The notes under the pieces: generated by a model
Told to the model about the DNA's origin: nothing
The model's database searches: none
What the model saw: only the letters and a program-made list of their open reading frames with translations
Assembly (NCBI GenBank): GCA_033762295.1
Contig: JANRLW010000062.1
Span: forward strand, 16,446 to 80,445
Origin: Capsulimonadales bacterium
Lineage (GTDB): Bacteria; Armatimonadota; Armatimonadia; Armatimonadales; Armatimonadaceae
Direction of reading: 5' to 3'
DNA: 64,000 nt
Shown here: positions 1-64,000 of the stretch, piece after piece
Layout of the letters: each line of letters starts with the position of its first letter
Numbering within the stretch: the first letter of the stretch is position 1
Translations under genes and position numbers: made by a program

Positions 1-506
1 AATACGAAACCGAGACCGAAGGAAACCCCGAATATATCCTGAACACCGACGCGATTCTGTACCCCGGCTTTTCGGGCGGCGCGCTGATCGGCGTCGAGGG
101 GAAACTGCTCGGCCTCCTGAACCGTCTCTTCGGTCAGGGACTGGGTGTCGCCCTGGGCGTACCGCTGGTGGAGCGGATTGTCGGACTTCTGGTAGCGCAT
201 GGAAAGATGCCGCGCGGTTACCTGGGTATCCGGACACAGGTTGTCGCCCTGCCGGAAAACCTCCGGGCCGGGCTGGCGCTGGCCCAGGAACGGGGCCTTC
301 TGATCTCGGGCGTGTCCCCGCAGAGTCCCGCCGATACCGCCGGGCTCCTTCTGGGCGATACCCTGTTGAAAGTGAACGGCCAGCCGATTCAGGATACCGA
401 GGAGTTGAAGCGTTACCTTCGGGTCGGCCAGACGATCGCCGTCACCCTTTTGCGCGGCGGTGTGCCGACGGAGCTTTCCGCCACCATCGAAGCCGAAAAA
501 GAGTAG
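1..506 (+). CDS. S1C (HtrA-like) serine protease with PDZ domain, 5' truncated by window edge
   Basis: Frame open from position 3: ...ILNTDAILYPGFSGGALI... (GxSGG nucleophile motif), then RGYLGI and a PDZ-like SPADTAGLLLGDTLLKVNG. Confidence 0.85.
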   Translation, partial: YETETEGNPEYILNTDAILYPGFSGGALIGVEGKLLGLLNRLFGQGLGVALGVPLVERIVGLLVAHGKMPRGYLGIRTQVVALPENLRAGLALAQERGLLISGVSPQSPADTAGLLLGDTLLKVNGQPIQDTEELKRYLRVGQTIAVTLLRGGVPTELSATIEAEKE

Positions 507-546
507 GGAGTAGAGCAGGGAAGTAAGGAAGCACAGGAGAAGTCTC

Positions 547-1233
547 TTGACGGATTGCGCACGGGTTCTGATCGTTGCCGGATATCCCTCGGTCCGGGCG
601 GGGCTGCACGCCCTGCTTTCGGACGCCGACGGTCTGACCGTTCTGGGGGCGGTGGAAGGGGCGGGCGAGACGCTGGCTCGCCTCCTTCCGGAACTGTCCC
701 CTCAGGCGGTGCTGCTGGATACGGCCGGGTGGGACCGCTCCGGTTCCGAGAGCCTGAACGACCTGCTGGAACTGCTCGCGATCAATCCCGCCGCGCTGAT
801 CATTCTCGGCGATACGCCCGAGAACGATCTTCCCCTGCTCGCGGAAGCCGACCTTCCCGGCTATGGCTACCTGCTCCGCCAGGTGGACGGTCCGCAGATC
901 GTGGCAGCCGTCCGCGCCGCCGCCGCGGGTCTGACCGTGCTCGATCGCGGTCTGCCGCTGCCGCTCTTATCCCCGGTCGAGGACGACCCCGAAAACCTTC
1001 CGGCCGCCGCGCCGACACAGGAAGAGATTCCGGGCGAAACCCTGACTCCGCGCGAAATCGAGGTGCTGGAACTGATGGCGCAGGGCCTGCCGAACAAGAT
1101 CATCGCCGCCCGCCTCAAAATCAGCCTGCATACGGCCAAGTTCCATGTCGCCCAGATCCTGGGCAAACTGAATGCCGCCTCACGAACCGAAGCGGTGACC
1201 ACCGGCGCGCGTCGCGGCTATGTCACGCTGTGA
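547..1233 (+). CDS. NarL/LuxR-family response regulator with atypical receiver domain
   Basis: C-terminal LTPREIEVLELMAQGLPNKIIAARLKISLHTAKFHV LuxR HTH; N-terminal receiver-like fold. Confidence 0.9.
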   Translation: MTDCARVLIVAGYPSVRAGLHALLSDADGLTVLGAVEGAGETLARLLPELSPQAVLLDTAGWDRSGSESLNDLLELLAINPAALIILGDTPENDLPLLAEADLPGYGYLLRQVDGPQIVAAVRAAAAGLTVLDRGLPLPLLSPVEDDPENLPAAAPTQEEIPGETLTPREIEVLELMAQGLPNKIIAARLKISLHTAKFHVAQILGKLNAASRTEAVTTGARRGYVTL

Positions 1234-1319
1234 CGTCCCGGATCGTCGCGCATCGGCACGAAACGCGGACGGGGCCGTTCCGCTCTTCGGGTACAATACC
1301 GACCGGAGGTACTCAGACC

Positions 1320-1799
1320 ATGGCAGAACGACCGACCGAGGGGCAGGAGGCCCCGGATTTTTCCCTCGCCACCCAGACCGGCGACCAGCCGATCCGTCTT
1401 TCCGACTTTCGCGGCAAACAGGCCGTCGTTCTCTACTTCTACCCGAAGGACGACACCCCCGGATGCACCACCGAGTCCTGCGCGTTTCGTGACCTGAACC
1501 GGGACTTCGCCGACGCCGGAGCGGCTATCCTCGGTATCTCGCTCGACGATGTCGACTCGCATCGAAAATTCGCCGAAAAGTTTCAACTGTCGTTCCCCCT
1601 GCTTGCGGACACCGAAACGACCGTCTCCGATGCCTACGGCGTCTACAAGGAGAAGAACAACTACGGCAAGAAGTACATGGGCATCGAGCGAACCACCTTC
1701 GTGATCGACAAAGAGGGAAAGATCGCGAAAGTGTATCCGCGTGTCAAGGTGGATCAGCACGCCGAGGAGGTGCTGGAGTTTGTGAAAAGTCTTTCCTGA
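1320..1799 (+). CDS. bcp: Thioredoxin-dependent thiol peroxidase (Bcp/PrxQ)
   Basis: VVLYFYPKDDTPGCTTESC motif; GGAGG RBS before ATG 1320. The ORF-track start at 555 is a spurious extension. Confidence 0.93.
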   Translation: MAERPTEGQEAPDFSLATQTGDQPIRLSDFRGKQAVVLYFYPKDDTPGCTTESCAFRDLNRDFADAGAAILGISLDDVDSHRKFAEKFQLSFPLLADTETTVSDAYGVYKEKNNYGKKYMGIERTTFVIDKEGKIAKVYPRVKVDQHAEEVLEFVKSLS

Positions 1800-1883
1800 C
1801 ACCGTTTAGCGGATTGTTCGAACCGGGCGATAGGAATATGTACGGTTTTTGACGACGTATCTTTTTGAAAGGGGGCGATTCCA

Positions 1884-1952
1884 ATGACATTCACTCGATG
1901 TATTGCCGCATGGTTCGTCCCCGTCTTCCGGATATCTCCTCCGGTAGCCTGA
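1884..1952 (+). CDS. Candidate 22-aa leader peptide MTFTRCIAAWFVPVFRISPPVA
   Basis: GAAAGGGGG SD-like sequence before ATG 1884; TGA 1950-1952; lies just upstream of a hairpin covering the RIO1 RBS. Confidence 0.45.
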   Translation: MTFTRCIAAWFVPVFRISPPVA

Positions 1953-1963
1953 TTTCAGGAACG

Positions 1964-2003
1964 GTCTCCGAACGTGCGGCCCTGCGCGCGTCTGTTCGGA
2001 GGC
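1964..2003 (+). promoter_or_regulatory. Hairpin sequestering the RIO1 Shine-Dalgarno
   Basis: GTCTCCGAAC (1964-1973) pairs with GTTCGGAGGC (1994-2003), 10 bp with one G-U; includes GGAGG 1998-2002. Confidence 0.5.
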
Positions 2004-2006
2004 TTT

Positions 2007-2753
2007 ATGTCGGAACCCTGGAATCCGCTGGATTCACTCCATCCCTTCTTCACGAACGAAACATTGATCGAGGTTCTCTACCTCGTCAAAAGCGGTAAGG
2101 AAGCGACGGTCTTTTGCTGTCGCGGCGGCGCCAAGATCGGCGGCGGTCTGGTGGCGGCCAAAATCTACCGTCCGCGCGAACACCGCCGATTCAAAAACGA
2201 TGCCATCTACCGGCAAGCGCGTCTGACCGGCAATAGTCGCGAGGCGCGGGCGGCCCGCAGCAAATCCGGCTTCGGCAGGGAAGTGCTGTTCGGTGAGTGG
2301 GTCGGTCATGAAATGGCCGCCCTGCGAACGTTCCACGACGCCGGTATCCCCGTGCCGAAACCGCTGACGTCGACCGATACCGCTCTGTTGATGGAGTTTC
2401 TCGGCGACGAGGAAACGGCGGCCCCACCGTTGATTCAAACCCGACTGCGGCTCCATGACGCGGTTCGGCACTATCGCCGGATGCTGAACGTTATCGAAGC
2501 CATGCTGAACGTCCGGCACGTCCATGGCGACCTGTCCGCCTACAACCTGCTCTACTGGCGGGAGCAGGTTTTCGTGATCGACGTTCCGCAGACGGTACAC
2601 CCCTGGGAGAACCCCGATGCCCTCGATCTGTTGATCCGGGATGTCACCAACGTCGCCGATTACTTCGCCGACCAGGGCGTACGTACCGGTGACCCGGAAA
2701 GGATCGCGCACGGCATGTGGCACCGTTACCGCTACGAACGGGCAACCTACTGA
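2007..2753 (+). CDS. RIO1-family atypical Ser/Thr kinase
   Basis: VKSGKEATVF, AAKIYRP, HGDLSAYNLL and VIDVPQ motifs; ATG 2007 after GGAGG. Confidence 0.9.
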   Translation: MSEPWNPLDSLHPFFTNETLIEVLYLVKSGKEATVFCCRGGAKIGGGLVAAKIYRPREHRRFKNDAIYRQARLTGNSREARAARSKSGFGREVLFGEWVGHEMAALRTFHDAGIPVPKPLTSTDTALLMEFLGDEETAAPPLIQTRLRLHDAVRHYRRMLNVIEAMLNVRHVHGDLSAYNLLYWREQVFVIDVPQTVHPWENPDALDLLIRDVTNVADYFADQGVRTGDPERIAHGMWHRYRYERATY

Positions 2754-2802
2754 AAACCGGGGGCGACGGAGAGACGGGCATCGTGCGTTTCGCCCGTCCT
2801 CC

Positions 2803-3744
2803 TCACCCGTTCCCCGGCGGAACCTCCGCCTTCCATCCGTAGGGCAGATAACGGTAGGTCAGGTCGTCGCCGCTCACCCGCACGATTCCGAACCCTTCCG
2901 GGTGGATGCCGAACCGCTTTCCCTGCCACCAGTTGCCGCAAACCGCCCCACCGCAGATATAGCGAGTCCCGGCGTACAGACACTCCTCCACCGCATGGGT
3001 ATGCCCCTGAAGAACGGCTTTCACCGCTCTCCCCTGGAACATCTCGATGATCGCCCTGCCGTTTTTCACAATCATGTTCTCCCCCGGACCGAGCGCCGGG
3101 TCGTCATCGTAAAGGCCGTAGGCGGTCAGGATCGGAATATGGGTCAGGACGACAATCGGCTGCTTGGCGTCGGTCTTTCGCAACACGCCGTCCAGCCAGT
3201 CCAGTTGCTCCCGGTCGATCTCGCCGTAGTACGGTAAATCCCCGTCGGTCCGGACCGAGTCCAGGATGATAAATCGCCAGTCCCGGTGATCGAAGGTCAG
3301 GAAACGTTGCGAGAGGCCGAGACGCTTTTGCCACCAGCGTTTGCCGTACTCCGGGTCCTGCGCCGCCAGACGGTGGATGCCCGCCGTGCCCAGACAGTCG
3401 CCGTTGCCGACGCTGTAATAAAGGGGCAAAGCCAGGACGGCGGACGCTTCCTGCCAGAGGTCGTAAAGCCGTTCGGCGCGCTTCTTTTCGGCGTGGCTGG
3501 CGGCATGGACGATGTCGCCGCCAATCAGGACGAAAGCGGGCTTTTCCGGAAGATGCGCAACCGCCTGAAGCGCCATTCGCACGCCTTCGACGGCGCGGTT
3601 TTCCGGCATGATATGCAGGTCGGTCAGGTGGACGAAGGAAAAAGTGGGAACCTCCGCCGTCGTGCGAGCGGCAAGCCACGGGGATACCGTCATGGTCGCG
3701 CCCAGTTGCGCCATCGCCTGACGTCGGGAAAGAGGATTGCTCAC
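2803..3744 (-). CDS. Tat-exported calcineurin-like metallophosphoesterase
   Basis: SRRQAM twin-arginine signal; DLH, GGD, GNGD, THIP and GHTH metal motifs. Confidence 0.88.
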   Translation of the reverse strand: MSNPLSRRQAMAQLGATMTVSPWLAARTTAEVPTFSFVHLTDLHIMPENRAVEGVRMALQAVAHLPEKPAFVLIGGDIVHAASHAEKKRAERLYDLWQEASAVLALPLYYSVGNGDCLGTAGIHRLAAQDPEYGKRWWQKRLGLSQRFLTFDHRDWRFIILDSVRTDGDLPYYGEIDREQLDWLDGVLRKTDAKQPIVVLTHIPILTAYGLYDDDPALGPGENMIVKNGRAIIEMFQGRAVKAVLQGHTHAVEECLYAGTRYICGGAVCGNWWQGKRFGIHPEGFGIVRVSGDDLTYRYLPYGWKAEVPPGNG

Positions 3745-3756
3745 GGAAACTCCTGC

Positions 3757-3786
3757 AAAAGAGCCTTCCCCCTTCCGGGGGAAGGC
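3757..3786 (-). terminator. Intrinsic terminator after prepilin gene
   Basis: GCCTTCCCCC-ttcc-GGGGGAAGGC 10-bp stem, followed by TCTTTT on the minus strand. Confidence 0.7.
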
Positions 3787-3794
3787 GGGATCAT

Positions 3795-4712
3795 TTAGAT
3801 TCGGAAGTCAGGGATCGTGCCGTCGTTGCCGAAATCGGCACCGCGGCTATCGTTGAAGCCGCACATTCCCCGGACACGCTCGGGGCGCAGCCACTTGGCA
3901 TGCCCGTCGACGAAGCCGTAGTTGGCCCCGCCGCTGTGCCGCCGGCTCGAGAGCTGCGCACGCTCCTTGTTGGCCTGCTCCGGTTGGATACCGTTGACGA
4001 TACCAAAGAAGTTCGTCTGGTCGTTCGTGGCATTGGTGGCGTCATACATGTTACAGGGAACGCCCGCCGGGGTCCAGGAGGTGTATTCGGTGGAGCGGAT
4101 GATGGTATTGACCGCGCCATAGCCACGTTCGCCCCGCTGACCGCCGCCGCCCGTATTCGGAGCGAACTCCAGGATCAGGATGGTATTGGCCGGAAAATTC
4201 ACCTGTGCCAGCGCGGTGGTGTTGTTGCCGTTGTTGGCGAAGTTGTTGTTGCGCGCATAGGAGCAGCGCCACTCGCCGCCACGCGCCCAGGGGTTGTCGC
4301 CCCCCTGCGACCAGTCGTAGAAGACGAAGCCGTCCGTGCTGGGTTGATCCTGCTGGTTCAGCGTACCTGCCGGGACCCGGACGGGGGTGGTCGGGTCGGA
4401 GGGGCATTTGAAGATGCCCGGCCCCTTGACGTAAGGCATCACCAGGTCCATCCAGCCACGCATCGTCTGATTGGGTTTGCAGGCCGGAACCGCCGGGTTC
4501 GGCAGATTGCACTCCCGGTTGAAGGCGACGGTCTCGTCCCAGTCCTGCATATACATCATCTGGGCAAGAACGATCTGCTTGACGTTCGAAATACAGGTGA
4601 TCGCGCGCGCCTTTTCCCGCGCCTGAGCAAATACGGGGAACAGAATCGCCGCGAGGATGGCGATAATAGCAATAACAACAAGCAATTCGATCAGAGTGAA
4701 CGCTTTACGCAT
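3795..4712 (-). CDS. Prepilin-type N-terminal cleavage/methylation protein with C-terminal H-X9-DG motif (DUF1559-like)
   Basis: [59 protein letters not shown]. Confidence 0.93.
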
Positions 4713-4862
4713 ACGAATGACCTTTCTCTTTGCGTCTCCGGGACTGTCCGCTCCCGTCCGTCGAAGCACCGGCGCTTCCCGGGGAATGACCTCTCCCCCT
4801 TACCTGCCCCTGGCATCTCCTTTTTGATGACTGTTCTTGATTTTGATGGATTGTCACAACGT

Positions 4863-5981
4863 TTACGGTGTCAGCGGTCCGGGCAGGCGACACCTGGCCC
4901 GATGGACCGGACGTTCGCTCTCCGGAGATCCTCCCTCCATCCGGCGGATCAACTCCTGCAATAACAGTCGGGCCAGTTCCGTCGGCGATACCTCCCAGCG
5001 GGCGATCCGATCCCCCCACGGAGCAAGGACCGGACAGCCTTCGTTCGCATGGGTCGCAACATGGACCGTCTCGCCGATCGCAATTCCAAGATCGCGCAGT
5101 CCGACCACGATGCCCTGGGAGAACAGTTCGCTCGGGGAGACGATCCCATCCGGACTCGTCCCCTGACTCTCCTTACCGAAGAGTCGCTGCGCGTGAACGT
5201 ACCCCTGATCCCAGTAGGTCAGGCGTCCCCGTCGCTCCTCCGGATCACCCAGACGACGGGCATCATGAATCAGTCCCTCGTCAAAAAATCGATCGTTCGC
5301 GGTCAGGGCACGCCGATACCCGTCTCGGACGGTATCCATCACCTGGAACGGAGCCAGCAAGGCGATACGCTGACATCCGCGTTCGATCAGGTACTCCGTC
5401 GCCTCATACGTCAGGGACTCCATATCGATCCGAACATCGTTCAGTCCCGCCACCGGCACCTGATGGTGTGTCAGCAGATCGATTGCCTCCCCAGTCAAGC
5501 CGACCCCGACCACCCCCTGTATCCGTCGCTCCTCGATGATACGCAGAAAGTCGTCGAAAAACGGCCGTCCGGGATCATCCGGGGTGGAGAAATGTAATGA
5601 GAAGGAGAAATCATGCTCCGCGACATAAAAGCGAATCTGCTCCAGCATGATCCGATAGAACGGCGATACCTCGGGTCCGTCAAAAAAGTGCGGGTTATAG
5701 ACCAGCGCGATACTGCGCTGCATCGTCGGAGAGACAAAAAGCCCGACCCCGTGTCGTCGGACGATGATTCCCTGCAACTCCATCTGCTCCAGCACCCGAT
5801 TCAACGTTACGGTGCTCACATCGAGACGTTCACGCAGTTCCGCCACGGTCGGCAGTTGCCGGTTTGGTCCCAGATCCCGCGCCAGGCGTGTCAGGTGAGT
5901 GAAAGCTTCCTGCGCCCGGTTCGGCGGAAATTCTCCGTTCCCGCCCGTTTGAATCGGCTCGCTCGTTTTTATGGATCGCAT
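4863..5981 (-). CDS. GntR-HTH / LacI-type sensor-domain transcriptional regulator
   Basis: QLPTVAELRERLDVSTVTLNRVL...RRHGVGLFV wHTH followed by a periplasmic-binding-protein-like domain. Confidence 0.85.
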   Translation of the reverse strand: MRSIKTSEPIQTGGNGEFPPNRAQEAFTHLTRLARDLGPNRQLPTVAELRERLDVSTVTLNRVLEQMELQGIIVRRHGVGLFVSPTMQRSIALVYNPHFFDGPEVSPFYRIMLEQIRFYVAEHDFSFSLHFSTPDDPGRPFFDDFLRIIEERRIQGVVGVGLTGEAIDLLTHHQVPVAGLNDVRIDMESLTYEATEYLIERGCQRIALLAPFQVMDTVRDGYRRALTANDRFFDEGLIHDARRLGDPEERRGRLTYWDQGYVHAQRLFGKESQGTSPDGIVSPSELFSQGIVVGLRDLGIAIGETVHVATHANEGCPVLAPWGDRIARWEVSPTELARLLLQELIRRMEGGSPESERPVHRARCRLPGPLTP

Positions 5982-5986
5982 AGAGT

Positions 5987-6053
5987 TACTCTGTATCAGT
6001 GTTCTGTAAAACTAGAACACTCAGAGTATGCCGTTCCTTTTCACGGTTGTCAA
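5987..6053 (-). promoter_or_regulatory. Sigma70 promoter of the GntR/LacI gene with overlapping palindromic operator
   Basis: TTGACA (6053-6048), N17, CATACT (6030-6025); AGTGTTCT-N8-AGAACACT at 5998-6021, flanked by TACTCTG/CAGAGTA. Confidence 0.65.
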
Positions 6054-6108
6054 GTCCCTGCTTCAAAATTTTCCGGAATTCGGGCAGGGAGAGATTTGAC
6101 CAGCGGAA

Positions 6109-6453
6109 TCACGGCGTGTTTTCACCCTGTTCCTCGCGCAACGCCGCCCACTTCAGAAGAGCGTCGAGTGCCGGACAGAGCGCCTGCCCCCAGTCGGTCA
6201 AGCCATATTCGACCTTCGGCGGCACCTGATGGTGGACAATTCGACGCACGATCCCGTCCTTTTCCATCTGACGCAGTTGCTGAATCAGCATTTTTTGCGT
6301 GATACCGGGAATCGCTCTTTCAAGCTGGGAAAATCTTAGCAGATTGCCACCGAACAGATGGAAAAGGATAACTAATTTCCACTTTCCTTCGAGAATTTTA
6401 AGAGCCTGCTCGACGCCATCGGCGGCTGATGTCGGTGTCCATTCTTTTTTCAT
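6109..6453 (-). CDS. HxlR-family winged-helix transcriptional regulator
   Basis: GKWKLVILFHL, IPGITQKMLIQQLRQME, VPPKVEYGLT. Confidence 0.92.
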   Translation of the reverse strand: MKKEWTPTSAADGVEQALKILEGKWKLVILFHLFGGNLLRFSQLERAIPGITQKMLIQQLRQMEKDGIVRRIVHHQVPPKVEYGLTDWGQALCPALDALLKWAALREEQGENTP

Positions 6454-6577
6454 ACTTTTTCGTTAGTACCTTACTTTTTTGTGTGTTCTTGTTGTTTTCG
6501 AAGTCTACCCTTATACTGTTGAAAAATCCCATCGGAGGGCATAAACCGATTCGCTCATCCGTGAAGGAGTAATCCGA

Positions 6578-6904
6578 ATGCCTGTTGACCTTCCCAAACC
6601 TATCGAAGCGTATTTTACTGCGGACAGGGGAGACAGCGAAGCTGTCGCCAGGTGCTTCACAGACAATGCGGTTGTCAAGGACGAAGGCCAAACCTACCAG
6701 GGTCTGGCCGCCATCAAGCAGTGGAAAACCCATTCCTCGGCGAAGTACGTCTACACGAGCGAGCCCTTAAATTTCGAGGAGCGGGATGGAAAAACCATCG
6801 TGACGAGCCGAACGACCGGTAACTTTCCGGGAAGTCCCGTCGACCTTCGGTACTTCTTCGGCCTCGAAGGCGATAAGATCGCATACCTTGAGATCGTTCC
6901 ATGA
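6578..6904 (+). CDS. SnoaL/NTF2-like protein
   Basis: [12 protein letters not shown]...[23 protein letters not shown]. Confidence 0.85.
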
Positions 6905-7683
6905 GCTTCATCCTTGAACTCACCGACCGCCGAGCGCTTGTTACGGGGGGCACGAAGGGCGTTGGCGCAGCGGTCGTCGCCGTACTCCGTGACGCCGGCG
7001 CCCGGGTTATGACGACCGCACGTTCGGTTCCCGGTGCCTTGCCTGACGGGGTCGGCTTCTTCCCGGCGGACCTGTCGACCGCAACGGGTTGTGCCGCCCT
7101 TGCGGAGGCGGCTCAGGAACGGCTGGGCCGGATCGATATACTCGTGCATGTCATGGGTGGGTCAGCCGCGCCAGGGGGTGGGTTCGCTGCGCTCAGCGAC
7201 GATATATGGTGGCAGGAGTTGAACCAAAACCTGCTGGCGGCAGTCCGCATTGATCGGGCACTTTTGCCGCCGATGATTGAGCGGGGCGACGGTGTCATTC
7301 TTCACGTCACCTCGATCCAGCGCGAGTTGCCGCTCCCCGAATCGACAACCGCTTATGCCGCGTCAAAAGCGGCGCTTTCGACGTACAGCAAGAGTCTGTC
7401 GAAAGAGGTCGCTCCGAAGGGAATCCGGGTGGTGCGCGTTTCGCCGGGCTGGGTGGAAACCGAAGCCTCCGTCGCCCTGGCGGAGCGCGTCGCACAACAG
7501 GCGGGTACGGACTATGAGGGAGGCAAGCAAATCATCATGCAGGCGCTGGGTGGCATCCCCCTTGGGCGTCCCGCAAAGCCGAAGGAAGTAGCCGACCTGA
7601 TCGCTTTTCTGGTTTCGCCCCGGGCCGCTTCCATCACCGGTACGGAGTATGTCATTGATGGCGGAACCGTGCCGACGGTTTAG
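6901..7683 (+). CDS. SDR-family oxidoreductase
   Basis: TGGTKGVG and YAASK motifs; ATGA overlap with the upstream gene. Confidence 0.92.
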
Positions 7684-7764
7684 AGACGGATCAGAGAAGT
7701 TTGACGGACGTCTAACCTTCCGGGTACGCAGGGAAACCGAAGCCGACGGAGGAATGGAAGGGAC

Positions 7765-8664
7765 ATGAGCGATTCGATTCCCATTCTGTTCGACACCGAT
7801 ATCGGTTCCGATATCGACGATGCCGTCGCCCTGGCCTACCTGCTGAAACAGACCCGGTGCGAACTGGTCGGCATCACCACCGTGACCGGCGATACCCGGA
7901 AACGAGCCGCCCTCGCCGAGATCGTCTGCCGCGCGGGTGGCCGTACCGATATTCCGATCCATGCCGGCCTCGAAAGGTCGCTGCTGTTCGGACCCGGACA
8001 GCCGGAGGTGCCGCAGTTCGAGGCGGTCGCCGATCAGCCGCACCGGACCGATTATGATCTGTCCGCCATCGACTTCCTTCGCGCGACAATCCGCTCCCGC
8101 CCGCATCAACTGACCCTGCTCGCGGTCGGTCCGATGACCAATATCGGCGCGCTGTTCGCCGCCGATCCGGCAACCGCTCTCCTGCTGAAAAATCTGGTTC
8201 TGATGTGCGGCGTGTATACCGGAAACGCCGGTCATGGGCCGGGCGCGACCGAGTGGAACGCGGACCGTGATCCGATCGCCACCGCTCTGACCTACAAGTT
8301 CGGCTCGGGGAAACTTCTGGGCGTCGGGCTGGACGTCACGCAGAAGTGTCAACTCTCGGCGGACGAATGCCGGAAGCGGTTCGTCGCGGCGGGCGGCGCA
8401 CTTGGCGTCGTCGGTCGGATGGCGGAGGTGTGGTTCCGTCACTCACCGCAGATCACGTTCCACGATCCGCTCGCGGCGGCCCTGGTCTTCGAACCGACCC
8501 TCTGCGAGTATGCGACCGGCACGGTGACCGTCCTTCCCGAGGGAGGACCGCTCGCCGGACTGACCCGATGGCGTTCCGGAGGGGATGCGCCGCCGCACCG
8601 GATCGCAGTGACGGTGGACCCGACGCGGTTCTTCGAACACTACTTCGGCGTCACCGGCGGATGA
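7765..8664 (+). CDS. Nucleoside hydrolase (inosine/uridine-preferring family)
   Basis: DTDIGSDIDDAVA, GPMTN, EWN and HDPLA motifs. Confidence 0.9.
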   Translation: MSDSIPILFDTDIGSDIDDAVALAYLLKQTRCELVGITTVTGDTRKRAALAEIVCRAGGRTDIPIHAGLERSLLFGPGQPEVPQFEAVADQPHRTDYDLSAIDFLRATIRSRPHQLTLLAVGPMTNIGALFAADPATALLLKNLVLMCGVYTGNAGHGPGATEWNADRDPIATALTYKFGSGKLLGVGLDVTQKCQLSADECRKRFVAAGGALGVVGRMAEVWFRHSPQITFHDPLAAALVFEPTLCEYATGTVTVLPEGGPLAGLTRWRSGGDAPPHRIAVTVDPTRFFEHYFGVTGG

Positions 8665-9056
8665 TACGGTTCCTGATCGTCGGACTGGGCGGATTCCTCG
8701 GGGCCAACGCGCGGTTTTACGTGGGGAACTGGGTGGCGCAACGCTGGGGCAACGCCCTGCCCTACGGCACGTTCGTCGTTAATATCGCCGGCTGTTTCGT
8801 GCTCGGTTTGTTCGCTACCCTCGCCGTGCGCTTCGCCTGGCGGGAGGAGTGGCGGATGCTCGTCGCGGTCGGGTTCGTCGGCGGGTTCACCACCTTCTCG
8901 ACGTTCGAATACGAGACGCTGCAACTGATCCTGGAAGGGCGGCACGGATGGGCGGCGTTCGCCTACGTCCTCGGAAGCGTGGTCGCCGGTCTGCTGGCGG
9001 CGTTTCTCGGAGTTTGCGCCGCCCGTCTCCTCCTGCTCCCTTTCCGGTCGCCCTGA
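8661..9056 (+). CDS. crcB: Fluoride efflux channel Fluc/CrcB
   Basis: GGFLGANARF, GTFVVNIAGCF, GFVGGFTTFSTF; ATGA overlap at 8661. Confidence 0.93.
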   Translation: MIRFLIVGLGGFLGANARFYVGNWVAQRWGNALPYGTFVVNIAGCFVLGLFATLAVRFAWREEWRMLVAVGFVGGFTTFSTFEYETLQLILEGRHGWAAFAYVLGSVVAGLLAAFLGVCAARLLLLPFRSP

Positions 9057-9060
9057 CCGG

Positions 9061-9882
9061 TCACTTCGCCGCGAGGCGGCGGGCGTCCGGATCGAGGGAC
9101 GGAATCGCGGACAGCAGACGCTGGGTATAGGCTTCCTTCGGTCGGTCGAAGATCTCGTCCACGGTCCCCCGTTCGACGATCTTTCCCTTCTCCATGACGC
9201 AAACCTCGTCGGCCAGATACTCGACGACGGCCAGGTTATGGGTGATGAACAGGTAGGTCAGTCCGTTCTCGCGCTGCAATCGACGTAATAGGTTCAGCAC
9301 CTGGCTCTGCACCGACACATCGAGCGCCGAGGTCGGCTCGTCCAGAACGATAAACTGGGGACCGACCGAAAGGGCGCGGGCGATGGCGATTCGCTGCCGC
9401 TGACCGCCGGAGAATTCGTGCGGATACCGATCCAGTGCGGTTCCCGGCAGGCCGACCTGCGCCAGAAGCTGTGCCGCTCGATCCTCGCGCTCCTTCGCGT
9501 TCGCGCCGATCCTCTGGATGATCATCCCTTCGGTCAGCGTCTCCCGAACCGTCATGCGGGCGTTCAAACTGGCGTACGGGTCCTGGAAAACGACCTGCAT
9601 CTCGCGGCGCAACGTTCCGCGATCCCGGCGGTCGGCCATGTTGACCCCTTTGAACCGGACCTCACCCCCGGTTATCTCCAGCAGTCCGAGTAGCATCAGG
9701 CCGACCGTCGATTTTCCGGAACCGGACTCTCCGACCAGTGCCAGCGTTTTTCCGACGGGAATCTCGAAGGAGACATCATCGACGACCGTTTTGTACGTTG
9801 TCTTTTCGAAAAGGCCGCCGCGCACCGGATACTGCTTGATCAGGTGACGGACGGAGATAAGCGGGGAGGCGTTCTCGGACAT
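9061..9882 (-). CDS. Oligopeptide/dipeptide ABC transporter ATP-binding subunit (OppF/DppF-like)
   Basis: GESGSGKST, YPHEFSGGQRQR, VLDEPTSALD. Confidence 0.92.
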   Translation of the reverse strand: MSENASPLISVRHLIKQYPVRGGLFEKTTYKTVVDDVSFEIPVGKTLALVGESGSGKSTVGLMLLGLLEITGGEVRFKGVNMADRRDRGTLRREMQVVFQDPYASLNARMTVRETLTEGMIIQRIGANAKEREDRAAQLLAQVGLPGTALDRYPHEFSGGQRQRIAIARALSVGPQFIVLDEPTSALDVSVQSQVLNLLRRLQRENGLTYLFITHNLAVVEYLADEVCVMEKGKIVERGTVDEIFDRPKEAYTQRLLSAIPSLDPDARRLAAK

Positions 9883-9971
9883 TCTCCCGCGATTGTACCA
9901 TGGGAACCCTGGGATTGGATCGGATTCGCGCGAATCCCGATCGACGCGTTCGCCTGCGATACAATGGTCCC

Positions 9972-11009
9972 GTGAAAATCATTCACAGCGAGCGGCATAT
10001 GCTCCATGCCACCTCCGAGAACGTGCCCGGCTGCGCCTTCGCCTTTCGTGAGGTGCCCGAACGCGCGGAGCGTATCCTTGCAGCCCTGGAATCGGCCGTA
10101 CCGGGGGAGTTCCGCCCGCCGGACGACTACGACCGGGCGGCGCTGACGACCGTCCATCCGGAGGGATATTTGGACTACCTCCGGGATGCCTACTCCCTGC
10201 GTCAGACGTTCCTGGCCGACGGTCACCCGGTCGTCGCCGAAGCGTTCGCGGTCCGAAGCGCACGCCGTCGACCGAACACCTATCCCGGAATCGTCGGAAA
10301 CTACCATTTCGACAACGCCGCGCCGATTCTTGCCGGAACCTGGGAAGCCGTATTGGCCTCGGCCAACTGCGCCCTGACCGCGGCGGACGCCGTTCGATCC
10401 GGCGACCGGGTCGCCTATGCCCTCTGTCGCCCGCCCGGCCACCATGCCGCCGCCGATCTGGCCGGGGGATACTGCTATCTGAACAATGCCGCCCTCGCCT
10501 CCCGGCACCTGCAACGGGGAACGGACACCCGGGTAGCGATCCTTGACGTCGATTTCCATCACGGCAACGGCACGCAGGAGATCTTCTATAGCGACCCGAC
10601 GGTGCTTTATCTCTCGTTGCACGCCGATACGACGGTCGAGTATCCGTTCTTCTGGGGCGGCGAGGAGGAGACGGGAGCCGGAGCGGGCGAGGGATTCAAT
10701 CGCAACTTTCCGCTGCCCGACGACACCGACGACACCCTTTATCTCGAAACGCTGGATCGGGCGATCGACGTCCTTCGGGACTTTCACCCGGAATACCTGG
10801 TCGTCTCCGCCGGTTTCGATCTGATGGAGGGTGACCCGGAAGTTCTCGGCCTCGGTTTCCGGATCACCGGGGTCGGACTGGGGGAGATCGCTCGCCGCCT
10901 TGCGCGACTCTCGCTGCCCACCGTCCTCGTGCAGGAAGGCGGCTATCGACTCACCCACCTCGGGGAGTACGCGGCCACCTTCCTGCACAGCTTCAACGAC
11001 GCGCTTTAA
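9972..11009 (+). CDS. Histone deacetylase family / acetylpolyamine amidohydrolase-like
   Basis: RPPGHHA, GGYCYLNN, DVDFHHGNGTQ, QEGGY; GTG start inferred. Confidence 0.9.
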   Translation: MKIIHSERHMLHATSENVPGCAFAFREVPERAERILAALESAVPGEFRPPDDYDRAALTTVHPEGYLDYLRDAYSLRQTFLADGHPVVAEAFAVRSARRRPNTYPGIVGNYHFDNAAPILAGTWEAVLASANCALTAADAVRSGDRVAYALCRPPGHHAAADLAGGYCYLNNAALASRHLQRGTDTRVAILDVDFHHGNGTQEIFYSDPTVLYLSLHADTTVEYPFFWGGEEETGAGAGEGFNRNFPLPDDTDDTLYLETLDRAIDVLRDFHPEYLVVSAGFDLMEGDPEVLGLGFRITGVGLGEIARRLARLSLPTVLVQEGGYRLTHLGEYAATFLHSFNDAL

Positions 11010-11388
11010 ACAGGACGAATCCCAGGCAGGCGGCGGCCAGTAATACCTGCGGCAGAACCGATTCGGTCTTTCTGCCGTGAACGCCGAGGTGGGACGGATA
11101 GCGCATGGCTTCCGGGGGAATGATGCCCGCCAGCATGGCCGCATTCTCGATATCGGGGGCAACCGCCGCGCAGGCCCCGACGAACTCCGGTGAGTCGGGA
11201 CCGCATTTCCAGGCAAGGACGCTCATGGTCGCCGCCAGCAACGGGGCTTCCACCTGCACCGGAAAGTCCCGATGCGGCAGCAGATCGCAGAGGAGATGCG
11301 AGCCGAACCCGGCCATCAACGCCCCCTTCGGTTCCCCCGCCACCTTGCCGATCGCCGCGCCGACCAGGGCATGGACCGCCGCGATCAT
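10993..11388 (-). CDS. Small membrane protein, possible metal-dependent hydrolase
   Basis: H-x-L-x-G N-terminus, PD and SHLLCDLLPH motifs; coupled to the upstream SLT gene. Confidence 0.6.
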   Translation of the reverse strand: MIAAVHALVGAAIGKVAGEPKGALMAGFGSHLLCDLLPHRDFPVQVEAPLLAATMSVLAWKCGPDSPEFVGACAAVAPDIENAAMLAGIIPPEAMRYPSHLGVHGRKTESVLPQVLLAAACLGFVLFKARR

Positions 11389-12551
11389 ATCTTATCCTCT
11401 CCGCCGTTATCGGCCGCGCGGGCATTTCCGGCCGCGTCGTCCCGGCAGAGCTGCCGGTAGATGCGCTCGATCTTCTTGACATAGTTTTGGGTTTCGCGGT
11501 ACGGCGGCACGCCGCCATACTTTCGGACCGCGCCCATTCCCGCATTGTACGAGGCCAGCGCCAGCACGATATGCCGCATCGAGGCGTCCTTGAACGAACC
11601 GCTACCACTGTATTTGTTGAGCCGCTCCTTCAGGAGGAAGGACACGCCCGCGATATTCTGGACCGGGTCATAGGGATTGCTCAGGCGCAGTCGCCGCACC
11701 TCGTCCTTCATCAATTGCCCCAGACCCATCGCGCCTTTGTGACTGGTTTCGCCGGGTCGAAAATCGCTCTCGGCGATGATCAGAGCGACCATCAGGCGCG
11801 GATCGAGGTCGTACGCTTCCGAGTAGAGCAGGATCGACGCGGCGATCGCCTCCGCCTGCGCGGGGGCGAGCCGTCGGTTGTAACGCCGTACGAAGTCGAG
11901 ATAGGCCGGATAGATGGCCTGTGCCTTCTCGGAAAGGTTGTACCCGGCGACACGCCTGCTGTCGGCCATGCGCCCCGTTCCGACACGCGGTGCGTTTCCG
12001 GCGCGGTTTGATCCGCTCAGTTCCTCCTGTGCCGCCCGAAGCCCGGCTTCCCGCTGACGCGCCCGGCGCGCCCGTTCGGCGGCCTCCGCCTGCCAGGCCA
12101 GTTCCGCCGCGGAAATATCGGACGCCGATGCCACCGATACGACCTGGAAATCCGGTATCCCTGCAAGCACCGTGCCGTCCGCCGGGCTGGTCACCACGAC
12201 CAGGAGACGCAGACGCGTACCCGGCTGAACCCAGGACGGCATCTGCGTCATCGTGAGGTTCAGATGTCCGTCCCGGGGCGAGGTCAGCATCAGCAAGCAG
12301 CCGCCTTCGGACTGCTCCACGATGCCGGACAGCGTCCCTTCCAGTTCCATGGTCGCGCCCCGATACCGCCCCGGATCGGCGCCGACCAGAACCGGCGTCA
12401 GGCCGCGGGTCGGCGGATACAGTCGGCGGAGCGATAGATACTGCTCGGACGGGGAGCGGGAATCGTCCGTCGTTTGAGCGGACGCCGCCAGCGGTCGGAG
12501 CGTCAGATAGACAAGGGCGATTACCCCGACAAAGAGCGAACAAAAGCGCAT
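11385..12551 (-). CDS. Lytic transglycosylase (SLT domain) with signal peptide
   Basis: IIAESDF, SHKGAMGLGQLM, ASYNAGMG, PPYRETQNYV. Confidence 0.92.
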   Translation of the reverse strand: MRFCSLFVGVIALVYLTLRPLAASAQTTDDSRSPSEQYLSLRRLYPPTRGLTPVLVGADPGRYRGATMELEGTLSGIVEQSEGGCLLMLTSPRDGHLNLTMTQMPSWVQPGTRLRLLVVVTSPADGTVLAGIPDFQVVSVASASDISAAELAWQAEAAERARRARQREAGLRAAQEELSGSNRAGNAPRVGTGRMADSRRVAGYNLSEKAQAIYPAYLDFVRRYNRRLAPAQAEAIAASILLYSEAYDLDPRLMVALIIAESDFRPGETSHKGAMGLGQLMKDEVRRLRLSNPYDPVQNIAGVSFLLKERLNKYSGSGSFKDASMRHIVLALASYNAGMGAVRKYGGVPPYRETQNYVKKIERIYRQLCRDDAAGNARAADNGGEDKI

Positions 12552-12593
12552 ATGTCCGGTTCCTTAGGATCGTGGGGGGCAGGCGGAAGGGAG

Positions 12594-12685
12594 CGGAGAG
12601 ATCGGGATTCGAACCCGAGGTACGGATATTACGTCCGTACAACCGCTTAGCAGGCGGCCGCTTTCGTCCACTCAGCCATCTCTCC
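12594..12685 (-). tRNA. tRNA-Ser(GCT)
   Basis: GGAGAGATGGCTGAGTGGACGAAAGCGGCCGCCT-GCT-AAGCGGT, long variable arm, GGTTCGAATCC T-loop; CCA not encoded. Confidence 0.96.
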
Positions 12686-12790
12686 CTGCGGGCGTGATCG
12701 GACTGCCGCCCGGCGGGCGTATACGAAGTCCTATCCCCTCGATTCTAACATAACTGTCGGCAGGGCGCAACGCAAAAGAGAGAGCCATTC

Positions 12791-13876
12791 TCACCAGGCA
12801 GACTGCCCGAACCAGCGTGGCGTCTGCCGTTCCGCCCGAACCGCCGCTCTAGCCGCGACAAATTTCCGATTCCGGGCGGGCGTCCTTCCCTCCAGTGAGA
12901 TACGCTGCCCCGGCAGGATCTCCCCGAACCGGACCGCCGCGCCGGTTTCCTCCTCGCGGACGACCGTCCCCGGCGCGACCCGAACATAGGTCCGGCCGGG
13001 CCGGGTCGCGGCGAACGTCCCTTTTCGATCGGTCGTCGCCAGAAGATTCAGAATCAGAACGCCCCGCCCCGGATCGACGCCGACCACGATGCCGTCGTAC
13101 CGCAGCCAGCCGACGGGAGGACGCTCGTCGGTAACGGAGACATCGGGAAGCGCACGGGTCCGTCGGGCGGCACGCCGCAGCGAGGCCGTCGGGTTGGTGA
13201 CCATTCCGTCCGGCCCCCAGAGTTCGAAATGCGTATGCGACGGAGTCGATTCCGCGTTCCCGCTGTTGCCGACCCAGCCGATGAACTGACCGGCGCGAAC
13301 CTGCTGTCCGGAGACCAATCCCGGAGCGAACGCGTACCCCGCGCCGCCGCGCCCGTCGTTCGTTCCCGGAGTGTCGTTATTAACATGCATGTATTTGGCG
13401 GTGTACCCGTTGTCGCCGTCCAGACGCAGGATATGATGGGGCGCGGAACCATCCGCACGTCCCCCGTAGGAGTAATGGTGGATCGTCCCGTCGAATACGG
13501 CGACAAGCGGGGTCATCTTCGGCGCGAACAGGTCCTGACCGAGATGACGGTGGCCGTCGCGCTGCGCGCCGAACTGATCGGAAAACCCGTACCCTCGCCC
13601 CAGGATCGGGAAGACCATCGGTACCGTCGCCGTGGAGTTCGGCGCGCCGTAGGCGTTCCTGCCCGCCGGAGCGTCGAACGTCCGGGGGTCGATATCATTG
13701 ACCGAACGGAAGTTGTTGACGCCGGAAGCGTCCGGGAAACCCGAAAAACCGGGGGTCCGGCGGCCGGCGGCGAGCCGTCGTGCCGATCCGCCATACTCCG
13801 CGCCGCAGGAAATCGTCGAAAAAGCCAGCAGCAACACGCCACCGGTGAGAAGGGAGGGGAATCGTGGAGGTGTCAC
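12791..13876 (-). CDS. M23-family metallopeptidase, possible lipoprotein
   Basis: HLGQD (HxxxD), YMH and HTH (HxH) motifs; hydrophobic N-terminus ending TISC. Confidence 0.85.
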   Translation of the reverse strand: MTPPRFPSLLTGGVLLLAFSTISCGAEYGGSARRLAAGRRTPGFSGFPDASGVNNFRSVNDIDPRTFDAPAGRNAYGAPNSTATVPMVFPILGRGYGFSDQFGAQRDGHRHLGQDLFAPKMTPLVAVFDGTIHHYSYGGRADGSAPHHILRLDGDNGYTAKYMHVNNDTPGTNDGRGGAGYAFAPGLVSGQQVRAGQFIGWVGNSGNAESTPSHTHFELWGPDGMVTNPTASLRRAARRTRALPDVSVTDERPPVGWLRYDGIVVGVDPGRGVLILNLLATTDRKGTFAATRPGRTYVRVAPGTVVREEETGAAVRFGEILPGQRISLEGRTPARNRKFVAARAAVRAERQTPRWFGQSAW

Positions 13877-13982
13877 ACCAACCCCTACGTTCGAAAAAGC
13901 CGTTCCGGTTTCCGGACCGGGCGATTCTGCGGGAACGCCACCGGGGCCGGGTCCGCTTCTCCGAAGGGGTCGTCACGTATCC

Positions 13983-14837
13983 CTAGGTATCCGGTGTATC
14001 CCGGTCCGAAGGGTCCGCATACTGCCGTCGATACTCTCTCGGACTCACCCCCAGATGCTTGCGGAAACGGAGGGTGAAGTAGAACGGACTCTCGAAGCCG
14101 ACCTCCCCGGCGATGGCCGCCACCGGACGCGTCGTCAGGGTCAATAACTGCCGCGCCCGTTCCATCCGTTCCCGTTCCAGAAACTGACCCGGCGTCTCCC
14201 CGATCTGCTCGCGAAAGAGATGGGCCAGACGGGACGCCGAGAGGCCGACCGACCGCGCCACCCCCGGCAGATTCACCGGTTCGGCAAGGTGCGCCCGGAG
14301 ATACTGCCGTGCCTGCTCGACACGCGGGTCGCGCGTCGCCCGACTCTGACGGGGGTTCACCCGGTCACAATGCAGCAACGCCTCCTCCAGCGCGTTCATG
14401 GCGAACGCCTCGCGGCGTGTCAGGCCGCCGGAGGCGCGACGGTGCATCTCCCAGCAGAGATGGGTGACGACGTCGCGTGTCTCCCCCGAAAGCGCCATCC
14501 ATCCGATCCCGTCGACACCCGGAGCGATTTCGGGCCAGAGCAGCCACTCGGCCCAGTGAGGATAGGGCAGAAAATGCGCCCAGAGCAGTTCCCAGCCGGC
14601 GGTACCCCGTGCGGTCCCGTAGTCGTGACGCGTTCCCGGCGAAAGGATCGCGATCTCGCCGACCCGAACGATCCGTTCGCCGCCCGCATACCCGATACGC
14701 CCCTCCCCGCCCAGCGTCAGCATCAAAAGCCAGTCCCCCGTCCCGGAGGAACGCCAGGTATGGTAGTTCGGTCGTTCCCGGAAATAGCCCGTAACGATGG
14801 GCGCGACGGTCGGCGCTGCGGCTTCCTGAATACGCAT
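13983..14837 (-). CDS. AraC-family transcriptional regulator
   Basis: Cupin-like N-terminus; LSASRLAHLFR...VGFESPFYFTLRFRKHLGVSPREYR. Confidence 0.93.
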   Translation of the reverse strand: MRIQEAAAPTVAPIVTGYFRERPNYHTWRSSGTGDWLLMLTLGGEGRIGYAGGERIVRVGEIAILSPGTRHDYGTARGTAGWELLWAHFLPYPHWAEWLLWPEIAPGVDGIGWMALSGETRDVVTHLCWEMHRRASGGLTRREAFAMNALEEALLHCDRVNPRQSRATRDPRVEQARQYLRAHLAEPVNLPGVARSVGLSASRLAHLFREQIGETPGQFLERERMERARQLLTLTTRPVAAIAGEVGFESPFYFTLRFRKHLGVSPREYRRQYADPSDRDTPDT

Positions 14838-14956
14838 TTTGTGCCAATCAGCAGAATATTATAGGTGAGTAGCCGGTTTTGCCATGTTCCGACGACGATA
14901 ATCGCCGTATCGTTATGTTACCATCCATCTGGCCTTATGAACGGAGTTACGACGCC

Positions 14957-15793
14957 ATGACCACGATGCCCATCACGCCGGAAGATCCGGTCGCCCGGTT
15001 CGAACAGGACGGGTACGCTGTCGTCCGGGGACTGTTCGCTCCGGAAGAGGTGGCCGAACTGCGCGACACCTTTACCGATCTGAATGCGAACGGTCCGATT
15101 GAGGGACTCTCGGAGATCCTTCGGGGGAAGGACGGCTACACGGACAGCGATCCTCTCTCCTTCTATCCGCGCATGATGCATCCGCATCGTCACCTCGACA
15201 AACCGGTCGGCCCGCTCGCCCTGCGACGGATGCTCGATGCCCGGTTGTACCCCCTGCTCAAAGCGTTTATGCAGGATGAACCCGCCGCCGTCCAGAGCAT
15301 GTTCTATTTCAAACCGGCGGGCGCGCGGGGACAGGACCTGCACCAGGACAACTTCTATCTGCGCGTCAAACCGGGCACCTGCTGTGCGATGTGGCTGGCG
15401 GTCGACGATGCGGACGAGGAGAACGGCGGTATGGTCGTCGTTCCCGGAACCCACGACATGGAGGTGGTCTGCCCGGAACCGGCCGACAAAACCGAGTTCT
15501 TCACCGACCACCATGTCGACGTCCCGGAGGGCAAGGAAGCGGTGCCGGTTCGTCTGAAAGCCGGCGACGTTCTCTTCTTCAACGGCAGCGTCATCCACGG
15601 TTCCTATGCCAACCGGAGCAAGGATCGGTTCCGTCGCGCCTTTATCTGCCATTACGTTCCCGCCTCCTCGGCGGAACTGTCGCACTGGTATGTCGAACCG
15701 CAACTGTTCGACGGCACGACCATCGAGATTCCGGAGGCGACCGGGGGCGGTCCCTGCGGAAGGGCGGAGGCCGGCATCCGCAGTCCTCACTGA
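14957..15793 (+). CDS. Phytanoyl-CoA dioxygenase (PhyH) family Fe/2OG oxygenase
   Basis: FEQDGY, LHQDNFY (HxD), GDVLFFNGSVIHGSYANRS...RR. Confidence 0.9.
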   Translation: MTTMPITPEDPVARFEQDGYAVVRGLFAPEEVAELRDTFTDLNANGPIEGLSEILRGKDGYTDSDPLSFYPRMMHPHRHLDKPVGPLALRRMLDARLYPLLKAFMQDEPAAVQSMFYFKPAGARGQDLHQDNFYLRVKPGTCCAMWLAVDDADEENGGMVVVPGTHDMEVVCPEPADKTEFFTDHHVDVPEGKEAVPVRLKAGDVLFFNGSVIHGSYANRSKDRFRRAFICHYVPASSAELSHWYVEPQLFDGTTIEIPEATGGGPCGRAEAGIRSPH

Positions 15794-15877
15794 CCCGGTT
15801 TTCTCCGGTATTGGCGGTCGACACCTGGCGAAAATCGAAAACCCTCCGGTTGGGGTACTATCACCGGGGGGTTTTCC

Positions 15878-16879
15878 ATGAACTATCGCGCACTGGGACG
15901 AACCGGCGTCCGGGTCAGTCCGCTTTGTCTGGGTTGCATGAACTTCGGAGACGATACGAGCGAGGACGACTCGATCCGGATCATGCACCGCGCCATCGAT
16001 GAAGGCATCAACTTCTTCGATACCGCCGATGTCTACGGTCGAGGGCGTTCCGAGGAGATTGTCGGGAGAGCGCTGTCCGAGGACGGACGGCGCGACCGCG
16101 TCTTTCTGGCCACCAAGGTCTACAACCGGATGGACGACCACGACCCGAACGCCTGGGGAAGCCATCGCTACCACATCGTCAAGGCATGTGAGGACTCGCT
16201 ACGCCGGTTGAAAACCGACCATATCGACCTCTATCAGATGCATCGCCCCCAGCCGTCGATCCCGATCGACGAAACGCTGCGCGCTCTGGACGATCTGGTC
16301 CGCCAGGGCAAGGTCCGTTACCTGGGGACGTCCACCTTCGCCGCCTGGCAGGTCGTCGAATCCCTCTGGGCGAGCAAGGAGCTGGGCCTGAACCGCTTCA
16401 TCTGCGAACAGCCGCCGTATAACCTGCTGGACCGGCGGATCGAACGCGAACTCCTGCCGATGTGCCGAACCTACGGTATCGCCACCATTCCCTGGGCCCC
16501 GATTGCGGGCGGACTGCTCAGTGGCAAGTACCGCCCGGGTCAACCGCCTCCGGAAGGCGCACGGTACGCCACCCGGACCGCGCCGTTCCGCCGGGACAAC
16601 GAGACGGCGCTGGCGGCGGTCGGGGAGTACCTGACGTTTTGCGAACGGCGGGGAGTCTCGCCGACCCGGTTCGCCGTCGCCTGGTGTCTGAACCAGCCGG
16701 GGGTGACGTCCCCGATCATCGGACCACGCACCATGGAACAGTACGAGGACTATCTTCGATCGCTCGAGATCGCCGTGACCGTGGAGGATCGCCAGGCGAT
16801 CGATACGCTCTTCCCGCCCGGCACGCATGTCTCGGAATACTATCGCGCCGAGTTCGGCCCGAACGAGCGGTGGATCTGA
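15878..16879 (+). CDS. Aldo/keto reductase
   Basis: LGRTGVRVSPLCLGCMNFG, FDTADVYG, SLRRLKTDHIDLYQMH. Confidence 0.94.
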   Translation: MNYRALGRTGVRVSPLCLGCMNFGDDTSEDDSIRIMHRAIDEGINFFDTADVYGRGRSEEIVGRALSEDGRRDRVFLATKVYNRMDDHDPNAWGSHRYHIVKACEDSLRRLKTDHIDLYQMHRPQPSIPIDETLRALDDLVRQGKVRYLGTSTFAAWQVVESLWASKELGLNRFICEQPPYNLLDRRIERELLPMCRTYGIATIPWAPIAGGLLSGKYRPGQPPPEGARYATRTAPFRRDNETALAAVGEYLTFCERRGVSPTRFAVAWCLNQPGVTSPIIGPRTMEQYEDYLRSLEIAVTVEDRQAIDTLFPPGTHVSEYYRAEFGPNERWI

Positions 16880-16927
16880 GCCGTGAGCCTGAGCGGTTTC
16901 GATCGGGTCGCCGAACCGTCCCGGCCC

Positions 16928-16954
16928 GGAACTTCAGGGGATCGCACGGCGTAT
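16928..16954 (+). promoter_or_regulatory. Candidate ECF sigma promoter
   Basis: GGAACTT...CGTAT, 17 nt between GAAC and CGTA, upstream of the BI-1/YccA gene. Confidence 0.5.
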
Positions 16955-17012
16955 GATATTCTGGTGAAAACATCAAATCCCATTGGCAAAAACGGAGAAA
17001 GCGGGGGCAATC

Positions 17013-17768
17013 ATGCGAACGGCTAACCCAACTCTCAACGAAGAAACTCTGAATAATTTTGCCCGAAACGGCTACTTCGACCGCGCCGCCGGTCGAATGA
17101 CGATCGAGGGCACCGTCAACAAGACGGCCATTCTGTTGCTGCTGGCGGTCGCTGCGGCGGCCTACACCTGGAACCTGGTCCTGACCGGCGGCGCGGCATT
17201 GGCGATGCCGATCGCCTTCGGCGGAGCGATCGGCGCGTTGATCCTCGCGGTGGTGACCTCGTTCAAACCGGACGCCGCGCGGTTCACCGCACCGCTGTAC
17301 GCCGTTCTGGAAGGGCTCTTCCTCGGCGCGTTCTCGGCGATCATCAATGCGCGGTTTCCCGGCATCGTGCCCCAGGCCGTGGCCCTGACCTTCGGTGTCC
17401 TGGCCGTGATGCTCGTCGCTTACCGGGCCGGGGTGATCCGGGCATCCGGCAAGTTCGTCATGGGCATCGTCGCCGCCACCGGAGCGATCGCGGTCTTCTA
17501 CCTCGTGCTAATGATCGGCAACCTGTTCAACCCGATGTTCAGTTCGTTCATGTGGCAGCCGTCGCCGCTCTCGATCGGTATCAGCCTGGTCGTGACGGTG
17601 GTCGCCGCTCTGAACCTGGTGCTGGACTTCGACCTGATTGAGGACGGGGTTCGTCGGGGCGCGCCGAAGTGGATGGAGTGGTACGGCGGCTATGGTCTGA
17701 TGGTAACGCTGGTATGGCTTTACATCGAAATCCTTCGCCTTCTGTCGCTGCTTTCGCGGCGCGACTGA
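17013..17768 (+). CDS. Bax inhibitor-1/YccA family membrane protein
   Basis: About seven TM segments; LNLVLDFDLIE...GAPKWMEWY...TLVWLYIEILRLL. Confidence 0.9.
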   Translation: MRTANPTLNEETLNNFARNGYFDRAAGRMTIEGTVNKTAILLLLAVAAAAYTWNLVLTGGAALAMPIAFGGAIGALILAVVTSFKPDAARFTAPLYAVLEGLFLGAFSAIINARFPGIVPQAVALTFGVLAVMLVAYRAGVIRASGKFVMGIVAATGAIAVFYLVLMIGNLFNPMFSSFMWQPSPLSIGISLVVTVVAALNLVLDFDLIEDGVRRGAPKWMEWYGGYGLMVTLVWLYIEILRLLSLLSRRD

Positions 17769-17807
17769 CCGACGTTCGGTCTGTCCGAGACTACCGGTTT
17801 TGTCAGG

Positions 17808-17835
17808 AAGGGCGGTGCCAACCGCCCTTTCATTT
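17808..17835 (+). terminator. Intrinsic terminator
   Basis: AAGGGCGGT-gcca-ACCGCCCTT followed by T-rich tail. Confidence 0.6.
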
Positions 17836-17868
17836 GCCAAATAGCGGAAAGACAGCGTATCATTAGGT

Positions 17869-18288
17869 ATGTTGCCACCGGATGACCGCCAGGAATCGGA
17901 ACCCGATCCCGACAACGCCGGGAATGCCCTGACCCCGTCGGAAAAAGCCGCGCTCGAAGCGTTGTTCTCCGAGCCGTTTCCCCAGAAGCCCTATGCTCTC
18001 GTTCCGGCAAACGGATCCTCCACACCCGAATACACCGATTATCTGATCCACAAGGATATCGGCACCGAAAATCAATGCATCTTCCTTTTTGACTCGATCG
18101 TCGATGCTCTGGGCGTCGCCGAGGAGTACAAGGAGGCCACAGGGAGGGACGCCGAACCGGTCGAATGCGACGTCTACTCTCTTGAGGAACGTTTCTGGGT
18201 GAAGTACTATCGGGCGAACGGCGTCGTCGTAATGATGCCCGTCACCGACTACCGGACCCATATCGGAGTCCGCTACAGCTATGAATAA
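17869..18288 (+). CDS. Hypothetical acidic cytoplasmic protein
   Basis: 139-aa ORF with normal codon pattern; TTGCCA-N18-TATCAT promoter directly upstream. Confidence 0.7.
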   Translation: MLPPDDRQESEPDPDNAGNALTPSEKAALEALFSEPFPQKPYALVPANGSSTPEYTDYLIHKDIGTENQCIFLFDSIVDALGVAEEYKEATGRDAEPVECDVYSLEERFWVKYYRANGVVVMMPVTDYRTHIGVRYSYE

Positions 18289-18300
18289 CCTGCCGATCCG

Positions 18301-19230
18301 TCAACCGGTCTCGGGAAGAAATGTCGGATGGACGATGCCGCGCGGTTCCTGCCAGACGCCCCGCACCTGAGCGAAGTGCAACTCGCAGTTTTTCGCTCCC
18401 CAGGCATAGCACTGCCGAACAAGATGCGCCGCCTGCATCGGCACCAGAAACACCGGAGAACGTCCGCGCTGTCGATCCAGTTCCGCATAGAGCAACGTCG
18501 CCGACACCGCCTCCGTCGCTGAGACGCCCGGTCCGATCATGTTACTGGCCGGATGCGTCACCGACGCCAGGAAGCCGCGAAGGCTCCCCATCTCCTCATA
18601 AACCGATAACGACCAGATCCCCTGCCGGTTCTCCAGGAAATGGCGGTAATCCTTCTCCCGCTCGATCCCGACCAGTTCGTACTCGAGGGCGGCGATTGCC
18701 GGCAGGTCCGCCGGAGTCGCCGCCCGCACCTGCGCAAGCCCCGGAGGCGCGGTCTGTGTCATTCCCCCCTCGGGAACCGCCAGAAACATATCCTGAAACG
18801 CGGTCCGTGGGACGAATCCGCATCGGGTGTACAGGGAGAAGGAGTCCAGATTCATCGCGCTCGATACCAGACGTAACGGCTTCTCGGACTCCAATGAGAG
18901 GCGAACCACCACATCCAGCAACCGACGCGCCACGCCACGCCCGAAGTGGTTCGGATGGACGTTCACAATTCCCAGCGAGAGATGCGTCGAACGCGGATGG
19001 TAGAAACAGGAGCCGATGATCCGTCCGGTTCGCGGTTCGACCGCCAGAAGGCAACAGCCGGGGTCCAGCATTTCATACGTTTCACAGAAGATACGGCAAT
19101 TCTGCGGGTCGCCCGTAAATATCGGCGGCTTCCCACTCGAAACGTACCAGTAATTGGTGGACAGGTAGATCAGTTCGGCGACTTCCGGCAGGTCGTCCGC
19201 GGTCATCGCTCTTAACTCCGGCACCCTCAT
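18301..19230 (-). CDS. GNAT-family N-acetyltransferase (tandem GNAT-like)
   Basis: LRAMTADD, VHPNHFGRGVARRLL, SLYTRCGF; start inferred. Confidence 0.85.
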   Translation of the reverse strand: MRVPELRAMTADDLPEVAELIYLSTNYWYVSSGKPPIFTGDPQNCRIFCETYEMLDPGCCLLAVEPRTGRIIGSCFYHPRSTHLSLGIVNVHPNHFGRGVARRLLDVVVRLSLESEKPLRLVSSAMNLDSFSLYTRCGFVPRTAFQDMFLAVPEGGMTQTAPPGLAQVRAATPADLPAIAALEYELVGIEREKDYRHFLENRQGIWSLSVYEEMGSLRGFLASVTHPASNMIGPGVSATEAVSATLLYAELDRQRGRSPVFLVPMQAAHLVRQCYAWGAKNCELHFAQVRGVWQEPRGIVHPTFLPETG

Positions 19231-19290
19231 CGGCAGTCCTCTCGCCCGCATTCCTCCCACGTGGTTTCGGGGAACACGATACAATACCTT

Positions 19291-19524
19291 ATGCACAACG
19301 CGCCGCCGGTCCTGCCTCCGACCCGCCAATGGATCAAAGATATCCTGTCGGCGGTCGCTTTCCTTGCGCTGGCCTTTGCGCTGGGGAAAGCGGCATGGCG
19401 AACTCTGGGTCCGTTTGGCGGCGTCTTTTTTCTGGCCGTCTCCCTGGGTTTGAGCTGGCTTTTCGCCCGTGCGGCATGGCGCGGTCTGTTGACCGGTCGT
19501 TCGGAACGCGGCCCGCGCCGCTAA
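19291..19524 (+). CDS. Small two-TM membrane protein
   Basis: Two hydrophobic helices; TACAAT 5 nt before the ATG. Confidence 0.6.
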   Translation: MHNAPPVLPPTRQWIKDILSAVAFLALAFALGKAAWRTLGPFGGVFFLAVSLGLSWLFARAAWRGLLTGRSERGPRR

Positions 19525-19529
19525 CCCCT

Positions 19530-21077
19530 TCAGGGAACGCTGATGTTGATGGCGGCCCGGCTTGGCTTCTCGCCCGGAAGTCGCTGCAGGACTTCCAGCG
19601 TGACGGTATCGCCCGGTTTCGTCTTCGCTATCACCTGATCCAGTCCGGCGCTGGTACTGATCGGCGTGCCGTTGATTCCGACAATGACGCTGCCGGTGAT
19701 CAAGCCTTCCTGTTGCGCCAACCCGCCCGGTGTCACGGACCTTACCAGCAGTCCCTTGATACCGGCCGGCAGTCGTCGTTGGGTGACCATCTCCGTCGTC
19801 AGGGGAGCCGCTTCGAAGCCCAGTTCCACCAGTTGGCGCGCGGGATCGTTCTCCACGGCGGTCCGGGGCGTCGTATCCTCCCGTCGCTCCCCGAGAATCG
19901 CGGTGATCTTTTCCTCCTGACCGCGTCGCAAAACGGACAGTAGCACCCGGGTTCCGGGCGCGGTCATCGCAATCGCTTCCCGAAGGTCGTTCTCGCTGGT
20001 AATGGGACGGGTGTTAAACGCGGTGATGACATCCTCCACCCGCAACCCTGCTTTATACGCCGGTCCGTCCTCCGGAATCTCCTTGATATACGCGCCGTTG
20101 TTGGTTCCGAGACGCCGTCGAAGTCCGGGCGGAACGTCGTCCGGAACGACTCCGAGCGATCCGCGTACCACTTTTCCCTGGGCGATCAACTGATCCGCCA
20201 CCATTTTGGCGGTGTTGGCCGGAATCGCGTAACCGATCCCCAGACTGGTGCCGGTCGGTGAGTAGATGGCGACATTGATACCGATCAGTTCCCCGTGGAT
20301 GTTCAGCAGCGGACCGCCGGAGTTGCCGGGATTGATCGAGGCATCGGTCTGAATCAGGTTGGGATACAGGCGCGTATCCCCGCTGTCGCCGATCATTCGC
20401 TTTCGGTGGAGCGCGGAGACGATACCCGTCGTCACCGTGTTCTGCTGTCCGAACGGCGAACCGATCGCTACCGCCCATTGCCCCACACGCACCTTGCCGG
20501 AATCGCCGATCCGGATGAACGGCAACGGTTTTTCCGGCTGAATCCGCACCACCGCCAGGTCCGACGTAAAATCACGTAGCACCTTGCCCTTGTAAACGGT
20601 TCCGTCGGCCAGGGTAACCGTGACGGTCCGGTTGCGAGCGCTTTCGGTAATGTGGTCGTTGGTCAAAATGTAACCATCCGGGCGGATAATCACGCCGGAA
20701 CCGGTCGCGGTCGCGGACCGTGGGGAACGGCGAAAGGGATTGGCATTGGGACCGAACAGATCGTCGAGGGGATCGCTGTCATTGTCCGGCGTGGACGGTG
20801 AAGGTTTCACCCGTGGCCTGGCCTCCGGGTTCGAACGACGCGGTTCGGGAAGTGTTTCCGAGGCGGAGATCGATACGGTCGCCGGCCCGACGGTTTCGGC
20901 GACGTGCATGAACGCTCCTTCCAGCGACGTCGCAACGTTCAACTGGCTCGTGGTCAGCGCGGACGTCTCCTGCGCGACGACGGAACGACTGCCCAGCGGC
21001 AACAGGAGAGCGCCGGAGGCGAAGCCAACCACTCCCACGGAGACGATGCCCCATCTCAAACGACCGTTGTTCGGCAT
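19530..21077 (-). CDS. htrA: HtrA/DegP (Do-family) serine protease with two PDZ domains
   Basis: GSGVII, LTNDH, SDLAV, QTDASINPGNSGGPL; N-terminal signal/TM. Confidence 0.93.
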   Translation of the reverse strand: MPNNGRLRWGIVSVGVVGFASGALLLPLGSRSVVAQETSALTTSQLNVATSLEGAFMHVAETVGPATVSISASETLPEPRRSNPEARPRVKPSPSTPDNDSDPLDDLFGPNANPFRRSPRSATATGSGVIIRPDGYILTNDHITESARNRTVTVTLADGTVYKGKVLRDFTSDLAVVRIQPEKPLPFIRIGDSGKVRVGQWAVAIGSPFGQQNTVTTGIVSALHRKRMIGDSGDTRLYPNLIQTDASINPGNSGGPLLNIHGELIGINVAIYSPTGTSLGIGYAIPANTAKMVADQLIAQGKVVRGSLGVVPDDVPPGLRRRLGTNNGAYIKEIPEDGPAYKAGLRVEDVITAFNTRPITSENDLREAIAMTAPGTRVLLSVLRRGQEEKITAILGERREDTTPRTAVENDPARQLVELGFEAAPLTTEMVTQRRLPAGIKGLLVRSVTPGGLAQQEGLITGSVIVGINGTPISTSAGLDQVIAKTKPGDTVTLEVLQRLPGEKPSRAAINISVP

Positions 21078-21170
21078 TTCCTACTCCTCCCGAAACCCGG
21101 GCGTCGGGCGATGGACGCGGACGCCGGAATCACTACCCTTATGTACACTTTATGAACGAAATTGTAGCCG

Positions 21171-21199
21171 AAAAAACAAAAAGCAGGGCGAAGCCTGCT
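21171..21199 (-). terminator. Intrinsic terminator between anti-sigma gene and htrA
   Basis: Minus strand AGCAGG-cttcgc-CCTGCT followed by TTTTGTTTTTT. Confidence 0.6.
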
Positions 21200-21277
21200 C
21201 CGTTCCCTGCCATCGACCCGGTATCCGTCGGGAGGTCAGGGGGACGACGATCCGGGTCGCCGCCCCCGCCTCTCACC

Positions 21278-22075
21278 CTATCGCCACATCACATCCACTG
21301 TGCTTCGCTCCGATGGCATCATACCGGGGATGCCGTACGCCACCGGGGAGATCCCGTCGCGGCCCGACGCGTTCCCGGATCGCGGCGACGCGGTCCGGTA
21401 CAGCGGCATGGCGATGTCGGCAGGCATCCCCTCCATCCGAAGGTCCGCCGTGCCGTCGGACCCGGAGTTGCGATCGACCGCCGAGCGTTCCGCCAGCCGA
21501 CCGAAATTCGTGGGGAAAAGCGACGAACGGACGCTTTCGGCCGTCAGGGAAACGCGTCGGCGGGCCGCCCGGACGATCCTCCCATCCGCCGTCAACGCCA
21601 GAATCGTGACCGAGGCGGGCATTGTCGCCATCGTAACGGGCATTGACGTTACGGGCGGCACGGTAGACACCAGCACCGGCGTCATGCTGACCGGAGTCAT
21701 GGTACCGACGACCGGTTCGTAGCCGACCGGCAGACCGCTCCGGCGCCAGTCTCGCGGCCCATCGAGCGAGGTCGTCGCCAGCCACAGTCCGGCCAGCGAC
21801 AAAACCGCCGTCGCCAGCATCGGGTGTCGGCTCCGCCCGTTCGAGCGTTGTTCCCGAACTTCCGCCTCCGCATCGGCCAGAAGACGGGCGATCTCGTCGC
21901 GCGGAACACGATTTGCCAGCGAAGCCACCGCGTGCTTCGTTCGTAACAACGTTTCATGCTCCAGGCGACAGGAGGAACAGAAAGTGAGATGCTCCCGCAC
22001 CGCCCTCATGTCACCCTCCGGCAGTTCCGCGTCGATAAACGCGGAAAGAAGAGAGTTTACCTTTCGGCAGTTCAC
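21278..22075 (-). CDS. Zinc-binding (zf-HC2) transmembrane anti-sigma factor
   Basis: MNC...LLSAFIDAEL...HLTFCSSC (HxxxCxxC) plus one TM helix. Confidence 0.88.
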   Translation of the reverse strand: MNCRKVNSLLSAFIDAELPEGDMRAVREHLTFCSSCRLEHETLLRTKHAVASLANRVPRDEIARLLADAEAEVREQRSNGRSRHPMLATAVLSLAGLWLATTSLDGPRDWRRSGLPVGYEPVVGTMTPVSMTPVLVSTVPPVTSMPVTMATMPASVTILALTADGRIVRAARRRVSLTAESVRSSLFPTNFGRLAERSAVDRNSGSDGTADLRMEGMPADIAMPLYRTASPRSGNASGRDGISPVAYGIPGMMPSERSTVDVMWR

Positions 22076-22127
22076 GTCGTACCCCTCAATTCACCGGATC
22101 GCTCCGGCGACTCAAAACATTTCAAGG

Positions 22128-22718
22128 CTACTTGATCCCGAAACCGGCCAGTTTCGATCGCAACAGCTTCCGTCCTCGATGCAGACGAGACCGTACCGTT
22201 CCCAGAGAACAGTTCATGGCCGCACTGATCTCCTCGTAGGACATTCCTTCGATATCGGCCAGGATGACCGTCGTTCGGAAGTCGGCCGGCAGTTGCGCCA
22301 GCGCCTTCTGAATCTGCTCATCCAGCTCCTCATGCAGGACGACACGCTCCGGATTTTCTCGCGTATCCGGAATCTCAAAGAACGCGTTGCCCTCTCCCGA
22401 CGAATCCGTACTTACCGGCGCATCCAGAGAATGAATCCGGGCCTTCGGTTTTCGGCGCAGATCATCCACGAACAGATTGGAGATAATCCGGTAAAGCCAG
22501 TTCTCGAACGGGAGGTCACGGCGATAGTTGTCGAAGAACCGAAACGCTCGGACAAACGCTTCCTGGGTCAGGTCCTCTGCGTCGGCGTGATTGCCCGTCA
22601 AGCGATAGGCAATGTTGTACGCCTGCTTATGGTATTTCCGGACCAGATTGTCGAACTCCCGTTTCGGCCTCGTTGCCATCCGCCCGACGATCATTCCCAG
22701 GCTATTCGCATCGGTCAT
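22128..22718 (-). CDS. ECF sigma-70 family RNA polymerase sigma factor
   Basis: DAEDLTQEAF, WLYRI, GMSYEEIS...GTVRSRLHRGR. Confidence 0.95.
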   Translation of the reverse strand: MTDANSLGMIVGRMATRPKREFDNLVRKYHKQAYNIAYRLTGNHADAEDLTQEAFVRAFRFFDNYRRDLPFENWLYRIISNLFVDDLRRKPKARIHSLDAPVSTDSSGEGNAFFEIPDTRENPERVVLHEELDEQIQKALAQLPADFRTTVILADIEGMSYEEISAAMNCSLGTVRSRLHRGRKLLRSKLAGFGIK

Positions 22719-22858
22719 TTAAAAAATCCGCCTCCCTACGTCACTTTACGAAAGACAGGCCGTCCGTCGTTCCCATGGCGACGAATCCCTTCGTCACATT
22801 TTTCCGGGTCACTTCGGCCGATCCCCTTTTTCTGATCCACCATCCGCTGTTACTATTA

Positions 22859-22886
22859 CAGACACAATTTTCAGCAGAAAAGTTCA
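22859..22886 (-). promoter_or_regulatory. Candidate ECF (autoregulatory) promoter
   Basis: TGAACTTTTCTGCTGAAAATTGTGTCTG upstream of the ECF sigma gene. Confidence 0.6.
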
Positions 22887-22935
22887 CCGTATCTCTGATT
22901 ATCGTCCCATCGTCGCCGGTTCCCTATTGGAATTC

Positions 22936-23691
22936 TTACAGGATGGCCAGGCCGCCGTCGGGCGCGAGATTCGCCCCGGTTACAAAGTCCGCCAGCGGCG
23001 AACAGAAGTACAGGACCGCATTGGCCACATCCTCCGGTTCGGCCAGCCGTCGCAAGGGAGTCCGGTCTCGAACCGCCGCTCGCTCCTCCTCCGGAAGTGA
23101 CTGCGAGTACTCCGTCAGGGTCATACCGGGCGACACGGCGTTGACCGTTACCCCGCGCGGCCCGACCTCCCGCGCCAGCGTGCGCGTGAACGCCAGCACG
23201 GCGGCTTTCGCCATGGCATGCGCGCCATAGGTCGGTGCGGGACGCTGCAAAAGCGTCGCCGAAAGATTGACGATCTTTCCATGCCCCTGGGCGGTCAGAA
23301 TCGGGAGCGCCGCCCGCGTGACGGTGAACACCGGCTTGACCACCGCCTGCCACTCCTCGTCCAGATCGCTCCAGTCGGAGTCCTCCAACCGTTTCGCCGG
23401 ACCGAACCCCGCCGCGTTGTTCACCACAATTTCCAGACCGCCAAGTTCCGCGACGGTCGATGCCACCAGCGCGTCGGACTGCGCCCGGTCTCGCAGGTCG
23501 GCGGACAGAACCACCGCCTTCCCCCCGAACTCCGCGATCCGCCGGGCAGTCGCGTCCGCCCCGTCCCGCGACGAGCGATACGCCAGCGCGACCGCCGCTC
23601 CCTCCTCGGCCAGTCGCAACGCGATGACCGGGCCGACCCCGCGCCCCGCCCCGGTTACCAGCGCCCGCATTCCGTTCAGCAACGACGGCAT
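22936..23691 (-). CDS. SDR-family (FabG-like) oxidoreductase
   Basis: TGAGRGVG, NNAAG; catalytic YxxxK position reads HAMAK. Confidence 0.88.
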   Translation of the reverse strand: MPSLLNGMRALVTGAGRGVGPVIALRLAEEGAAVALAYRSSRDGADATARRIAEFGGKAVVLSADLRDRAQSDALVASTVAELGGLEIVVNNAAGFGPAKRLEDSDWSDLDEEWQAVVKPVFTVTRAALPILTAQGHGKIVNLSATLLQRPAPTYGAHAMAKAAVLAFTRTLAREVGPRGVTVNAVSPGMTLTEYSQSLPEEERAAVRDRTPLRRLAEPEDVANAVLYFCSPLADFVTGANLAPDGGLAIL

Positions 23692-23761
23692 CCTGTTTTG
23701 ACCTCTTCCACCGGGCAGCCTTCAACCGTCCCGATACGCTCTCCCCGCTCCTCTTTCAACG

Positions 23762-23800
23762 TCGGCAACCGGAGGTCGGTTCCCCACCTCCGGCTGCCGA
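23762..23800. terminator. Strong hairpin, possible terminator
   Basis: TCGGCAACCGGAGGT / ACCTCCGGCTGCCGA inverted repeat with one mismatch. Confidence 0.45.
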
Positions 23801-23834
23801 ACCCACACCCCGATACCGGGCCAACCCGGCAGGA

Positions 23835-24866
23835 TCAATCCCAGTTCAGCGAAAACCGATAATCGCCCCGGCCCGCTTCGGGATCGGAAATCCGGATCAC
23901 CGCCGTATAGCCGTTCCGGGCGCTCGGCTGCTCCACCAGTTGAATCCGACCACGTCCCTCGGTACCCACGAGCGAGACACGCACCGGACGCGAGGGCAGG
24001 CTCCGTCGAAAGGACGACCGCATATCGACGATCGGGCGCCCGCCGGTCGATTCCGCCTGAATATTGGCTCCTCGAACGTACAGCACCACCCCCTGATCGA
24101 CACTCCCGCTCCAGCGAACCAGTCCGTTCTCGCGATCAAACCGGGAATCGCGATCGTTACGGGGACGATCATCATCCCGATCCCATCGGTCCCGATCCCT
24201 TCGATCTCGATCCCATCGGTCCCGGTTCCATCCGTCCCGGTCCCATCCGTCCCTATCCAAACGATCCCAACGATCCCGTGGCGCGCCGCCGTTATCGCGA
24301 CGATCCGGGTACCAGGGACCGTTTCCGAACCCGTCACGACGGAAAGAAAACGGACCGTCCTTTCCGTACATGCCCGGATTATTGGTGCTCAGCCGCAGAC
24401 GACGCTCCTCGATTCGTCCGGTGAACCGCGCGTTATCCCGACGCCCGGCGATGTCACTCAGCTGGATCGTGAGCGCATTGCCGTCCCCGCTCCAGGTGCC
24501 CGTATGCGTGACCCGTCGATCCCGTTCCAGGTAGACATACAGGAGGGAGCCGAAATCGTCGTCGGTCCGTCGGTCCCGCCGATAACGGCCGGATCGTTCC
24601 GCTTCCAGGACCGCGCGTCCGTCCTCACGCAAAACCAGCCGGTAACGGATCTCCCCTTCGCCGTACCCGGAGATCGACCGGGTCAAACTCCAGACCCCTC
24701 GCACCTCGTCACGATCCCGATAATCCCGATAATCCCGATCCCGCGCGTCGTAGGACCGGTCGCGGGGAGAAACATCGACCTGAGCGCGAACCGGCGGGGC
24801 GAAGACCGGAACCGTCAGGGCGAAAGCCAGCGCGAACCACGGCGTTCGCCGCAAAAACATCCTCAT
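23835..24866 (-). CDS. Secreted hypothetical protein with Arg/Asp/Trp-rich repeats
   Basis: Signal peptide ending VRA-Q; DRWDR/DGWDR repeats; ordered C-terminal domain. Confidence 0.8.
   Translation of the reverse strand: MRMFLRRTPWFALAFALTVPVFAPPVRAQVDVSPRDRSYDARDRDYRDYRDRDEVRGVWSLTRSISGYGEGEIRYRLVLREDGRAVLEAERSGRYRRDRRTDDDFGSLLYVYLERDRRVTHTGTWSGDGNALTIQLSDIAGRRDNARFTGRIEERRLRLSTNNPGMYGKDGPFSFRRDGFGNGPWYPDRRDNGGAPRDRWDRLDRDGWDRDGWNRDRWDRDRRDRDRWDRDDDRPRNDRDSRFDRENGLVRWSGSVDQGVVLYVRGANIQAESTGGRPIVDMRSSFRRSLPSRPVRVSLVGTEGRGRIQLVEQPSARNGYTAVIRISDPEAGRGDYRFSLNWD
24170..24280 (-). repeat. Degenerate 15-nt coding tandem repeat ((D)R/GWDR)
   Basis: Repeated tcccatcggtcccg / tcccatccgtccc units on the plus strand. 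Confidence 0.8.
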
Positions 24867-25029
24867 TGCAAAAACCCTTTCTCCGACACAGCACGACTGT
24901 TACGCTTCTACGAACCGCCGGTATCCTCCGGCGCATTTTCTCTGACAACAAACCGGGGCAAACGGTGCGGCTTCCTTGTTCGACCGCATGACTCGGGCCG
25001 TTCTCCGCCGAATTGCGAACGGCCAGCCC

Positions 25030-25057
25030 TTGCCTACGGCGATATTCGTGGTATAGT
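25030..25057 (+). promoter_or_regulatory. Sigma70 promoter of tRNA-Arg
   Basis: TTGCCT-N16-TATAGT with extended -10 TG. Confidence 0.7.
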
Positions 25058-25075
25058 GAGTTTCGTTCGAAATGG

Positions 25076-25149
25076 GCACCCGTAGCTCAGCGGATTAGAG
25101 CATCAGGTTGCGGTCCTGGAGGTCAGGGGTTCGAGTCCCTTCGGGTGCG
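25076..25149 (+). tRNA. tRNA-Arg(GCG)
   Basis: Acceptor GCACCCG/CGGGTGC; anticodon arm TCAGG-TT GCG GT-CCTGG; GGTTCGAGTCC T-loop. Confidence 0.93.
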
Positions 25150-25158
25150 TGTGAAGCA

Positions 25159-25195
25159 CAATCGGCGCGGTTCAAAACCGCGCCGATTGCTTTTC
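25159..25195 (+). terminator. Terminator after tRNA-Arg, possibly bidirectional
   Basis: CAATCGGCGCGGTT-caa-AACCGCGCCGATTG followed by CTTTTC. Confidence 0.8.
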
Positions 25196-25234
25196 TCTCC
25201 TCGTTCTCTCCGTCGAACCCCGGTCGCTGTCCTG

Positions 25235-25576
25235 TCAATCCCACCGGTCGCGACGGTCCTCGCGCAGTTCGCGATAGCCGCCGCGAATCTCCCGCCGTTC
25301 CTGCCGCGCGCGATCCCAGTCGTTCCGACGGACCGCATTTCTCAGCTGCTGCCGATCCCGGTCGATTCCCCGCAGGTCGCGGCGGATCTCCCGTCGATCC
25401 TGACGGTGATCCTGACGTCGATCCGAATCGTTGCTCCGCCAGCCCCCGATACGGCAATTCGCCTCCGAGCGTGTTCGGTTCGAATAGGTTTGCGCCTGCG
25501 CCGGTTGAACCGCCAGCCAGCCCAGGGTTGCGGCCACCAGAGTGACGGCGCCTAACGATTTGATTACCATTCCCAT
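25235..25576 (-). CDS. Small secreted Arg/Asp-rich helical protein
   Basis: Signal peptide ending AQA-Q; RQDRREIRRD repeats; GAGGAG RBS. Confidence 0.8.
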   Translation of the reverse strand: MGMVIKSLGAVTLVAATLGWLAVQPAQAQTYSNRTRSEANCRIGGWRSNDSDRRQDHRQDRREIRRDLRGIDRDRQQLRNAVRRNDWDRARQERREIRGGYRELREDRRDRWD

Positions 25577-25628
25577 CTGTGTGCTCCTCTCTCCCAACTT
25601 CGTCGAACCCCGCAGGGTTCTGTTTATG

Positions 25629-25655
25629 TAGACGCGTGTCCCAGCGAAAAGTTCA
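25629..25655 (-). promoter_or_regulatory. Candidate ECF sigma promoter
   Basis: TGAACTTTTCGCTGGGACACGCGTCTA (TGAAC-N16-CGTC). Confidence 0.65.
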
Positions 25656-25663
25656 TCCCTCCC

Positions 25664-26545
25664 CTACGGCAACGCGCCGAGGTGTTCGGAAAACCATTCC
25701 GCCAGCAACGGTATCTCGTTCTCGATTCCCGCCCAACCGTGCCCCTTGCCCTCGCGGACGATCAGTTTGTTCGGCACACGAAGCTCTTTCAGACGGTCGA
25801 TCACCGTCCTCGACTGCTGGATCGGCACCAGCGTATCGGCGTCCCCGTGAATGATCAGGGTCGGAGGCGATCCTCCGGAAAGGCCGTAAACGGGCGAAAG
25901 GGTTCGGGCGATCCGTTCCCGTTCGGCGTCGGTCGGTGTGGCGGACATCGCGAAAACGTGCCGGAACGGCTTCAACGGTTCATAGGACAATGCGTTACGC
26001 CCCTTCTCTCCGTAATTGACAAAATCGGTCGGAGGAAAGAGGACCGCCACCGCCTGTACCTGGCTGCCGGCCCGGTCCACCGGGTCTTTCGCCCCCGAAT
26101 CGCCCGTCGCGCCGTAGGCCGCCATCATCAGGGAGAGATGTCCGCCCGCACTCGCGCCGCAGATCCCGAGCCGATTCGGCTTTACACCGTACTCGGACGC
26201 CTGCGACCGGATAAATCGGACGGCACGATGAATATCCTCCACGATCTCCGGCAACGTGAACTTCGGCTGACTCCCGTGCACGACCTGAAACACCGTCTGT
26301 CCGCGATCGGTAAAGTATTTGCTGAGCTGCGGATTGATGGCTTTATGGTCGGACACCCAGCCACCGCTCACCATCCAGATTACGCCGATTCCGTTGGGCT
26401 TGGCCGGCTTGAAGATGTCCATCGTCAGGGCGACGCCCATTTTGCGCCCGTAGACGACGTCGCGCAGGTGACGGGGTTCCTCCTGCGCCCGCGCGACCGC
26501 AACCCAGAGAAAAAGAAAGAGCACACCGCCCCAACGTTTCGTCAT
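25664..26545 (-). CDS. Secreted alpha/beta hydrolase (esterase/lipase)
   Basis: SGGW oxyanion region, GASAGG, HGDADTLV, GH. Confidence 0.88.
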   Translation of the reverse strand: MTKRWGGVLFLFLWVAVARAQEEPRHLRDVVYGRKMGVALTMDIFKPAKPNGIGVIWMVSGGWVSDHKAINPQLSKYFTDRGQTVFQVVHGSQPKFTLPEIVEDIHRAVRFIRSQASEYGVKPNRLGICGASAGGHLSLMMAAYGATGDSGAKDPVDRAGSQVQAVAVLFPPTDFVNYGEKGRNALSYEPLKPFRHVFAMSATPTDAERERIARTLSPVYGLSGGSPPTLIIHGDADTLVPIQQSRTVIDRLKELRVPNKLIVREGKGHGWAGIENEIPLLAEWFSEHLGALP

Positions 26546-26556
26546 CCTGGCCTCCG

Positions 26557-27510
26557 TTACGCCGCTTTCGAAAAATATCCCCCGTTGGGATCGGTACCGC
26601 CGTCCTCCGTTATCCGCCCGCTGAGCAGAAACTCCATCGGGATCGTCAAACGTTCCTGCCATGAACGTTCGCTATGCTCCGCGCCATCGAATTTTCGGGT
26701 GACCCAGTTCTCCGGAGTAAAACCTCTGGCCCGCATCAGGATATCGACGCTGTACTGGTGTGGTTCGTACAGGGCGTCCAGTGTGGCGGTGCCGAAATCG
26801 AAATAGACGCGACACCGGTCCGGGTCCGGAAGCCGGAGGTCCAGATAGCGCAAGAAGACATCCCGGAACTGAGAGTTATTCGGTTCGTGAACGATCGGCC
26901 AGTGCGTGGAGAGGCACGCCGCCGCGCCGAAGATATGCGGATACTCGCACAACGCATACAGGGAGATCAGTCCCCCCATGCTCGAACCGGAAATGAAGGT
27001 GTTGTCCCGATCCGGAAGTGTTCGATATGCGTCGTCGATCACCGGTTTGAGTTCCCCGGTCAGGAATCGCAGGTAGTCATCGGAATAGGAGTTCGGAAGG
27101 TAGTGCTGCTCCCGAAACCGCTCCCGATCCTGCGGCGAAAGGTATTCCAGCGGCTTGTTCGGGATGTACTCCATGAAGCGCAGGTCCGTGTTCCAGACCC
27201 CGACGACCAGGCACTCAGGCGCGCGGCCCTGTTCGATCAACCGGTGCAGGGCGCTATCGACTCCCCATGCCACCCCGGTGTAGGAGTAGTACGGATCGAA
27301 AAGATTCTGCCCGTCATGCATATACAGGACGGGATACCGCTTCTCCGGATTCTCCCGGTAACCGGGCGGCAGCCACACATCCACGTTACGAACCTTAACA
27401 TGCTCCGATTCGATATGCGGCAGACGTTCCAGCGTACCGATGCTCGGAATCGGCGGCTGCGTCACAAAACAGAGCGCGAAAAACGAAAGAAGTCGATCCC
27501 TATGGTCCAT
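26557..27510 (-). CDS. Alpha/beta hydrolase-fold esterase
   Basis: YPVLYMHDGQNLFD, GSSMGG, AEHSERSW; start uncertain. Confidence 0.88.
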   Translation of the reverse strand: MDHRDRLLSFFALCFVTQPPIPSIGTLERLPHIESEHVKVRNVDVWLPPGYRENPEKRYPVLYMHDGQNLFDPYYSYTGVAWGVDSALHRLIEQGRAPECLVVGVWNTDLRFMEYIPNKPLEYLSPQDRERFREQHYLPNSYSDDYLRFLTGELKPVIDDAYRTLPDRDNTFISGSSMGGLISLYALCEYPHIFGAAACLSTHWPIVHEPNNSQFRDVFLRYLDLRLPDPDRCRVYFDFGTATLDALYEPHQYSVDILMRARGFTPENWVTRKFDGAEHSERSWQERLTIPMEFLLSGRITEDGGTDPNGGYFSKAA

Positions 27511-27572
27511 AAAAGCGCTGTCCCCCCGGCGTCAGATAGATTGCTCGCGTGCTATTTTCACCCCAATGCATA

Positions 27573-29984
27573 TTACCGCCAGCGAACGACCGTGACGGAG
27601 CGCGGCGCGATGTTCAGGCGGAATGCCGGCGAACCGTTCTCCCGGATCACCGGCAGCGCCGCCTTAGTTCGCCGGGGCGCAATTCGTTCCGGCGTCTCGA
27701 ACGAGTTTTCCGCCGAAAGCGCCTCCCCGGTCAGGGTCGTTATCTCCGCCATCACCGTCCCTGCGTCGGCGTCCGCCCTGCCGGAAAGCGCGACGACCGC
27801 CGTCTGCGCGGTCTCCGCTCCGTTGACGACCTTCAGAACATAGTCCCTTCCCGCCCGACCCACAACGGCGTGGAACAGCGGCGTTCCCGGCTCCTCGAAC
27901 GTATGCACCGCTTTCCCATCCAGGAAACAGACGATGCGAGGGCCGCGAACCTCAACCCGGATGTCGTACCATCGCCCGGTCTCGATGCGCCCCTGTGTCT
28001 CCGCTCCGGGTGGTATGCTTTTGCCGCCATTGTGCATGCGTTCGACGGCATGGCGTGTATTTCCCCACCCTCCCAGATTCCACCAGTACAGGTTGCGATC
28101 GTCCCCGGCCCGGAACAGGATCAGAAAACCTTCCGCCCCGCCCGTCTTGCGCGCTTTCAGTGACAGCGTGTAATCGCCCCAGGACGCGTCTCCGAACATG
28201 ATCCGCCGATCGTTGCCCGACTCGGTCTGCGACAGCACGTCGCCCTGCCGGTTCCAGGTTCCCGACACGATCCGTTCCCCCGTCAACGGGAACGGGGTTC
28301 CGTCGACGCCGGTGACCGTCACGTCCCGAAACTCCGCCTGCGTGTCCCACGTGCCGAGTCCCACCGCACCCCGGAGCGGCGGCTGCAACGACGTCGCTTT
28401 CCGACTCGCCTCCGTCATTTCCAGGGTTGTCGGCAGGGAAACCTCCGGGCGGGCATGAGCGAACAATCGCTGAACGTGGTAGGAGGGAGTTCCGAAGACC
28501 GATCCGCTGTTGAAGACGATCGCATCCGGGTTCCAGGCGCGATTCTCTGCCCGGACGAACAGCGGCGCATAGGACGACATCGAGACGACATCGGCGTTTC
28601 GCTCCATGCCGATCATAAAGGCGGCCTCGCCGAGCGCCGCATGCAGGTTCCCCGTGCCCGCCCCCTGCGTGACGGCGTACTCGCCCACATAGACCTTCGG
28701 CCCGGTTCGGGGATAGTCATCGTAACGTCGGGCGTTGCGGAAGAAGAAATCCGGGTCGCTGTAGTAATGTTCATCGATCAGGTCGTACGGTCGACTCTTC
28801 GGCGCGCCCCCCCACAGATCGGCGATAATCCGCACCTCGGGATGGTGTTTCCGCAGGGCATCGACGAACAGGGCGAACCGCTCGTCGTAGGCCGGACCGC
28901 CGTTTTCGTTGCCGATCTCGATAAACTTCAACCCGAACGGCTTCGGATGGCCCTGCTGCGCCCGCAGCGCTCCCCATTTTGAGGTGACCGGACCGTTCGC
29001 ATACTCGATCGCATCCAGCGCATCCTGCACCCACGGCCCCATCTCGGCCATCGGGACGACGTCCCGGTGGGCCATACCGCAGTTCACAACCAGCAGCGGG
29101 ACCGCTCCGACGTCCTCACAGAACTGCAGATATTCGTGGTAGCCCAGTCCTTCCGTCGAACGATACCCCCACAGGCAGGCGCGACTCGGCCGAGATTCGA
29201 TCGGCCCGATCGTGTTCTTCCAGCGAAAGGCCGACGCCATCGTCTCGCCCTCGACGAAGCAGCCGCCGGGGAAGCGCAGGAAGGCGGGCCTCATCGCCGC
29301 GACGGTCGTGGCCAGATCGGGGCGCAGTCCGTTCGGGCGGTTTTTGTACGTCTCGGGAAACAGCGAGACCATATCGAGGAAGACGGTCCCGACGCCCCGG
29401 GTCGCCAGAACCAGATGGGCGTCCGTCGCGTCCGCCGTCGGCTTCAGAACCGCCGTCTGCCGTTTCCAGTCCGCGCCGGGCGCGGTCAGGGGCGCTTTCG
29501 CCAGGGTTTTCCCGAGACGATCCTGCAGGCGCACCTCGATCGGCCCACGGAACCCCGGTGTCGCGCGGGCGAGGAGCGAGAAGTCGTACCGCTTCCCTTT
29601 TCGCAGGGTGATTCCCCAGTAGCCGGTATTGGAAAGCGTCACTTCGCCCGGATTGGAGGTGATTTCCAGCCGCAGAGAGGTCGGGTTGTTCGCATGGACC
29701 GATGGACTGCGGTCCTGCCGCCAGGTCGCGCTACCGCCCTCGCTCACATTCAATGCCCAGGCGTCGGTTCCGTCGCGTCCGTCCTCGAACGAGCGGTTCC
29801 TTACCAGTTCGCCATACAGCCCGCCGTCGCCGGCATGGTTTATCTCCTCGAAGAAGACCCCGTAGAGGTAAGGACTGACCGGGGTGCCCGAGGCGCGGGC
29901 ATCGGCCCGAATCACGATCGGCGCGGGCTGCGCAAGGACCGGGGCCGCTCCGAAAACCGCCAGCATGGCCGGAATCCGTTTCAT
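27573..29984 (-). CDS. Alpha-L-arabinofuranosidase (GH51), secreted, with extra beta-sandwich insertion
   Basis: FFEEINHAGDGGLYGELVRNRSFE, RFPGGCFVEG, IEIGNEN, VGEYA. Confidence 0.92.
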   Translation of the reverse strand: MKRIPAMLAVFGAAPVLAQPAPIVIRADARASGTPVSPYLYGVFFEEINHAGDGGLYGELVRNRSFEDGRDGTDAWALNVSEGGSATWRQDRSPSVHANNPTSLRLEITSNPGEVTLSNTGYWGITLRKGKRYDFSLLARATPGFRGPIEVRLQDRLGKTLAKAPLTAPGADWKRQTAVLKPTADATDAHLVLATRGVGTVFLDMVSLFPETYKNRPNGLRPDLATTVAAMRPAFLRFPGGCFVEGETMASAFRWKNTIGPIESRPSRACLWGYRSTEGLGYHEYLQFCEDVGAVPLLVVNCGMAHRDVVPMAEMGPWVQDALDAIEYANGPVTSKWGALRAQQGHPKPFGLKFIEIGNENGGPAYDERFALFVDALRKHHPEVRIIADLWGGAPKSRPYDLIDEHYYSDPDFFFRNARRYDDYPRTGPKVYVGEYAVTQGAGTGNLHAALGEAAFMIGMERNADVVSMSSYAPLFVRAENRAWNPDAIVFNSGSVFGTPSYHVQRLFAHARPEVSLPTTLEMTEASRKATSLQPPLRGAVGLGTWDTQAEFRDVTVTGVDGTPFPLTGERIVSGTWNRQGDVLSQTESGNDRRIMFGDASWGDYTLSLKARKTGGAEGFLILFRAGDDRNLYWWNLGGWGNTRHAVERMHNGGKSIPPGAETQGRIETGRWYDIRVEVRGPRIVCFLDGKAVHTFEEPGTPLFHAVVGRAGRDYVLKVVNGAETAQTAVVALSGRADADAGTVMAEITTLTGEALSAENSFETPERIAPRRTKAALPVIRENGSPAFRLNIAPRSVTVVRWR

Positions 29985-30238
29985 AAAACACCGTTTCATG
30001 GTGGGTAAATTCCCTGCGCCAGCGGAAGGATTCCTTCTCGCGACGCACCGCTTCGCTTCCCCGGTACGTGTCCGGTCGGTGAAATAGTCCTCCACCCGGC
30101 AGGAATCTCGCTTCGCACAGGCGAACAAGACGGCGGTGACCCGAAGGCTCTCCGCCGACCGGTCACGCTCTTAATACGGGTTCGCCCCGGCAGACGTACG
30201 GCTCGATTCGGCCTCTGCCGGCTTCTAAGGAGGGTAGC

Positions 30239-31291
30239 TTGTTCCACACGGGTCATTCGCGCCGCGCCGCGCTTCGTCTTTTGGGAATCGCCGGATTCTG
30301 CCTGCTGCCGTTCTCGCTGGGCTGCCCGGCGGCGGAGAACCCCGCCCCCGGTGAATCCGCCTCTCCGGCGACCGCCCCGGACGGCTCTCCCGCCGCGTCG
30401 ACCACGAGCGGGAAATCCCTGAAGCTCGCCTTCGTCACCAACAACGCCTCCGATTTCTGGACCATCGCCCGCAAAGGCGTCGAAAAGGCGGACACCGAAC
30501 TGGACAACGTGACGACCGAGTTCGTTATCCCGTCCGACGGTACCGCCGCCGAACAGCGTCAGAAAGTCGATGACCTCCTGACCAAAGGCATCGACGGCTT
30601 CGCCATCTCCCCGGTCGATCCGGCCAACCAGACCCAGATGCTCAACGAGGCGGCCAAAAAGACCCTGGTCGTCACGCAGGACTCCGACGCGCCGGAGTCC
30701 GAACGCCTCTGTTACGTCGGCACCGATAACGTGGCGGCAGGGAAACAGGCCGGCGACCTGATCAAGGAAGCCCTTCCGAACGGCGGAAAGGTCATGCTGT
30801 TCGTCGGCAAGAAGGACGCCCAGAACGCCAAGGAGCGCGAACAGGGGATCCGGGAATCGCTTCAGGGCAGCAAAGTGGAGATCCTCGATGTTCGCACCGA
30901 CGATACCGACCGAGTCCGCGCCAAAGCCAACGTCGCCGATACCCTGGTCAAGTACTCCGACATCGCCGGACTTGTCGGCCTCTGGAGCTACAACGGCCCG
31001 GCGATTCTGAACGCCACCCGCGAAGCCGGGAAACTGGGCAAGGTAAAGATCATCTGCTTCGACGAGGAGGAGGAGACGCTTGCCGGTGTGAAGGAGGGAC
31101 ACATCTCCGGGACCATCGTCCAGCAGCCCTACGAATTCGGGTACCAAAGCATCCTGCTCCTGGCAAAGGTCGCGGGCGGCGATCGGTCCGTGGTCCCCGC
31201 CGACAAGAAGAAGATCATTCCCACGCTCATCATCCGGAAAGATCAGGTCGACGAGTTCTCCGCGAAACTCAAGGAACTGCGCGGGAAGTAG
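30239..31291 (+). CDS. Sugar ABC transporter substrate-binding lipoprotein
   Basis: Lipobox SLGC; FVTNNASDFW, YVGTDN, CFDE, QQPYEFG. Confidence 0.9.
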   Translation: MFHTGHSRRAALRLLGIAGFCLLPFSLGCPAAENPAPGESASPATAPDGSPAASTTSGKSLKLAFVTNNASDFWTIARKGVEKADTELDNVTTEFVIPSDGTAAEQRQKVDDLLTKGIDGFAISPVDPANQTQMLNEAAKKTLVVTQDSDAPESERLCYVGTDNVAAGKQAGDLIKEALPNGGKVMLFVGKKDAQNAKEREQGIRESLQGSKVEILDVRTDDTDRVRAKANVADTLVKYSDIAGLVGLWSYNGPAILNATREAGKLGKVKIICFDEEEETLAGVKEGHISGTIVQQPYEFGYQSILLLAKVAGGDRSVVPADKKKIIPTLIIRKDQVDEFSAKLKELRGK

Positions 31292-31304
31292 GCGGAGCCG
31301 TCGA

Positions 31305-32858
31305 TTGAACCCCTCACCGGAATCCGATGCCCCGCTGCTCGCCATGCGGGGCATCACCAAACGCTTCGGCGGCGTCGCCGCCCTCACCGACGTTTCCCTC
31401 TCCGTCCGTCGCGGCGAAATCCTGGCCCTGATCGGTGAAAACGGCGCGGGCAAATCCACCCTGATGAAAGTCCTCGGCGGGGTTCATCGCCCGGACGCCG
31501 GGGAACTGCTCTGGGAAGGTCAGCCGGTACGTATCGGGTCCGTCACGGACGCGTCCCGCCTCGGGATCGCCTTCATTCACCAGGAATTGACCGTCCTCGA
31601 CAATCTGGATGTCGCCGGGAACGTCTTTCTCGGACGCGAGCCGCGACGGAACGGCTGGCTGCTCGATCGGGCGAAGATGGAGGAAGTGACCTCCGGACTG
31701 CTCGTCCGCCTTGGTTTAAACGTCGCTCCGACCACCCCGGTCGCCGCTCTCTCCCTCGCGCAGCGACAGATGGTCGAAATCGCCCGCGCCCTGTCACAGG
31801 CGTCCCGGCTGATTATTATGGATGAGCCGACCGCCAGTCTGACCCCGGCCGAAACCGATCGCCTTCTGGAAGTCACCCGGGACCTGCGGCAGGCGCAGGG
31901 CGTCAGCATCATCTACATCTCCCACCGCCTCGGCGAAATCGTTCGACTGGCCGACCGGGTGACCGGACTGCGGGACGGCAAAAACGCCGGGGACCTGACC
32001 AGGGAGGAGATCTCCCAGGAACGCATGGTGCGCCTGATGGTCGGGCGGGACATCCTGCGGGAACGCAGCGAGCCGGTGCGGGAGGATCTGTCCGTCCGCC
32101 TGGAGGTTCGCGACCTTCGCACCCGGCGTTACCCCACCCGAACCGTCTCTTTCACGCTCCGCGCCGGGGAGATTCTCGGTTTTGCCGGCCTGGTCGGCGC
32201 CGGTCGAACCGAACTCGCCGAGGCGGTGTTCGGGATCGCGCCTCCCCTGTCCGGCGAGATTCTTCTGGATGGGCAGCCAAGATCGATCCGTCAGCCGCAC
32301 GACGCCATGGCGGCGGGCATCGCCCTCGTCCCGGAGGACCGCCGCCGTCATGGCCTCATTCTCTCCCTTCCGATTCGGGAAAATATCACCCTGCCGTCGC
32401 TGCGTGATCTGGCCGCTCCGAAAAGCCTCCTCGGACTGGTGAATCCGGGCGAGGAGCGAACCGTCGCCGGGGAGGCCGCCCGCCGCGCCGATGTACGCTC
32501 CGCCGCCGCCACCATTGAGGCGCCGGCCACCACGCTCTCCGGCGGCAACCAGCAAAAAGTCGTTCTGGCGAAATGGCTCGCCCGTCAGCCAAGGGTGGTC
32601 ATTCTGGACGAGCCAACAAGGGGCGTCGATGTCGGAGCGAAGGCGCAGATTTACGAACGCATCCGCAAACTGGCGCACGAGGAGAATGTCGCCATCTGGG
32701 TGATATCCTCCGATATGGAGGAGGTCCTCACCCTCTGCGACCGGATCGCCGTCCTGCACGAGGGCGCCATCACGGGCTTTCTCACCGGAAGCGAGGCGAC
32801 CGAGGAGAGCATCATGCGCCTCGCCGTCGGCCAGGGAGCGCAGGGAAAGAACGTATGA
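31305..32858 (+). CDS. Sugar ABC transporter ATP-binding protein (RbsA-like, two ABC domains)
   Basis: GENGAGKST, LSGGNQQK, DEPTRGVDVG. Confidence 0.94.
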   Translation: MNPSPESDAPLLAMRGITKRFGGVAALTDVSLSVRRGEILALIGENGAGKSTLMKVLGGVHRPDAGELLWEGQPVRIGSVTDASRLGIAFIHQELTVLDNLDVAGNVFLGREPRRNGWLLDRAKMEEVTSGLLVRLGLNVAPTTPVAALSLAQRQMVEIARALSQASRLIIMDEPTASLTPAETDRLLEVTRDLRQAQGVSIIYISHRLGEIVRLADRVTGLRDGKNAGDLTREEISQERMVRLMVGRDILRERSEPVREDLSVRLEVRDLRTRRYPTRTVSFTLRAGEILGFAGLVGAGRTELAEAVFGIAPPLSGEILLDGQPRSIRQPHDAMAAGIALVPEDRRRHGLILSLPIRENITLPSLRDLAAPKSLLGLVNPGEERTVAGEAARRADVRSAAATIEAPATTLSGGNQQKVVLAKWLARQPRVVILDEPTRGVDVGAKAQIYERIRKLAHEENVAIWVISSDMEEVLTLCDRIAVLHEGAITGFLTGSEATEESIMRLAVGQGAQGKNV

Positions 32859-33796
32859 AAAAAGAACTCGGTCTCCTGATATTGCTCGTCGTGCTCTGTG
32901 GAACGGTCGCCCTCCTCAACCATGACTTCCTCAGCGCGGTCAACCTGCAAAACACCGCGCGACTGATCGGGATGTACGGCATCTTCAGCCTCGGGCTGGG
33001 ATTCGTCATCATCACCGGCGGCATCGACCTCTCCGTCGGCTCGGTCCTTGCCCTGCTCGGCGTTCTTCTCTCAATGGCGCTGACCGAATGGCGCTGGCCC
33101 GCCGCCGTCGCCGTCCTGTTCATCGTCCTGATGGGGGTCTTTCTCGGAACGATCCACGGTCTGTTTATCACCCGCGTCAAACTGCAGCCGTTTATCGTCA
33201 CCCTGTGCGGCCTGCTATTCTATCGGGGGCTGGCTCGCTTCATCTCGCGTGACGAGACCAAGGGGTTCGGCGACGCTTCCGGGTTCAAGGGACTGCAGGA
33301 AGCGCTGACCGGGAAAATTTTCGGCGTCCCGATGCCGTTCGTCTTCCTGTTGTTCCTGGCCGCGATCCTCGCCGTGGTGCTGCACCGCTCGGTCTACGGG
33401 CGACATCTGCTGGCTCTCGGGCGCAACGAGGAGGCCGCCCGGTATGTCGGCATCGCGACCGACCGGATCACGCTCAGTGTCTACGTCCTGTCGGGCGGGT
33501 TAGCCGGCGTCGCCGCTCTGTTCGTCGCCTTCTATACCAATTCGGTCTCGCCCTCGTCCCACGGTAATTTCTATGAACTGTACGGCATCGCGGCGGCGGT
33601 TCTGGGCGGATGTTCGCTTCGGGGAGGCGAGGGGTCGGTCGGCGGCATCCTGATCGGCACGGCCCTGCTTCAGGTGCTGCAGAATCTGGTCAACCTGCTG
33701 GGCATCCCGTCGTCGCTCAACTTCGCCGTTATGGGAGCGGTGATTCTGATCGGGGTTACTCTGGACCAATTGCTCTCGAAACGTCGGAAAGCATAG
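32855..33796 (+). CDS. Sugar ABC transporter permease (RbsC-like)
   Basis: GGIDLSVGS, PFIVTL, YELYGIAAAVLGGCSL; ATGA overlap. Confidence 0.93.
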   Translation: MKKELGLLILLVVLCGTVALLNHDFLSAVNLQNTARLIGMYGIFSLGLGFVIITGGIDLSVGSVLALLGVLLSMALTEWRWPAAVAVLFIVLMGVFLGTIHGLFITRVKLQPFIVTLCGLLFYRGLARFISRDETKGFGDASGFKGLQEALTGKIFGVPMPFVFLLFLAAILAVVLHRSVYGRHLLALGRNEEAARYVGIATDRITLSVYVLSGGLAGVAALFVAFYTNSVSPSSHGNFYELYGIAAAVLGGCSLRGGEGSVGGILIGTALLQVLQNLVNLLGIPSSLNFAVMGAVILIGVTLDQLLSKRRKA

Positions 33797-33855
33797 CGAA
33801 AGCGGGAGTTTGGCAAGTGAACCGGGGCAGGAGTTCCCTCCGCCCCGGTCGATAC

Positions 33856-34650
33856 CTACGCCGAACGGCGACGGCGGGCGAACCACAGACCGGCGGCCAT
33901 CGGCAGCATCAGCGCCAGGCTGTCCGCTTCCGGCGCGGCGGCCGTGATCGTGCGCAGACCGGTGATGAACGTGGTATTCTCTCCGCCGTTCGCCAGACCG
34001 GGCGTCACGTCGCCGGTGGCGACCCCGGTCGTCCAGTTGGCCGTATTGGTGATTCCGGCGAGGCTTCCGTTGAAGACATAGCCCGTGTTATTGGTGCTCG
34101 CGCCGAAATCGACATCCGCCGCCGGGGTAAATCCCCCCACGGTCGTTCCGATATCGATCCCGAAACCGTCCGCGGAAATCGTTGCACCGGTCGCAACGGT
34201 ATCGACCCAGACCACGTCGTTGGCGGCGATATCTCCGGTGTTGCCCGTGTTCGCGTTCGGCAGGAAACTCCCGTTACCGGTCAGAAGCAGGCTCCAGTCG
34301 CCCGCCGTCGGGTCATAGGAAGTATCCTGAGCGAAACGCCCGGTTCCGCCGACGGCGATAATCGTCCCTTTTCGGAAGATCGACGCGATCGATCCCATGT
34401 TGGTGAACTCGTACGCCGCAAACTTGTTGTTCTTCGCGGTAGTCGAATCCCCGACAAAGAAGGTTTCCAGTTCGGTCGACGTCAGGTCCTCAATCAGGAG
34501 CAGTTCGATGTATTCATCGCCGGTTCCCTGCAGCGTCCCACCACGGTAGAACTCATTGATGACGATCTTCTGCGCCCGCGCGGCCGACATCGGGCCGATG
34601 CAGAGCGTGACCGCGGCCAGAGCGGCAAATCCCATCCGGCTTTTCAACAT
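33856..34650 (-). CDS. Secreted protein with PEP-CTERM-like sorting signal
   Basis: Signal peptide ending ARA-Q; IVINEF (lamin-tail-like start); C-terminus APEADSLALMLPMAAGLWFARRRRSA. Confidence 0.82.
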   Translation of the reverse strand: MLKSRMGFAALAAVTLCIGPMSAARAQKIVINEFYRGGTLQGTGDEYIELLLIEDLTSTELETFFVGDSTTAKNNKFAAYEFTNMGSIASIFRKGTIIAVGGTGRFAQDTSYDPTAGDWSLLLTGNGSFLPNANTGNTGDIAANDVVWVDTVATGATISADGFGIDIGTTVGGFTPAADVDFGASTNNTGYVFNGSLAGITNTANWTTGVATGDVTPGLANGGENTTFITGLRTITAAAPEADSLALMLPMAAGLWFARRRRSA

Positions 34651-34890
34651 AGATTGGCACCCCGTCATTCGTATTTTGTGCGGCAATAATGGCGAAACCG
34701 GCGTTTTTTCACGCAGGTTTGCGCCGGGCGCACTCCGACGATTATACCCATCGCTCCCTCGGGGGTGACCTACGAAATATTAACAAAAGATTAAATTTCC
34801 GAAGACTTCATTGGACTCGCGACACCGCGGAAACACGTCCGGCACGCAGGAAACCTTTTCCCCACGGGTGAAATTGACAGCGATAACGCC

Positions 34891-36345
34891 ATGACCCGTC
34901 GACAATTTCTGGCCGCCTCCGTACTGGCAACGCATATGAAGAATCCTGCGCCCGCTCCCTATGGTATTCTGCCGTCCGAACGTCAGCTGCGCTGGCATAC
35001 GCTGGAGTACTACGGCTTCCTGCACTTCACCACGAATACCTTCACCGACCGGGAATGGGGATATGGCGACGAAGACCCCGCCGTCTTCGCCCCGACCGAT
35101 TTCGACGCCGACCGGATCGCCGCCGTCGCGCACGAAGTCGGACTGCGCGGACTGATCCTGACCGCGAAACATCACGACGGTTTCTGCCTCTGGCCGACGA
35201 AAACGACGACGCACAATGTGACCCTCAGTCCGTTCCGGGACGGCAAGGGGGATGTCGTCCGTGAGATGGCGGACGCCTGTCGGCGACACCGGGTCAAATT
35301 CGGCGTTTACCTGTCCCCCTGGGACCGGAACCACCCGCACTACGGAGAGCCGAAGTATGTCGATGTCTACCGGGAACAGCTCAGGGAACTGCTGACGAAC
35401 TACGGCGAACTGTTCGAAATCTGGCACGACGGAGCGAACGGAGGCGACGGGTACTACGGAGGCGTGCGCGAGAAACGGCAGATCGATCGGCGAACGTATT
35501 ACGGCTGGGAGGAGACCTGGGCGATGGCTCGCGAACTCCAGCCCAACGCCGTCATCTTTTCCGATGTCGGTCCCGATATCCGCTGGGTCGGCAACGAAAA
35601 CGGAATTGCCGGGGAACCCTGCTGGGCAACCTACGATCCGGTCGGTGAGGACGGAGGCCCGCCCGCGCCGGGGTATACCCGGTGGCAGGAGGCCCCGCAA
35701 GGACACCGGAACCGCGGACGCTGGCTCCCCGCCGAATGCGACGTCAGCATCCGACCCGGCTGGTTCTGGCATGAATCGGAAAACGATCGGGTGCGGACCC
35801 CGGAGAACCTGCTGGACCTCTACTTCCGGTCGGTCGGACGGGGCGGTTCCCTGCTGCTCAACATCCCGCCGGACCGACGCGGCCACTGGCATGAAAACGA
35901 TGTCGCCGCCCTGCGCGGGTTCAAAAAACTCCGGGATTCCGTCTTCGGGCGAGACCTGGCCCGAACCGCAACGGCGACGGCGAGCCATGTCCGGGCCGGA
36001 GATCGCCGCTTCGATCCGCGCAACCTCCTCAACGGCAAACCGGACACCTACTGGACGACCGACGACGACGCGTCGAATCCGACCGTAACGCTGACTCTGA
36101 AAAAGCCCGCCCCGTTCAACGTCGTCCGCCTCCGCGAGTATCTGCCCCTCGGTCAGCGAGTGGACACGTTTGCGATCGATATCCGGGAGAACGACGGCTG
36201 GAAGGAGGTGGCGCAGGCGGAGGGGATCGGTAGCTGTCGGATGGTTCGCATCCCGACGGTCACCGTCGACCAGGTTCGTCTGCGCATCGTCAAAGCGGCC
36301 GCCTGCCCGGCTCTCACCGAGTTCGGGCTATTCGCCGCCCCCTGA
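34891..36345 (+). CDS. Alpha-L-fucosidase (GH29), Tat signal, C-terminal F5/8-like domain
   Basis: MTRRQFL; LTAKHHDGFCLWP, YLSPWD, WHDGA, ECDVSIRPGWFWH. Confidence 0.93.
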   Translation: MTRRQFLAASVLATHMKNPAPAPYGILPSERQLRWHTLEYYGFLHFTTNTFTDREWGYGDEDPAVFAPTDFDADRIAAVAHEVGLRGLILTAKHHDGFCLWPTKTTTHNVTLSPFRDGKGDVVREMADACRRHRVKFGVYLSPWDRNHPHYGEPKYVDVYREQLRELLTNYGELFEIWHDGANGGDGYYGGVREKRQIDRRTYYGWEETWAMARELQPNAVIFSDVGPDIRWVGNENGIAGEPCWATYDPVGEDGGPPAPGYTRWQEAPQGHRNRGRWLPAECDVSIRPGWFWHESENDRVRTPENLLDLYFRSVGRGGSLLLNIPPDRRGHWHENDVAALRGFKKLRDSVFGRDLARTATATASHVRAGDRRFDPRNLLNGKPDTYWTTDDDASNPTVTLTLKKPAPFNVVRLREYLPLGQRVDTFAIDIRENDGWKEVAQAEGIGSCRMVRIPTVTVDQVRLRIVKAAACPALTEFGLFAAP

Positions 36346-36384
36346 ACGGACCGACCGGGCGACCCGCCGCCCGGCAGGGTTCTC

Positions 36385-36822
36385 TCAGTGCGTCTGACAG
36401 CTTCGACAGGTCAGGCAGAGATACTGGTTGAACAGATGCGCGCCGGCCACGATCAGTCCGCCGACCACGACCGCCGGAACGCCCCAGGGACCGATATGGC
36501 GGCTTTCGAGGATACGCCCGACCGAGGCAAGGCCGATACCGACGCTCAAAAGCGTCAGGGCGCGGCGCGAACGATGGGTACGGAATCCCAGACAGAGCGA
36601 AACGATACCGACCGTCGCCGAAAGCGCGAGCAGCCCCCATTCCACCCGTTCGTCCGCCAGGAAGGAAAGACCGATCAACGGAAGCAGGGTGACCACGAGC
36701 GGCATCAACGCGCAGTGAACCGCGCAGGCGATCGACGCCGTGGCTCCGACCCTGTCCAGAACATCGACGGTCGCTGTCGGCCGATCGGCCGCGGGCTTTT
36801 CCGGATTCGCTCTTCCTTCCAT
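36385..36822 (-). CDS. MerC-domain membrane protein
   Basis: LDRVGATASIACAVHC...H; four TM segments; C-terminal CxxCxxC. Confidence 0.88.
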   Translation of the reverse strand: MEGRANPEKPAADRPTATVDVLDRVGATASIACAVHCALMPLVVTLLPLIGLSFLADERVEWGLLALSATVGIVSLCLGFRTHRSRRALTLLSVGIGLASVGRILESRHIGPWGVPAVVVGGLIVAGAHLFNQYLCLTCRSCQTH

Positions 36823-36836
36823 AAGACCCCCCCCAG

Positions 36837-36853
36837 ATGCAAACTGATTACAT
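36837..36853. promoter_or_regulatory. Fur/Zur-like palindromic operator
   Basis: ATGCAA-ACTGA-TTACAT between a TGnTATAAA -10 and the RBS of the merC-like gene. Confidence 0.55.
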
Positions 36854-37032
36854 TTATACCATCGGCGGCCCGATTTTGCACATACTACTTTTTCGCGCGG
36901 TTTATCATCGCCAATAATTCACAACAACAAATAAAATGCGCGAAAAGCGCCCTTCGGAGTGCGCCGTGTGCGCCCCTCACCGCAGATGTGCCATAATCAG
37001 GGAATGCGGGTCAACCCCGTCGGTTTCGAATC

Positions 37033-37689
37033 ATGGCCTACCTGCAATCCCTGCTTCACGAAATCCTGCGCAGCATGACGCCCCTGGAACTGGTCGCGGC
37101 GGCGACCAGCCTCCTCTGCGTCTACCTGACCGTGCGGAATAACATATGGAACTGGTTCTGGGGCTTTATCGGCGTTATTCTCTACGGTTGGATCTTCTGG
37201 CAATACCGCAATTATGCTAACACCGGACTGCAAATTCTGTACTTTCTGCCGATTCAGTTTTATGGATGGCGGGTCTGGCTCAAGGGCAACCCGGCGCAGG
37301 ACGACGCCCTCCCGATCTCCGTCCTCAGTAACCGGGAACGGGTCCTCTGGACCGGCGCGATGGCCGCACTGACCATGGCCCTCTATTTCGTGTTGCTGCG
37401 GACCAACGATCCCCTGCCCTTCGCCGATGGCCTGACCACGGCGATGAGTATCGTCGCCCAGTATCTTCAGGTCCATAAACGTTTCGAAAACTGGCTGATC
37501 TGGATCGCCGCCGACCTGATCTATGCCTTCTACATCTTTCCCGTACAACATCTTTATGTGTCTATGGGACTGTATATTGTCTTCACCGTCCTGGCGACGC
37601 TCGGCGCGATTCAATGGTGGCGATTGTACCGGACGCAGCGGGAACCCGATTTGACGGAGACGCCCAACGGGGATAAAACAGGGGTATGA
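37033..37689 (+). CDS. pnuC: PnuC-family (nicotinamide riboside-type) transporter
   Basis: NIWNWFWG, YGWRVW, PFADGLTT, ENWLIWIAAD. Confidence 0.88.
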   Translation: MAYLQSLLHEILRSMTPLELVAAATSLLCVYLTVRNNIWNWFWGFIGVILYGWIFWQYRNYANTGLQILYFLPIQFYGWRVWLKGNPAQDDALPISVLSNRERVLWTGAMAALTMALYFVLLRTNDPLPFADGLTTAMSIVAQYLQVHKRFENWLIWIAADLIYAFYIFPVQHLYVSMGLYIVFTVLATLGAIQWWRLYRTQREPDLTETPNGDKTGV

Positions 37690-38321
37690 CTACCATCCCT
37701 CCCGCCGGGAAGCAGGGAGACACGCTTCCCGATACCTCCGGCGGAACCGAACACTATATCCGGGACTACTTCTCCGGTTTGAAGGCCCTGCTCGAAGCGG
37801 TCGATGCGACCGTCATCACCCGGATCGTGGACATTCTCCTCGACGCGTACCGCAACGACCGCCGCCTGGTCATGTGCGGCAACGGAGGTTCCGGTTCCAC
37901 CTCCTCGCACATGATCTGTGATTTTCAAAAGAACATCCTTCTGGACGGCGGAAAACCGTTCGAAGCCATCGCTCTGACCGACTCTCCGGCCCTGCTGTCC
38001 GCCTGGGGGAACGATACCTCCTTCGAGAACATCTTTGCCGGGCAGGCGCGGACCTGGCTGCGCAAGGACGATGTGCTGATCGCCATTTCGGGGTCCGGTA
38101 ACTCCCCCAATATTCTCAAAGCGGTGGAGACGGCCAACGAAATCGGCGCATTTACCATCGGCTTCTGCGGCTACGGCGGCGGGAAACTGGCCGGACAGGT
38201 ACAACTGGCCGTCATCGTCGATCGGCGCAACATGCAGCAGGTGGAAGACCTCCACATGATTCTGGGACACGTGGTCTACTCCGCTCTCCGTGACCGGATC
38301 AAAGGCATTCTGGTCGCCTGA
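37686..38321 (+). CDS. gmhA: Phosphoheptose isomerase (SIS domain)
   Basis: CGNGGSG...H, AWGND, ISGSGNSPN, QQVEDLH. Confidence 0.82.
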   Translation: MTTIPPAGKQGDTLPDTSGGTEHYIRDYFSGLKALLEAVDATVITRIVDILLDAYRNDRRLVMCGNGGSGSTSSHMICDFQKNILLDGGKPFEAIALTDSPALLSAWGNDTSFENIFAGQARTWLRKDDVLIAISGSGNSPNILKAVETANEIGAFTIGFCGYGGGKLAGQVQLAVIVDRRNMQQVEDLHMILGHVVYSALRDRIKGILVA

Positions 38322-38323
38322 GT

Positions 38324-38890
38324 ATGTCACGACCGGCGGTATTTCTGGACCGGGACGGCGTTCTGAACGTCTATTTACCGGAGGATTACGTCAAGACCTC
38401 GGACGAACTGATCCTGCTTCCGGGCATCGGCGCGGCGATCGCCCGATTGAACCGCGCGGGTCTGCCCGTCTTCATCATCTCCAACCAGCAGGGCGTCGGC
38501 AAGGGATTGATGACCGAGGACGACCTGACCGCGATCGACCGCGCGCTGTGTGTCGAGATCGGACGGACGGGCGGCTCGATCGAGCGGTCCTACTACTGTA
38601 CCGCCCTTGCCTCCGAGAACAGCGAGGAGCGAAAGCCGCGGCCGGGCATGTTGCTGCGCGCGGCCCGCGAACACGACCTGGACCTGTCGGCGTCGGTGTT
38701 TGTCGGCGACACGGAGACGGACGCCCTGGCCGCCCGCGCCGCCGGGGTCGGCCATTTCGTTCTGGTGCTCACCGGCAAGCACCGGACCGCCGACATCGCC
38801 GCGAACCCGGCCCGTTTTCCGCACCCCCCCGATCACGTCGCGGCGGACCTGGCGTCCGCCGTCGACTGGATTCTCACTCGGACCCGCTGA
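38324..38890 (+). CDS. gmhB: D,D-heptose 1,7-bisphosphate phosphatase (HAD IIIA)
   Basis: FLDRDGVLN, SNQQG, RKPRPGML, VGDTETD. Confidence 0.88.
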   Translation: MSRPAVFLDRDGVLNVYLPEDYVKTSDELILLPGIGAAIARLNRAGLPVFIISNQQGVGKGLMTEDDLTAIDRALCVEIGRTGGSIERSYYCTALASENSEERKPRPGMLLRAAREHDLDLSASVFVGDTETDALAARAAGVGHFVLVLTGKHRTADIAANPARFPHPPDHVAADLASAVDWILTRTR

Positions 38891-41096
38891 CCGCGACCGC
38901 CTTGCTCCGCTGACGCGCCTGAAGAATGACTTCGCCGAGCAGGATATAGGTCTGTTTGTCCGCCTTACCCAGGCTGATCACCTGACGCAGGGCGGTCTCC
39001 GCCCGCGCGAAATCGCCTCGCCGTATGTAAAGGTCTCCCAGCTGACGGTACTTCTCTCCGTCCGGTGGCGACAGTTCCAGGTACTTTTCCAGCGCTTCCT
39101 GTTCGTTCTCGAACTGCCCTTTCTCCCGGTAGAGTTCGGCCAGACGCCGATACGCTTCGGGATTGTTCGGGTCGGTAATCAACGCCTTATCGAACAGCGC
39201 CTCCGCCTCTTTCATCCCCTGTTCTTCGAATTTCAGGTTCAGACTGCCGAGGCTGAGCAGGGTCGGCGTATGATGGGCGTCGATCTCCTGAACGATTCTG
39301 GTGAAGACCTCCTTCGCCTCCTCCCGATTTCCACGGGCCAGAAGCGCCTCGCCCAGCGCATGATGCGCTCCCAGGTGCTTGATGCCCTCCGGAAGCTGAA
39401 TGGCCTTCCGCAAAAGTCGGATGGCGGTAGGATAGTCGGCGTTCTGCTGAACCAGCAGGGTCGCCGTTTCATACTGGGCCAGGAAACTTTTCGGCAGCAG
39501 ACGCGCCGCCGACTGATAGTAGGTGAGGGATTTTTCGAACTCGCTGCGGGCTCGCAGTTCCTGGGCCAGCCGAAGGAACATCGGCCCGTCCTTCGGGTTC
39601 TGCTCCACGGCGCGTTCCCAGAGCATCAGGGCGACGTCGTTGACCCGCTCCTCCCCGGTATAGGCCTTGGCCAGCGCATCGATCATCTCCGGCGACGCCT
39701 CACCCCGTCGGAACATCTCCTCCCAGAGACGCAGCGCGGGAACCCGCCGTGTTCCGACGTAGGCATTGTTCACCAGGTAAGCGGCGGCCAGCACCGCTTC
39801 GAGTCCCGCCTCCGGGGAGCCACCTTCGATCGCGCGTTCGTACACCTCCACCGCCTTCATGGAGTAGTCGGCGCGCAACATCAGCACCCGGGCGTACCAG
39901 CCCCAGAGTTCCCGATCCTCCGGGCACAGTTTGGTCGTCCGGTCGAACAGGTCCGTCGTTGCCTCGTCGGAACGTTTTTCGGTCGCGTACGCGACGGCAA
40001 GGGCACGCACGACCTGCACCCAGTTCCAGCGATGCGCCTGAAAACGGGGCATCAGGATTTCCTCACGCTCCAGCGCTTTTTCGAGGAACGGAATGGTCTC
40101 GTCATCGTGCGCCCGGTTTCTTCGCCGGATATAGGACGCCAGGTAGCCCGCTTCCAGATCCCGATCCTCCGGATGCATCGCATACGCTTTGCGATACGTT
40201 TCGAGGGTGGAGTCATCCGCGCGGTTCAATGCCAGGAAGGTCTGCGCGAGGCGGACGGTCCATCGGTTCGCCTCCTCCCCGCTGCCCTGCGCCTCGCACT
40301 GCGCGATCATTCGCGCGTAGATCGCGCAGGCGTTGGCGTCCCGGCGGACGTGATCATGGTAGGCGCGGGCCAGAAAGGCGTTATTCTCCTCATCCTCGGG
40401 CGCGTTGACGAACAAAAAGCGGTAAACCGTCTCGGCGGTCGTGTCCTGTCGTCCGGTCGAACGATAGGCGGCGGCGATATAGCGTGCGAACGCCATCCGA
40501 TCCGGGGAGGTCTCCGCGCACTCCTCGAGCGCCTCCTCAACCAGGGTAACTCGCTCCGGCGTCAGAATGTCGGACTCATTCAGATAGATCCGTGCCAGTT
40601 CGGCACGAAGTCTTTCCGGTTTCAGGGAGAACTTTCGCCAGTAGGGAGAGCGTTTCCGTTCCGGTTCCAGCACGCGCGCATACGCGTCACGACGGATCGT
40701 CACATCGTCGAGCTGCCCGCTCGCGCACAGAGCGGCGATATAAAACCCCGCTCGCTCGTCGTCCGGAAACGACTGAAAGGCGAGGCGGTAGTGATCCGCA
40801 TAGGCGGCGCAGTACCGCCCCGCTTCCATGTCGCACCAGAGCAGGCAGAGAGCGATCTTTCCCCGGACGTCCGCGCCGGCTGACGGTAGGGCGGCCGCGT
40901 AGAAGCCGGCTTTATCCGGTTCGATCGGCGGAATCGGCGCGCGAGCCCAGTTGACGGCCATGGCCGGACCGGTCACTCGCTGCCAGGCGGAGATGCTCTC
41001 CGCCACCGGCATCAATCCGGCGGGAACTCCCGCCCGTGCGGTCTTCGGGCGAGCAGCGGAAGCGGCATTATCGTCGGACGCGCTCTTTGCTATCAT
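38874..41096 (-). CDS. Large tetratricopeptide-repeat protein
   Basis: Many TPR-like helical repeats (e.g. EALFDKALITDPNNPEAYRRLAELY); no signal peptide seen. Confidence 0.85.
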   Translation of the reverse strand: MIAKSASDDNAASAARPKTARAGVPAGLMPVAESISAWQRVTGPAMAVNWARAPIPPIEPDKAGFYAAALPSAGADVRGKIALCLLWCDMEAGRYCAAYADHYRLAFQSFPDDERAGFYIAALCASGQLDDVTIRRDAYARVLEPERKRSPYWRKFSLKPERLRAELARIYLNESDILTPERVTLVEEALEECAETSPDRMAFARYIAAAYRSTGRQDTTAETVYRFLFVNAPEDEENNAFLARAYHDHVRRDANACAIYARMIAQCEAQGSGEEANRWTVRLAQTFLALNRADDSTLETYRKAYAMHPEDRDLEAGYLASYIRRRNRAHDDETIPFLEKALEREEILMPRFQAHRWNWVQVVRALAVAYATEKRSDEATTDLFDRTTKLCPEDRELWGWYARVLMLRADYSMKAVEVYERAIEGGSPEAGLEAVLAAAYLVNNAYVGTRRVPALRLWEEMFRRGEASPEMIDALAKAYTGEERVNDVALMLWERAVEQNPKDGPMFLRLAQELRARSEFEKSLTYYQSAARLLPKSFLAQYETATLLVQQNADYPTAIRLLRKAIQLPEGIKHLGAHHALGEALLARGNREEAKEVFTRIVQEIDAHHTPTLLSLGSLNLKFEEQGMKEAEALFDKALITDPNNPEAYRRLAELYREKGQFENEQEALEKYLELSPPDGEKYRQLGDLYIRRGDFARAETALRQVISLGKADKQTYILLGEVILQARQRSKAVAVSGSE

Positions 41097-41535
41097 TTCG
41101 GAACCGTTACCTCTCCCATTGTTGCGTAACGCCGAATTCTCGGTCCGTACCTTCGGCCGCGCCGGATGGCCGGCGGACGCGAACCTGGGTTAACGGACCA
41201 GGAATTAACACCCCTACCCGTTTGTACAACTATTCATGCAAAAAGGCAGGTACTCCTGCACAATAGGAGTTATTCCTGAACATTTCCGTTGGTTTTTTCG
41301 GTTTTTGCGGATAGACATAACCGTTATTTGTTGTCGGATTGACGAATCGACAACTGCATAGGAAAATACGTCCGCGCGACCCAACTTTTTCGACGATTTC
41401 GCCTGACCGCCGTCGGCCACAGGCAATCGCCGTCAAACCATCGTAAAATCGCCAGGAAAAGACCAATGCCTCCCTGCAGTTCCGTATCGGCCCTTCCGAA
41501 AATGGCCTTGGTGCGGACGGAAAGCGCACGAATTT

Positions 41536-42513
41536 ATGATCATCACCCAGACGCCGCTGCGAATCTCGTTCGCCGGGGGCGGCACCGACTTCCGAAAATA
41601 TTACGAACGAGCGGGCGGCGCCGTCCTTTCGACCGCGATCGATAAGTATATCTACGTCATCATCAAGGAGCGATTCGACCGCAAACTGCGCATCGGCTAC
41701 TCACGGACCGAGATGACCGACTCGGTCGACGAAATCGAGCACGAACTGGTCCGGGAATCGCTGCGCCGGGTCGGCATCGACGCCGGTGTGGAGGTGGCGA
41801 CCATGGCCGATATCCCGTCCGAAGGGTCCGGTCTGGGTTCCTCTTCCGCCGTCACGGTCGGTCTGCTTCATGCCATGTATACCTACCAGGGAGAACTGGT
41901 AACCCCGGAACGGCTCGCCCGCGAAGCGTGCGAGATCGAAATCGATGTTCTCGGAAAGCCGATCGGAAAACAGGATCAGTACATCGCCGCCTACGGCGGT
42001 CTCCGCCGGATCCGCTTCCGTCCGGATGAAACGGTCGAGGTCGAACGGGTCCCCTGTTCGGAGGAGCAGCGGCGGCGGCTCGGTGAGAATCTCCTCCTGT
42101 TTTACACCGGCATCGCGCGCAAGGCTGACACGATCCTTTCGGAACAGCAGGACAACATCGAACGACGCCGGGAGACGCTGGATCGCCTGCACCAGCAGAC
42201 GGAGGAAATTTACGAAGCATTGACCGGCGAGAACCTGATGCGGGTCGGGCGCATTCTGGCGGAAGGCTGGCGTCACAAGCGGCAGCTTGCGGAACGGATC
42301 ACCAACCCGGAGATCGATTCGATGTACGATCGTGCGCTCGATGCCGGGGCGGTCGGCGGGAAGATCGCCGGAGCGGGCGGCGGCGGGTTTCTTCTTTTGC
42401 TCTGCCCTCCCGACCGACAGGCCGCCGTCCGCCAGGCGCTCAAATCGCTCCGCGAACTGCCGTTCGCTCCCGAACGCGACGGCACCAAAGTGATCTTCAA
42501 CGCCCGGCGTTGA
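41536..42513 (+). CDS. hddA: GHMP kinase, D-glycero-alpha-D-manno-heptose-7-phosphate kinase-like
   Basis: [37 protein letters not shown]. Confidence 0.85.
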
Positions 42514-42778
42514 ACCGGACCGCCGGAGAGGCAACGGAATCGTCCGGGAATCGGGCACCCGAATCAGGCACCCGGTGAAAGTGCGTTTTTTTGCCCTCAG
42601 GTGCGGGAACAACAGGTTTTAGTCTACTGAAGTTCGGGAAGAATCATGAGGGCAAGTATATACCAGAGGGCTACAGGACATTTGATCCGGGGACACCGAC
42701 GTTCCGCTTTGTCGCCCCTGTCCGGGGCCGGGGCCTGGCGGACGGGAACGAATCCATGCAAGCAGGAGACGACTAGCG

Positions 42779-43591
42779 ATGTCTATCACCTCGTTTGACC
42801 GCAATCAAAGTCAATCGAACACGCCGGAAACGGCCCCCTCGGCGATGTCCGGAGGCGTCGTACCGGGTTCCCTGACCGCCGTCGCTTCACCCGGCGCCCT
42901 CTCCCTTCATCCCAGTCCCTGCGGCAAAACCAGCAATGTCCGCATCGGACGGCACTCGATCCACCTTCCGGTAACACTCGATCCCGGCCCCCTGTACGCT
43001 CCGACGAAACGGGCGATCGATGTTTTCGCCGCCGTTGCGCTGCTGATCGTGCTGTCGCCGGTGTTCGCCGTCGTCGCTCTGCTCATCTTTCTGGAGGATC
43101 GCGGACCCGTTTTCTACTACCAGACACGAGTCGGCAAGGACGGACAGCACTTTCTGTTCTACAAGTTCCGCAGCATGGTGACCCGGGCCGACCTGATCCG
43201 ACATCAACTGGAAACGCAAAACGAAGCGGTCGGCCCGATCTTCAAAATGAAGAACGACCCCCGGATCACCCGCGTCGGTCGCTTCATCCGCCGGTATTCG
43301 ATCGATGAGCTGCCCCAGCTTTTCAACGTCCTTCGCGGGGAGATGAGCCTGGTCGGACCCCGCCCGCATCTGCCCCGCGAGGTCAACTACTATACCGATC
43401 CGCAAAAAGGTCGTCTGGCCGTTCAGCCGGGCCTGCTCTGCCTCCGGGAGATCCTGGGACGGTCGAACATGACGTTCGAGGAGTGGATCGAACTCGATCT
43501 GCTGTACATTCGTCATCGCTGCCTCCGCACCGATCTGATGATCCTGGCGCGCACCATTCCCTCGATTCTCGCCGCCGACGGCGCTTATTGA
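42779..43591 (+). CDS. Priming phosphoglycosyltransferase (bacterial sugar transferase)
   Basis: KRAID, YKFRSM, DPRIT, DELPQLFNVLRGEMSLVGPRP. Confidence 0.93.
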   Translation: MSITSFDRNQSQSNTPETAPSAMSGGVVPGSLTAVASPGALSLHPSPCGKTSNVRIGRHSIHLPVTLDPGPLYAPTKRAIDVFAAVALLIVLSPVFAVVALLIFLEDRGPVFYYQTRVGKDGQHFLFYKFRSMVTRADLIRHQLETQNEAVGPIFKMKNDPRITRVGRFIRRYSIDELPQLFNVLRGEMSLVGPRPHLPREVNYYTDPQKGRLAVQPGLLCLREILGRSNMTFEEWIELDLLYIRHRCLRTDLMILARTIPSILAADGAY

Positions 43592-43607
43592 TGCCGTACC
43601 GCCGTAA

Positions 43608-43653
43608 CAAAAGACCGGGCGCCGTCCGCGAGGAAACTGCGGACGGCGCCCGG
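43608..43653. terminator. 15-bp GC hairpin / terminator
   Basis: CCGGGCGCCGTCCGC (43615-43629) / GCGGACGGCGCCCGG (43639-43653). Confidence 0.7.
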
Positions 43654-43718
43654 CGATTTACGTCCGTTGAGAGAATTTCCACACCGTCGGAATTCACCGC
43701 AATTGGTTGTCCCCGGGC

Positions 43719-43747
43719 TTGCTGAAATGATTAATCCCCCGTATAGT
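43719..43747 (+). promoter_or_regulatory. Sigma70 promoter upstream of the wzc operon
   Basis: TTGCTG-N17-TATAGT. Confidence 0.6.
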
Positions 43748-44200
43748 TTCTCTGGGTTACGAACGGCGGCACCACACCGGACCAACTCATACCGCACACC
43801 GGCAGCCGCCCTGAAACAAGTCGATTCGGGAAATTGCCTAAATCCGGCAGGAATCCCAACAAGTTCGGAAGAATACGGAATCATGCGACCGTCACCGGTC
43901 GCTCCTCCGGCGTCATGACCGCCGTCGCTCCTGCGCCGCCAATTCGATAGTCAAACCTCCGAGCGTCGAACGTTTGGCTAAGCGAGGCTGTTTTGGTGTC
44001 TCTGTCGTCGGGACGAACGCCGTCCTCGGGGTTCGTCACAACCGGAATAATTTTGTTTTGTCGTGTCGATGCGGCTCCAGGTCGCAGGCGACGCGCGGTC
44101 GGTTCGTCGGCTTTCCGGTCGGCGAAGGGTTCGCGCGTCCATACCGCACTGTCGGAGCATCCGCTCACGGCTGCTGCGAGAACCCTGAAATAGGACTTCG

Positions 44201-46444
44201 ATGCAAGATTCTTTCCCCGCCTCACAAGAAACCCCTACTAACCTGACCTTGCGGGAGTATGGGGATATTCTGCGTCGCCGTCGGGCGATCATTCTCCAGA
44301 CCTTCGTGATCGTTCTGGTAATCGGCATCCTGGTCAACCTGTATACGCCGCTGACCTACAGCGCGTCCGCACGGCTTCTGACCGAGGCTCCCCGGTTCCA
44401 GATCAACACGGTCAACACCTCCGACCCCCTGAGCGACCTGTTCCAGACGAACCAGGTCTACTCCCTGCCGACGCAGGTACAGATGATCCAGGGGCCGGAC
44501 ATGATGAAGAAGGTCAAGGAGAAACTGGGGAACGCCCCGTTGCCGGCCTTCTCCGTCAAGCCGATCGAAGGGACGCAGATCATCGAGGCGACCGCCGAAG
44601 GGGAAAGTCAGGATGTCGTCGCCAACGCCCTCAATGTCCTCCTCGAAGCCTACAAAGAAGAAATCCTTCGACGAAGCACCGAAAAGCTGAAAAAAGCCCT
44701 CGACCTGGCGACCACTCAATCCAGGGAAGCACAGGCCAAAATCGAGGACCTGCAGCAAAAGACCAACCGATTCAAGCGACGAAACTCCGTCTACTCCTTT
44801 GATGCGAACAAAGAGGAGTATGTCGGCCGGGTCAAGGACCTCAACGACCAGTATCAGGCCGCTCTGTCCGACATGAAGGCGCTGACCGGCAAGATCGACG
44901 CCACAACGGCCGTGCTTCGGACCCAGAAAGCGACCCTGCTTCCGTTCATCAGCAAAACCGGCGACCCGCGGATTCAGGGGATCGATGACAAACTGGTCGA
45001 ACTGGACGCCAGCCGACAGGCGCTCAAAAAAGCCAGCGGGTTCAAGGACGACATGCCCCAGGTGCAGGCGATCGATGCCCAGATTCAGCTCTACAAGATG
45101 CGGAAACTGGAACTGCTCAACTCCTATGTCGCCCGGAACGCCGTGCCCAACCCGGCGGCCCGTACCCTGTCCGATCAGATCGGTGCGCTCCGGATCGAAA
45201 TGACCGGGCTTCAGGCAAGGACCAACGACGTTCGCCGACGTCTGGCCGAGGCGAAGGCCCGACTCGCCAACTTCCCGGATTGGGAGCGGGAATGGAGCAG
45301 CCTGAACGGTCAGTTGGCCAAGGCCCAGAGCGATTTCACTTACTTCTCCAACCAGTTGAACGTTCTGACACTTCGCTCCAAAGCGACCGAAGGCAGCGGA
45401 CCGACCATCCTTCAGTACGCCGTGCCGCCGACCAAGCCGATTCGCCCGAACCGTGAACAGAACATTCTCTTCGCCGGTCTGCTCGGTGTCTTTTTCGGAC
45501 TCTGTCTTGCCCTCCTTCAGGAACTGTTCGACGACCGGATCAATACCCCGGAAGAGTCCGAACGACTGCTCAATCTGCCGAGTCTGGGCTGGATTCCGAT
45601 GATCGAGGAGGAGGGTCTGCGTCTGATCAAGGAAACCAGCAGTTTCTCCCCGCTCATGGAATCGTATCGCTCTCTGCGAACGAACATCAATTTCGCGGCG
45701 GTCGGTCGCCCGGTACGCTCCCTGGTCGTCACCTCCTCACTCGCGGCGGAAGGCAAGTCCACCACCGTCGCCAACCTGGCCATGGCGATGGCGATGGAGC
45801 GCAAACGCGTCATCATCGTCGACGCCGACCTTCGCCGCCCCAGTCTGCATCGTCTGTTCAAGGTGGAGGCGACGCCGGGCCTGACCGACGTTCTGGTCGG
45901 TACGCACACCATCGATGAGGTGCTGCAGCCGGTCGAGGGCGTCGAGAATGTGTATGTCATTCCGGCCGGTTCAACCCCGCCGAACCCCGCCGAACTTCTC
46001 GGGTCCGAGGAGATGGGGCGGTTCATGGAAACGCTGGAAACCAAGTGCGATGTCGCCCTGTTCGACTCGCCTCCGACCGTCATGGTGGCGGACAGCGTCG
46101 TCCTCGCGTCACGCGCCGATGGCGTCCTTCTGGTCATTGCGTTCGGCGAAACCAAGAAAGCCAATACCCGACAGGCGCTGCAGCGACTGGCCCGGGCGAA
46201 CGCCAACGTGCTGGGCACCGTCCTCAACCGCATGGAAGGCCACGGCGGCGGGTACTACGGCTACTACTACGGCAAGTACTATGTGCCGGTCTCCGATCGC
46301 GCCCGTCCGGCCACCGGAACGAACGGGAACGAGAGCGGCAATTCGCTGGCGTTGCCGCAGAACGCGTCCGATACCCCTCCCCTGACCGGAACGCCCACGG
46401 GCGTCGTTCGCTATGAAGACGACAAAACGGAGAAGAACGGATAA
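44201..46444 (+). CDS. wzc: Polysaccharide co-polymerase / BY-kinase (Wzc-like)
   Basis: Two TM segments around a coiled coil; AEGKST, IVDADLRRP, FDSPP; Tyr cluster GYYGYYYGKYY. Confidence 0.92.
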   Translation: MQDSFPASQETPTNLTLREYGDILRRRRAIILQTFVIVLVIGILVNLYTPLTYSASARLLTEAPRFQINTVNTSDPLSDLFQTNQVYSLPTQVQMIQGPDMMKKVKEKLGNAPLPAFSVKPIEGTQIIEATAEGESQDVVANALNVLLEAYKEEILRRSTEKLKKALDLATTQSREAQAKIEDLQQKTNRFKRRNSVYSFDANKEEYVGRVKDLNDQYQAALSDMKALTGKIDATTAVLRTQKATLLPFISKTGDPRIQGIDDKLVELDASRQALKKASGFKDDMPQVQAIDAQIQLYKMRKLELLNSYVARNAVPNPAARTLSDQIGALRIEMTGLQARTNDVRRRLAEAKARLANFPDWEREWSSLNGQLAKAQSDFTYFSNQLNVLTLRSKATEGSGPTILQYAVPPTKPIRPNREQNILFAGLLGVFFGLCLALLQELFDDRINTPEESERLLNLPSLGWIPMIEEEGLRLIKETSSFSPLMESYRSLRTNINFAAVGRPVRSLVVTSSLAAEGKSTTVANLAMAMAMERKRVIIVDADLRRPSLHRLFKVEATPGLTDVLVGTHTIDEVLQPVEGVENVYVIPAGSTPPNPAELLGSEEMGRFMETLETKCDVALFDSPPTVMVADSVVLASRADGVLLVIAFGETKKANTRQALQRLARANANVLGTVLNRMEGHGGGYYGYYYGKYYVPVSDRARPATGTNGNESGNSLALPQNASDTPPLTGTPTGVVRYEDDKTEKNG

Positions 46445-46445
46445 T

Positions 46446-47771
46446 ATGATCAACCAAGCGCAGCGAACTCGCAAGTCCCTCCGCGGATGGCTGACTCTGG
46501 GTATCGTCCTGTGTGGTCTGCTTCGGACCGGAGTCGCCCGGGCGCAGGAGACCGCACCCTCCGCACCCCCTGCCGGTAATCCGCCGGCAGCGCCCGCAGG
46601 CAGTCCCGCGACGCCCGGAACGCCCGCCACCGCCAATCCGGCCCCGGGCCTGATCACGTCGCCGACCTACCGGATTCTGGTCGATGACGTTCTTCAGGTG
46701 ACCGTCACCCCGCTCAACGGCGTCGGACAGGTCCATACCAATGAAACGCTGGCCGTTCTCTCCGACGGAACCGCCGATGTTCCGTTCCTCGGCGAGACCA
46801 AAGTGGTCGGTCTCACCCTTTCCGAGCTGAAGGGACGCATCAAGAAGGTGGCCGCCAAATATTTCGAGGACCCTCGTATCTCGATCGCCGTGCGTGCCCG
46901 TTTTCAAAAGACCGTCAATGTCAACTCCACCGTCCTGCCGAACCGGGGCAAAATCATCCTCGGCGAGAACTGGAAGGTCCGCGATGTGATTTCCGCCGCC
47001 GGCAGCCTTCCGACCGACCGGTATGACCTTCTGGAAGCGTCTCTGTACCGGAATGCGACCGGGGAGGTCATCACTCTGGATCTCCAGCGGCTACTGGGGG
47101 ACCTGGACCCGGCGCAAAACCTGCCGGTGGAAGCGGGCGACTTCCTGACGGTCAAGGAGATCGATCCCACCCGAACCCAGATTCAGGTGATCGGCCAGGT
47201 ACAGAAACCCGGACCGGTTGTCATTCCGCGGAATCGCTCGCTCGTCGAAGTCCTTCAGGCGGCGGGTGGCCCGACCGAACGGGCCGCGCTTTCGGAAGTC
47301 CGGATCGAACGGGAAGGGAAGGACCTCATCGTCAATATGACCGACTACAGAAAGACCGGTTTCGAACCCGCCGAGAAACTGAAGATGGGCGACCGCGTCA
47401 TCGTTCCGGAGAATCGCAAGGAGATTCTGCTGCAGGGAGCGTTCGGACGGGGCGGTATCATGCCCTATCCGGATGACCAGACACTGACCCTAACCCAGGT
47501 GATCGCCAGAGCCGGCGGACAGGTGCAGGGCGCCGAACTGAAATCGACGCGAATCACCCGGTTCGGACCGGACGGCAAACAGAAATCGACGATGGTCGTG
47601 AATGTCGAGAAAATCCTGAAAACCGGCGATTACTCCGATGACCCGGTCATCCAGCCCGGCGACCAGATCTATGTTCCCCCGGCCGGACGAAGGAAAGGTT
47701 TCAACCTTCAGGAAATGGTCGGTATCGTCAGCGGTGTCGTCTTCCTGCTCTATCAGGCGAGCCGCATTTAG
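46446..47771 (+). CDS. wza: Polysaccharide export protein with SLBB domains (Wza-like)
   Basis: YRILVDDVL, DGTADVPFLG, several SLBB repeats, C-terminal hydrophobic helix. Confidence 0.85.
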   Translation: MINQAQRTRKSLRGWLTLGIVLCGLLRTGVARAQETAPSAPPAGNPPAAPAGSPATPGTPATANPAPGLITSPTYRILVDDVLQVTVTPLNGVGQVHTNETLAVLSDGTADVPFLGETKVVGLTLSELKGRIKKVAAKYFEDPRISIAVRARFQKTVNVNSTVLPNRGKIILGENWKVRDVISAAGSLPTDRYDLLEASLYRNATGEVITLDLQRLLGDLDPAQNLPVEAGDFLTVKEIDPTRTQIQVIGQVQKPGPVVIPRNRSLVEVLQAAGGPTERAALSEVRIEREGKDLIVNMTDYRKTGFEPAEKLKMGDRVIVPENRKEILLQGAFGRGGIMPYPDDQTLTLTQVIARAGGQVQGAELKSTRITRFGPDGKQKSTMVVNVEKILKTGDYSDDPVIQPGDQIYVPPAGRRKGFNLQEMVGIVSGVVFLLYQASRI

Positions 47772-47801
47772 GACATCGCCGGAAAGAACCAACAAACCGA
47801 C

Positions 47802-48614
47802 ATGAACAATGCATTGCTACGCGTTCTCGGATGGAAAGCGACCGTTCTGCACGGTGACCCGCTCTGCTATGACCGCTATCTCTGGCTGAAAAAGCATCTG
47901 CAGCCCGGTCCGCTCAGTACCCTGGACGCCGGATGCGGAAACGGGTGCTTCTCGTTCTACGCGGCCAGCGTCGGCAACCGGGTGCTCGGCCTCTCCTTCG
48001 ACGCGGAACAGAACGGCGCCGCCTCGGAGCGTGCGAAACTGCTGGGACTGACCAACGCGGAATTCCGGGTTCTGGACCTGCGCGACCTGCACACCGTACG
48101 CGATTCGCTGGGCGAATTCGATCAGATCATCTTGATGGAAACGATCGAGCATGTCATCAATGACCGCAAACTGGTCGCCGATCTATGCCACCATCTGAAA
48201 CCGGGCGGACGCCTTTACCTGACCACTCCTTATAAGGAGCATAAAGCCCTCCGACAGGAATACCTTTCGGAAACGGAGGACGGCGGTCATGTTCGCTGGG
48301 GATATACCCTGGGGGAAGTCCGAAACATCATGGAGTCATGCGGCCTTGAGGTGGTTGCGGAAGGCTACACCAGCGGCATGATCTCACAGAAACTGACCAA
48401 CCTGATGCGGGTCAGTGACTACCGGAACGAGAAGAAGGCCTGGGCCGCCTCCTTCCCGCTGCGGCTCTTTCAAATCACTCTGGATGCCCCCCTGACCCGA
48501 GCGATGAGCTACCCGCCGTTCGGCGTCGGTCTGGTCGGCGTCAAGAAGTCGTCGGTCGAGCCGACGGTCGGTTCGGCGCATTCCGAACGCGTTCCGGTCG
48601 GAGCCGGCCGATGA
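47802..48614 (+). CDS. Class I SAM-dependent methyltransferase
   Basis: LDAGCGNG, ETIEHV, LKPGGRL. Confidence 0.9.
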   Translation: MNNALLRVLGWKATVLHGDPLCYDRYLWLKKHLQPGPLSTLDAGCGNGCFSFYAASVGNRVLGLSFDAEQNGAASERAKLLGLTNAEFRVLDLRDLHTVRDSLGEFDQIILMETIEHVINDRKLVADLCHHLKPGGRLYLTTPYKEHKALRQEYLSETEDGGHVRWGYTLGEVRNIMESCGLEVVAEGYTSGMISQKLTNLMRVSDYRNEKKAWAASFPLRLFQITLDAPLTRAMSYPPFGVGLVGVKKSSVEPTVGSAHSERVPVGAGR

Positions 48615-50194
48615 GCGCGGTTTCGCGCGAGGGTCAGGGGTTTTCCGGTGTCGGGGCGACCGCGATCAGCCTCGGCACCTCCCCGGCGGGCGCGGCCGTC
48701 ATCACGACCGTCGTCGTCCTGCTGATCTCTCTCGTCGCCATGTTCGGCGGCGGAGAAACCCAGCGGTCCCTGCTAACCTTTTCGCTCGCCGCCATCCTTT
48801 ACGCCTCGATGGTCAATACCCCGTTCATCGGGGTGCCCCTGGCGTTGATTTACCTGAGTACGTTCAGCGTCGCCAAGCGTTACCTGATCCCGCTGCTGGG
48901 CTACTCCACCTATGACCCGCTGATTCTCGTCCAGCCGGTCATCATCTCCCTCTTCGTCGTCAACCTCCTGCTTCGCCGCCGGCTCCCGTTCGACACGCTT
49001 CTGTCGCGAATGATCGGCATCCTGCTGGTCATTATGATCCTGGAGATGGCAAACCCATTACAGGGCGGCATTCATATCAGTCTGGCAGGGGCCCTGTTTT
49101 ATATTATTCCGTTGCTCTGGTTTTATGGCGGACGTACCCTCGGCACCCACCGGGTGACCCGGGCCTTTGCCAATATCGTCATAATTACCGCAATCATGGG
49201 CGTACTCTACGCGTTTCGGCAACAGTTCTACGGTTTTACGGACGTGGAGAAGCAATGGCTCGAGCTGACCAAAAACGACGTCGGTCAGTACATCAGCAAC
49301 AACGTCATGCGCGTCTTCTCCTTTTTCAACTCGTTCGCCGAATACACGGGAGTCACTTCCATCGCGGCCATCTTCTGCTTCGTGCTTTTCCTGAACCGAA
49401 ACCGTCTCGCGATCTTTCCGTGGCTCCTTCTCATGACCGGGATTATCCTCTCCTCCAGTCGTGGCGCCTTACTCGGCACCCTTCTCGGCTGTTCGCTGGT
49501 CTGGGGTCTGCAGAGCCGAAATCCGCGCGCCTGGCTCCCCCGCCTGACGGTATCCCTCGTTCTGGGCGGATTCCTGCTCATCGCCGGCTTGAATCAGGCC
49601 CGTGACATCGAGACCAGCAACGATACGACCGATGCCCTTCTTCAATGGCAGGCCAAGGGAATTTTGAAGGCCGCCGACGCCCGGGAATCCACCGGTGTCG
49701 TCCATTCCAACCAGTTTTTTGATGGGGTCGTCCGTGGTTTCGTTCAGCCACTGGGCAACGGTCTGGGCACCACCACGATTGCCGGAGCGAAGTTCGGCGT
49801 CTATCTGGGGGCGGCGGCGGAAAACGACCTGGGCAACCTTTTCATCTCCTGCGGAGCCTTCGGCGGACTTCTCTACCTGGCGATCATGCTCTGGGCGATC
49901 TGGCGGACGGTCTGGGTCTGGCATCGTCACCGGACCTGGCTTTCGCTGGGAATCGTGGGAATGCTGGCGGCGACCGCCGGCACCTGGCTGATCGGAGGCC
50001 GTTACTCGCAGTGTATGATCATCTGGTTTCTGATCGGCTACGTGGACCGAGTGGACCGTGAGGATGACGAGCGGAAGAAACGGGCCGCCGTCGCGAAGGA
50101 AAAGGAGTCGGCGGGTGAGGAGACGGCGAAGGAATCCCTCACCTCGCCGGACAGTTCACCCAGTTCGCCCCAAACTCGGAAGGCGCAGAGCTAA
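48611..50194 (+). CDS. Wzy-like polysaccharide polymerase (multi-pass membrane protein)
   Basis: More than 10 TM segments; RVFSFF, SSSRG, PLGNGLG motifs; EPS operon context. Confidence 0.7.
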   Translation: MSAVSREGQGFSGVGATAISLGTSPAGAAVITTVVVLLISLVAMFGGGETQRSLLTFSLAAILYASMVNTPFIGVPLALIYLSTFSVAKRYLIPLLGYSTYDPLILVQPVIISLFVVNLLLRRRLPFDTLLSRMIGILLVIMILEMANPLQGGIHISLAGALFYIIPLLWFYGGRTLGTHRVTRAFANIVIITAIMGVLYAFRQQFYGFTDVEKQWLELTKNDVGQYISNNVMRVFSFFNSFAEYTGVTSIAAIFCFVLFLNRNRLAIFPWLLLMTGIILSSSRGALLGTLLGCSLVWGLQSRNPRAWLPRLTVSLVLGGFLLIAGLNQARDIETSNDTTDALLQWQAKGILKAADARESTGVVHSNQFFDGVVRGFVQPLGNGLGTTTIAGAKFGVYLGAAAENDLGNLFISCGAFGGLLYLAIMLWAIWRTVWVWHRHRTWLSLGIVGMLAATAGTWLIGGRYSQCMIIWFLIGYVDRVDREDDERKKRAAVAKEKESAGEETAKESLTSPDSSPSSPQTRKAQS

Positions 50195-51345
50195 TGAACG
50201 TGCGGCTTGCTGTGGTGACGCATAATGTCGTTCGCGGAGACGGCCAGGGAAGAGCCAACTACGAAATCGTTCGCCATGCCCTGAAGCGAGGATTTTCGGT
50301 CCATCTTTTCGCGGATCGAGTGGACGAGGATCTGATCGCGGCCGGCGCTGTCTGGAAACCGATTCAACCGGGCTTTCTGCGACGGATCAATCTCATCAAG
50401 GTCGCCTCTTTCGCGGCGCAGGCCGATCGTCTCCTCCGCAAGGCGCACGGAGAGTATGATGTCGTCCACGGGTATGGCTACTGCCTTTCCGTTCCGCATG
50501 ACGTCAATACCTCGCAGTTCGTTCACAGTGCCTGGCGGCAGTCGCCCGCCCATACCGCCCGCCAGCATCGGAACGCCTACGGGGCATATCAGTGGACCTA
50601 TTCCGCTCTCAATGCGGTCTGGGAACGCAAAGCGTACCATCGGGCGCGGCTGGTGGTCGCCGCCTCGTCGACCGTCCGGGAGGAACTGAAGCAGATCGGT
50701 ATTCCCGAAAAGCGTCTGCGAGTTATTCTCAACGGAGCCGATCTTTCCGAATTTCACCCCGCGACGCGCCCCGAAGAGAGGGAACGCGCCCCCCTCAAAC
50801 TGCCGGAGAACGTTCCCCTGGCGCTGTTTGCCGGGGACATCAAAACCCCCCGAAAAAACCTCGACACCGTCCTGAAGGCGATGGCGCTCCCGGAGGTCCG
50901 GGCGTCCGGTCTGCATCTGGCGGTCGTGGGACGCGCCGAAGGCAGTCCGTTCCCGGCGATGGCCGAGCAGCTGGGGATCGCGGATCGCGTTCACTTTCTG
51001 GATTTCCGGCGAGACATCGCGGCCATCATGCGAGCGGTCGATCTGTTCGTGTTCCCGTCCCGATACGAAGCCTGCGCCCTCGTGCTGGCGGAGGCGACCG
51101 CGTCCGGCCTGCCGATCATCACCGCTCGAACCACCGGCGGCGCGGAACTGGTGACCCCGGAGGCCGGAATTCAGGTGGACCATACCGAGGATGTCCACGG
51201 AATCGCCGCCGCGATGGCGCAACTGGCAGGCGACCCCGATCGCCGGGAACGGATGCGGCAGGCGGCGTGGCAACGCGCACAGACCAACACGTGGGAACAT
51301 ATAGCCGAACAGTATCTGAACGTCTATAACGAGTTTCGGAAGTGA
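50194..51345 (+). CDS. Glycosyltransferase family 4
   Basis: RKN; FVFPSRYEACALVLAEA (Ex7E). Confidence 0.92.
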   Translation: MNVRLAVVTHNVVRGDGQGRANYEIVRHALKRGFSVHLFADRVDEDLIAAGAVWKPIQPGFLRRINLIKVASFAAQADRLLRKAHGEYDVVHGYGYCLSVPHDVNTSQFVHSAWRQSPAHTARQHRNAYGAYQWTYSALNAVWERKAYHRARLVVAASSTVREELKQIGIPEKRLRVILNGADLSEFHPATRPEERERAPLKLPENVPLALFAGDIKTPRKNLDTVLKAMALPEVRASGLHLAVVGRAEGSPFPAMAEQLGIADRVHFLDFRRDIAAIMRAVDLFVFPSRYEACALVLAEATASGLPIITARTTGGAELVTPEAGIQVDHTEDVHGIAAAMAQLAGDPDRRERMRQAAWQRAQTNTWEHIAEQYLNVYNEFRK

Positions 51346-51395
51346 AATGAGCCGATGAGAAGCCGACGACAACCGGGCGGGAGCCGTTGCGAACC

Positions 51396-52616
51396 ATGAG
51401 AGTCCTAGTTGTCAGCCATTCCTGCGTGGTCGATGTCAACCAGCAGGTCTTTGTTGCGCTGACGCAACGACAGGGCATCGACGTCGGGCTTTTGATTCCG
51501 TCGCACTGGAAAAGCGATATCACCGGCGCACCCGTGGAGCCGCGTTTCCTCCCCGAAATCGCGACCCATGCCGTTCCGGTCATGACCGCACCGGTGCTTG
51601 CCCCCGGTCACATTACCTTCCACTGCTACAAATACCTGCCGATGACCGCCATTCGGGATTTCCGACCGGACCTGATCTTTTCGACCCAGGAGCCGTGGAG
51701 CCTGAGCAATCTGCAGGCGCTCCACCTCGCCTCTCGATTGGGATTGCCTTTCCTTTTTCAAACCAACCAGAACCTGAACAAAACGTACGCCCCGCCGTTC
51801 TCCTGGTTCGAACGTCTCTCCTACCGGCGAGCGTCGATGGCTCTCGCCTACTCCGAAGAAGCGCGTCAGGTGATGATTCGCAAGGGATTGACCGTCCCCT
51901 CGGAGGTCGTCCCGTATGCCACCGATACACGCCGTTTCCTGCCCCGGGAGACGACGGAACGACGGCGCACGCTCGGTATCGCCGATGCGACCGTCGTGGG
52001 GTACCTGGGACGACTGGTTCCCGAGAAGGGGCTTGATACGCTGATCGACGCGGTCGCGCGCCTGAAGACCGATCGACCCGTCAAGCTTCTCTTTGTCGGA
52101 GCCGGCCCTCAGGAGGCGGAGCTTCGTCAGCGAATAGCCGATGCGGGCCTGACCGAACAGGCCGTTTTCGCCGGGGTCGTTCCACACCACGAAGCCGCGG
52201 AGTACATGGCCTGTATGGACATTTTCGTCCTGCCGTCGCGCACCATGCCCAACTGGAAGGAACAGTTCGGGCGGGTCATCATCGAAGCGCTGGCCTGCCA
52301 TGTCCCGGTGATCGGCTCCGACAGCGGACAGATTCCGCACCTGCTTCGTGAGACGGGCGGCGGCATCATCTTTCGGGAAGGCGACGCCGACGACCTGGCC
52401 GGAAGCCTGAAACGGCTGATCGAATCGCCGGAGGAGCGGTCCCGACTGGCGGTCGGGGGCGCGCGTATCGTTGAGGAACGCTTCACCTGTGAGGCCGTCG
52501 CCGCTCAACTGCACCGAATCTTCGAAGGCGTCCTCGGCGCGACGCCGTCCGGCGCACCACGGCAGGACGCCGCTCGCGGTTCGCGGACCGCCTCGGAGGT
52601 CGGCAGACCCTCATGA
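51396..52616 (+). CDS. Glycosyltransferase family 4
   Basis: GRLVPEKG; EQFGRVIIEA. Confidence 0.92.
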   Translation: MRVLVVSHSCVVDVNQQVFVALTQRQGIDVGLLIPSHWKSDITGAPVEPRFLPEIATHAVPVMTAPVLAPGHITFHCYKYLPMTAIRDFRPDLIFSTQEPWSLSNLQALHLASRLGLPFLFQTNQNLNKTYAPPFSWFERLSYRRASMALAYSEEARQVMIRKGLTVPSEVVPYATDTRRFLPRETTERRRTLGIADATVVGYLGRLVPEKGLDTLIDAVARLKTDRPVKLLFVGAGPQEAELRQRIADAGLTEQAVFAGVVPHHEAAEYMACMDIFVLPSRTMPNWKEQFGRVIIEALACHVPVIGSDSGQIPHLLRETGGGIIFREGDADDLAGSLKRLIESPEERSRLAVGGARIVEERFTCEAVAAQLHRIFEGVLGATPSGAPRQDAARGSRTASEVGRPS

Positions 52617-53767
52617 AAGCCATTCTCCTCCCCAATATGGCGGAGTTTCCGGCCGTCAGCATGAAACGCTACGCGGCGGAACTGGAAGCGGCCCTGCCAC
52701 GCGTCGGCGGATCGGAGTGGGAGTTCGAGTCGTTGAACTGTCACCGTGTTAAATCGATCGAAAAACTTTTACCCGGAAAGCAGGGAGAGGCCTGGGCCAG
52801 TCGGGCGGCCCGGTTCATCACCTATCCCCGGATGGCCGCCGGAACCCGGGGCGAGGTTTATCATGTTCTGGATCACAGTCATGCCAACCTCATCCAGGCG
52901 CTGCCTCCGGACCGGGCCGTTCTTACCTGTCATGACATCATCCCCTATCTCGCCGCCCGCGGACTCGTCCCGATTCCGGTGTCACGCGTCACGGGAATCA
53001 CCTTTCCCCTGCTGCGCTTCCGGCCGATGCATCGTTGCCGCTTCATCATCTGCGACTCCGAAGCGACCCGTCAGGATCTGATCCGCTACGCCAACCTGCC
53101 GCCGGAACGACTGGTGACCGTTCATATCGGCATAAACTCGGTCTTTCATGCCGTCTCCGAAGAGGAAACGGCGCAAATCCGGGCGACGATCCGCACACGG
53201 CACCATCTGCCGCCCGATGCTCCGGTCATCCTTCAGGTAAGCACCGCCAACCGATACAAAAATACCCCCGCCCTTTTGCGCGCTCTCAAACGATTAACCG
53301 ATGAGGAGCGGTTCGGCGGCAACATCCATCTTCTTCGGATCGGCGCGGACCTGTTTCCCGAGGAGGAAGCCCTGGTCCGGGATCTGGGTTTGCGTGAGCG
53401 GATCGTCCAGGTAGGCCGCGTTAAAGAGGACCGCGACCTGGCCGATTACTACCGGGCCGCCGATGTCTTTGCCTTCCCCTCGCTCTGGGAAGGCTTCGGA
53501 CTGCCGCCCGCCGAGGCGCTCTGCTGCGGAACGCCCTCGGTCGTCTCCGCTGTCGCCTCCCTGCCGGAGGTGGTCGGGGAGGCCGGTCTGACCGTGCCGC
53601 CGACCGATGATGAGGCTCTGGCCGATGCACTGGACCGAGTCCTGAGTGACCCGGTTTTACGCGCCGATCTCCGGCGCAGGTGCCTGGAACGCGCCCAGCT
53701 CTTTACCTGGGACCGGTGCGCGCGCGGCATACTGTCCGTCTACGAGCGTGTCGTACGAGAGCGATAA
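52613..53767 (+). CDS. Glycosyltransferase family 4
   Basis: YKN; FPSLWEGFGLPPAEA. Confidence 0.92.
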   Translation: MKAILLPNMAEFPAVSMKRYAAELEAALPRVGGSEWEFESLNCHRVKSIEKLLPGKQGEAWASRAARFITYPRMAAGTRGEVYHVLDHSHANLIQALPPDRAVLTCHDIIPYLAARGLVPIPVSRVTGITFPLLRFRPMHRCRFIICDSEATRQDLIRYANLPPERLVTVHIGINSVFHAVSEEETAQIRATIRTRHHLPPDAPVILQVSTANRYKNTPALLRALKRLTDEERFGGNIHLLRIGADLFPEEEALVRDLGLRERIVQVGRVKEDRDLADYYRAADVFAFPSLWEGFGLPPAEALCCGTPSVVSAVASLPEVVGEAGLTVPPTDDEALADALDRVLSDPVLRADLRRRCLERAQLFTWDRCARGILSVYERVVRER

Positions 53768-53846
53768 TCGAATTTTACCGACGTTTCGAAAATATACCTG
53801 TTAAAATTACCAGCAACACCGGATTTCCGGTATAAAGAAGTGATCG

Positions 53847-55106
53847 ATGCAATTGTCGGCGATCGATAACCAGACCGCGAATCGTTCCCGTGTCCCGGGG
53901 GACACGGTGCCGACCCGGCGTTTCACGGTTCTATTCCTGGACCATACGGCCAAGTGGAGCGGGGGCGAGATCGCCCTGCTACGGACGCTGGAGGCATTGG
54001 ACCGTGATCGGTACCGAGCGGTCGTCGCTCTCGCCGCCGACGGTCCGTTTGCCGATCGTCTCCGGGAAATCGGCATCGAGACGCATATCTTACCGTTGTC
54101 CGAGGAGATGCGTGAGGTACGCAAGGGGAGTCTGGGCGGAGGGGGTCTCGCCGGTAAGTTTCGAGCGGCGGTAACGTTCGCCGGGTACGCCAACCGGATC
54201 GCGCGGTTCGCCCGTTCGATCGGCGCGGACCTGCTTCACTGCAATTCGCTGAAGGCGGACATCTACGGCGCGCTGGCCGGCAGGATCGCGCGAATCCCGG
54301 TCCTCTGGCATGTACGGGACCATATCGACCCGTCGTATTTGCCGGCGCCCGTCGTTCGCGTCTTTCGCCGACTGGCGAAATCCTGGCCGCAGTACGTCCT
54401 GACCAATTCGGAGAGCACACGTGCGGCGCTGTTTCCGGACGGTTCGGGGCAGCAGCGGGTAAAGGCGGTTCATGACGGCCTGTCCGAGACGGAATTAACC
54501 TCTCCGCCCCCGTCCGCCGGAACCGAATGGAAAAACTCACCGCCCCGAATCGGCATGGTGGGTAGACTGGTAGAGTGGAAGGGCCAGCACGTCTTTCTCG
54601 AAGCGGCGCTTCGCCTTTCGCAATCCGGTCGGCGGCTGGAGTTCGTCCTGATCGGCGCGGCCCTGTTTGGCGAAGAGGATTATGAAGCGCGACTGCGTCA
54701 GCAGGCGGAGGCGATTCGGTCGGCGGGCGGAGAGGTTGTCTTCACCGGGTTTCGTACCGACATCCGCGAACGTCTGCGGGATCTCGATATTTTCGTACAT
54801 GCCAGTATAACGCCGGAACCGTTCGGCCAGGTCGTGATCGAAGCGATGGCGGAGGGGTTACCGGTGATCGGAAGCGACGGGGGAGGCGTCCGGGAAATCC
54901 TGCGGACGGGAGAAACGGGTATCCTTACCCCGATGAACGATGCGGTCGCTCTGGGACAGGCCATAGAACGGTTACTGGATAATCCGGCGGAGGCCGGACG
55001 GCTCTCCGGCGCGGGCTATGCCGAGGTTCGCTCACGATTCACCGCCGCGCATAACGCTCGTCAGGTGGAAGCGGCTTACGAGGAAATGCTGGGCCGTAAG
55101 GCCTGA
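53847..55106 (+). CDS. Glycosyltransferase family 4
   Basis: GRLVEWKG; EPFGQVVIEAM. Confidence 0.92.
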   Translation: MQLSAIDNQTANRSRVPGDTVPTRRFTVLFLDHTAKWSGGEIALLRTLEALDRDRYRAVVALAADGPFADRLREIGIETHILPLSEEMREVRKGSLGGGGLAGKFRAAVTFAGYANRIARFARSIGADLLHCNSLKADIYGALAGRIARIPVLWHVRDHIDPSYLPAPVVRVFRRLAKSWPQYVLTNSESTRAALFPDGSGQQRVKAVHDGLSETELTSPPPSAGTEWKNSPPRIGMVGRLVEWKGQHVFLEAALRLSQSGRRLEFVLIGAALFGEEDYEARLRQQAEAIRSAGGEVVFTGFRTDIRERLRDLDIFVHASITPEPFGQVVIEAMAEGLPVIGSDGGGVREILRTGETGILTPMNDAVALGQAIERLLDNPAEAGRLSGAGYAEVRSRFTAAHNARQVEAAYEEMLGRKA

Positions 55107-55159
55107 TGTCGTCCGTTCGACCAATTCGGACGGACGAGGGATGGTTAAGACCGAAGCTT

Positions 55160-56365
55160 ATGAAAATCGCGATAGTTCATGATTACCTGGCGCAAGCCGG
55201 TGGTGCGGAACGGGTGGTCGAAGCCATGCATGAGCTTTGGCCGGAGGCGCCGATCTATACTTCCGTCTATGATCCGCAGGCGACCCTGCCGTCCTTCCGC
55301 CAGATGGATATCCGGACGTCGTTCCTGCAACGCTTCAAATTCGCGCGTCAGGCGAAGACGCATAAGTATGTGCTTCCGCTCTTCCCGCTCGCCTTCGAGC
55401 ACTTCGACCTGCGCGGTTTCGACGTCGTTCTCTCGCACACGACCTCCTTTGCCAAAGGGGTCATCACCGAGCCGGAGACCTGCCACATCTGCTATTGTCA
55501 TACGCCGTCCCGGTTCGCCTGGAGATATCATGAGTATATCTCCCAGGGCAACTACGATTCCCACCTGCGCTCCGCCCTTCCGTTTCTCGTCCATTTTCTG
55601 CGCAACTGGGATCTGAATGCCGCGCACCGGGTCGACTACTTCCTCTCGAACTCACACAACATCGCCCGACGGGTCAGGAAATACTACAGCCGTGACAGCG
55701 AAATCCTGTACCCGCCGGTGGAAACCCGCCGATTCAACGTCGAACCGGCCCCTTCCGCAGACTACTACCTGGTCGTCTCCCGACTCCAGGTATACAAACG
55801 AGTGGACCTGGCGATACAGGCGTGCAACAAACTGAAAGCGCCTTTGAAAATCGTCGGCGGCGGTCCCGAACTCGCCCGCCTGAAGGCGATGGCGGGGCCG
55901 ACCGTCGAGTTTCTCGGTCGGGTTCCGGACGGTCAGGTCGAGTCACTCTTTGCCAACTGCCGCGCGTTTCTCTTTCCCGGCGAGGAGGACTTCGGCATCG
56001 CTCCGCTGGAAGCGATGGCCAGCGGTCGCCCCGTCATCGCCTTTGGCAGCGGCGGCGCGCTCGAAACCATCGTCGAAGGCGTGACCGGCCTTTTCTTTTG
56101 CGAACAGACGGCCGATAGCCTGGCGGATGCGATTCAGCGATTGAACGCCATGCCGATCGACCCCCGGGTCATTCGCGAGCATTCCGAACAGTTCGATACC
56201 CGGCAATTCCACCGCCGTCTGCAGAACCTTGTCGAACTCTGTCTGGCCGATCATCGGCAACATATGTCACCGCCCCGGCCCCGTGTCTCCGGTTTGTCGC
56301 TGCAGCCGCGCCTCAACGGCACGTCGAAAGCGCGACATACGGAAGCCGTCGGGCACGATGCCTGA
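55160..56365 (+). CDS. Glycosyltransferase family 4 (WbaZ/mannosyltransferase-like)
   Basis: MKIAIVHDYL...GGAERV; EDFGIAPLEAM; an alternative start exists at 55106. Confidence 0.92.
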   Translation: MKIAIVHDYLAQAGGAERVVEAMHELWPEAPIYTSVYDPQATLPSFRQMDIRTSFLQRFKFARQAKTHKYVLPLFPLAFEHFDLRGFDVVLSHTTSFAKGVITEPETCHICYCHTPSRFAWRYHEYISQGNYDSHLRSALPFLVHFLRNWDLNAAHRVDYFLSNSHNIARRVRKYYSRDSEILYPPVETRRFNVEPAPSADYYLVVSRLQVYKRVDLAIQACNKLKAPLKIVGGGPELARLKAMAGPTVEFLGRVPDGQVESLFANCRAFLFPGEEDFGIAPLEAMASGRPVIAFGSGGALETIVEGVTGLFFCEQTADSLADAIQRLNAMPIDPRVIREHSEQFDTRQFHRRLQNLVELCLADHRQHMSPPRPRVSGLSLQPRLNGTSKARHTEAVGHDA

Positions 56366-56385
56366 CCACGATCGGAGCGAACGGT

Positions 56386-58353
56386 GTGAACGATCCCGAC
56401 AACCGAACCACCGACCCACGCCAGAGCGGGCAGGAACGCCGACGGCCCGCCGCCATCGACCCATGGGAAGCCCGGGAGCGGGAACGGGAACGGTTCCGCC
56501 GGGGCCGGTCGTCACGACGTCCCCGACCTGACCGGGAGGAGGTCTGGTCAAGCGCGGATTTCAACTTCCGGGAGAACTTTCTCGTTTTCGGGATTCTTCT
56601 GACCATCGTTCTCCTGATCGGGTCCGGTATGGCACGCTTTTCCGATGCCAACCGCTACCTGATGCTTCAGGTAGGCACCTTCCTGGTTCTCCTCCTGCTT
56701 GGAACCTGCCGGAGTTTTCAGGAGAACGTTTTTCCGGCGCTCGGTCGGGACCCTAACCCCTGGCTCCTCGGACTCACCGTCTGGACCGGTATCGCCTTCG
56801 CTCTCAGTCCCTACCGCAACTTCGCGGCCACGGAAATGCTGCGCGTCATCAGCGGCGTCGGCGTCTATTTCGTCACCGCCTACACCTTGCGCTCCCCGCG
56901 TCAGGTCTCGTTCGTCCTGTCCGGCATTCTCGGGCTGGGCGTTCTGCTTTCGCTGTATGACCTTTCTCAGGCGGGAAAGCCGGGCGCGCATTTGAACGAT
57001 ATGTTCTCGCTGCTGGGAACGCACGAGCACGCGGGATCGGTTCTGACGCTTTTGCTCCCGGTGGCGCTGGTCTTTGCCATCCATCCGGACATCGAGGAGA
57101 AACGCCGTCTTGCCGCCACCGCAGCCGGGCTGATCCTCGCTGTGGCCCTCCTGTCGTCCCGGTTTCGATCCGGATGGGTGGCGACCCTGCTCGCCGTTCT
57201 GATTCTGGCCATCCTTCATTTCCGGTATTTCCGCTCGGGGGAAAGGGACGATCGCCCGGACCGCCGTCCGGCCTGGCAAAAGGCCCTCCTCTCCCCGGTC
57301 GTTCAGGTACTGGTCGCTCTGACGGTCTTTCTCGTGCTGACCAATCTCGCCCCGCTGGTCTCACAGCGCGCCTCACTGCTTAACCTGCGCGATGACGCCG
57401 CCTTTGCCGGCCGTTTATCGATCTGGGAGGGGACGATCGGTATGATCCGGGACCGGCCGCTCCTCGGTTGGGGCCTGGGTTCCTTTCCCGTTCTGCAGGG
57501 CTGGTATACGCATATCGGCGACGATATGGCGGTCGTTCTGGCCAAGGGAACCACCCACGATAATAATGCCCACAGCTACTATCTGCAGTGGACGGCGGAA
57601 GCGGGTCTCATCGGGCTGTTCCTGCATATCGGGGTTCTGGCCTCGTTCGTTCTGACCGCACTGTACTCCATTCCCCGTCTCAAAACGCCGTTTCAGACGG
57701 CCCTGATCTCCGGCACTCTGGCGGCGGTGCTGGCGTCTCTGGTCGATTCGCTCTCCTCCCCGATGTATCACTTTGCCGGTATTCAGGCGATCCAGTACGC
57801 CTGGATCGGTCTGGGAATCGCCGCCATTCGCCCGATTCCGCGTACGGGGAGCGCGCCCGGTCCGACCACGCTTCATCCCTCGTTGACGTATCGCATCGGA
57901 GGTGCGCTCGCCGCTCTCCTGACGGTCGGCGCGGTCGGATTCTGGGTATGGCGCACCGGGGAGCGGCATCGCACCATGCCTCCCGGAACGTTTCAAATCA
58001 TCGCAGAGCCGATCGGTCCGGTCGCCCCCGGTACGACGGTTTACTGGCGGGCGGTCTTTTCCGACGCGCAGGGTATCGCCCAGCCGACGTTGCCCGGAAC
58101 GCTCTGGACGGTTCAGGGAGGCGACTCCTGGCGAAACGCCGACCAGGAGCTTCGGGAGATACGGGAGGCGGAGCCGATCCACCCGCCTCCGGGCTACTAC
58201 GCTCCGCGCCCGTCTCCCCGGCAATCGCTGTTCTCGGTACTGATACCGGGCGAGATCGGGGCGGCGAGCGTCCGAGTGAAAGCGACCTACCGGGACCGTT
58301 ACGGGCGAATCTACGAAGCGTGGTCGGAAAAGTCGATCCGCTCCCGTCGGTAA
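56386..58353 (+). CDS. O-antigen ligase / O-oligosaccharyltransferase-like protein with C-terminal soluble domain
   Basis: RSGW, RLSIW, PLLGWGLGSF, AHSYYLQWTAEAGLIG. Confidence 0.87.
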   Translation: MNDPDNRTTDPRQSGQERRRPAAIDPWEARERERERFRRGRSSRRPRPDREEVWSSADFNFRENFLVFGILLTIVLLIGSGMARFSDANRYLMLQVGTFLVLLLLGTCRSFQENVFPALGRDPNPWLLGLTVWTGIAFALSPYRNFAATEMLRVISGVGVYFVTAYTLRSPRQVSFVLSGILGLGVLLSLYDLSQAGKPGAHLNDMFSLLGTHEHAGSVLTLLLPVALVFAIHPDIEEKRRLAATAAGLILAVALLSSRFRSGWVATLLAVLILAILHFRYFRSGERDDRPDRRPAWQKALLSPVVQVLVALTVFLVLTNLAPLVSQRASLLNLRDDAAFAGRLSIWEGTIGMIRDRPLLGWGLGSFPVLQGWYTHIGDDMAVVLAKGTTHDNNAHSYYLQWTAEAGLIGLFLHIGVLASFVLTALYSIPRLKTPFQTALISGTLAAVLASLVDSLSSPMYHFAGIQAIQYAWIGLGIAAIRPIPRTGSAPGPTTLHPSLTYRIGGALAALLTVGAVGFWVWRTGERHRTMPPGTFQIIAEPIGPVAPGTTVYWRAVFSDAQGIAQPTLPGTLWTVQGGDSWRNADQELREIREAEPIHPPPGYYAPRPSPRQSLFSVLIPGEIGAASVRVKATYRDRYGRIYEAWSEKSIRSRR

Positions 58354-58394
58354 CCGCCCCCGGTTTATCCCCGTCGGCACCTCCTGACAAAGCA

Positions 58395-58430
58395 ACGGGG
58401 TCGCTTTCCGTATAGGGAAAGCGACCCCGT
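58395..58430. terminator. Bidirectional terminator between convergent genes
   Basis: ACGGGGTCGCTTTCC / GGAAAGCGACCCCGT 15-bp stem. Confidence 0.8.
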
Positions 58431-58464
58431 GATTCGTTTCGGTGGTTTCAGGGCTTCGTCGAAA

Positions 58465-59211
58465 CTACGGCGTTGCCGGTGCGGCCGGATCGATGACGCG
58501 TCCGATCGGATGGATACCGGCGTTGCTGGCCGGGATGTCGGTCTCGATGATACGGACATCGTTGATGGTCAGCACATCGCCCGCCATCTTCACGGTGACG
58601 GTCTTGCCGTTGATCGTCGGGTACTCCTTGCCCGCGCTCAGGCCCTTCACTTCGGACTTGAGCTGGTCGATGGTGTACTTGCCCTTGATGATGTGGTTGC
58701 CGAGCAACTGAGCGAGCATCGCCTTATTTTCCGGCTTGGAAAGTTCCTGGATCTTGGCATCGCCGAGATCGGCGAACGCGGCGTTGTTCGGGATGAACGC
58801 GGTAAATTCGCCCGGCTGTCGCAGTTCTTCCTTCAGACCGGCAAGGTCGGCATACTGAGCGAACTTGTTCAGGTCATCACGACCGTTGAGGACATCCCAG
58901 AGCGATTCGGTGCTGTCCTGATTGTTGTTATTATTGGTCGGCGTGCCGGCGGGAACCGAGCCACCACCGCCCGAAGCGCCACCGCCGCCACCGGAAACCG
59001 CCGGAGCCGTCGCCGTGGAGTACAGGCCATAACCGACGGCAATCGCCGCCACGCCACGAATGATGTTGCGACCCGTGCTGCCGGAACCCGACCGACCGCC
59101 GTAACCGTCGCGCGCGAGGGCGATGCCACCATTCATCGGAATCTGCGTCGCAATCGCTCCTGCAATCGTCAGCGCAACCGCGAAGCGAATGATGCGATTC
59201 TTCAACTCCAT
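58465..59211 (-). CDS. Secreted fasciclin (FAS1) domain protein
   Basis: Signal peptide; FTAFIPNNAAF; DIPASNAGIHPIGRVI; Gly/Asn linker. Confidence 0.92.
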   Translation of the reverse strand: MELKNRIIRFAVALTIAGAIATQIPMNGGIALARDGYGGRSGSGSTGRNIIRGVAAIAVGYGLYSTATAPAVSGGGGGASGGGGSVPAGTPTNNNNNQDSTESLWDVLNGRDDLNKFAQYADLAGLKEELRQPGEFTAFIPNNAAFADLGDAKIQELSKPENKAMLAQLLGNHIIKGKYTIDQLKSEVKGLSAGKEYPTINGKTVTVKMAGDVLTINDVRIIETDIPASNAGIHPIGRVIDPAAPATP

Positions 59212-59449
59212 GTCTTGCTCCCTTGTAACTTCCTGTATACCAGCCGAAAATCGAACCGACAGAGACGGAACGCACACCTGCGCTCCCGGCCTATCGAAGG
59301 TTATTATACCCGGATCGATTCCGAATCTAACCTGTTCCTTTCTCCGGAACAGGAATTTAGGATGCTCGTTTCGCCTTTGTCTGCCGAGAAATATTTCACC
59401 CTGTTTTCATGTCGGCAGTTATCCCACCGATTTGTAGCCGGTTCCAGGC

Positions 59450-60199
59450 TTATTTGCCTCCGGGGCGATACCGAACCAGTTCCTTTTCCACCAGAATATT
59501 ACCGACATACAGCCGTTGCCGGACCATTCCCACCCCCGGAGCGAACCAGCGCGTCATCGGAAACGCGAACGGCTTTCCCTCGATCGTCGTCCGGATGACC
59601 GTCTCCACCCGCCATGCCCCGAACTCGCCCGCCGGCGTCTTCACGATCTCCTGAGCGCTGACCCGACTGTACGCGGTCCCCGGCGTCCGCACCTTACGAA
59701 ACTGCAATACGCCGATCCAGTCCTGCTCCGCCCCCTCCCGCACCGGCAGACGCATCAACGGCAACGGCGGCACCATCGTGACCCGATCGCCCAGGCCGGC
59801 GGCTACCTGACGCACCTGCTCCGAGGAGACGTCGAAAATCTCCGCTCGAAACGGTTTTCCGTTCTTACGAATCTCAAATACCGTCCCCGGATTCGGTCCG
59901 TCGGACGTTTTTCCGACAATGACCTCCTCCTCTTCCTCGCGCAGCACCTGATCCTTGATCGCGTCGTCGATCACCTGACGGCGATGGGTCGTCACATGCC
60001 ACTGGAAACGGTCCTTCTCCCGCGTCGGCAACACCGGCCCGGCTTTCATCGGCACCGAAGGCGTCGGCTTACCCGGAATACGAATAAACGAGGTATCCGT
60101 TCCCTTATTCTCCGCGTGGTCCATCCCGCAGCCGGCGCAGGCCAGCAACGCCAGCGCTCCGATCCGCCCCCCGTGACGATCCGGTCGCACCCCTTTCAT
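59450..60199 (-). CDS. Putative lipoprotein, cassette copy B (DUF3108/TapB-like beta protein)
   Basis: Lipobox LACAGC; EIVKTPAGEF...RWFAPGVGMVR. Confidence 0.75.
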   Translation of the reverse strand: MKGVRPDRHGGRIGALALLACAGCGMDHAENKGTDTSFIRIPGKPTPSVPMKAGPVLPTREKDRFQWHVTTHRRQVIDDAIKDQVLREEEEEVIVGKTSDGPNPGTVFEIRKNGKPFRAEIFDVSSEQVRQVAAGLGDRVTMVPPLPLMRLPVREGAEQDWIGVLQFRKVRTPGTAYSRVSAQEIVKTPAGEFGAWRVETVIRTTIEGKPFAFPMTRWFAPGVGMVRQRLYVGNILVEKELVRYRPGGK

Positions 60200-60888
60200 T
60201 TCAACGGCTCCAATCCGGCGTCCCGGCGCAGCGCCTGGTAAATGGTTCGGGATATCTCCTCCACATTCCGTTGCGCCTGGACCCCATCGGGGTCATCCGG
60301 ACGGATAAACGCATGTATCCGCATCAGGCATGTCTGACGACCGATCACGACCGCGCCCAGGCCGGTGTCGAAACGCGCCAGCATATCCCGGTAGTTGCCC
60401 ATGCGGGCGGACGTATCCGTGCTGCCGTCCCGGCTCTGCTGCCAGTAGTACATCAGCATTCGCACCGCGCCATCCCGCCGACGAAAGATCATCGCGCGAA
60501 TCTTTCCGCTCCCCGGTCCGTCCAGGGGAAAGATCTCCCGCGCGGTCATCGAGAAGTTTCCCCCTCCGGCGATACAGACCATCGGGTCGTGGTAGTTCTC
60601 AAAAGGCCCGACCGCCATGACCGACGCATACACTCGCTCCCCCAACGGATTGACGTACATCTTGGAGATGGTCGGCGGATTCCCCAACCCTTCCAGAATT
60701 TCCGCCGCGATCGGTGAATCGATGCTCTCCCAGTGCCCGATCGTGTTCGGAATGGCCGGAACCCACTCCCCGGCGTGACGGAACCGGGCGGACGCGAAGC
60801 CGCCGAACAACGCCACCAGAAGGATCGCCACTCCCATCGCGGCCAGGGGACGCCGACCGGGAAATATCGGAGCGGTATCGGGAACCAT
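60196..60888 (-). CDS. Exosortase-associated EpsI-family protein, copy B
   Basis: TM anchor; IPNTIGHW, YHDPMVC..GGG, MYYWQQ. Confidence 0.8.
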   Translation of the reverse strand: MVPDTAPIFPGRRPLAAMGVAILLVALFGGFASARFRHAGEWVPAIPNTIGHWESIDSPIAAEILEGLGNPPTISKMYVNPLGERVYASVMAVGPFENYHDPMVCIAGGGNFSMTAREIFPLDGPGSGKIRAMIFRRRDGAVRMLMYYWQQSRDGSTDTSARMGNYRDMLARFDTGLGAVVIGRQTCLMRIHAFIRPDDPDGVQAQRNVEEISRTIYQALRRDAGLEPLK

Positions 60889-60923
60889 GACTTTCCACCT
60901 TTCCAAACCGCCGGAGCGACCGG

Positions 60924-62123
60924 CTAACGCCGCCGCCGCTTCCTGCGCGACAGCATACGGAATCCTTTTTCGATCGCCATCTCCGACCGTTTCCATCCGG
61001 CCGCCAGAACTCCGAACGGATTGACTCGAACGGGCGGCCGGCGCGGGGCGTGTTTCGGTCGATCGGCGACGGTCGCCGTCGGAGGCGCGACCACCGTGGA
61101 AGCGGGTGGCTCCGGCGCAGGTTCGGCGGTCGACACCGATGCTCTCCGAGGACGCGCCTTTTTCATCGCGCGACGTAACGCGACCTGACGCCCTGCCCGA
61201 GTCACTCCCGCCTCGATCGCCAGGCTCAACGCCAGCGATAGACCTCCCATCAACAGGAGAATCCAGCCGTTATGGGCCAGCAGACGGGAAAGCTCCGTGG
61301 CATTGCCCCCCATCATTCCGGCGACCATGACACGAATCAGGTTCAGTCCGGCAGTGAGCAGAACGCTCAACAGCAGAACGCTCAACAGCTCCGTCAGACG
61401 GAGCAGACTGAACCCTCCGGCCATTCCCCGGCAAAAGAGCAGCAGCAGGTTCAGGGACAGCACACCCAGGCCGGCCTGAGCGGACAGATAATCGACCGTA
61501 TACCCGCGTTCCGAAAAGATCAGCGTGTCCGCCTTGTCGGGAGAGGTATAGGCCGAGACGTGAAGCCACCGGAAAAGCGCGGCGGCGGCGCTCAGGGTTA
61601 CCCGACCGCAGAGACGCATGACCATTTCCGCGATCGAATCCGGCGGAGGAACGGCGAGCAGCGAAAAGGCCATCGACAGACCGAGCGCCTTCAGGATACG
61701 CGCCCCGAAAAACCGGTAGACGACTCCCCAGGCGATCAAGAGCAGTCCGATCACGGCCAGCCCTTTGATCTGTACCAGATGAGCAAACGCCAGAACGCCG
61801 ATTCCCAGAGCGAACGGCAGCGCGTTGCCACGCATCAGGAACCCCTGGCTCGACCGTTTACCGTACCGTTTCCAAACCTGGGTCACCCGGTCTCGCTTGG
61901 TCCACGCCAGATAGACCGCCAGTACCGGAACGAACGGCTGAAAAAACAGGACATACGCCGGGTTTGTCCACCGATTCCAGGACCAGACGAACGGCAACCA
62001 CCAGGCCAGCAGGTACGGGGCGAGTACGACCAGCCAGATCGCATGGCGTCGGAAAAACATCAGGCGCGGGTCCGTCGCCGTCGTCGGCGGGCTGTTTTCG
62101 ATCGTGGCGGCATTGGTCGACAT
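60924..62123 (-). CDS. Exosortase-family membrane protein, copy B, apparently lacking catalytic Cys
   Basis: Multi-TM; LLAVPPPD, SAQAG (expected xACSG), NLIRV, LAHNG. Confidence 0.75.
   Translation of the reverse strand: MSTNAATIENSPPTTATDPRLMFFRRHAIWLVVLAPYLLAWWLPFVWSWNRWTNPAYVLFFQPFVPVLAVYLAWTKRDRVTQVWKRYGKRSSQGFLMRGNALPFALGIGVLAFAHLVQIKGLAVIGLLLIAWGVVYRFFGARILKALGLSMAFSLLAVPPPDSIAEMVMRLCGRVTLSAAAALFRWLHVSAYTSPDKADTLIFSERGYTVDYLSAQAGLGVLSLNLLLLFCRGMAGGFSLLRLTELLSVLLLSVLLTAGLNLIRVMVAGMMGGNATELSRLLAHNGWILLLMGGLSLALSLAIEAGVTRAGRQVALRRAMKKARPRRASVSTAEPAPEPPASTVVAPPTATVADRPKHAPRRPPVRVNPFGVLAAGWKRSEMAIEKGFRMLSRRKRRRR
61357..61389. repeat. Exact 15-bp in-frame tandem duplication
   Basis: AGCAGAACGCTCAAC x2 plus AGC; encodes a repeated LLSVL. 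Confidence 0.9.
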
Positions 62124-62128
62124 AGCGG

Positions 62129-62866
62129 TTACTGTCCTCCGAAGCGGACGACTTCGGCGGAGGCCGGGTTTTTCATTTCCGCATACCCTCTCCGCACAAA
62201 TCCGACGCCGGGAGCGAACCAGCGGGCTGAAGGAAACTTGATCTGCCCGTCCCCCAGGGCGATCATCGTATCCACCCGGAGGGTCTTGAAGACGGCGGCG
62301 GGCGTCTGGACCGTCTCCTGCCCCGAAATTCGGGACAGGGCGCGGGCCGCCAGAGTCTCCCCACGGATCGTGAACGTTCCCGCCCAGTTCAGATAATCGC
62401 CTTCCCGCACCGGATATTTGAACAGCGGAACCGGGGGCGAATAGCGCATCAACTCCGAGTTCTCATCCTGGGCGGCGACCAGTTCCAGAACGGGACCGTT
62501 CATCCGGTAGACTTCGCGACGCCAGGTCTTCCCGTTTCTCAGGATTCGGATCTCGGTCGCGGCAATTCCGCCGACGGTGATCGGCCCATGAACCACATAG
62601 CGGTCACGGGTTACGGTCACCTCGCTCGACCCGACGTTCTGGCGGTAGGCCATCATCTCCCAGAAATTCCCCTTTTTCAGGGACAGGAGGGGATTGTCGA
62701 GTGTCGCCGTCATTGCCGTTCCGGAAGGACTCTCCAGAATCGCGATATCGGGGCCGGAGGGACGTATCTCGTTCTCGCATCCGGCCGAACCGACCGCCGC
62801 CAGCGCCGCCCAGACGCAGAGCGACCGACGGCTCCGGTTCCGTTTCGACCCGTCAGGAGGGGTCAT
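62129..62866 (-). CDS. Putative lipoprotein, cassette copy A
   Basis: Lipobox GSAGC; ETVQTPAAVF...RWFAPGVGFVR; paralogue of 59450..60199. Confidence 0.75.
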   Translation of the reverse strand: MTPPDGSKRNRSRRSLCVWAALAAVGSAGCENEIRPSGPDIAILESPSGTAMTATLDNPLLSLKKGNFWEMMAYRQNVGSSEVTVTRDRYVVHGPITVGGIAATEIRILRNGKTWRREVYRMNGPVLELVAAQDENSELMRYSPPVPLFKYPVREGDYLNWAGTFTIRGETLAARALSRISGQETVQTPAAVFKTLRVDTMIALGDGQIKFPSARWFAPGVGFVRRGYAEMKNPASAEVVRFGGQ

Positions 62867-63561
62867 GACCCGGTTCCTTTCCGTCCCTGCTCCTTCAACG
62901 AGTCATGGATCGCCCGGCAGACTTCATCCATGTTCCGGCGCGACTGGACACCGTTGCGATCATTCGGCAAAATACTGACCCAGACACGGACGACGCAGTT
63001 TTCCGTGCCCCGCAGGGTCGCCTCCGCGCCGAGACGAACGCGCGTCAGAAGGTCCTCTTTCTGCGTGAGAGATTCCGTCGCGCTCGTGCGGCCATCCCGA
63101 TACTGCACCCAGTAGTACATCAAGACGCGATCGTTGCCCTCGACGCCCCGAAACACCAGGCCGCGAACACCGCCGTCCTTACCGAAAAGCGGAATCTCCC
63201 GCTGTGCGGTCAGGCCGTAGCGATAACGCGCCATAAAGACTTTCGGGTCAAGATAGGATTCAAAATCGCTCGTCGCGAACACCTGCGCCTGAACCCGCTC
63301 CTCGAAGACGTTGGAGAACTCGACGCCCCGGCTGAGCGGGTTTCCGAGCGCTTCCAGTGCGATCCGGGGGACGTCCTTCCGAGCGCCGATCCAGCTACCG
63401 ATCTCGGTCGGCAGTTCGGGCAGCCACCGTCCCCGCTGCTGAAGGCGAATTCCGATCACAAAGAGCAGGATCGCCGTCACACCGAAGACGACCGTCAGGC
63501 CGACGAAGGTCGGACGATGGACCGGTATCGCGGTTTCCGCTCGCGGTACGGGAAGGGCCAT
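62863..63561 (-). CDS. Exosortase-associated EpsI-family protein, copy A
   Basis: LPTEIGSW, LEALGNP, MYYWVQYRDG; paralogue of 60196..60888. Confidence 0.78.
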   Translation of the reverse strand: MALPVPRAETAIPVHRPTFVGLTVVFGVTAILLFVIGIRLQQRGRWLPELPTEIGSWIGARKDVPRIALEALGNPLSRGVEFSNVFEERVQAQVFATSDFESYLDPKVFMARYRYGLTAQREIPLFGKDGGVRGLVFRGVEGNDRVLMYYWVQYRDGRTSATESLTQKEDLLTRVRLGAEATLRGTENCVVRVWVSILPNDRNGVQSRRNMDEVCRAIHDSLKEQGRKGTGS

Positions 63562-64000
63562 CAGCGTATTCCCTCTCCCTCACCGGGATGGCGAAGTTGG
63601 CGCGGACGGAACCGATCGACCAGCCAGCGTACCGGGAAGAACGCGATCAGAACCGGAATCCAGAAGCTGATCCGCCCGACGCCGGTGCCGAAATCGGGAT
63701 TGGAGTTGATCGCCACCGCCATGATCCACAGTCGAACGAAGTTGACGACCAGAGCCACCAGGAGGCCAAGAACCAGCAGAACGGGGTAGTTGTAGTATCG
63801 AACCCCCCGTCGCAGCGCCAGCCAGACCGTCAGTACCAGCACCGCGATGGAAACATTCAACCCGCTCAACTCCGAGGAGATGACCAGGTGGGTATTCGGC
63901 AGCGTGACCACATTTCCCATCGTGGCGACCTGCGGGAAGATCGGCCGAAGCGCGAGTCCCAGTCCCACCGCATTCCCTACCTGAAACGGCAACAGAACAT
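63561..64000 (-). CDS. Exosortase-family membrane protein, copy A, 5' truncated by window edge, apparently lacking catalytic Cys
   Basis: LPFQ...GNVVTLPNTHLVISSELSGL (expected ACSG)...VNFVRL. Confidence 0.75.
   Translation of the reverse strand, partial: VLLPFQVGNAVGLGLALRPIFPQVATMGNVVTLPNTHLVISSELSGLNVSIAVLVLTVWLALRRGVRYYNYPVLLVLGLLVALVVNFVRLWIMAVAINSNPDFGTGVGRISFWIPVLIAFFPVRWLVDRFRPRQLRHPGEGEGIR

What the first reader, a model, noticed from the sequence alone, without database searches (positions are those of the whole stretch)
59450..64000. Tandem [Cys-less exosortase, EpsI, lipoprotein] cassettes beside an EPS/glycosylation locus: candidate undescribed envelope system
Seen: two consecutive, tightly coupled triads (63561-64000/62863-63561/62129-62866 and 60924-62123/60196-60888/59450-60199) with clear paralogy. 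The EpsI pair share LExLGNP and MYYWxQxRDG; the lipoprotein pair share TPAxxF and RWFAPGVG. Known: exosortases (EpsH/Xrt) use a Cys-Arg-His triad with Cys in an xACSG motif and partner with EpsI. Seen: copy A reads ISSELSG (TTG, 63869-63867) and copy B reads LSAQAG (CAG, 61478-61476) at that position, while both keep NxxR. Copy B keeps a His; copy A has GVGR where His is expected. Inference: different substitutions in two intact genes suggest conserved pseudo-enzymes acting as scaffold, substrate adaptor, lipid-handling or regulatory subunits, each with its own EpsI and lipoprotein.
Basis: partly seen in the sequence, partly recalled or inferred. Interest (0 to 1): 0.85.

Follow-up and report, generated by a model that had tools for sequence, protein, structure and literature searches.

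The report
Dead exosortases holding EpsI–lipoprotein pairs
A family of soil and freshwater bacteria keeps a six-gene operon in which two membrane protein-sorting proteases have lost their cutting residues yet stay under selection, most likely as anchors for a partner protein (EpsI) whose own conserved histidine and cysteine point to an unrecognised chemical step in putting proteins on the cell surface.

Summary
In detail: two tandem triads of exosortase homologue, EpsI and barrel lipoprotein. Both exosortase copies lack the catalytic Cys and His; copy B's His is off-column and not conserved. Copy A is cut by the contig end, and its first half lies on contig C60. This is not decay. The operon recurs across Armatimonadaceae, dN/dS is mostly 0.08–0.2, and 0 of 60 B-type and 11 of 54 A-type homologues keep the triad. 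Dead copies conserve only the N-terminal membrane half. The genome has three intact exosortases elsewhere.

EpsI-A loses it exactly where its exosortase is dead (34 of 34 modules, but only about 3 independent contrasts, not significant). EpsI-B keeps it (120 of 120). EpsI-B and its lipoprotein are predicted to bind (0.76 vs control 0.01) through a tether motif largely confined to EpsI-linked lipoproteins.

Best reading: an inner-membrane complex in which pseudo-exosortases scaffold EpsI–lipoprotein pairs, with EpsI-B the only chemically active site. The scan noted Cys-less exosortases in three other genomes before. I found none in print.

The parts
63561..64000 (-). Pseudo-exosortase A, C-terminal half (Cys column Leu, Arg kept, His column Gly); the N-terminal half lies at the end of contig C60 (43996-44563, +)
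   Evidence: PF09721 positions 145-220, 21.6 bits; C60 piece positions 4-119, 39.4 bits; overlap and frame; alignment
62863..63561 (-). EpsI-A, degenerate: Leu104 and Phe109 stand where the family has His and Cys
   Evidence: 34% identical to EpsI-B; alignments; no Pfam hit on its own
62129..62866 (-). Lipoprotein A (lipobox Cys30), open beta-barrel, DUF3108-like / YmcC(GfcB)-like fold
   Evidence: PF21347 21.4 bits, below cut-off; model pLDDT 86.8; best fold match 4fvs, Z 11.1, rmsd 4.9, 172 aligned
60924..62123 (-). Pseudo-exosortase B (Gln216 in the Cys column, Arg264 kept, Ala283 in the His column), with a long C-terminal tail ending in a basic run
   Evidence: PF09721 38 bits over cut-off 25.7; clade of 60 rows, none with Cys+Arg+His; median tail 108 residues vs about 40 in others
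60196..60888 (-). EpsI-B: one N-terminal membrane helix plus a Mog1/PsbP-like domain; His100 (60591-60589), Cys105 (60576-60574) and Arg190 invariant
   Evidence: PF11984 45.4 bits; model pLDDT 90; fold Z 8.6, tied rows; H, C, R in 120 of 120 homologues
59450..60199 (-). Lipoprotein B (lipobox Cys24); tether motif at residues 31-42 (about 60109-60074) predicted to dock on EpsI-B
   Evidence: PF21347 34.2 bits over cut-off 27; complex prediction; motif distribution
58465..59211 (-). Secreted fasciclin-domain protein directly downstream in several relatives; possible client or seventh gene, not shown
   Evidence: PF02469 92.8 bits; same position in L057, L059, L060, L076, L084
58395..58430 (.). 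15-bp hairpin between the converging fasciclin gene and EPS genes; terminator-like on both strands
   Evidence: consensus match only; 6 sites found vs 4.5 in shuffles
47802..58353 (+). Context: glycosylation/EPS genes (methyltransferase, Wzy-like protein, five GT4 glycosyltransferases, O-antigen-ligase-like protein)

Best explanation
The operon encodes a periplasm-facing inner-membrane complex that descends from an active unit of exosortase + EpsI + barrel protein. A duplication in Armatimonadaceae made modules A and B.

Shown by sequence: exosortase B lost catalysis early and everywhere; exosortase A lost it in several lineages, including this one; both are kept by selection, and only their N-terminal membrane half stays conserved.

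Predicted: each EpsI binds its lipoprotein through a short tether 12-16 residues from the lipid anchor, which places the lipoprotein on the same membrane as EpsI.

Inferred: the dead exosortases are membrane scaffolds for these EpsI–lipoprotein pairs. The one chemically active site left in this genome's operon is His100/Cys105/Arg190 of EpsI-B. It most likely acts after cleavage by the genome's intact exosortases, taking over the cut PEP-CTERM protein or its lipid/glycan acceptor and passing the lipid-anchored product to the LolA/GfcB-like barrel for onward transport. Odds by layer: conserved pseudo-enzymes about 0.93; scaffold of an EpsI–lipoprotein complex about 0.65; EpsI-B thiol relay in surface-protein sorting about 0.3.
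For: Triad state on a 156-row tree built without the three catalytic columns: outgroup 28 of 28 and basal rows 14 of 14 intact, A grade 11 of 54, B clade 0 of 60. The Cys column in dead copies holds 14 (B) and 12 (A) different residues.

dN/dS for dead exosortases is 0.08-0.20 in the eight closest pairs, like the neighbouring genes. Columns conserved at 70% or more: N-half 24 (B), 23 (dead A), 25 (live); C-half 4, 4, 40. Natural fusions keep only the N-half plus an EpsI with His/Cys (L135, L136, L144, L145).

EpsI-A and C-type modules: 14 have both sites intact, 20 have both lost, 0 are mixed. A separate family shows the same double loss in 15 loci, with His to Arg (15 of 15), Cys to Tyr (14 of 15) and Arg190 to Asp (15 of 15); the AU test rejects grouping it with dead A (p 0.0002). 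EpsI-B keeps H, C and R in 120 of 120 homologues, 35 of which have no second Cys to pair with.

EpsI-B + lipoprotein B: score 0.76, best of 3 controls 0.01; this mark was reached by 116 of 157 solved complexes and 2 of 215 mismatched pairs; runs agree in at least 85% of contacts; partner pLDDT at least 84. Tether motif score 8 or more in 15 of 19 untrained A lipoproteins and 3 of 6 C-type, vs 2 of 42 unlinked. EpsI interface columns are conserved only in lipoprotein-linked EpsI. Three intact exosortases with EpsI, and 42 PEP-CTERM matches over cut-off, lie elsewhere in the genome.
Against: The co-loss rests on few independent events: 2-3 contrasts (p 0.5) and 3 (p 0.25); none points the other way, but it is not significant. 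The coupling is not universal: two active XrtA-type fusions (P0119, P0124) have no His/Cys motif, and B modules plus P0030 and P0069 pair a dead exosortase with an intact motif.

EpsI has a Mog1/PsbP-like fold, whose listed matches are mostly binding proteins, not enzymes, and I could not measure the H/C/R geometry. One genus lacks both lipoprotein B and the tether motif in lipoprotein A (0 of 5). The same lipoprotein family occurs without exosortase in other families. No substrate was identified. Binding of either pseudo-exosortase to EpsI was not modelled. EpsI-B loci were found with a pattern containing the His, which biases that count (not so for the Cys, or for loci L037-L055).
Confidence: 0.5

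Rival explanations
1. Adaptor or regulator with no chemistry of its own (the role of inactive rhomboid-like proteins; analogy recalled). The dead modules bind membrane helices of PEP-CTERM substrates, or hetero-oligomerise with active exosortases, to sort or throttle processing. The EpsI His/Cys is a metal or redox site that merely serves an active exosortase Cys.
For: The PsbP/Mog1 fold includes chaperones and binding proteins (DcrB, EagT6, SciW rows). Live+dead tandems arose twice (A/B here; six tandem loci in another family). Loss of His/Cys with the exosortase Cys also fits a redox-protection role. Arg264 is mostly kept in dead copies (43 of 60, 37 of 43).
Against: EpsI-B keeps H/C/R invariant with no active exosortase in its operon. 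The catalytic half, where substrate would bind, is the part that decays.
Confidence: 0.25
2. The complex has left protein sorting and handles lipid-linked glycan or lipids for the neighbouring Wzy/O-antigen-ligase pathway, with the barrel acting like GfcB of the group 4 capsule system.
For: The fold matches YmcC (2in5, Z 9.1, rmsd 4.1, 154 aligned) and LolA/LprG. GfcB acts in capsule export complexes (PMC8592465, abstract; YmcC = GfcB is recalled). The order operon–fasciclin–ligase–GT4 is kept in L057, L060 and L076.
Against: Six other fetched loci with the operon (L063, L066, L067, L069, L086, L137) do not show this ligase/GT4 block among the neighbours scanned. Intact relatives keep a full protease triad, so the ancestral job was proteolytic. 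The fold scores are middling.
Confidence: 0.17
3. The copies are active enzymes using another nucleophile (Ser, or a relocated Cys).
For: Some homologues have Ser in the Cys column (7 of 60 B, 3 of 43 dead A). One has Ser+Arg+His (L040), and one B row has Cys and His within two residues of the columns (P0058).
Against: No residue replaces the Cys consistently; the window has Leu and Gln; the His is lost as well; copy B's other Cys residues are not conserved; only 4 columns of the catalytic half stay conserved.
Confidence: 0.04
4. Strain-specific decay or assembly error.
For: Copy A is broken by a contig end. One pair shows raised dN/dS (0.38-0.41, L061/L062), and a few loci look frameshifted (L063/L140 copy A, L141).
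Against: The operon is conserved across the family with open frames and dN/dS mostly below 0.2.
Confidence: 0.02

Closest known systems
Exosortase/EpsH with EpsI (PF09721, TIGR02602; PF11984, TIGR02914; Haft et al. 2006, PMC1569441)
   Same: Homologous multi-pass membrane protein directly followed by EpsI; N-x-x-R kept; PEP-CTERM proteins in the genome; near EPS genes in part of the family.
   Different: Cys-x-Gly and His motifs lost; below the TIGR02602 cut-off and every named subfamily cut-off; tandem duplication; a dedicated barrel lipoprotein; one EpsI degenerate.
Short exosortase/archaeosortase families XrtK, XrtS, ArtE (153-163 profile positions)
   Same: They align only to the C-terminal half of full-length exosortases, which shows the protein has two separable halves.
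   Different: They keep the catalytic half alone; the proteins here conserve the other half.
DUF3108-like / YmcC-fold proteins (PDB 4fvs, 3fzx, 2in5) and LolA/LprG carriers
   Same: Open beta-barrel fold (Foldseek E 8e-7 and 1e-6; Z 11.1 for 4fvs); lipid-anchored.
   Different: 11-15% identity; carries an EpsI-docking tether; no link to exosortases in the papers searched; ligand unknown.
Mog1p/PsbP-like domains (1jhs, PsbP, DcrB, LpqN)
   Same: Fold of the EpsI domain, Z 7-8.6, tied rows.
   Different: I know of no His-x-Pro-x-x-Cys site in these (not tested); Z is near the level common to unrelated matches.
Cys-less exosortase paralogues noted by this scan (e1-2310625, e1-966300, e1-6936824)
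   Same: Conserved dead exosortase, with EpsI in two of the three notes, and an intact copy elsewhere.
   Different: Single dead copies in other genomes; the notes as shown mention no lipoprotein, no double module and no EpsI His/Cys co-loss.

Membership tests
Exosortase (active EpsH/Xrt protease) | Homology to PF09721 over cut-off | tested here: met
   Copy B 38 bits vs 25.7. Copy A: N-half on C60 39.4 bits, C-half 21.6 bits, below cut-off alone
Exosortase (active EpsH/Xrt protease) | Invariant Cys-x-Gly nucleophile | tested here: not met
   Leu in A, Gln in B; motif defined in PMC1569441
Exosortase (active EpsH/Xrt protease) | Asn-x-x-Arg | tested here: met
   NFVR in A, NLIR in B
Exosortase (active EpsH/Xrt protease) | His-x-x-x-Gly | tested here: not met
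   Gly in A, Ala in B at the His column; B's adjacent His not conserved
Exosortase (active EpsH/Xrt protease) | Eight or more membrane helices | tested here: inconclusive
   Hydropathy of copy B shows several hydrophobic stretches over residues 25-300; no structure was predicted
Exosortase (active EpsH/Xrt protease) | Co-occurrence with PEP-CTERM proteins | tested here: met
   42 of 43 listed matches over cut-off; 19 of 19 family genomes; three intact exosortases in the genome also account for this
Exosortase (active EpsH/Xrt protease) | Score over TIGR02602 or a named subfamily cut-off | tested here: not met
   27.8 and 24 bits vs 105.55; no subfamily cut-off reached; the intact A orthologues tested also reach none
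Exosortase (active EpsH/Xrt protease) | Cleaves a C-terminal sorting signal | not testable with these tools
   Needs an assay
EpsI (PF11984 / TIGR02914) | Profile match | tested here: met
   EpsI-B 45.4 bits vs 26.1; TIGR02914 21.2, below 42.8; EpsI-A only through EpsI-B, E 8e-44
EpsI (PF11984 / TIGR02914) | Fused or adjacent to an exosortase homologue | tested here: met
EpsI (PF11984 / TIGR02914) | His-x-Pro-x-x-Cys (derived here, not a published criterion): EpsI-B | tested here: met
   HDPMVC; 120 of 120 homologues
EpsI (PF11984 / TIGR02914) | His-x-Pro-x-x-Cys (derived here): EpsI-A | tested here: not met
   LDPKVF
DUF3108-like lipoprotein (PF21347) | Profile match and lipobox Cys | tested here: met
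   B 34.2 bits vs 27, A 21.4 below cut-off; Cys invariant in 16 of 16 B orthologues
LolA/LprG/GfcB-type lipid or lipoprotein carrier | Open barrel fold with a hydrophobic cavity that binds lipid | tested here: inconclusive
   Fold likeness Z 7.9-9.1; cavity and ligand not examined

The most novel reading that the evidence does not exclude
EpsI is itself a His-Cys-Arg enzyme and the missing second step of the PEP-CTERM pathway. Exosortase cuts; EpsI accepts the acyl-protein on its Cys and transfers it to a lipid or glycan; a barrel protein docked on EpsI extracts the anchored product. The Armatimonadaceae operon would then be a dedicated transfer-and-export station in which the proteases became scaffolds and EpsI-B works in trans for the cell's active exosortases.
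Probability: 0.25. Interest if true: 0.88.

Novelty: new variant of a known kind. Interest (0 to 1): 0.7.

Why it matters
The exosortase triad has been described as invariant and EpsI as having no known function (PMC1569441, passages). Whether these enzymes anchor proteins in one transpeptidation step is stated to be unknown (10.1101/2023.06.07.544157, passages).

This operon is a natural mutagenesis series. It splits the exosortase into a catalytic half and a retained scaffold half. It singles out three EpsI residues that disappear together with catalysis, and it names a predicted partner and its docking motif. That turns 'what does EpsI do, and what receives the cleaved protein?' into point-mutant experiments that can be run in any tractable PEP-CTERM organism. 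It also warns that genes annotated as exosortase are often not proteases.

Tried and rejected
Searches that gave nothing:
- Word-indexed protein search with copy B: no hit.
- Sequence searches of solved structures: nothing significant for EpsI (2 weak rows, E 0.22 and 0.86) or for the exosortase alignment.
- Foldseek for EpsI: no match at E 0.001.
- Atlas: only EpsI-family clusters for EpsI-B, and no usable hit for the N-terminal domain of the L135 fusion.
- Sequencing runs: none was listed, no RNA holder listed; no evidence either way.
- Promoter scan: at chance level.
- Scan look-ups by place and by sequence: nothing (also 76).

Readings rejected:
- Ser substitution or a relocated Cys.
- An obligate intramolecular disulfide for EpsI-B Cys105: 35 of 120 have one Cys only.
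- The lipoprotein family as exosortase-specific: it forms arrays near rodA/ftsK in another family.
- The EPS link as constant.

Analyses redone: a regular-expression count of the tether motif dropped 77 rows and was replaced. The automatic A/B label mislabels some B rows; position was used instead. The B clade was cut too narrow (42 rows) and was corrected to 60.

Not obtained: Haft, Payne and Selengut 2012 (J Bacteriol), the main subfamily catalogue, is not held and could mention Cys-less members. No supplements were read. No model of an exosortase–EpsI pair was obtained.
Full report
**1. What is there.** Six coupled ORFs lie on the minus strand from 64000 to 59450: exosortase-like A, EpsI-A, lipoprotein A, exosortase-like B, EpsI-B, lipoprotein B. 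Copy B scores 38 bits on PF09721 (cut-off 25.7), EpsI-B 45.4 on PF11984 and lipoprotein B 34.2 on PF21347; the A copies are weaker but clearly paralogous. The window ends at the end of contig C62. The missing first half of copy A is almost certainly the open frame at the end of contig C60: it covers Pfam positions 4-119, overlaps by 6 bases and continues in frame. An alpha/beta hydrolase precedes it there, as it precedes the operon in L057, L059 and L084. The genome also holds three exosortases with Cys, Arg and His, each followed by an EpsI, and 42 PEP-CTERM matches over cut-off of 43 listed. Ordinary PEP-CTERM cleavage therefore does not depend on this operon.

**2. Distribution.** Copy B matched 13 of 13 sampled genomes of the same family. 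In loci fetched from those 13, nine carry all six genes on one contig (one with copy A cut by the contig end), two carry five (no lipoprotein B) and two are split at contig ends. An EpsI profile matched all 32 family genomes, 30 of them at E below 1e-66 (this includes a third, intact paralogue). A scan of 185,579 species genomes with EpsI-B returned 26 loci, all titled Armatimonadota, several Armatimonadaceae or Armatimonas; the family name rests on these titles. The block fasciclin, O-antigen-ligase-like gene, GT4 follows the operon in L057, L060 and L076; the fasciclin alone follows in L059 and L084; neither was seen among the neighbours scanned in L063, L066, L067, L069, L086 or L137 (52 of the 157 candidate ORFs). 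The EPS link is therefore real but partial.

**3. The exosortases are selected pseudo-enzymes.** I aligned 70 distinct locus proteins, 144 of the 150 profile-search hits (6 duplicates dropped) and 5 proteins of this genome. After dropping 12 short or gappy rows, 28 near-duplicates and 23 surplus outgroup rows, a 156-row tree was built without the catalytic columns. Cys+Arg+His is intact in 28 of 28 outgroup rows and 14 of 14 basal rows, in 11 of 54 A-grade rows and in 0 of 60 rows of the B clade (SH-aLRT 99). Database proteins have no gene context and were assigned by the tree. The Cys column is randomised rather than swapped for one new nucleophile, and copy B's Cys172 and Cys231 are each Cys in 3 of 60 rows. 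dN/dS for dead copies is 0.08-0.20 in the eight closest pairs; of four more distant pairs one is raised (0.38-0.41) and several are near saturation. Conservation is lopsided. Columns at 70% or more number 24, 23 and 25 in the N-terminal half (B, dead A, live) but 4, 4 and 40 in the catalytic half. Four fusion proteins keep only that N-terminal half joined to an EpsI (L135, L136, L144, L145; read by eye, profile score weak). Conversely, the short families XrtK, XrtS and ArtE align only to the C-terminal half. Inference: the N-terminal half is a separable scaffold.

**4. EpsI has its own conserved site.** The EpsI partners of intact exosortases that I could read carry His-x-Pro-x-x-Cys (one has Ala for Pro; a few partners were truncated or not resolved), usually with an Arg at EpsI-B position 190. 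EpsI-B keeps His100, Cys105 and Arg190 in 120 of 120 homologues; 35 of these have no second Cys in the domain. EpsI-A of this window has Leu and Phe instead. Across 34 A and C modules with both traits readable (one more was truncated), 14 have both sites and 20 have lost both. The sharpest case is a same-genus pair: L039 has both intact, and L040 has Cys to Ser in the exosortase and His to Arg in EpsI. A different family has its own dead pair in 15 loci, six of them in tandem behind a live pair, with His to Arg, Cys to Tyr and Arg190 to Asp. The charge swap suggests that positions 100 and 190 are neighbours (inference). That clade is not one with dead A (AU p 0.0002).

Limits: only 2-3 independent contrasts (p 0.5) and 3 (p 0.25). 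In a hand-picked set of 74 pairs, 11 have a dead exosortase with an intact motif and 2 have an active XrtA-type exosortase with no motif. So loss of the motif goes with a dead partner except in the XrtA subtype, but a dead partner does not force loss. The domain has a Mog1/PsbP-like fold (best Z 8.6, rmsd 4.3, 143 aligned, tied with several rows), which gives no function.

**5. The lipoprotein is a predicted EpsI partner.** It folds as an open beta-barrel closest to 4fvs (Z 11.1, rmsd 4.9, 172 aligned) and 3fzx, then YmcC, LolA and LprG. The EpsI-B/lipoprotein B model scored 0.76 against a best control of 0.01. The mark was reached by 116 of 157 solved complexes and 2 of 215 mismatched pairs, and these counts hold only roughly with my own alignments; the runs agree in at least 85% of contacts and partner pLDDT is at least 84. 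This supports binding and does not show it. Sequence searches found no solved relative of EpsI, so a pass from memory is less likely. Residues 31-42 of the lipoprotein dock on a face of EpsI that excludes His100 and Cys105. Independent checks: a profile of that tether scores 8 or more in 15 of 19 untrained A lipoproteins, 3 of 6 C-type, 0 of 5 in one divergent genus, and 2 of 42 homologues not linked to EpsI (the threshold was my choice). The EpsI interface columns are conserved in A, B and C but not in other EpsI. The tether sits 12-16 residues from the lipidated Cys in 16 of 16, and several C-type partners appear to have a membrane helix in place of a lipobox. That argues for the inner membrane (inference).

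**6. Mechanism.** Shown: homology, loss of the triad, selection, which half is conserved, and motif co-loss as a pattern. Predicted: EpsI–lipoprotein binding. Inferred: scaffold role, inner-membrane location, chemistry at EpsI-B, and action downstream of the intact exosortases, which all five family genomes checked also hold. The ancestral unit survives as a third paralogue (lipoprotein, intact exosortase, intact EpsI) in L132-L134, L139, L117 and L053; it was not found in this genome (genome 94% complete).

**7. Prior knowledge.** What I saw of each paper: PMC1569441, passages (triad invariant, EpsI without known function, unknown periplasmic nucleophile); 10.1101/2023.06.07.544157, passages; PMC6098224, PMC11980579, PMC12188702 and 10.64898/2025.12.21.693542, passages; PMC8592465, abstract and outline. 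Searches listed no paper on Cys-less exosortases, on an EpsI active site or on this operon; I saw only listings for the rest. The 2012 subfamily catalogue was not available and no supplements were read, so 'not in print' is provisional. No NCBIfam subfamily fits. The scan's own notes record dead exosortases in three other genomes; these are unchecked leads.

**8. Verdict.** A real, conserved, unnamed variant of the exosortase system: not an active exosortase by membership, but built on its scaffold. Interest 0.70. The pseudo-enzyme alone is a repeat within the scan; the EpsI site, its co-loss and the predicted barrel partner are what make an open question testable.

Noticed in passing
L196:6135-9395 and L228-L241: In another Armatimonadota family, a conserved dead exosortase + dead EpsI pair (His to Arg, Cys to Tyr, Arg to Asp), in six loci in tandem behind a live pair, without lipoprotein; separate origin from dead A by AU test.
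   Followed up: partly
L135:578-2554, L136:6399-8375, L144:5320-7389, L145:497-2482: 658-689 aa fusions: unknown secreted N-terminal domain, half an exosortase-like membrane domain, and EpsI with intact His/Cys; no Pfam hit in the three scanned and no Atlas hit for the one tried.
   Followed up: partly
L178-L187: Arrays of 3-4 paralogues of the same barrel lipoprotein in another family (20 of 20 genomes matched); in the two loci read in full they lie between a SecD-like gene and rodA/ftsK-like genes (labels from sequence, recalled), with no exosortase nearby.
   Followed up: partly
L132-L134, L139, L117, L053: Third paralogous module, lipoprotein–exosortase–EpsI with all catalytic residues intact, exosortase and EpsI often fused; the likely ancestral state.
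   Followed up: partly
window 58465-59211 (-): The fasciclin has a conserved Gly-rich stretch and a second hydrophobic helix right after its signal peptide in all seven orthologues viewed; a possible N-terminal anchor or sorting signal. It recalls GfcA/YjbE (from memory, untested).
   Followed up: no
window 60924-61230 (-): B-type pseudo-exosortases share a long C-terminal tail with an apparently amphipathic helix and terminal basic run, perhaps a membrane-localisation signal.
   Followed up: no
P0119, P0124: Active XrtA-type fusions whose EpsI-like domain has no His/Cys motif: two EpsI subtypes may exist.
   Followed up: no
L042:12281-14395, L043:11327-13099, L048:3092-5143: In one genus an intact exosortase–EpsI fusion is transcribed divergently just upstream of the dead operon.
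   Followed up: no
L141:7295-9557: A module broken into several frames, possibly true decay or sequencing error.
   Followed up: no
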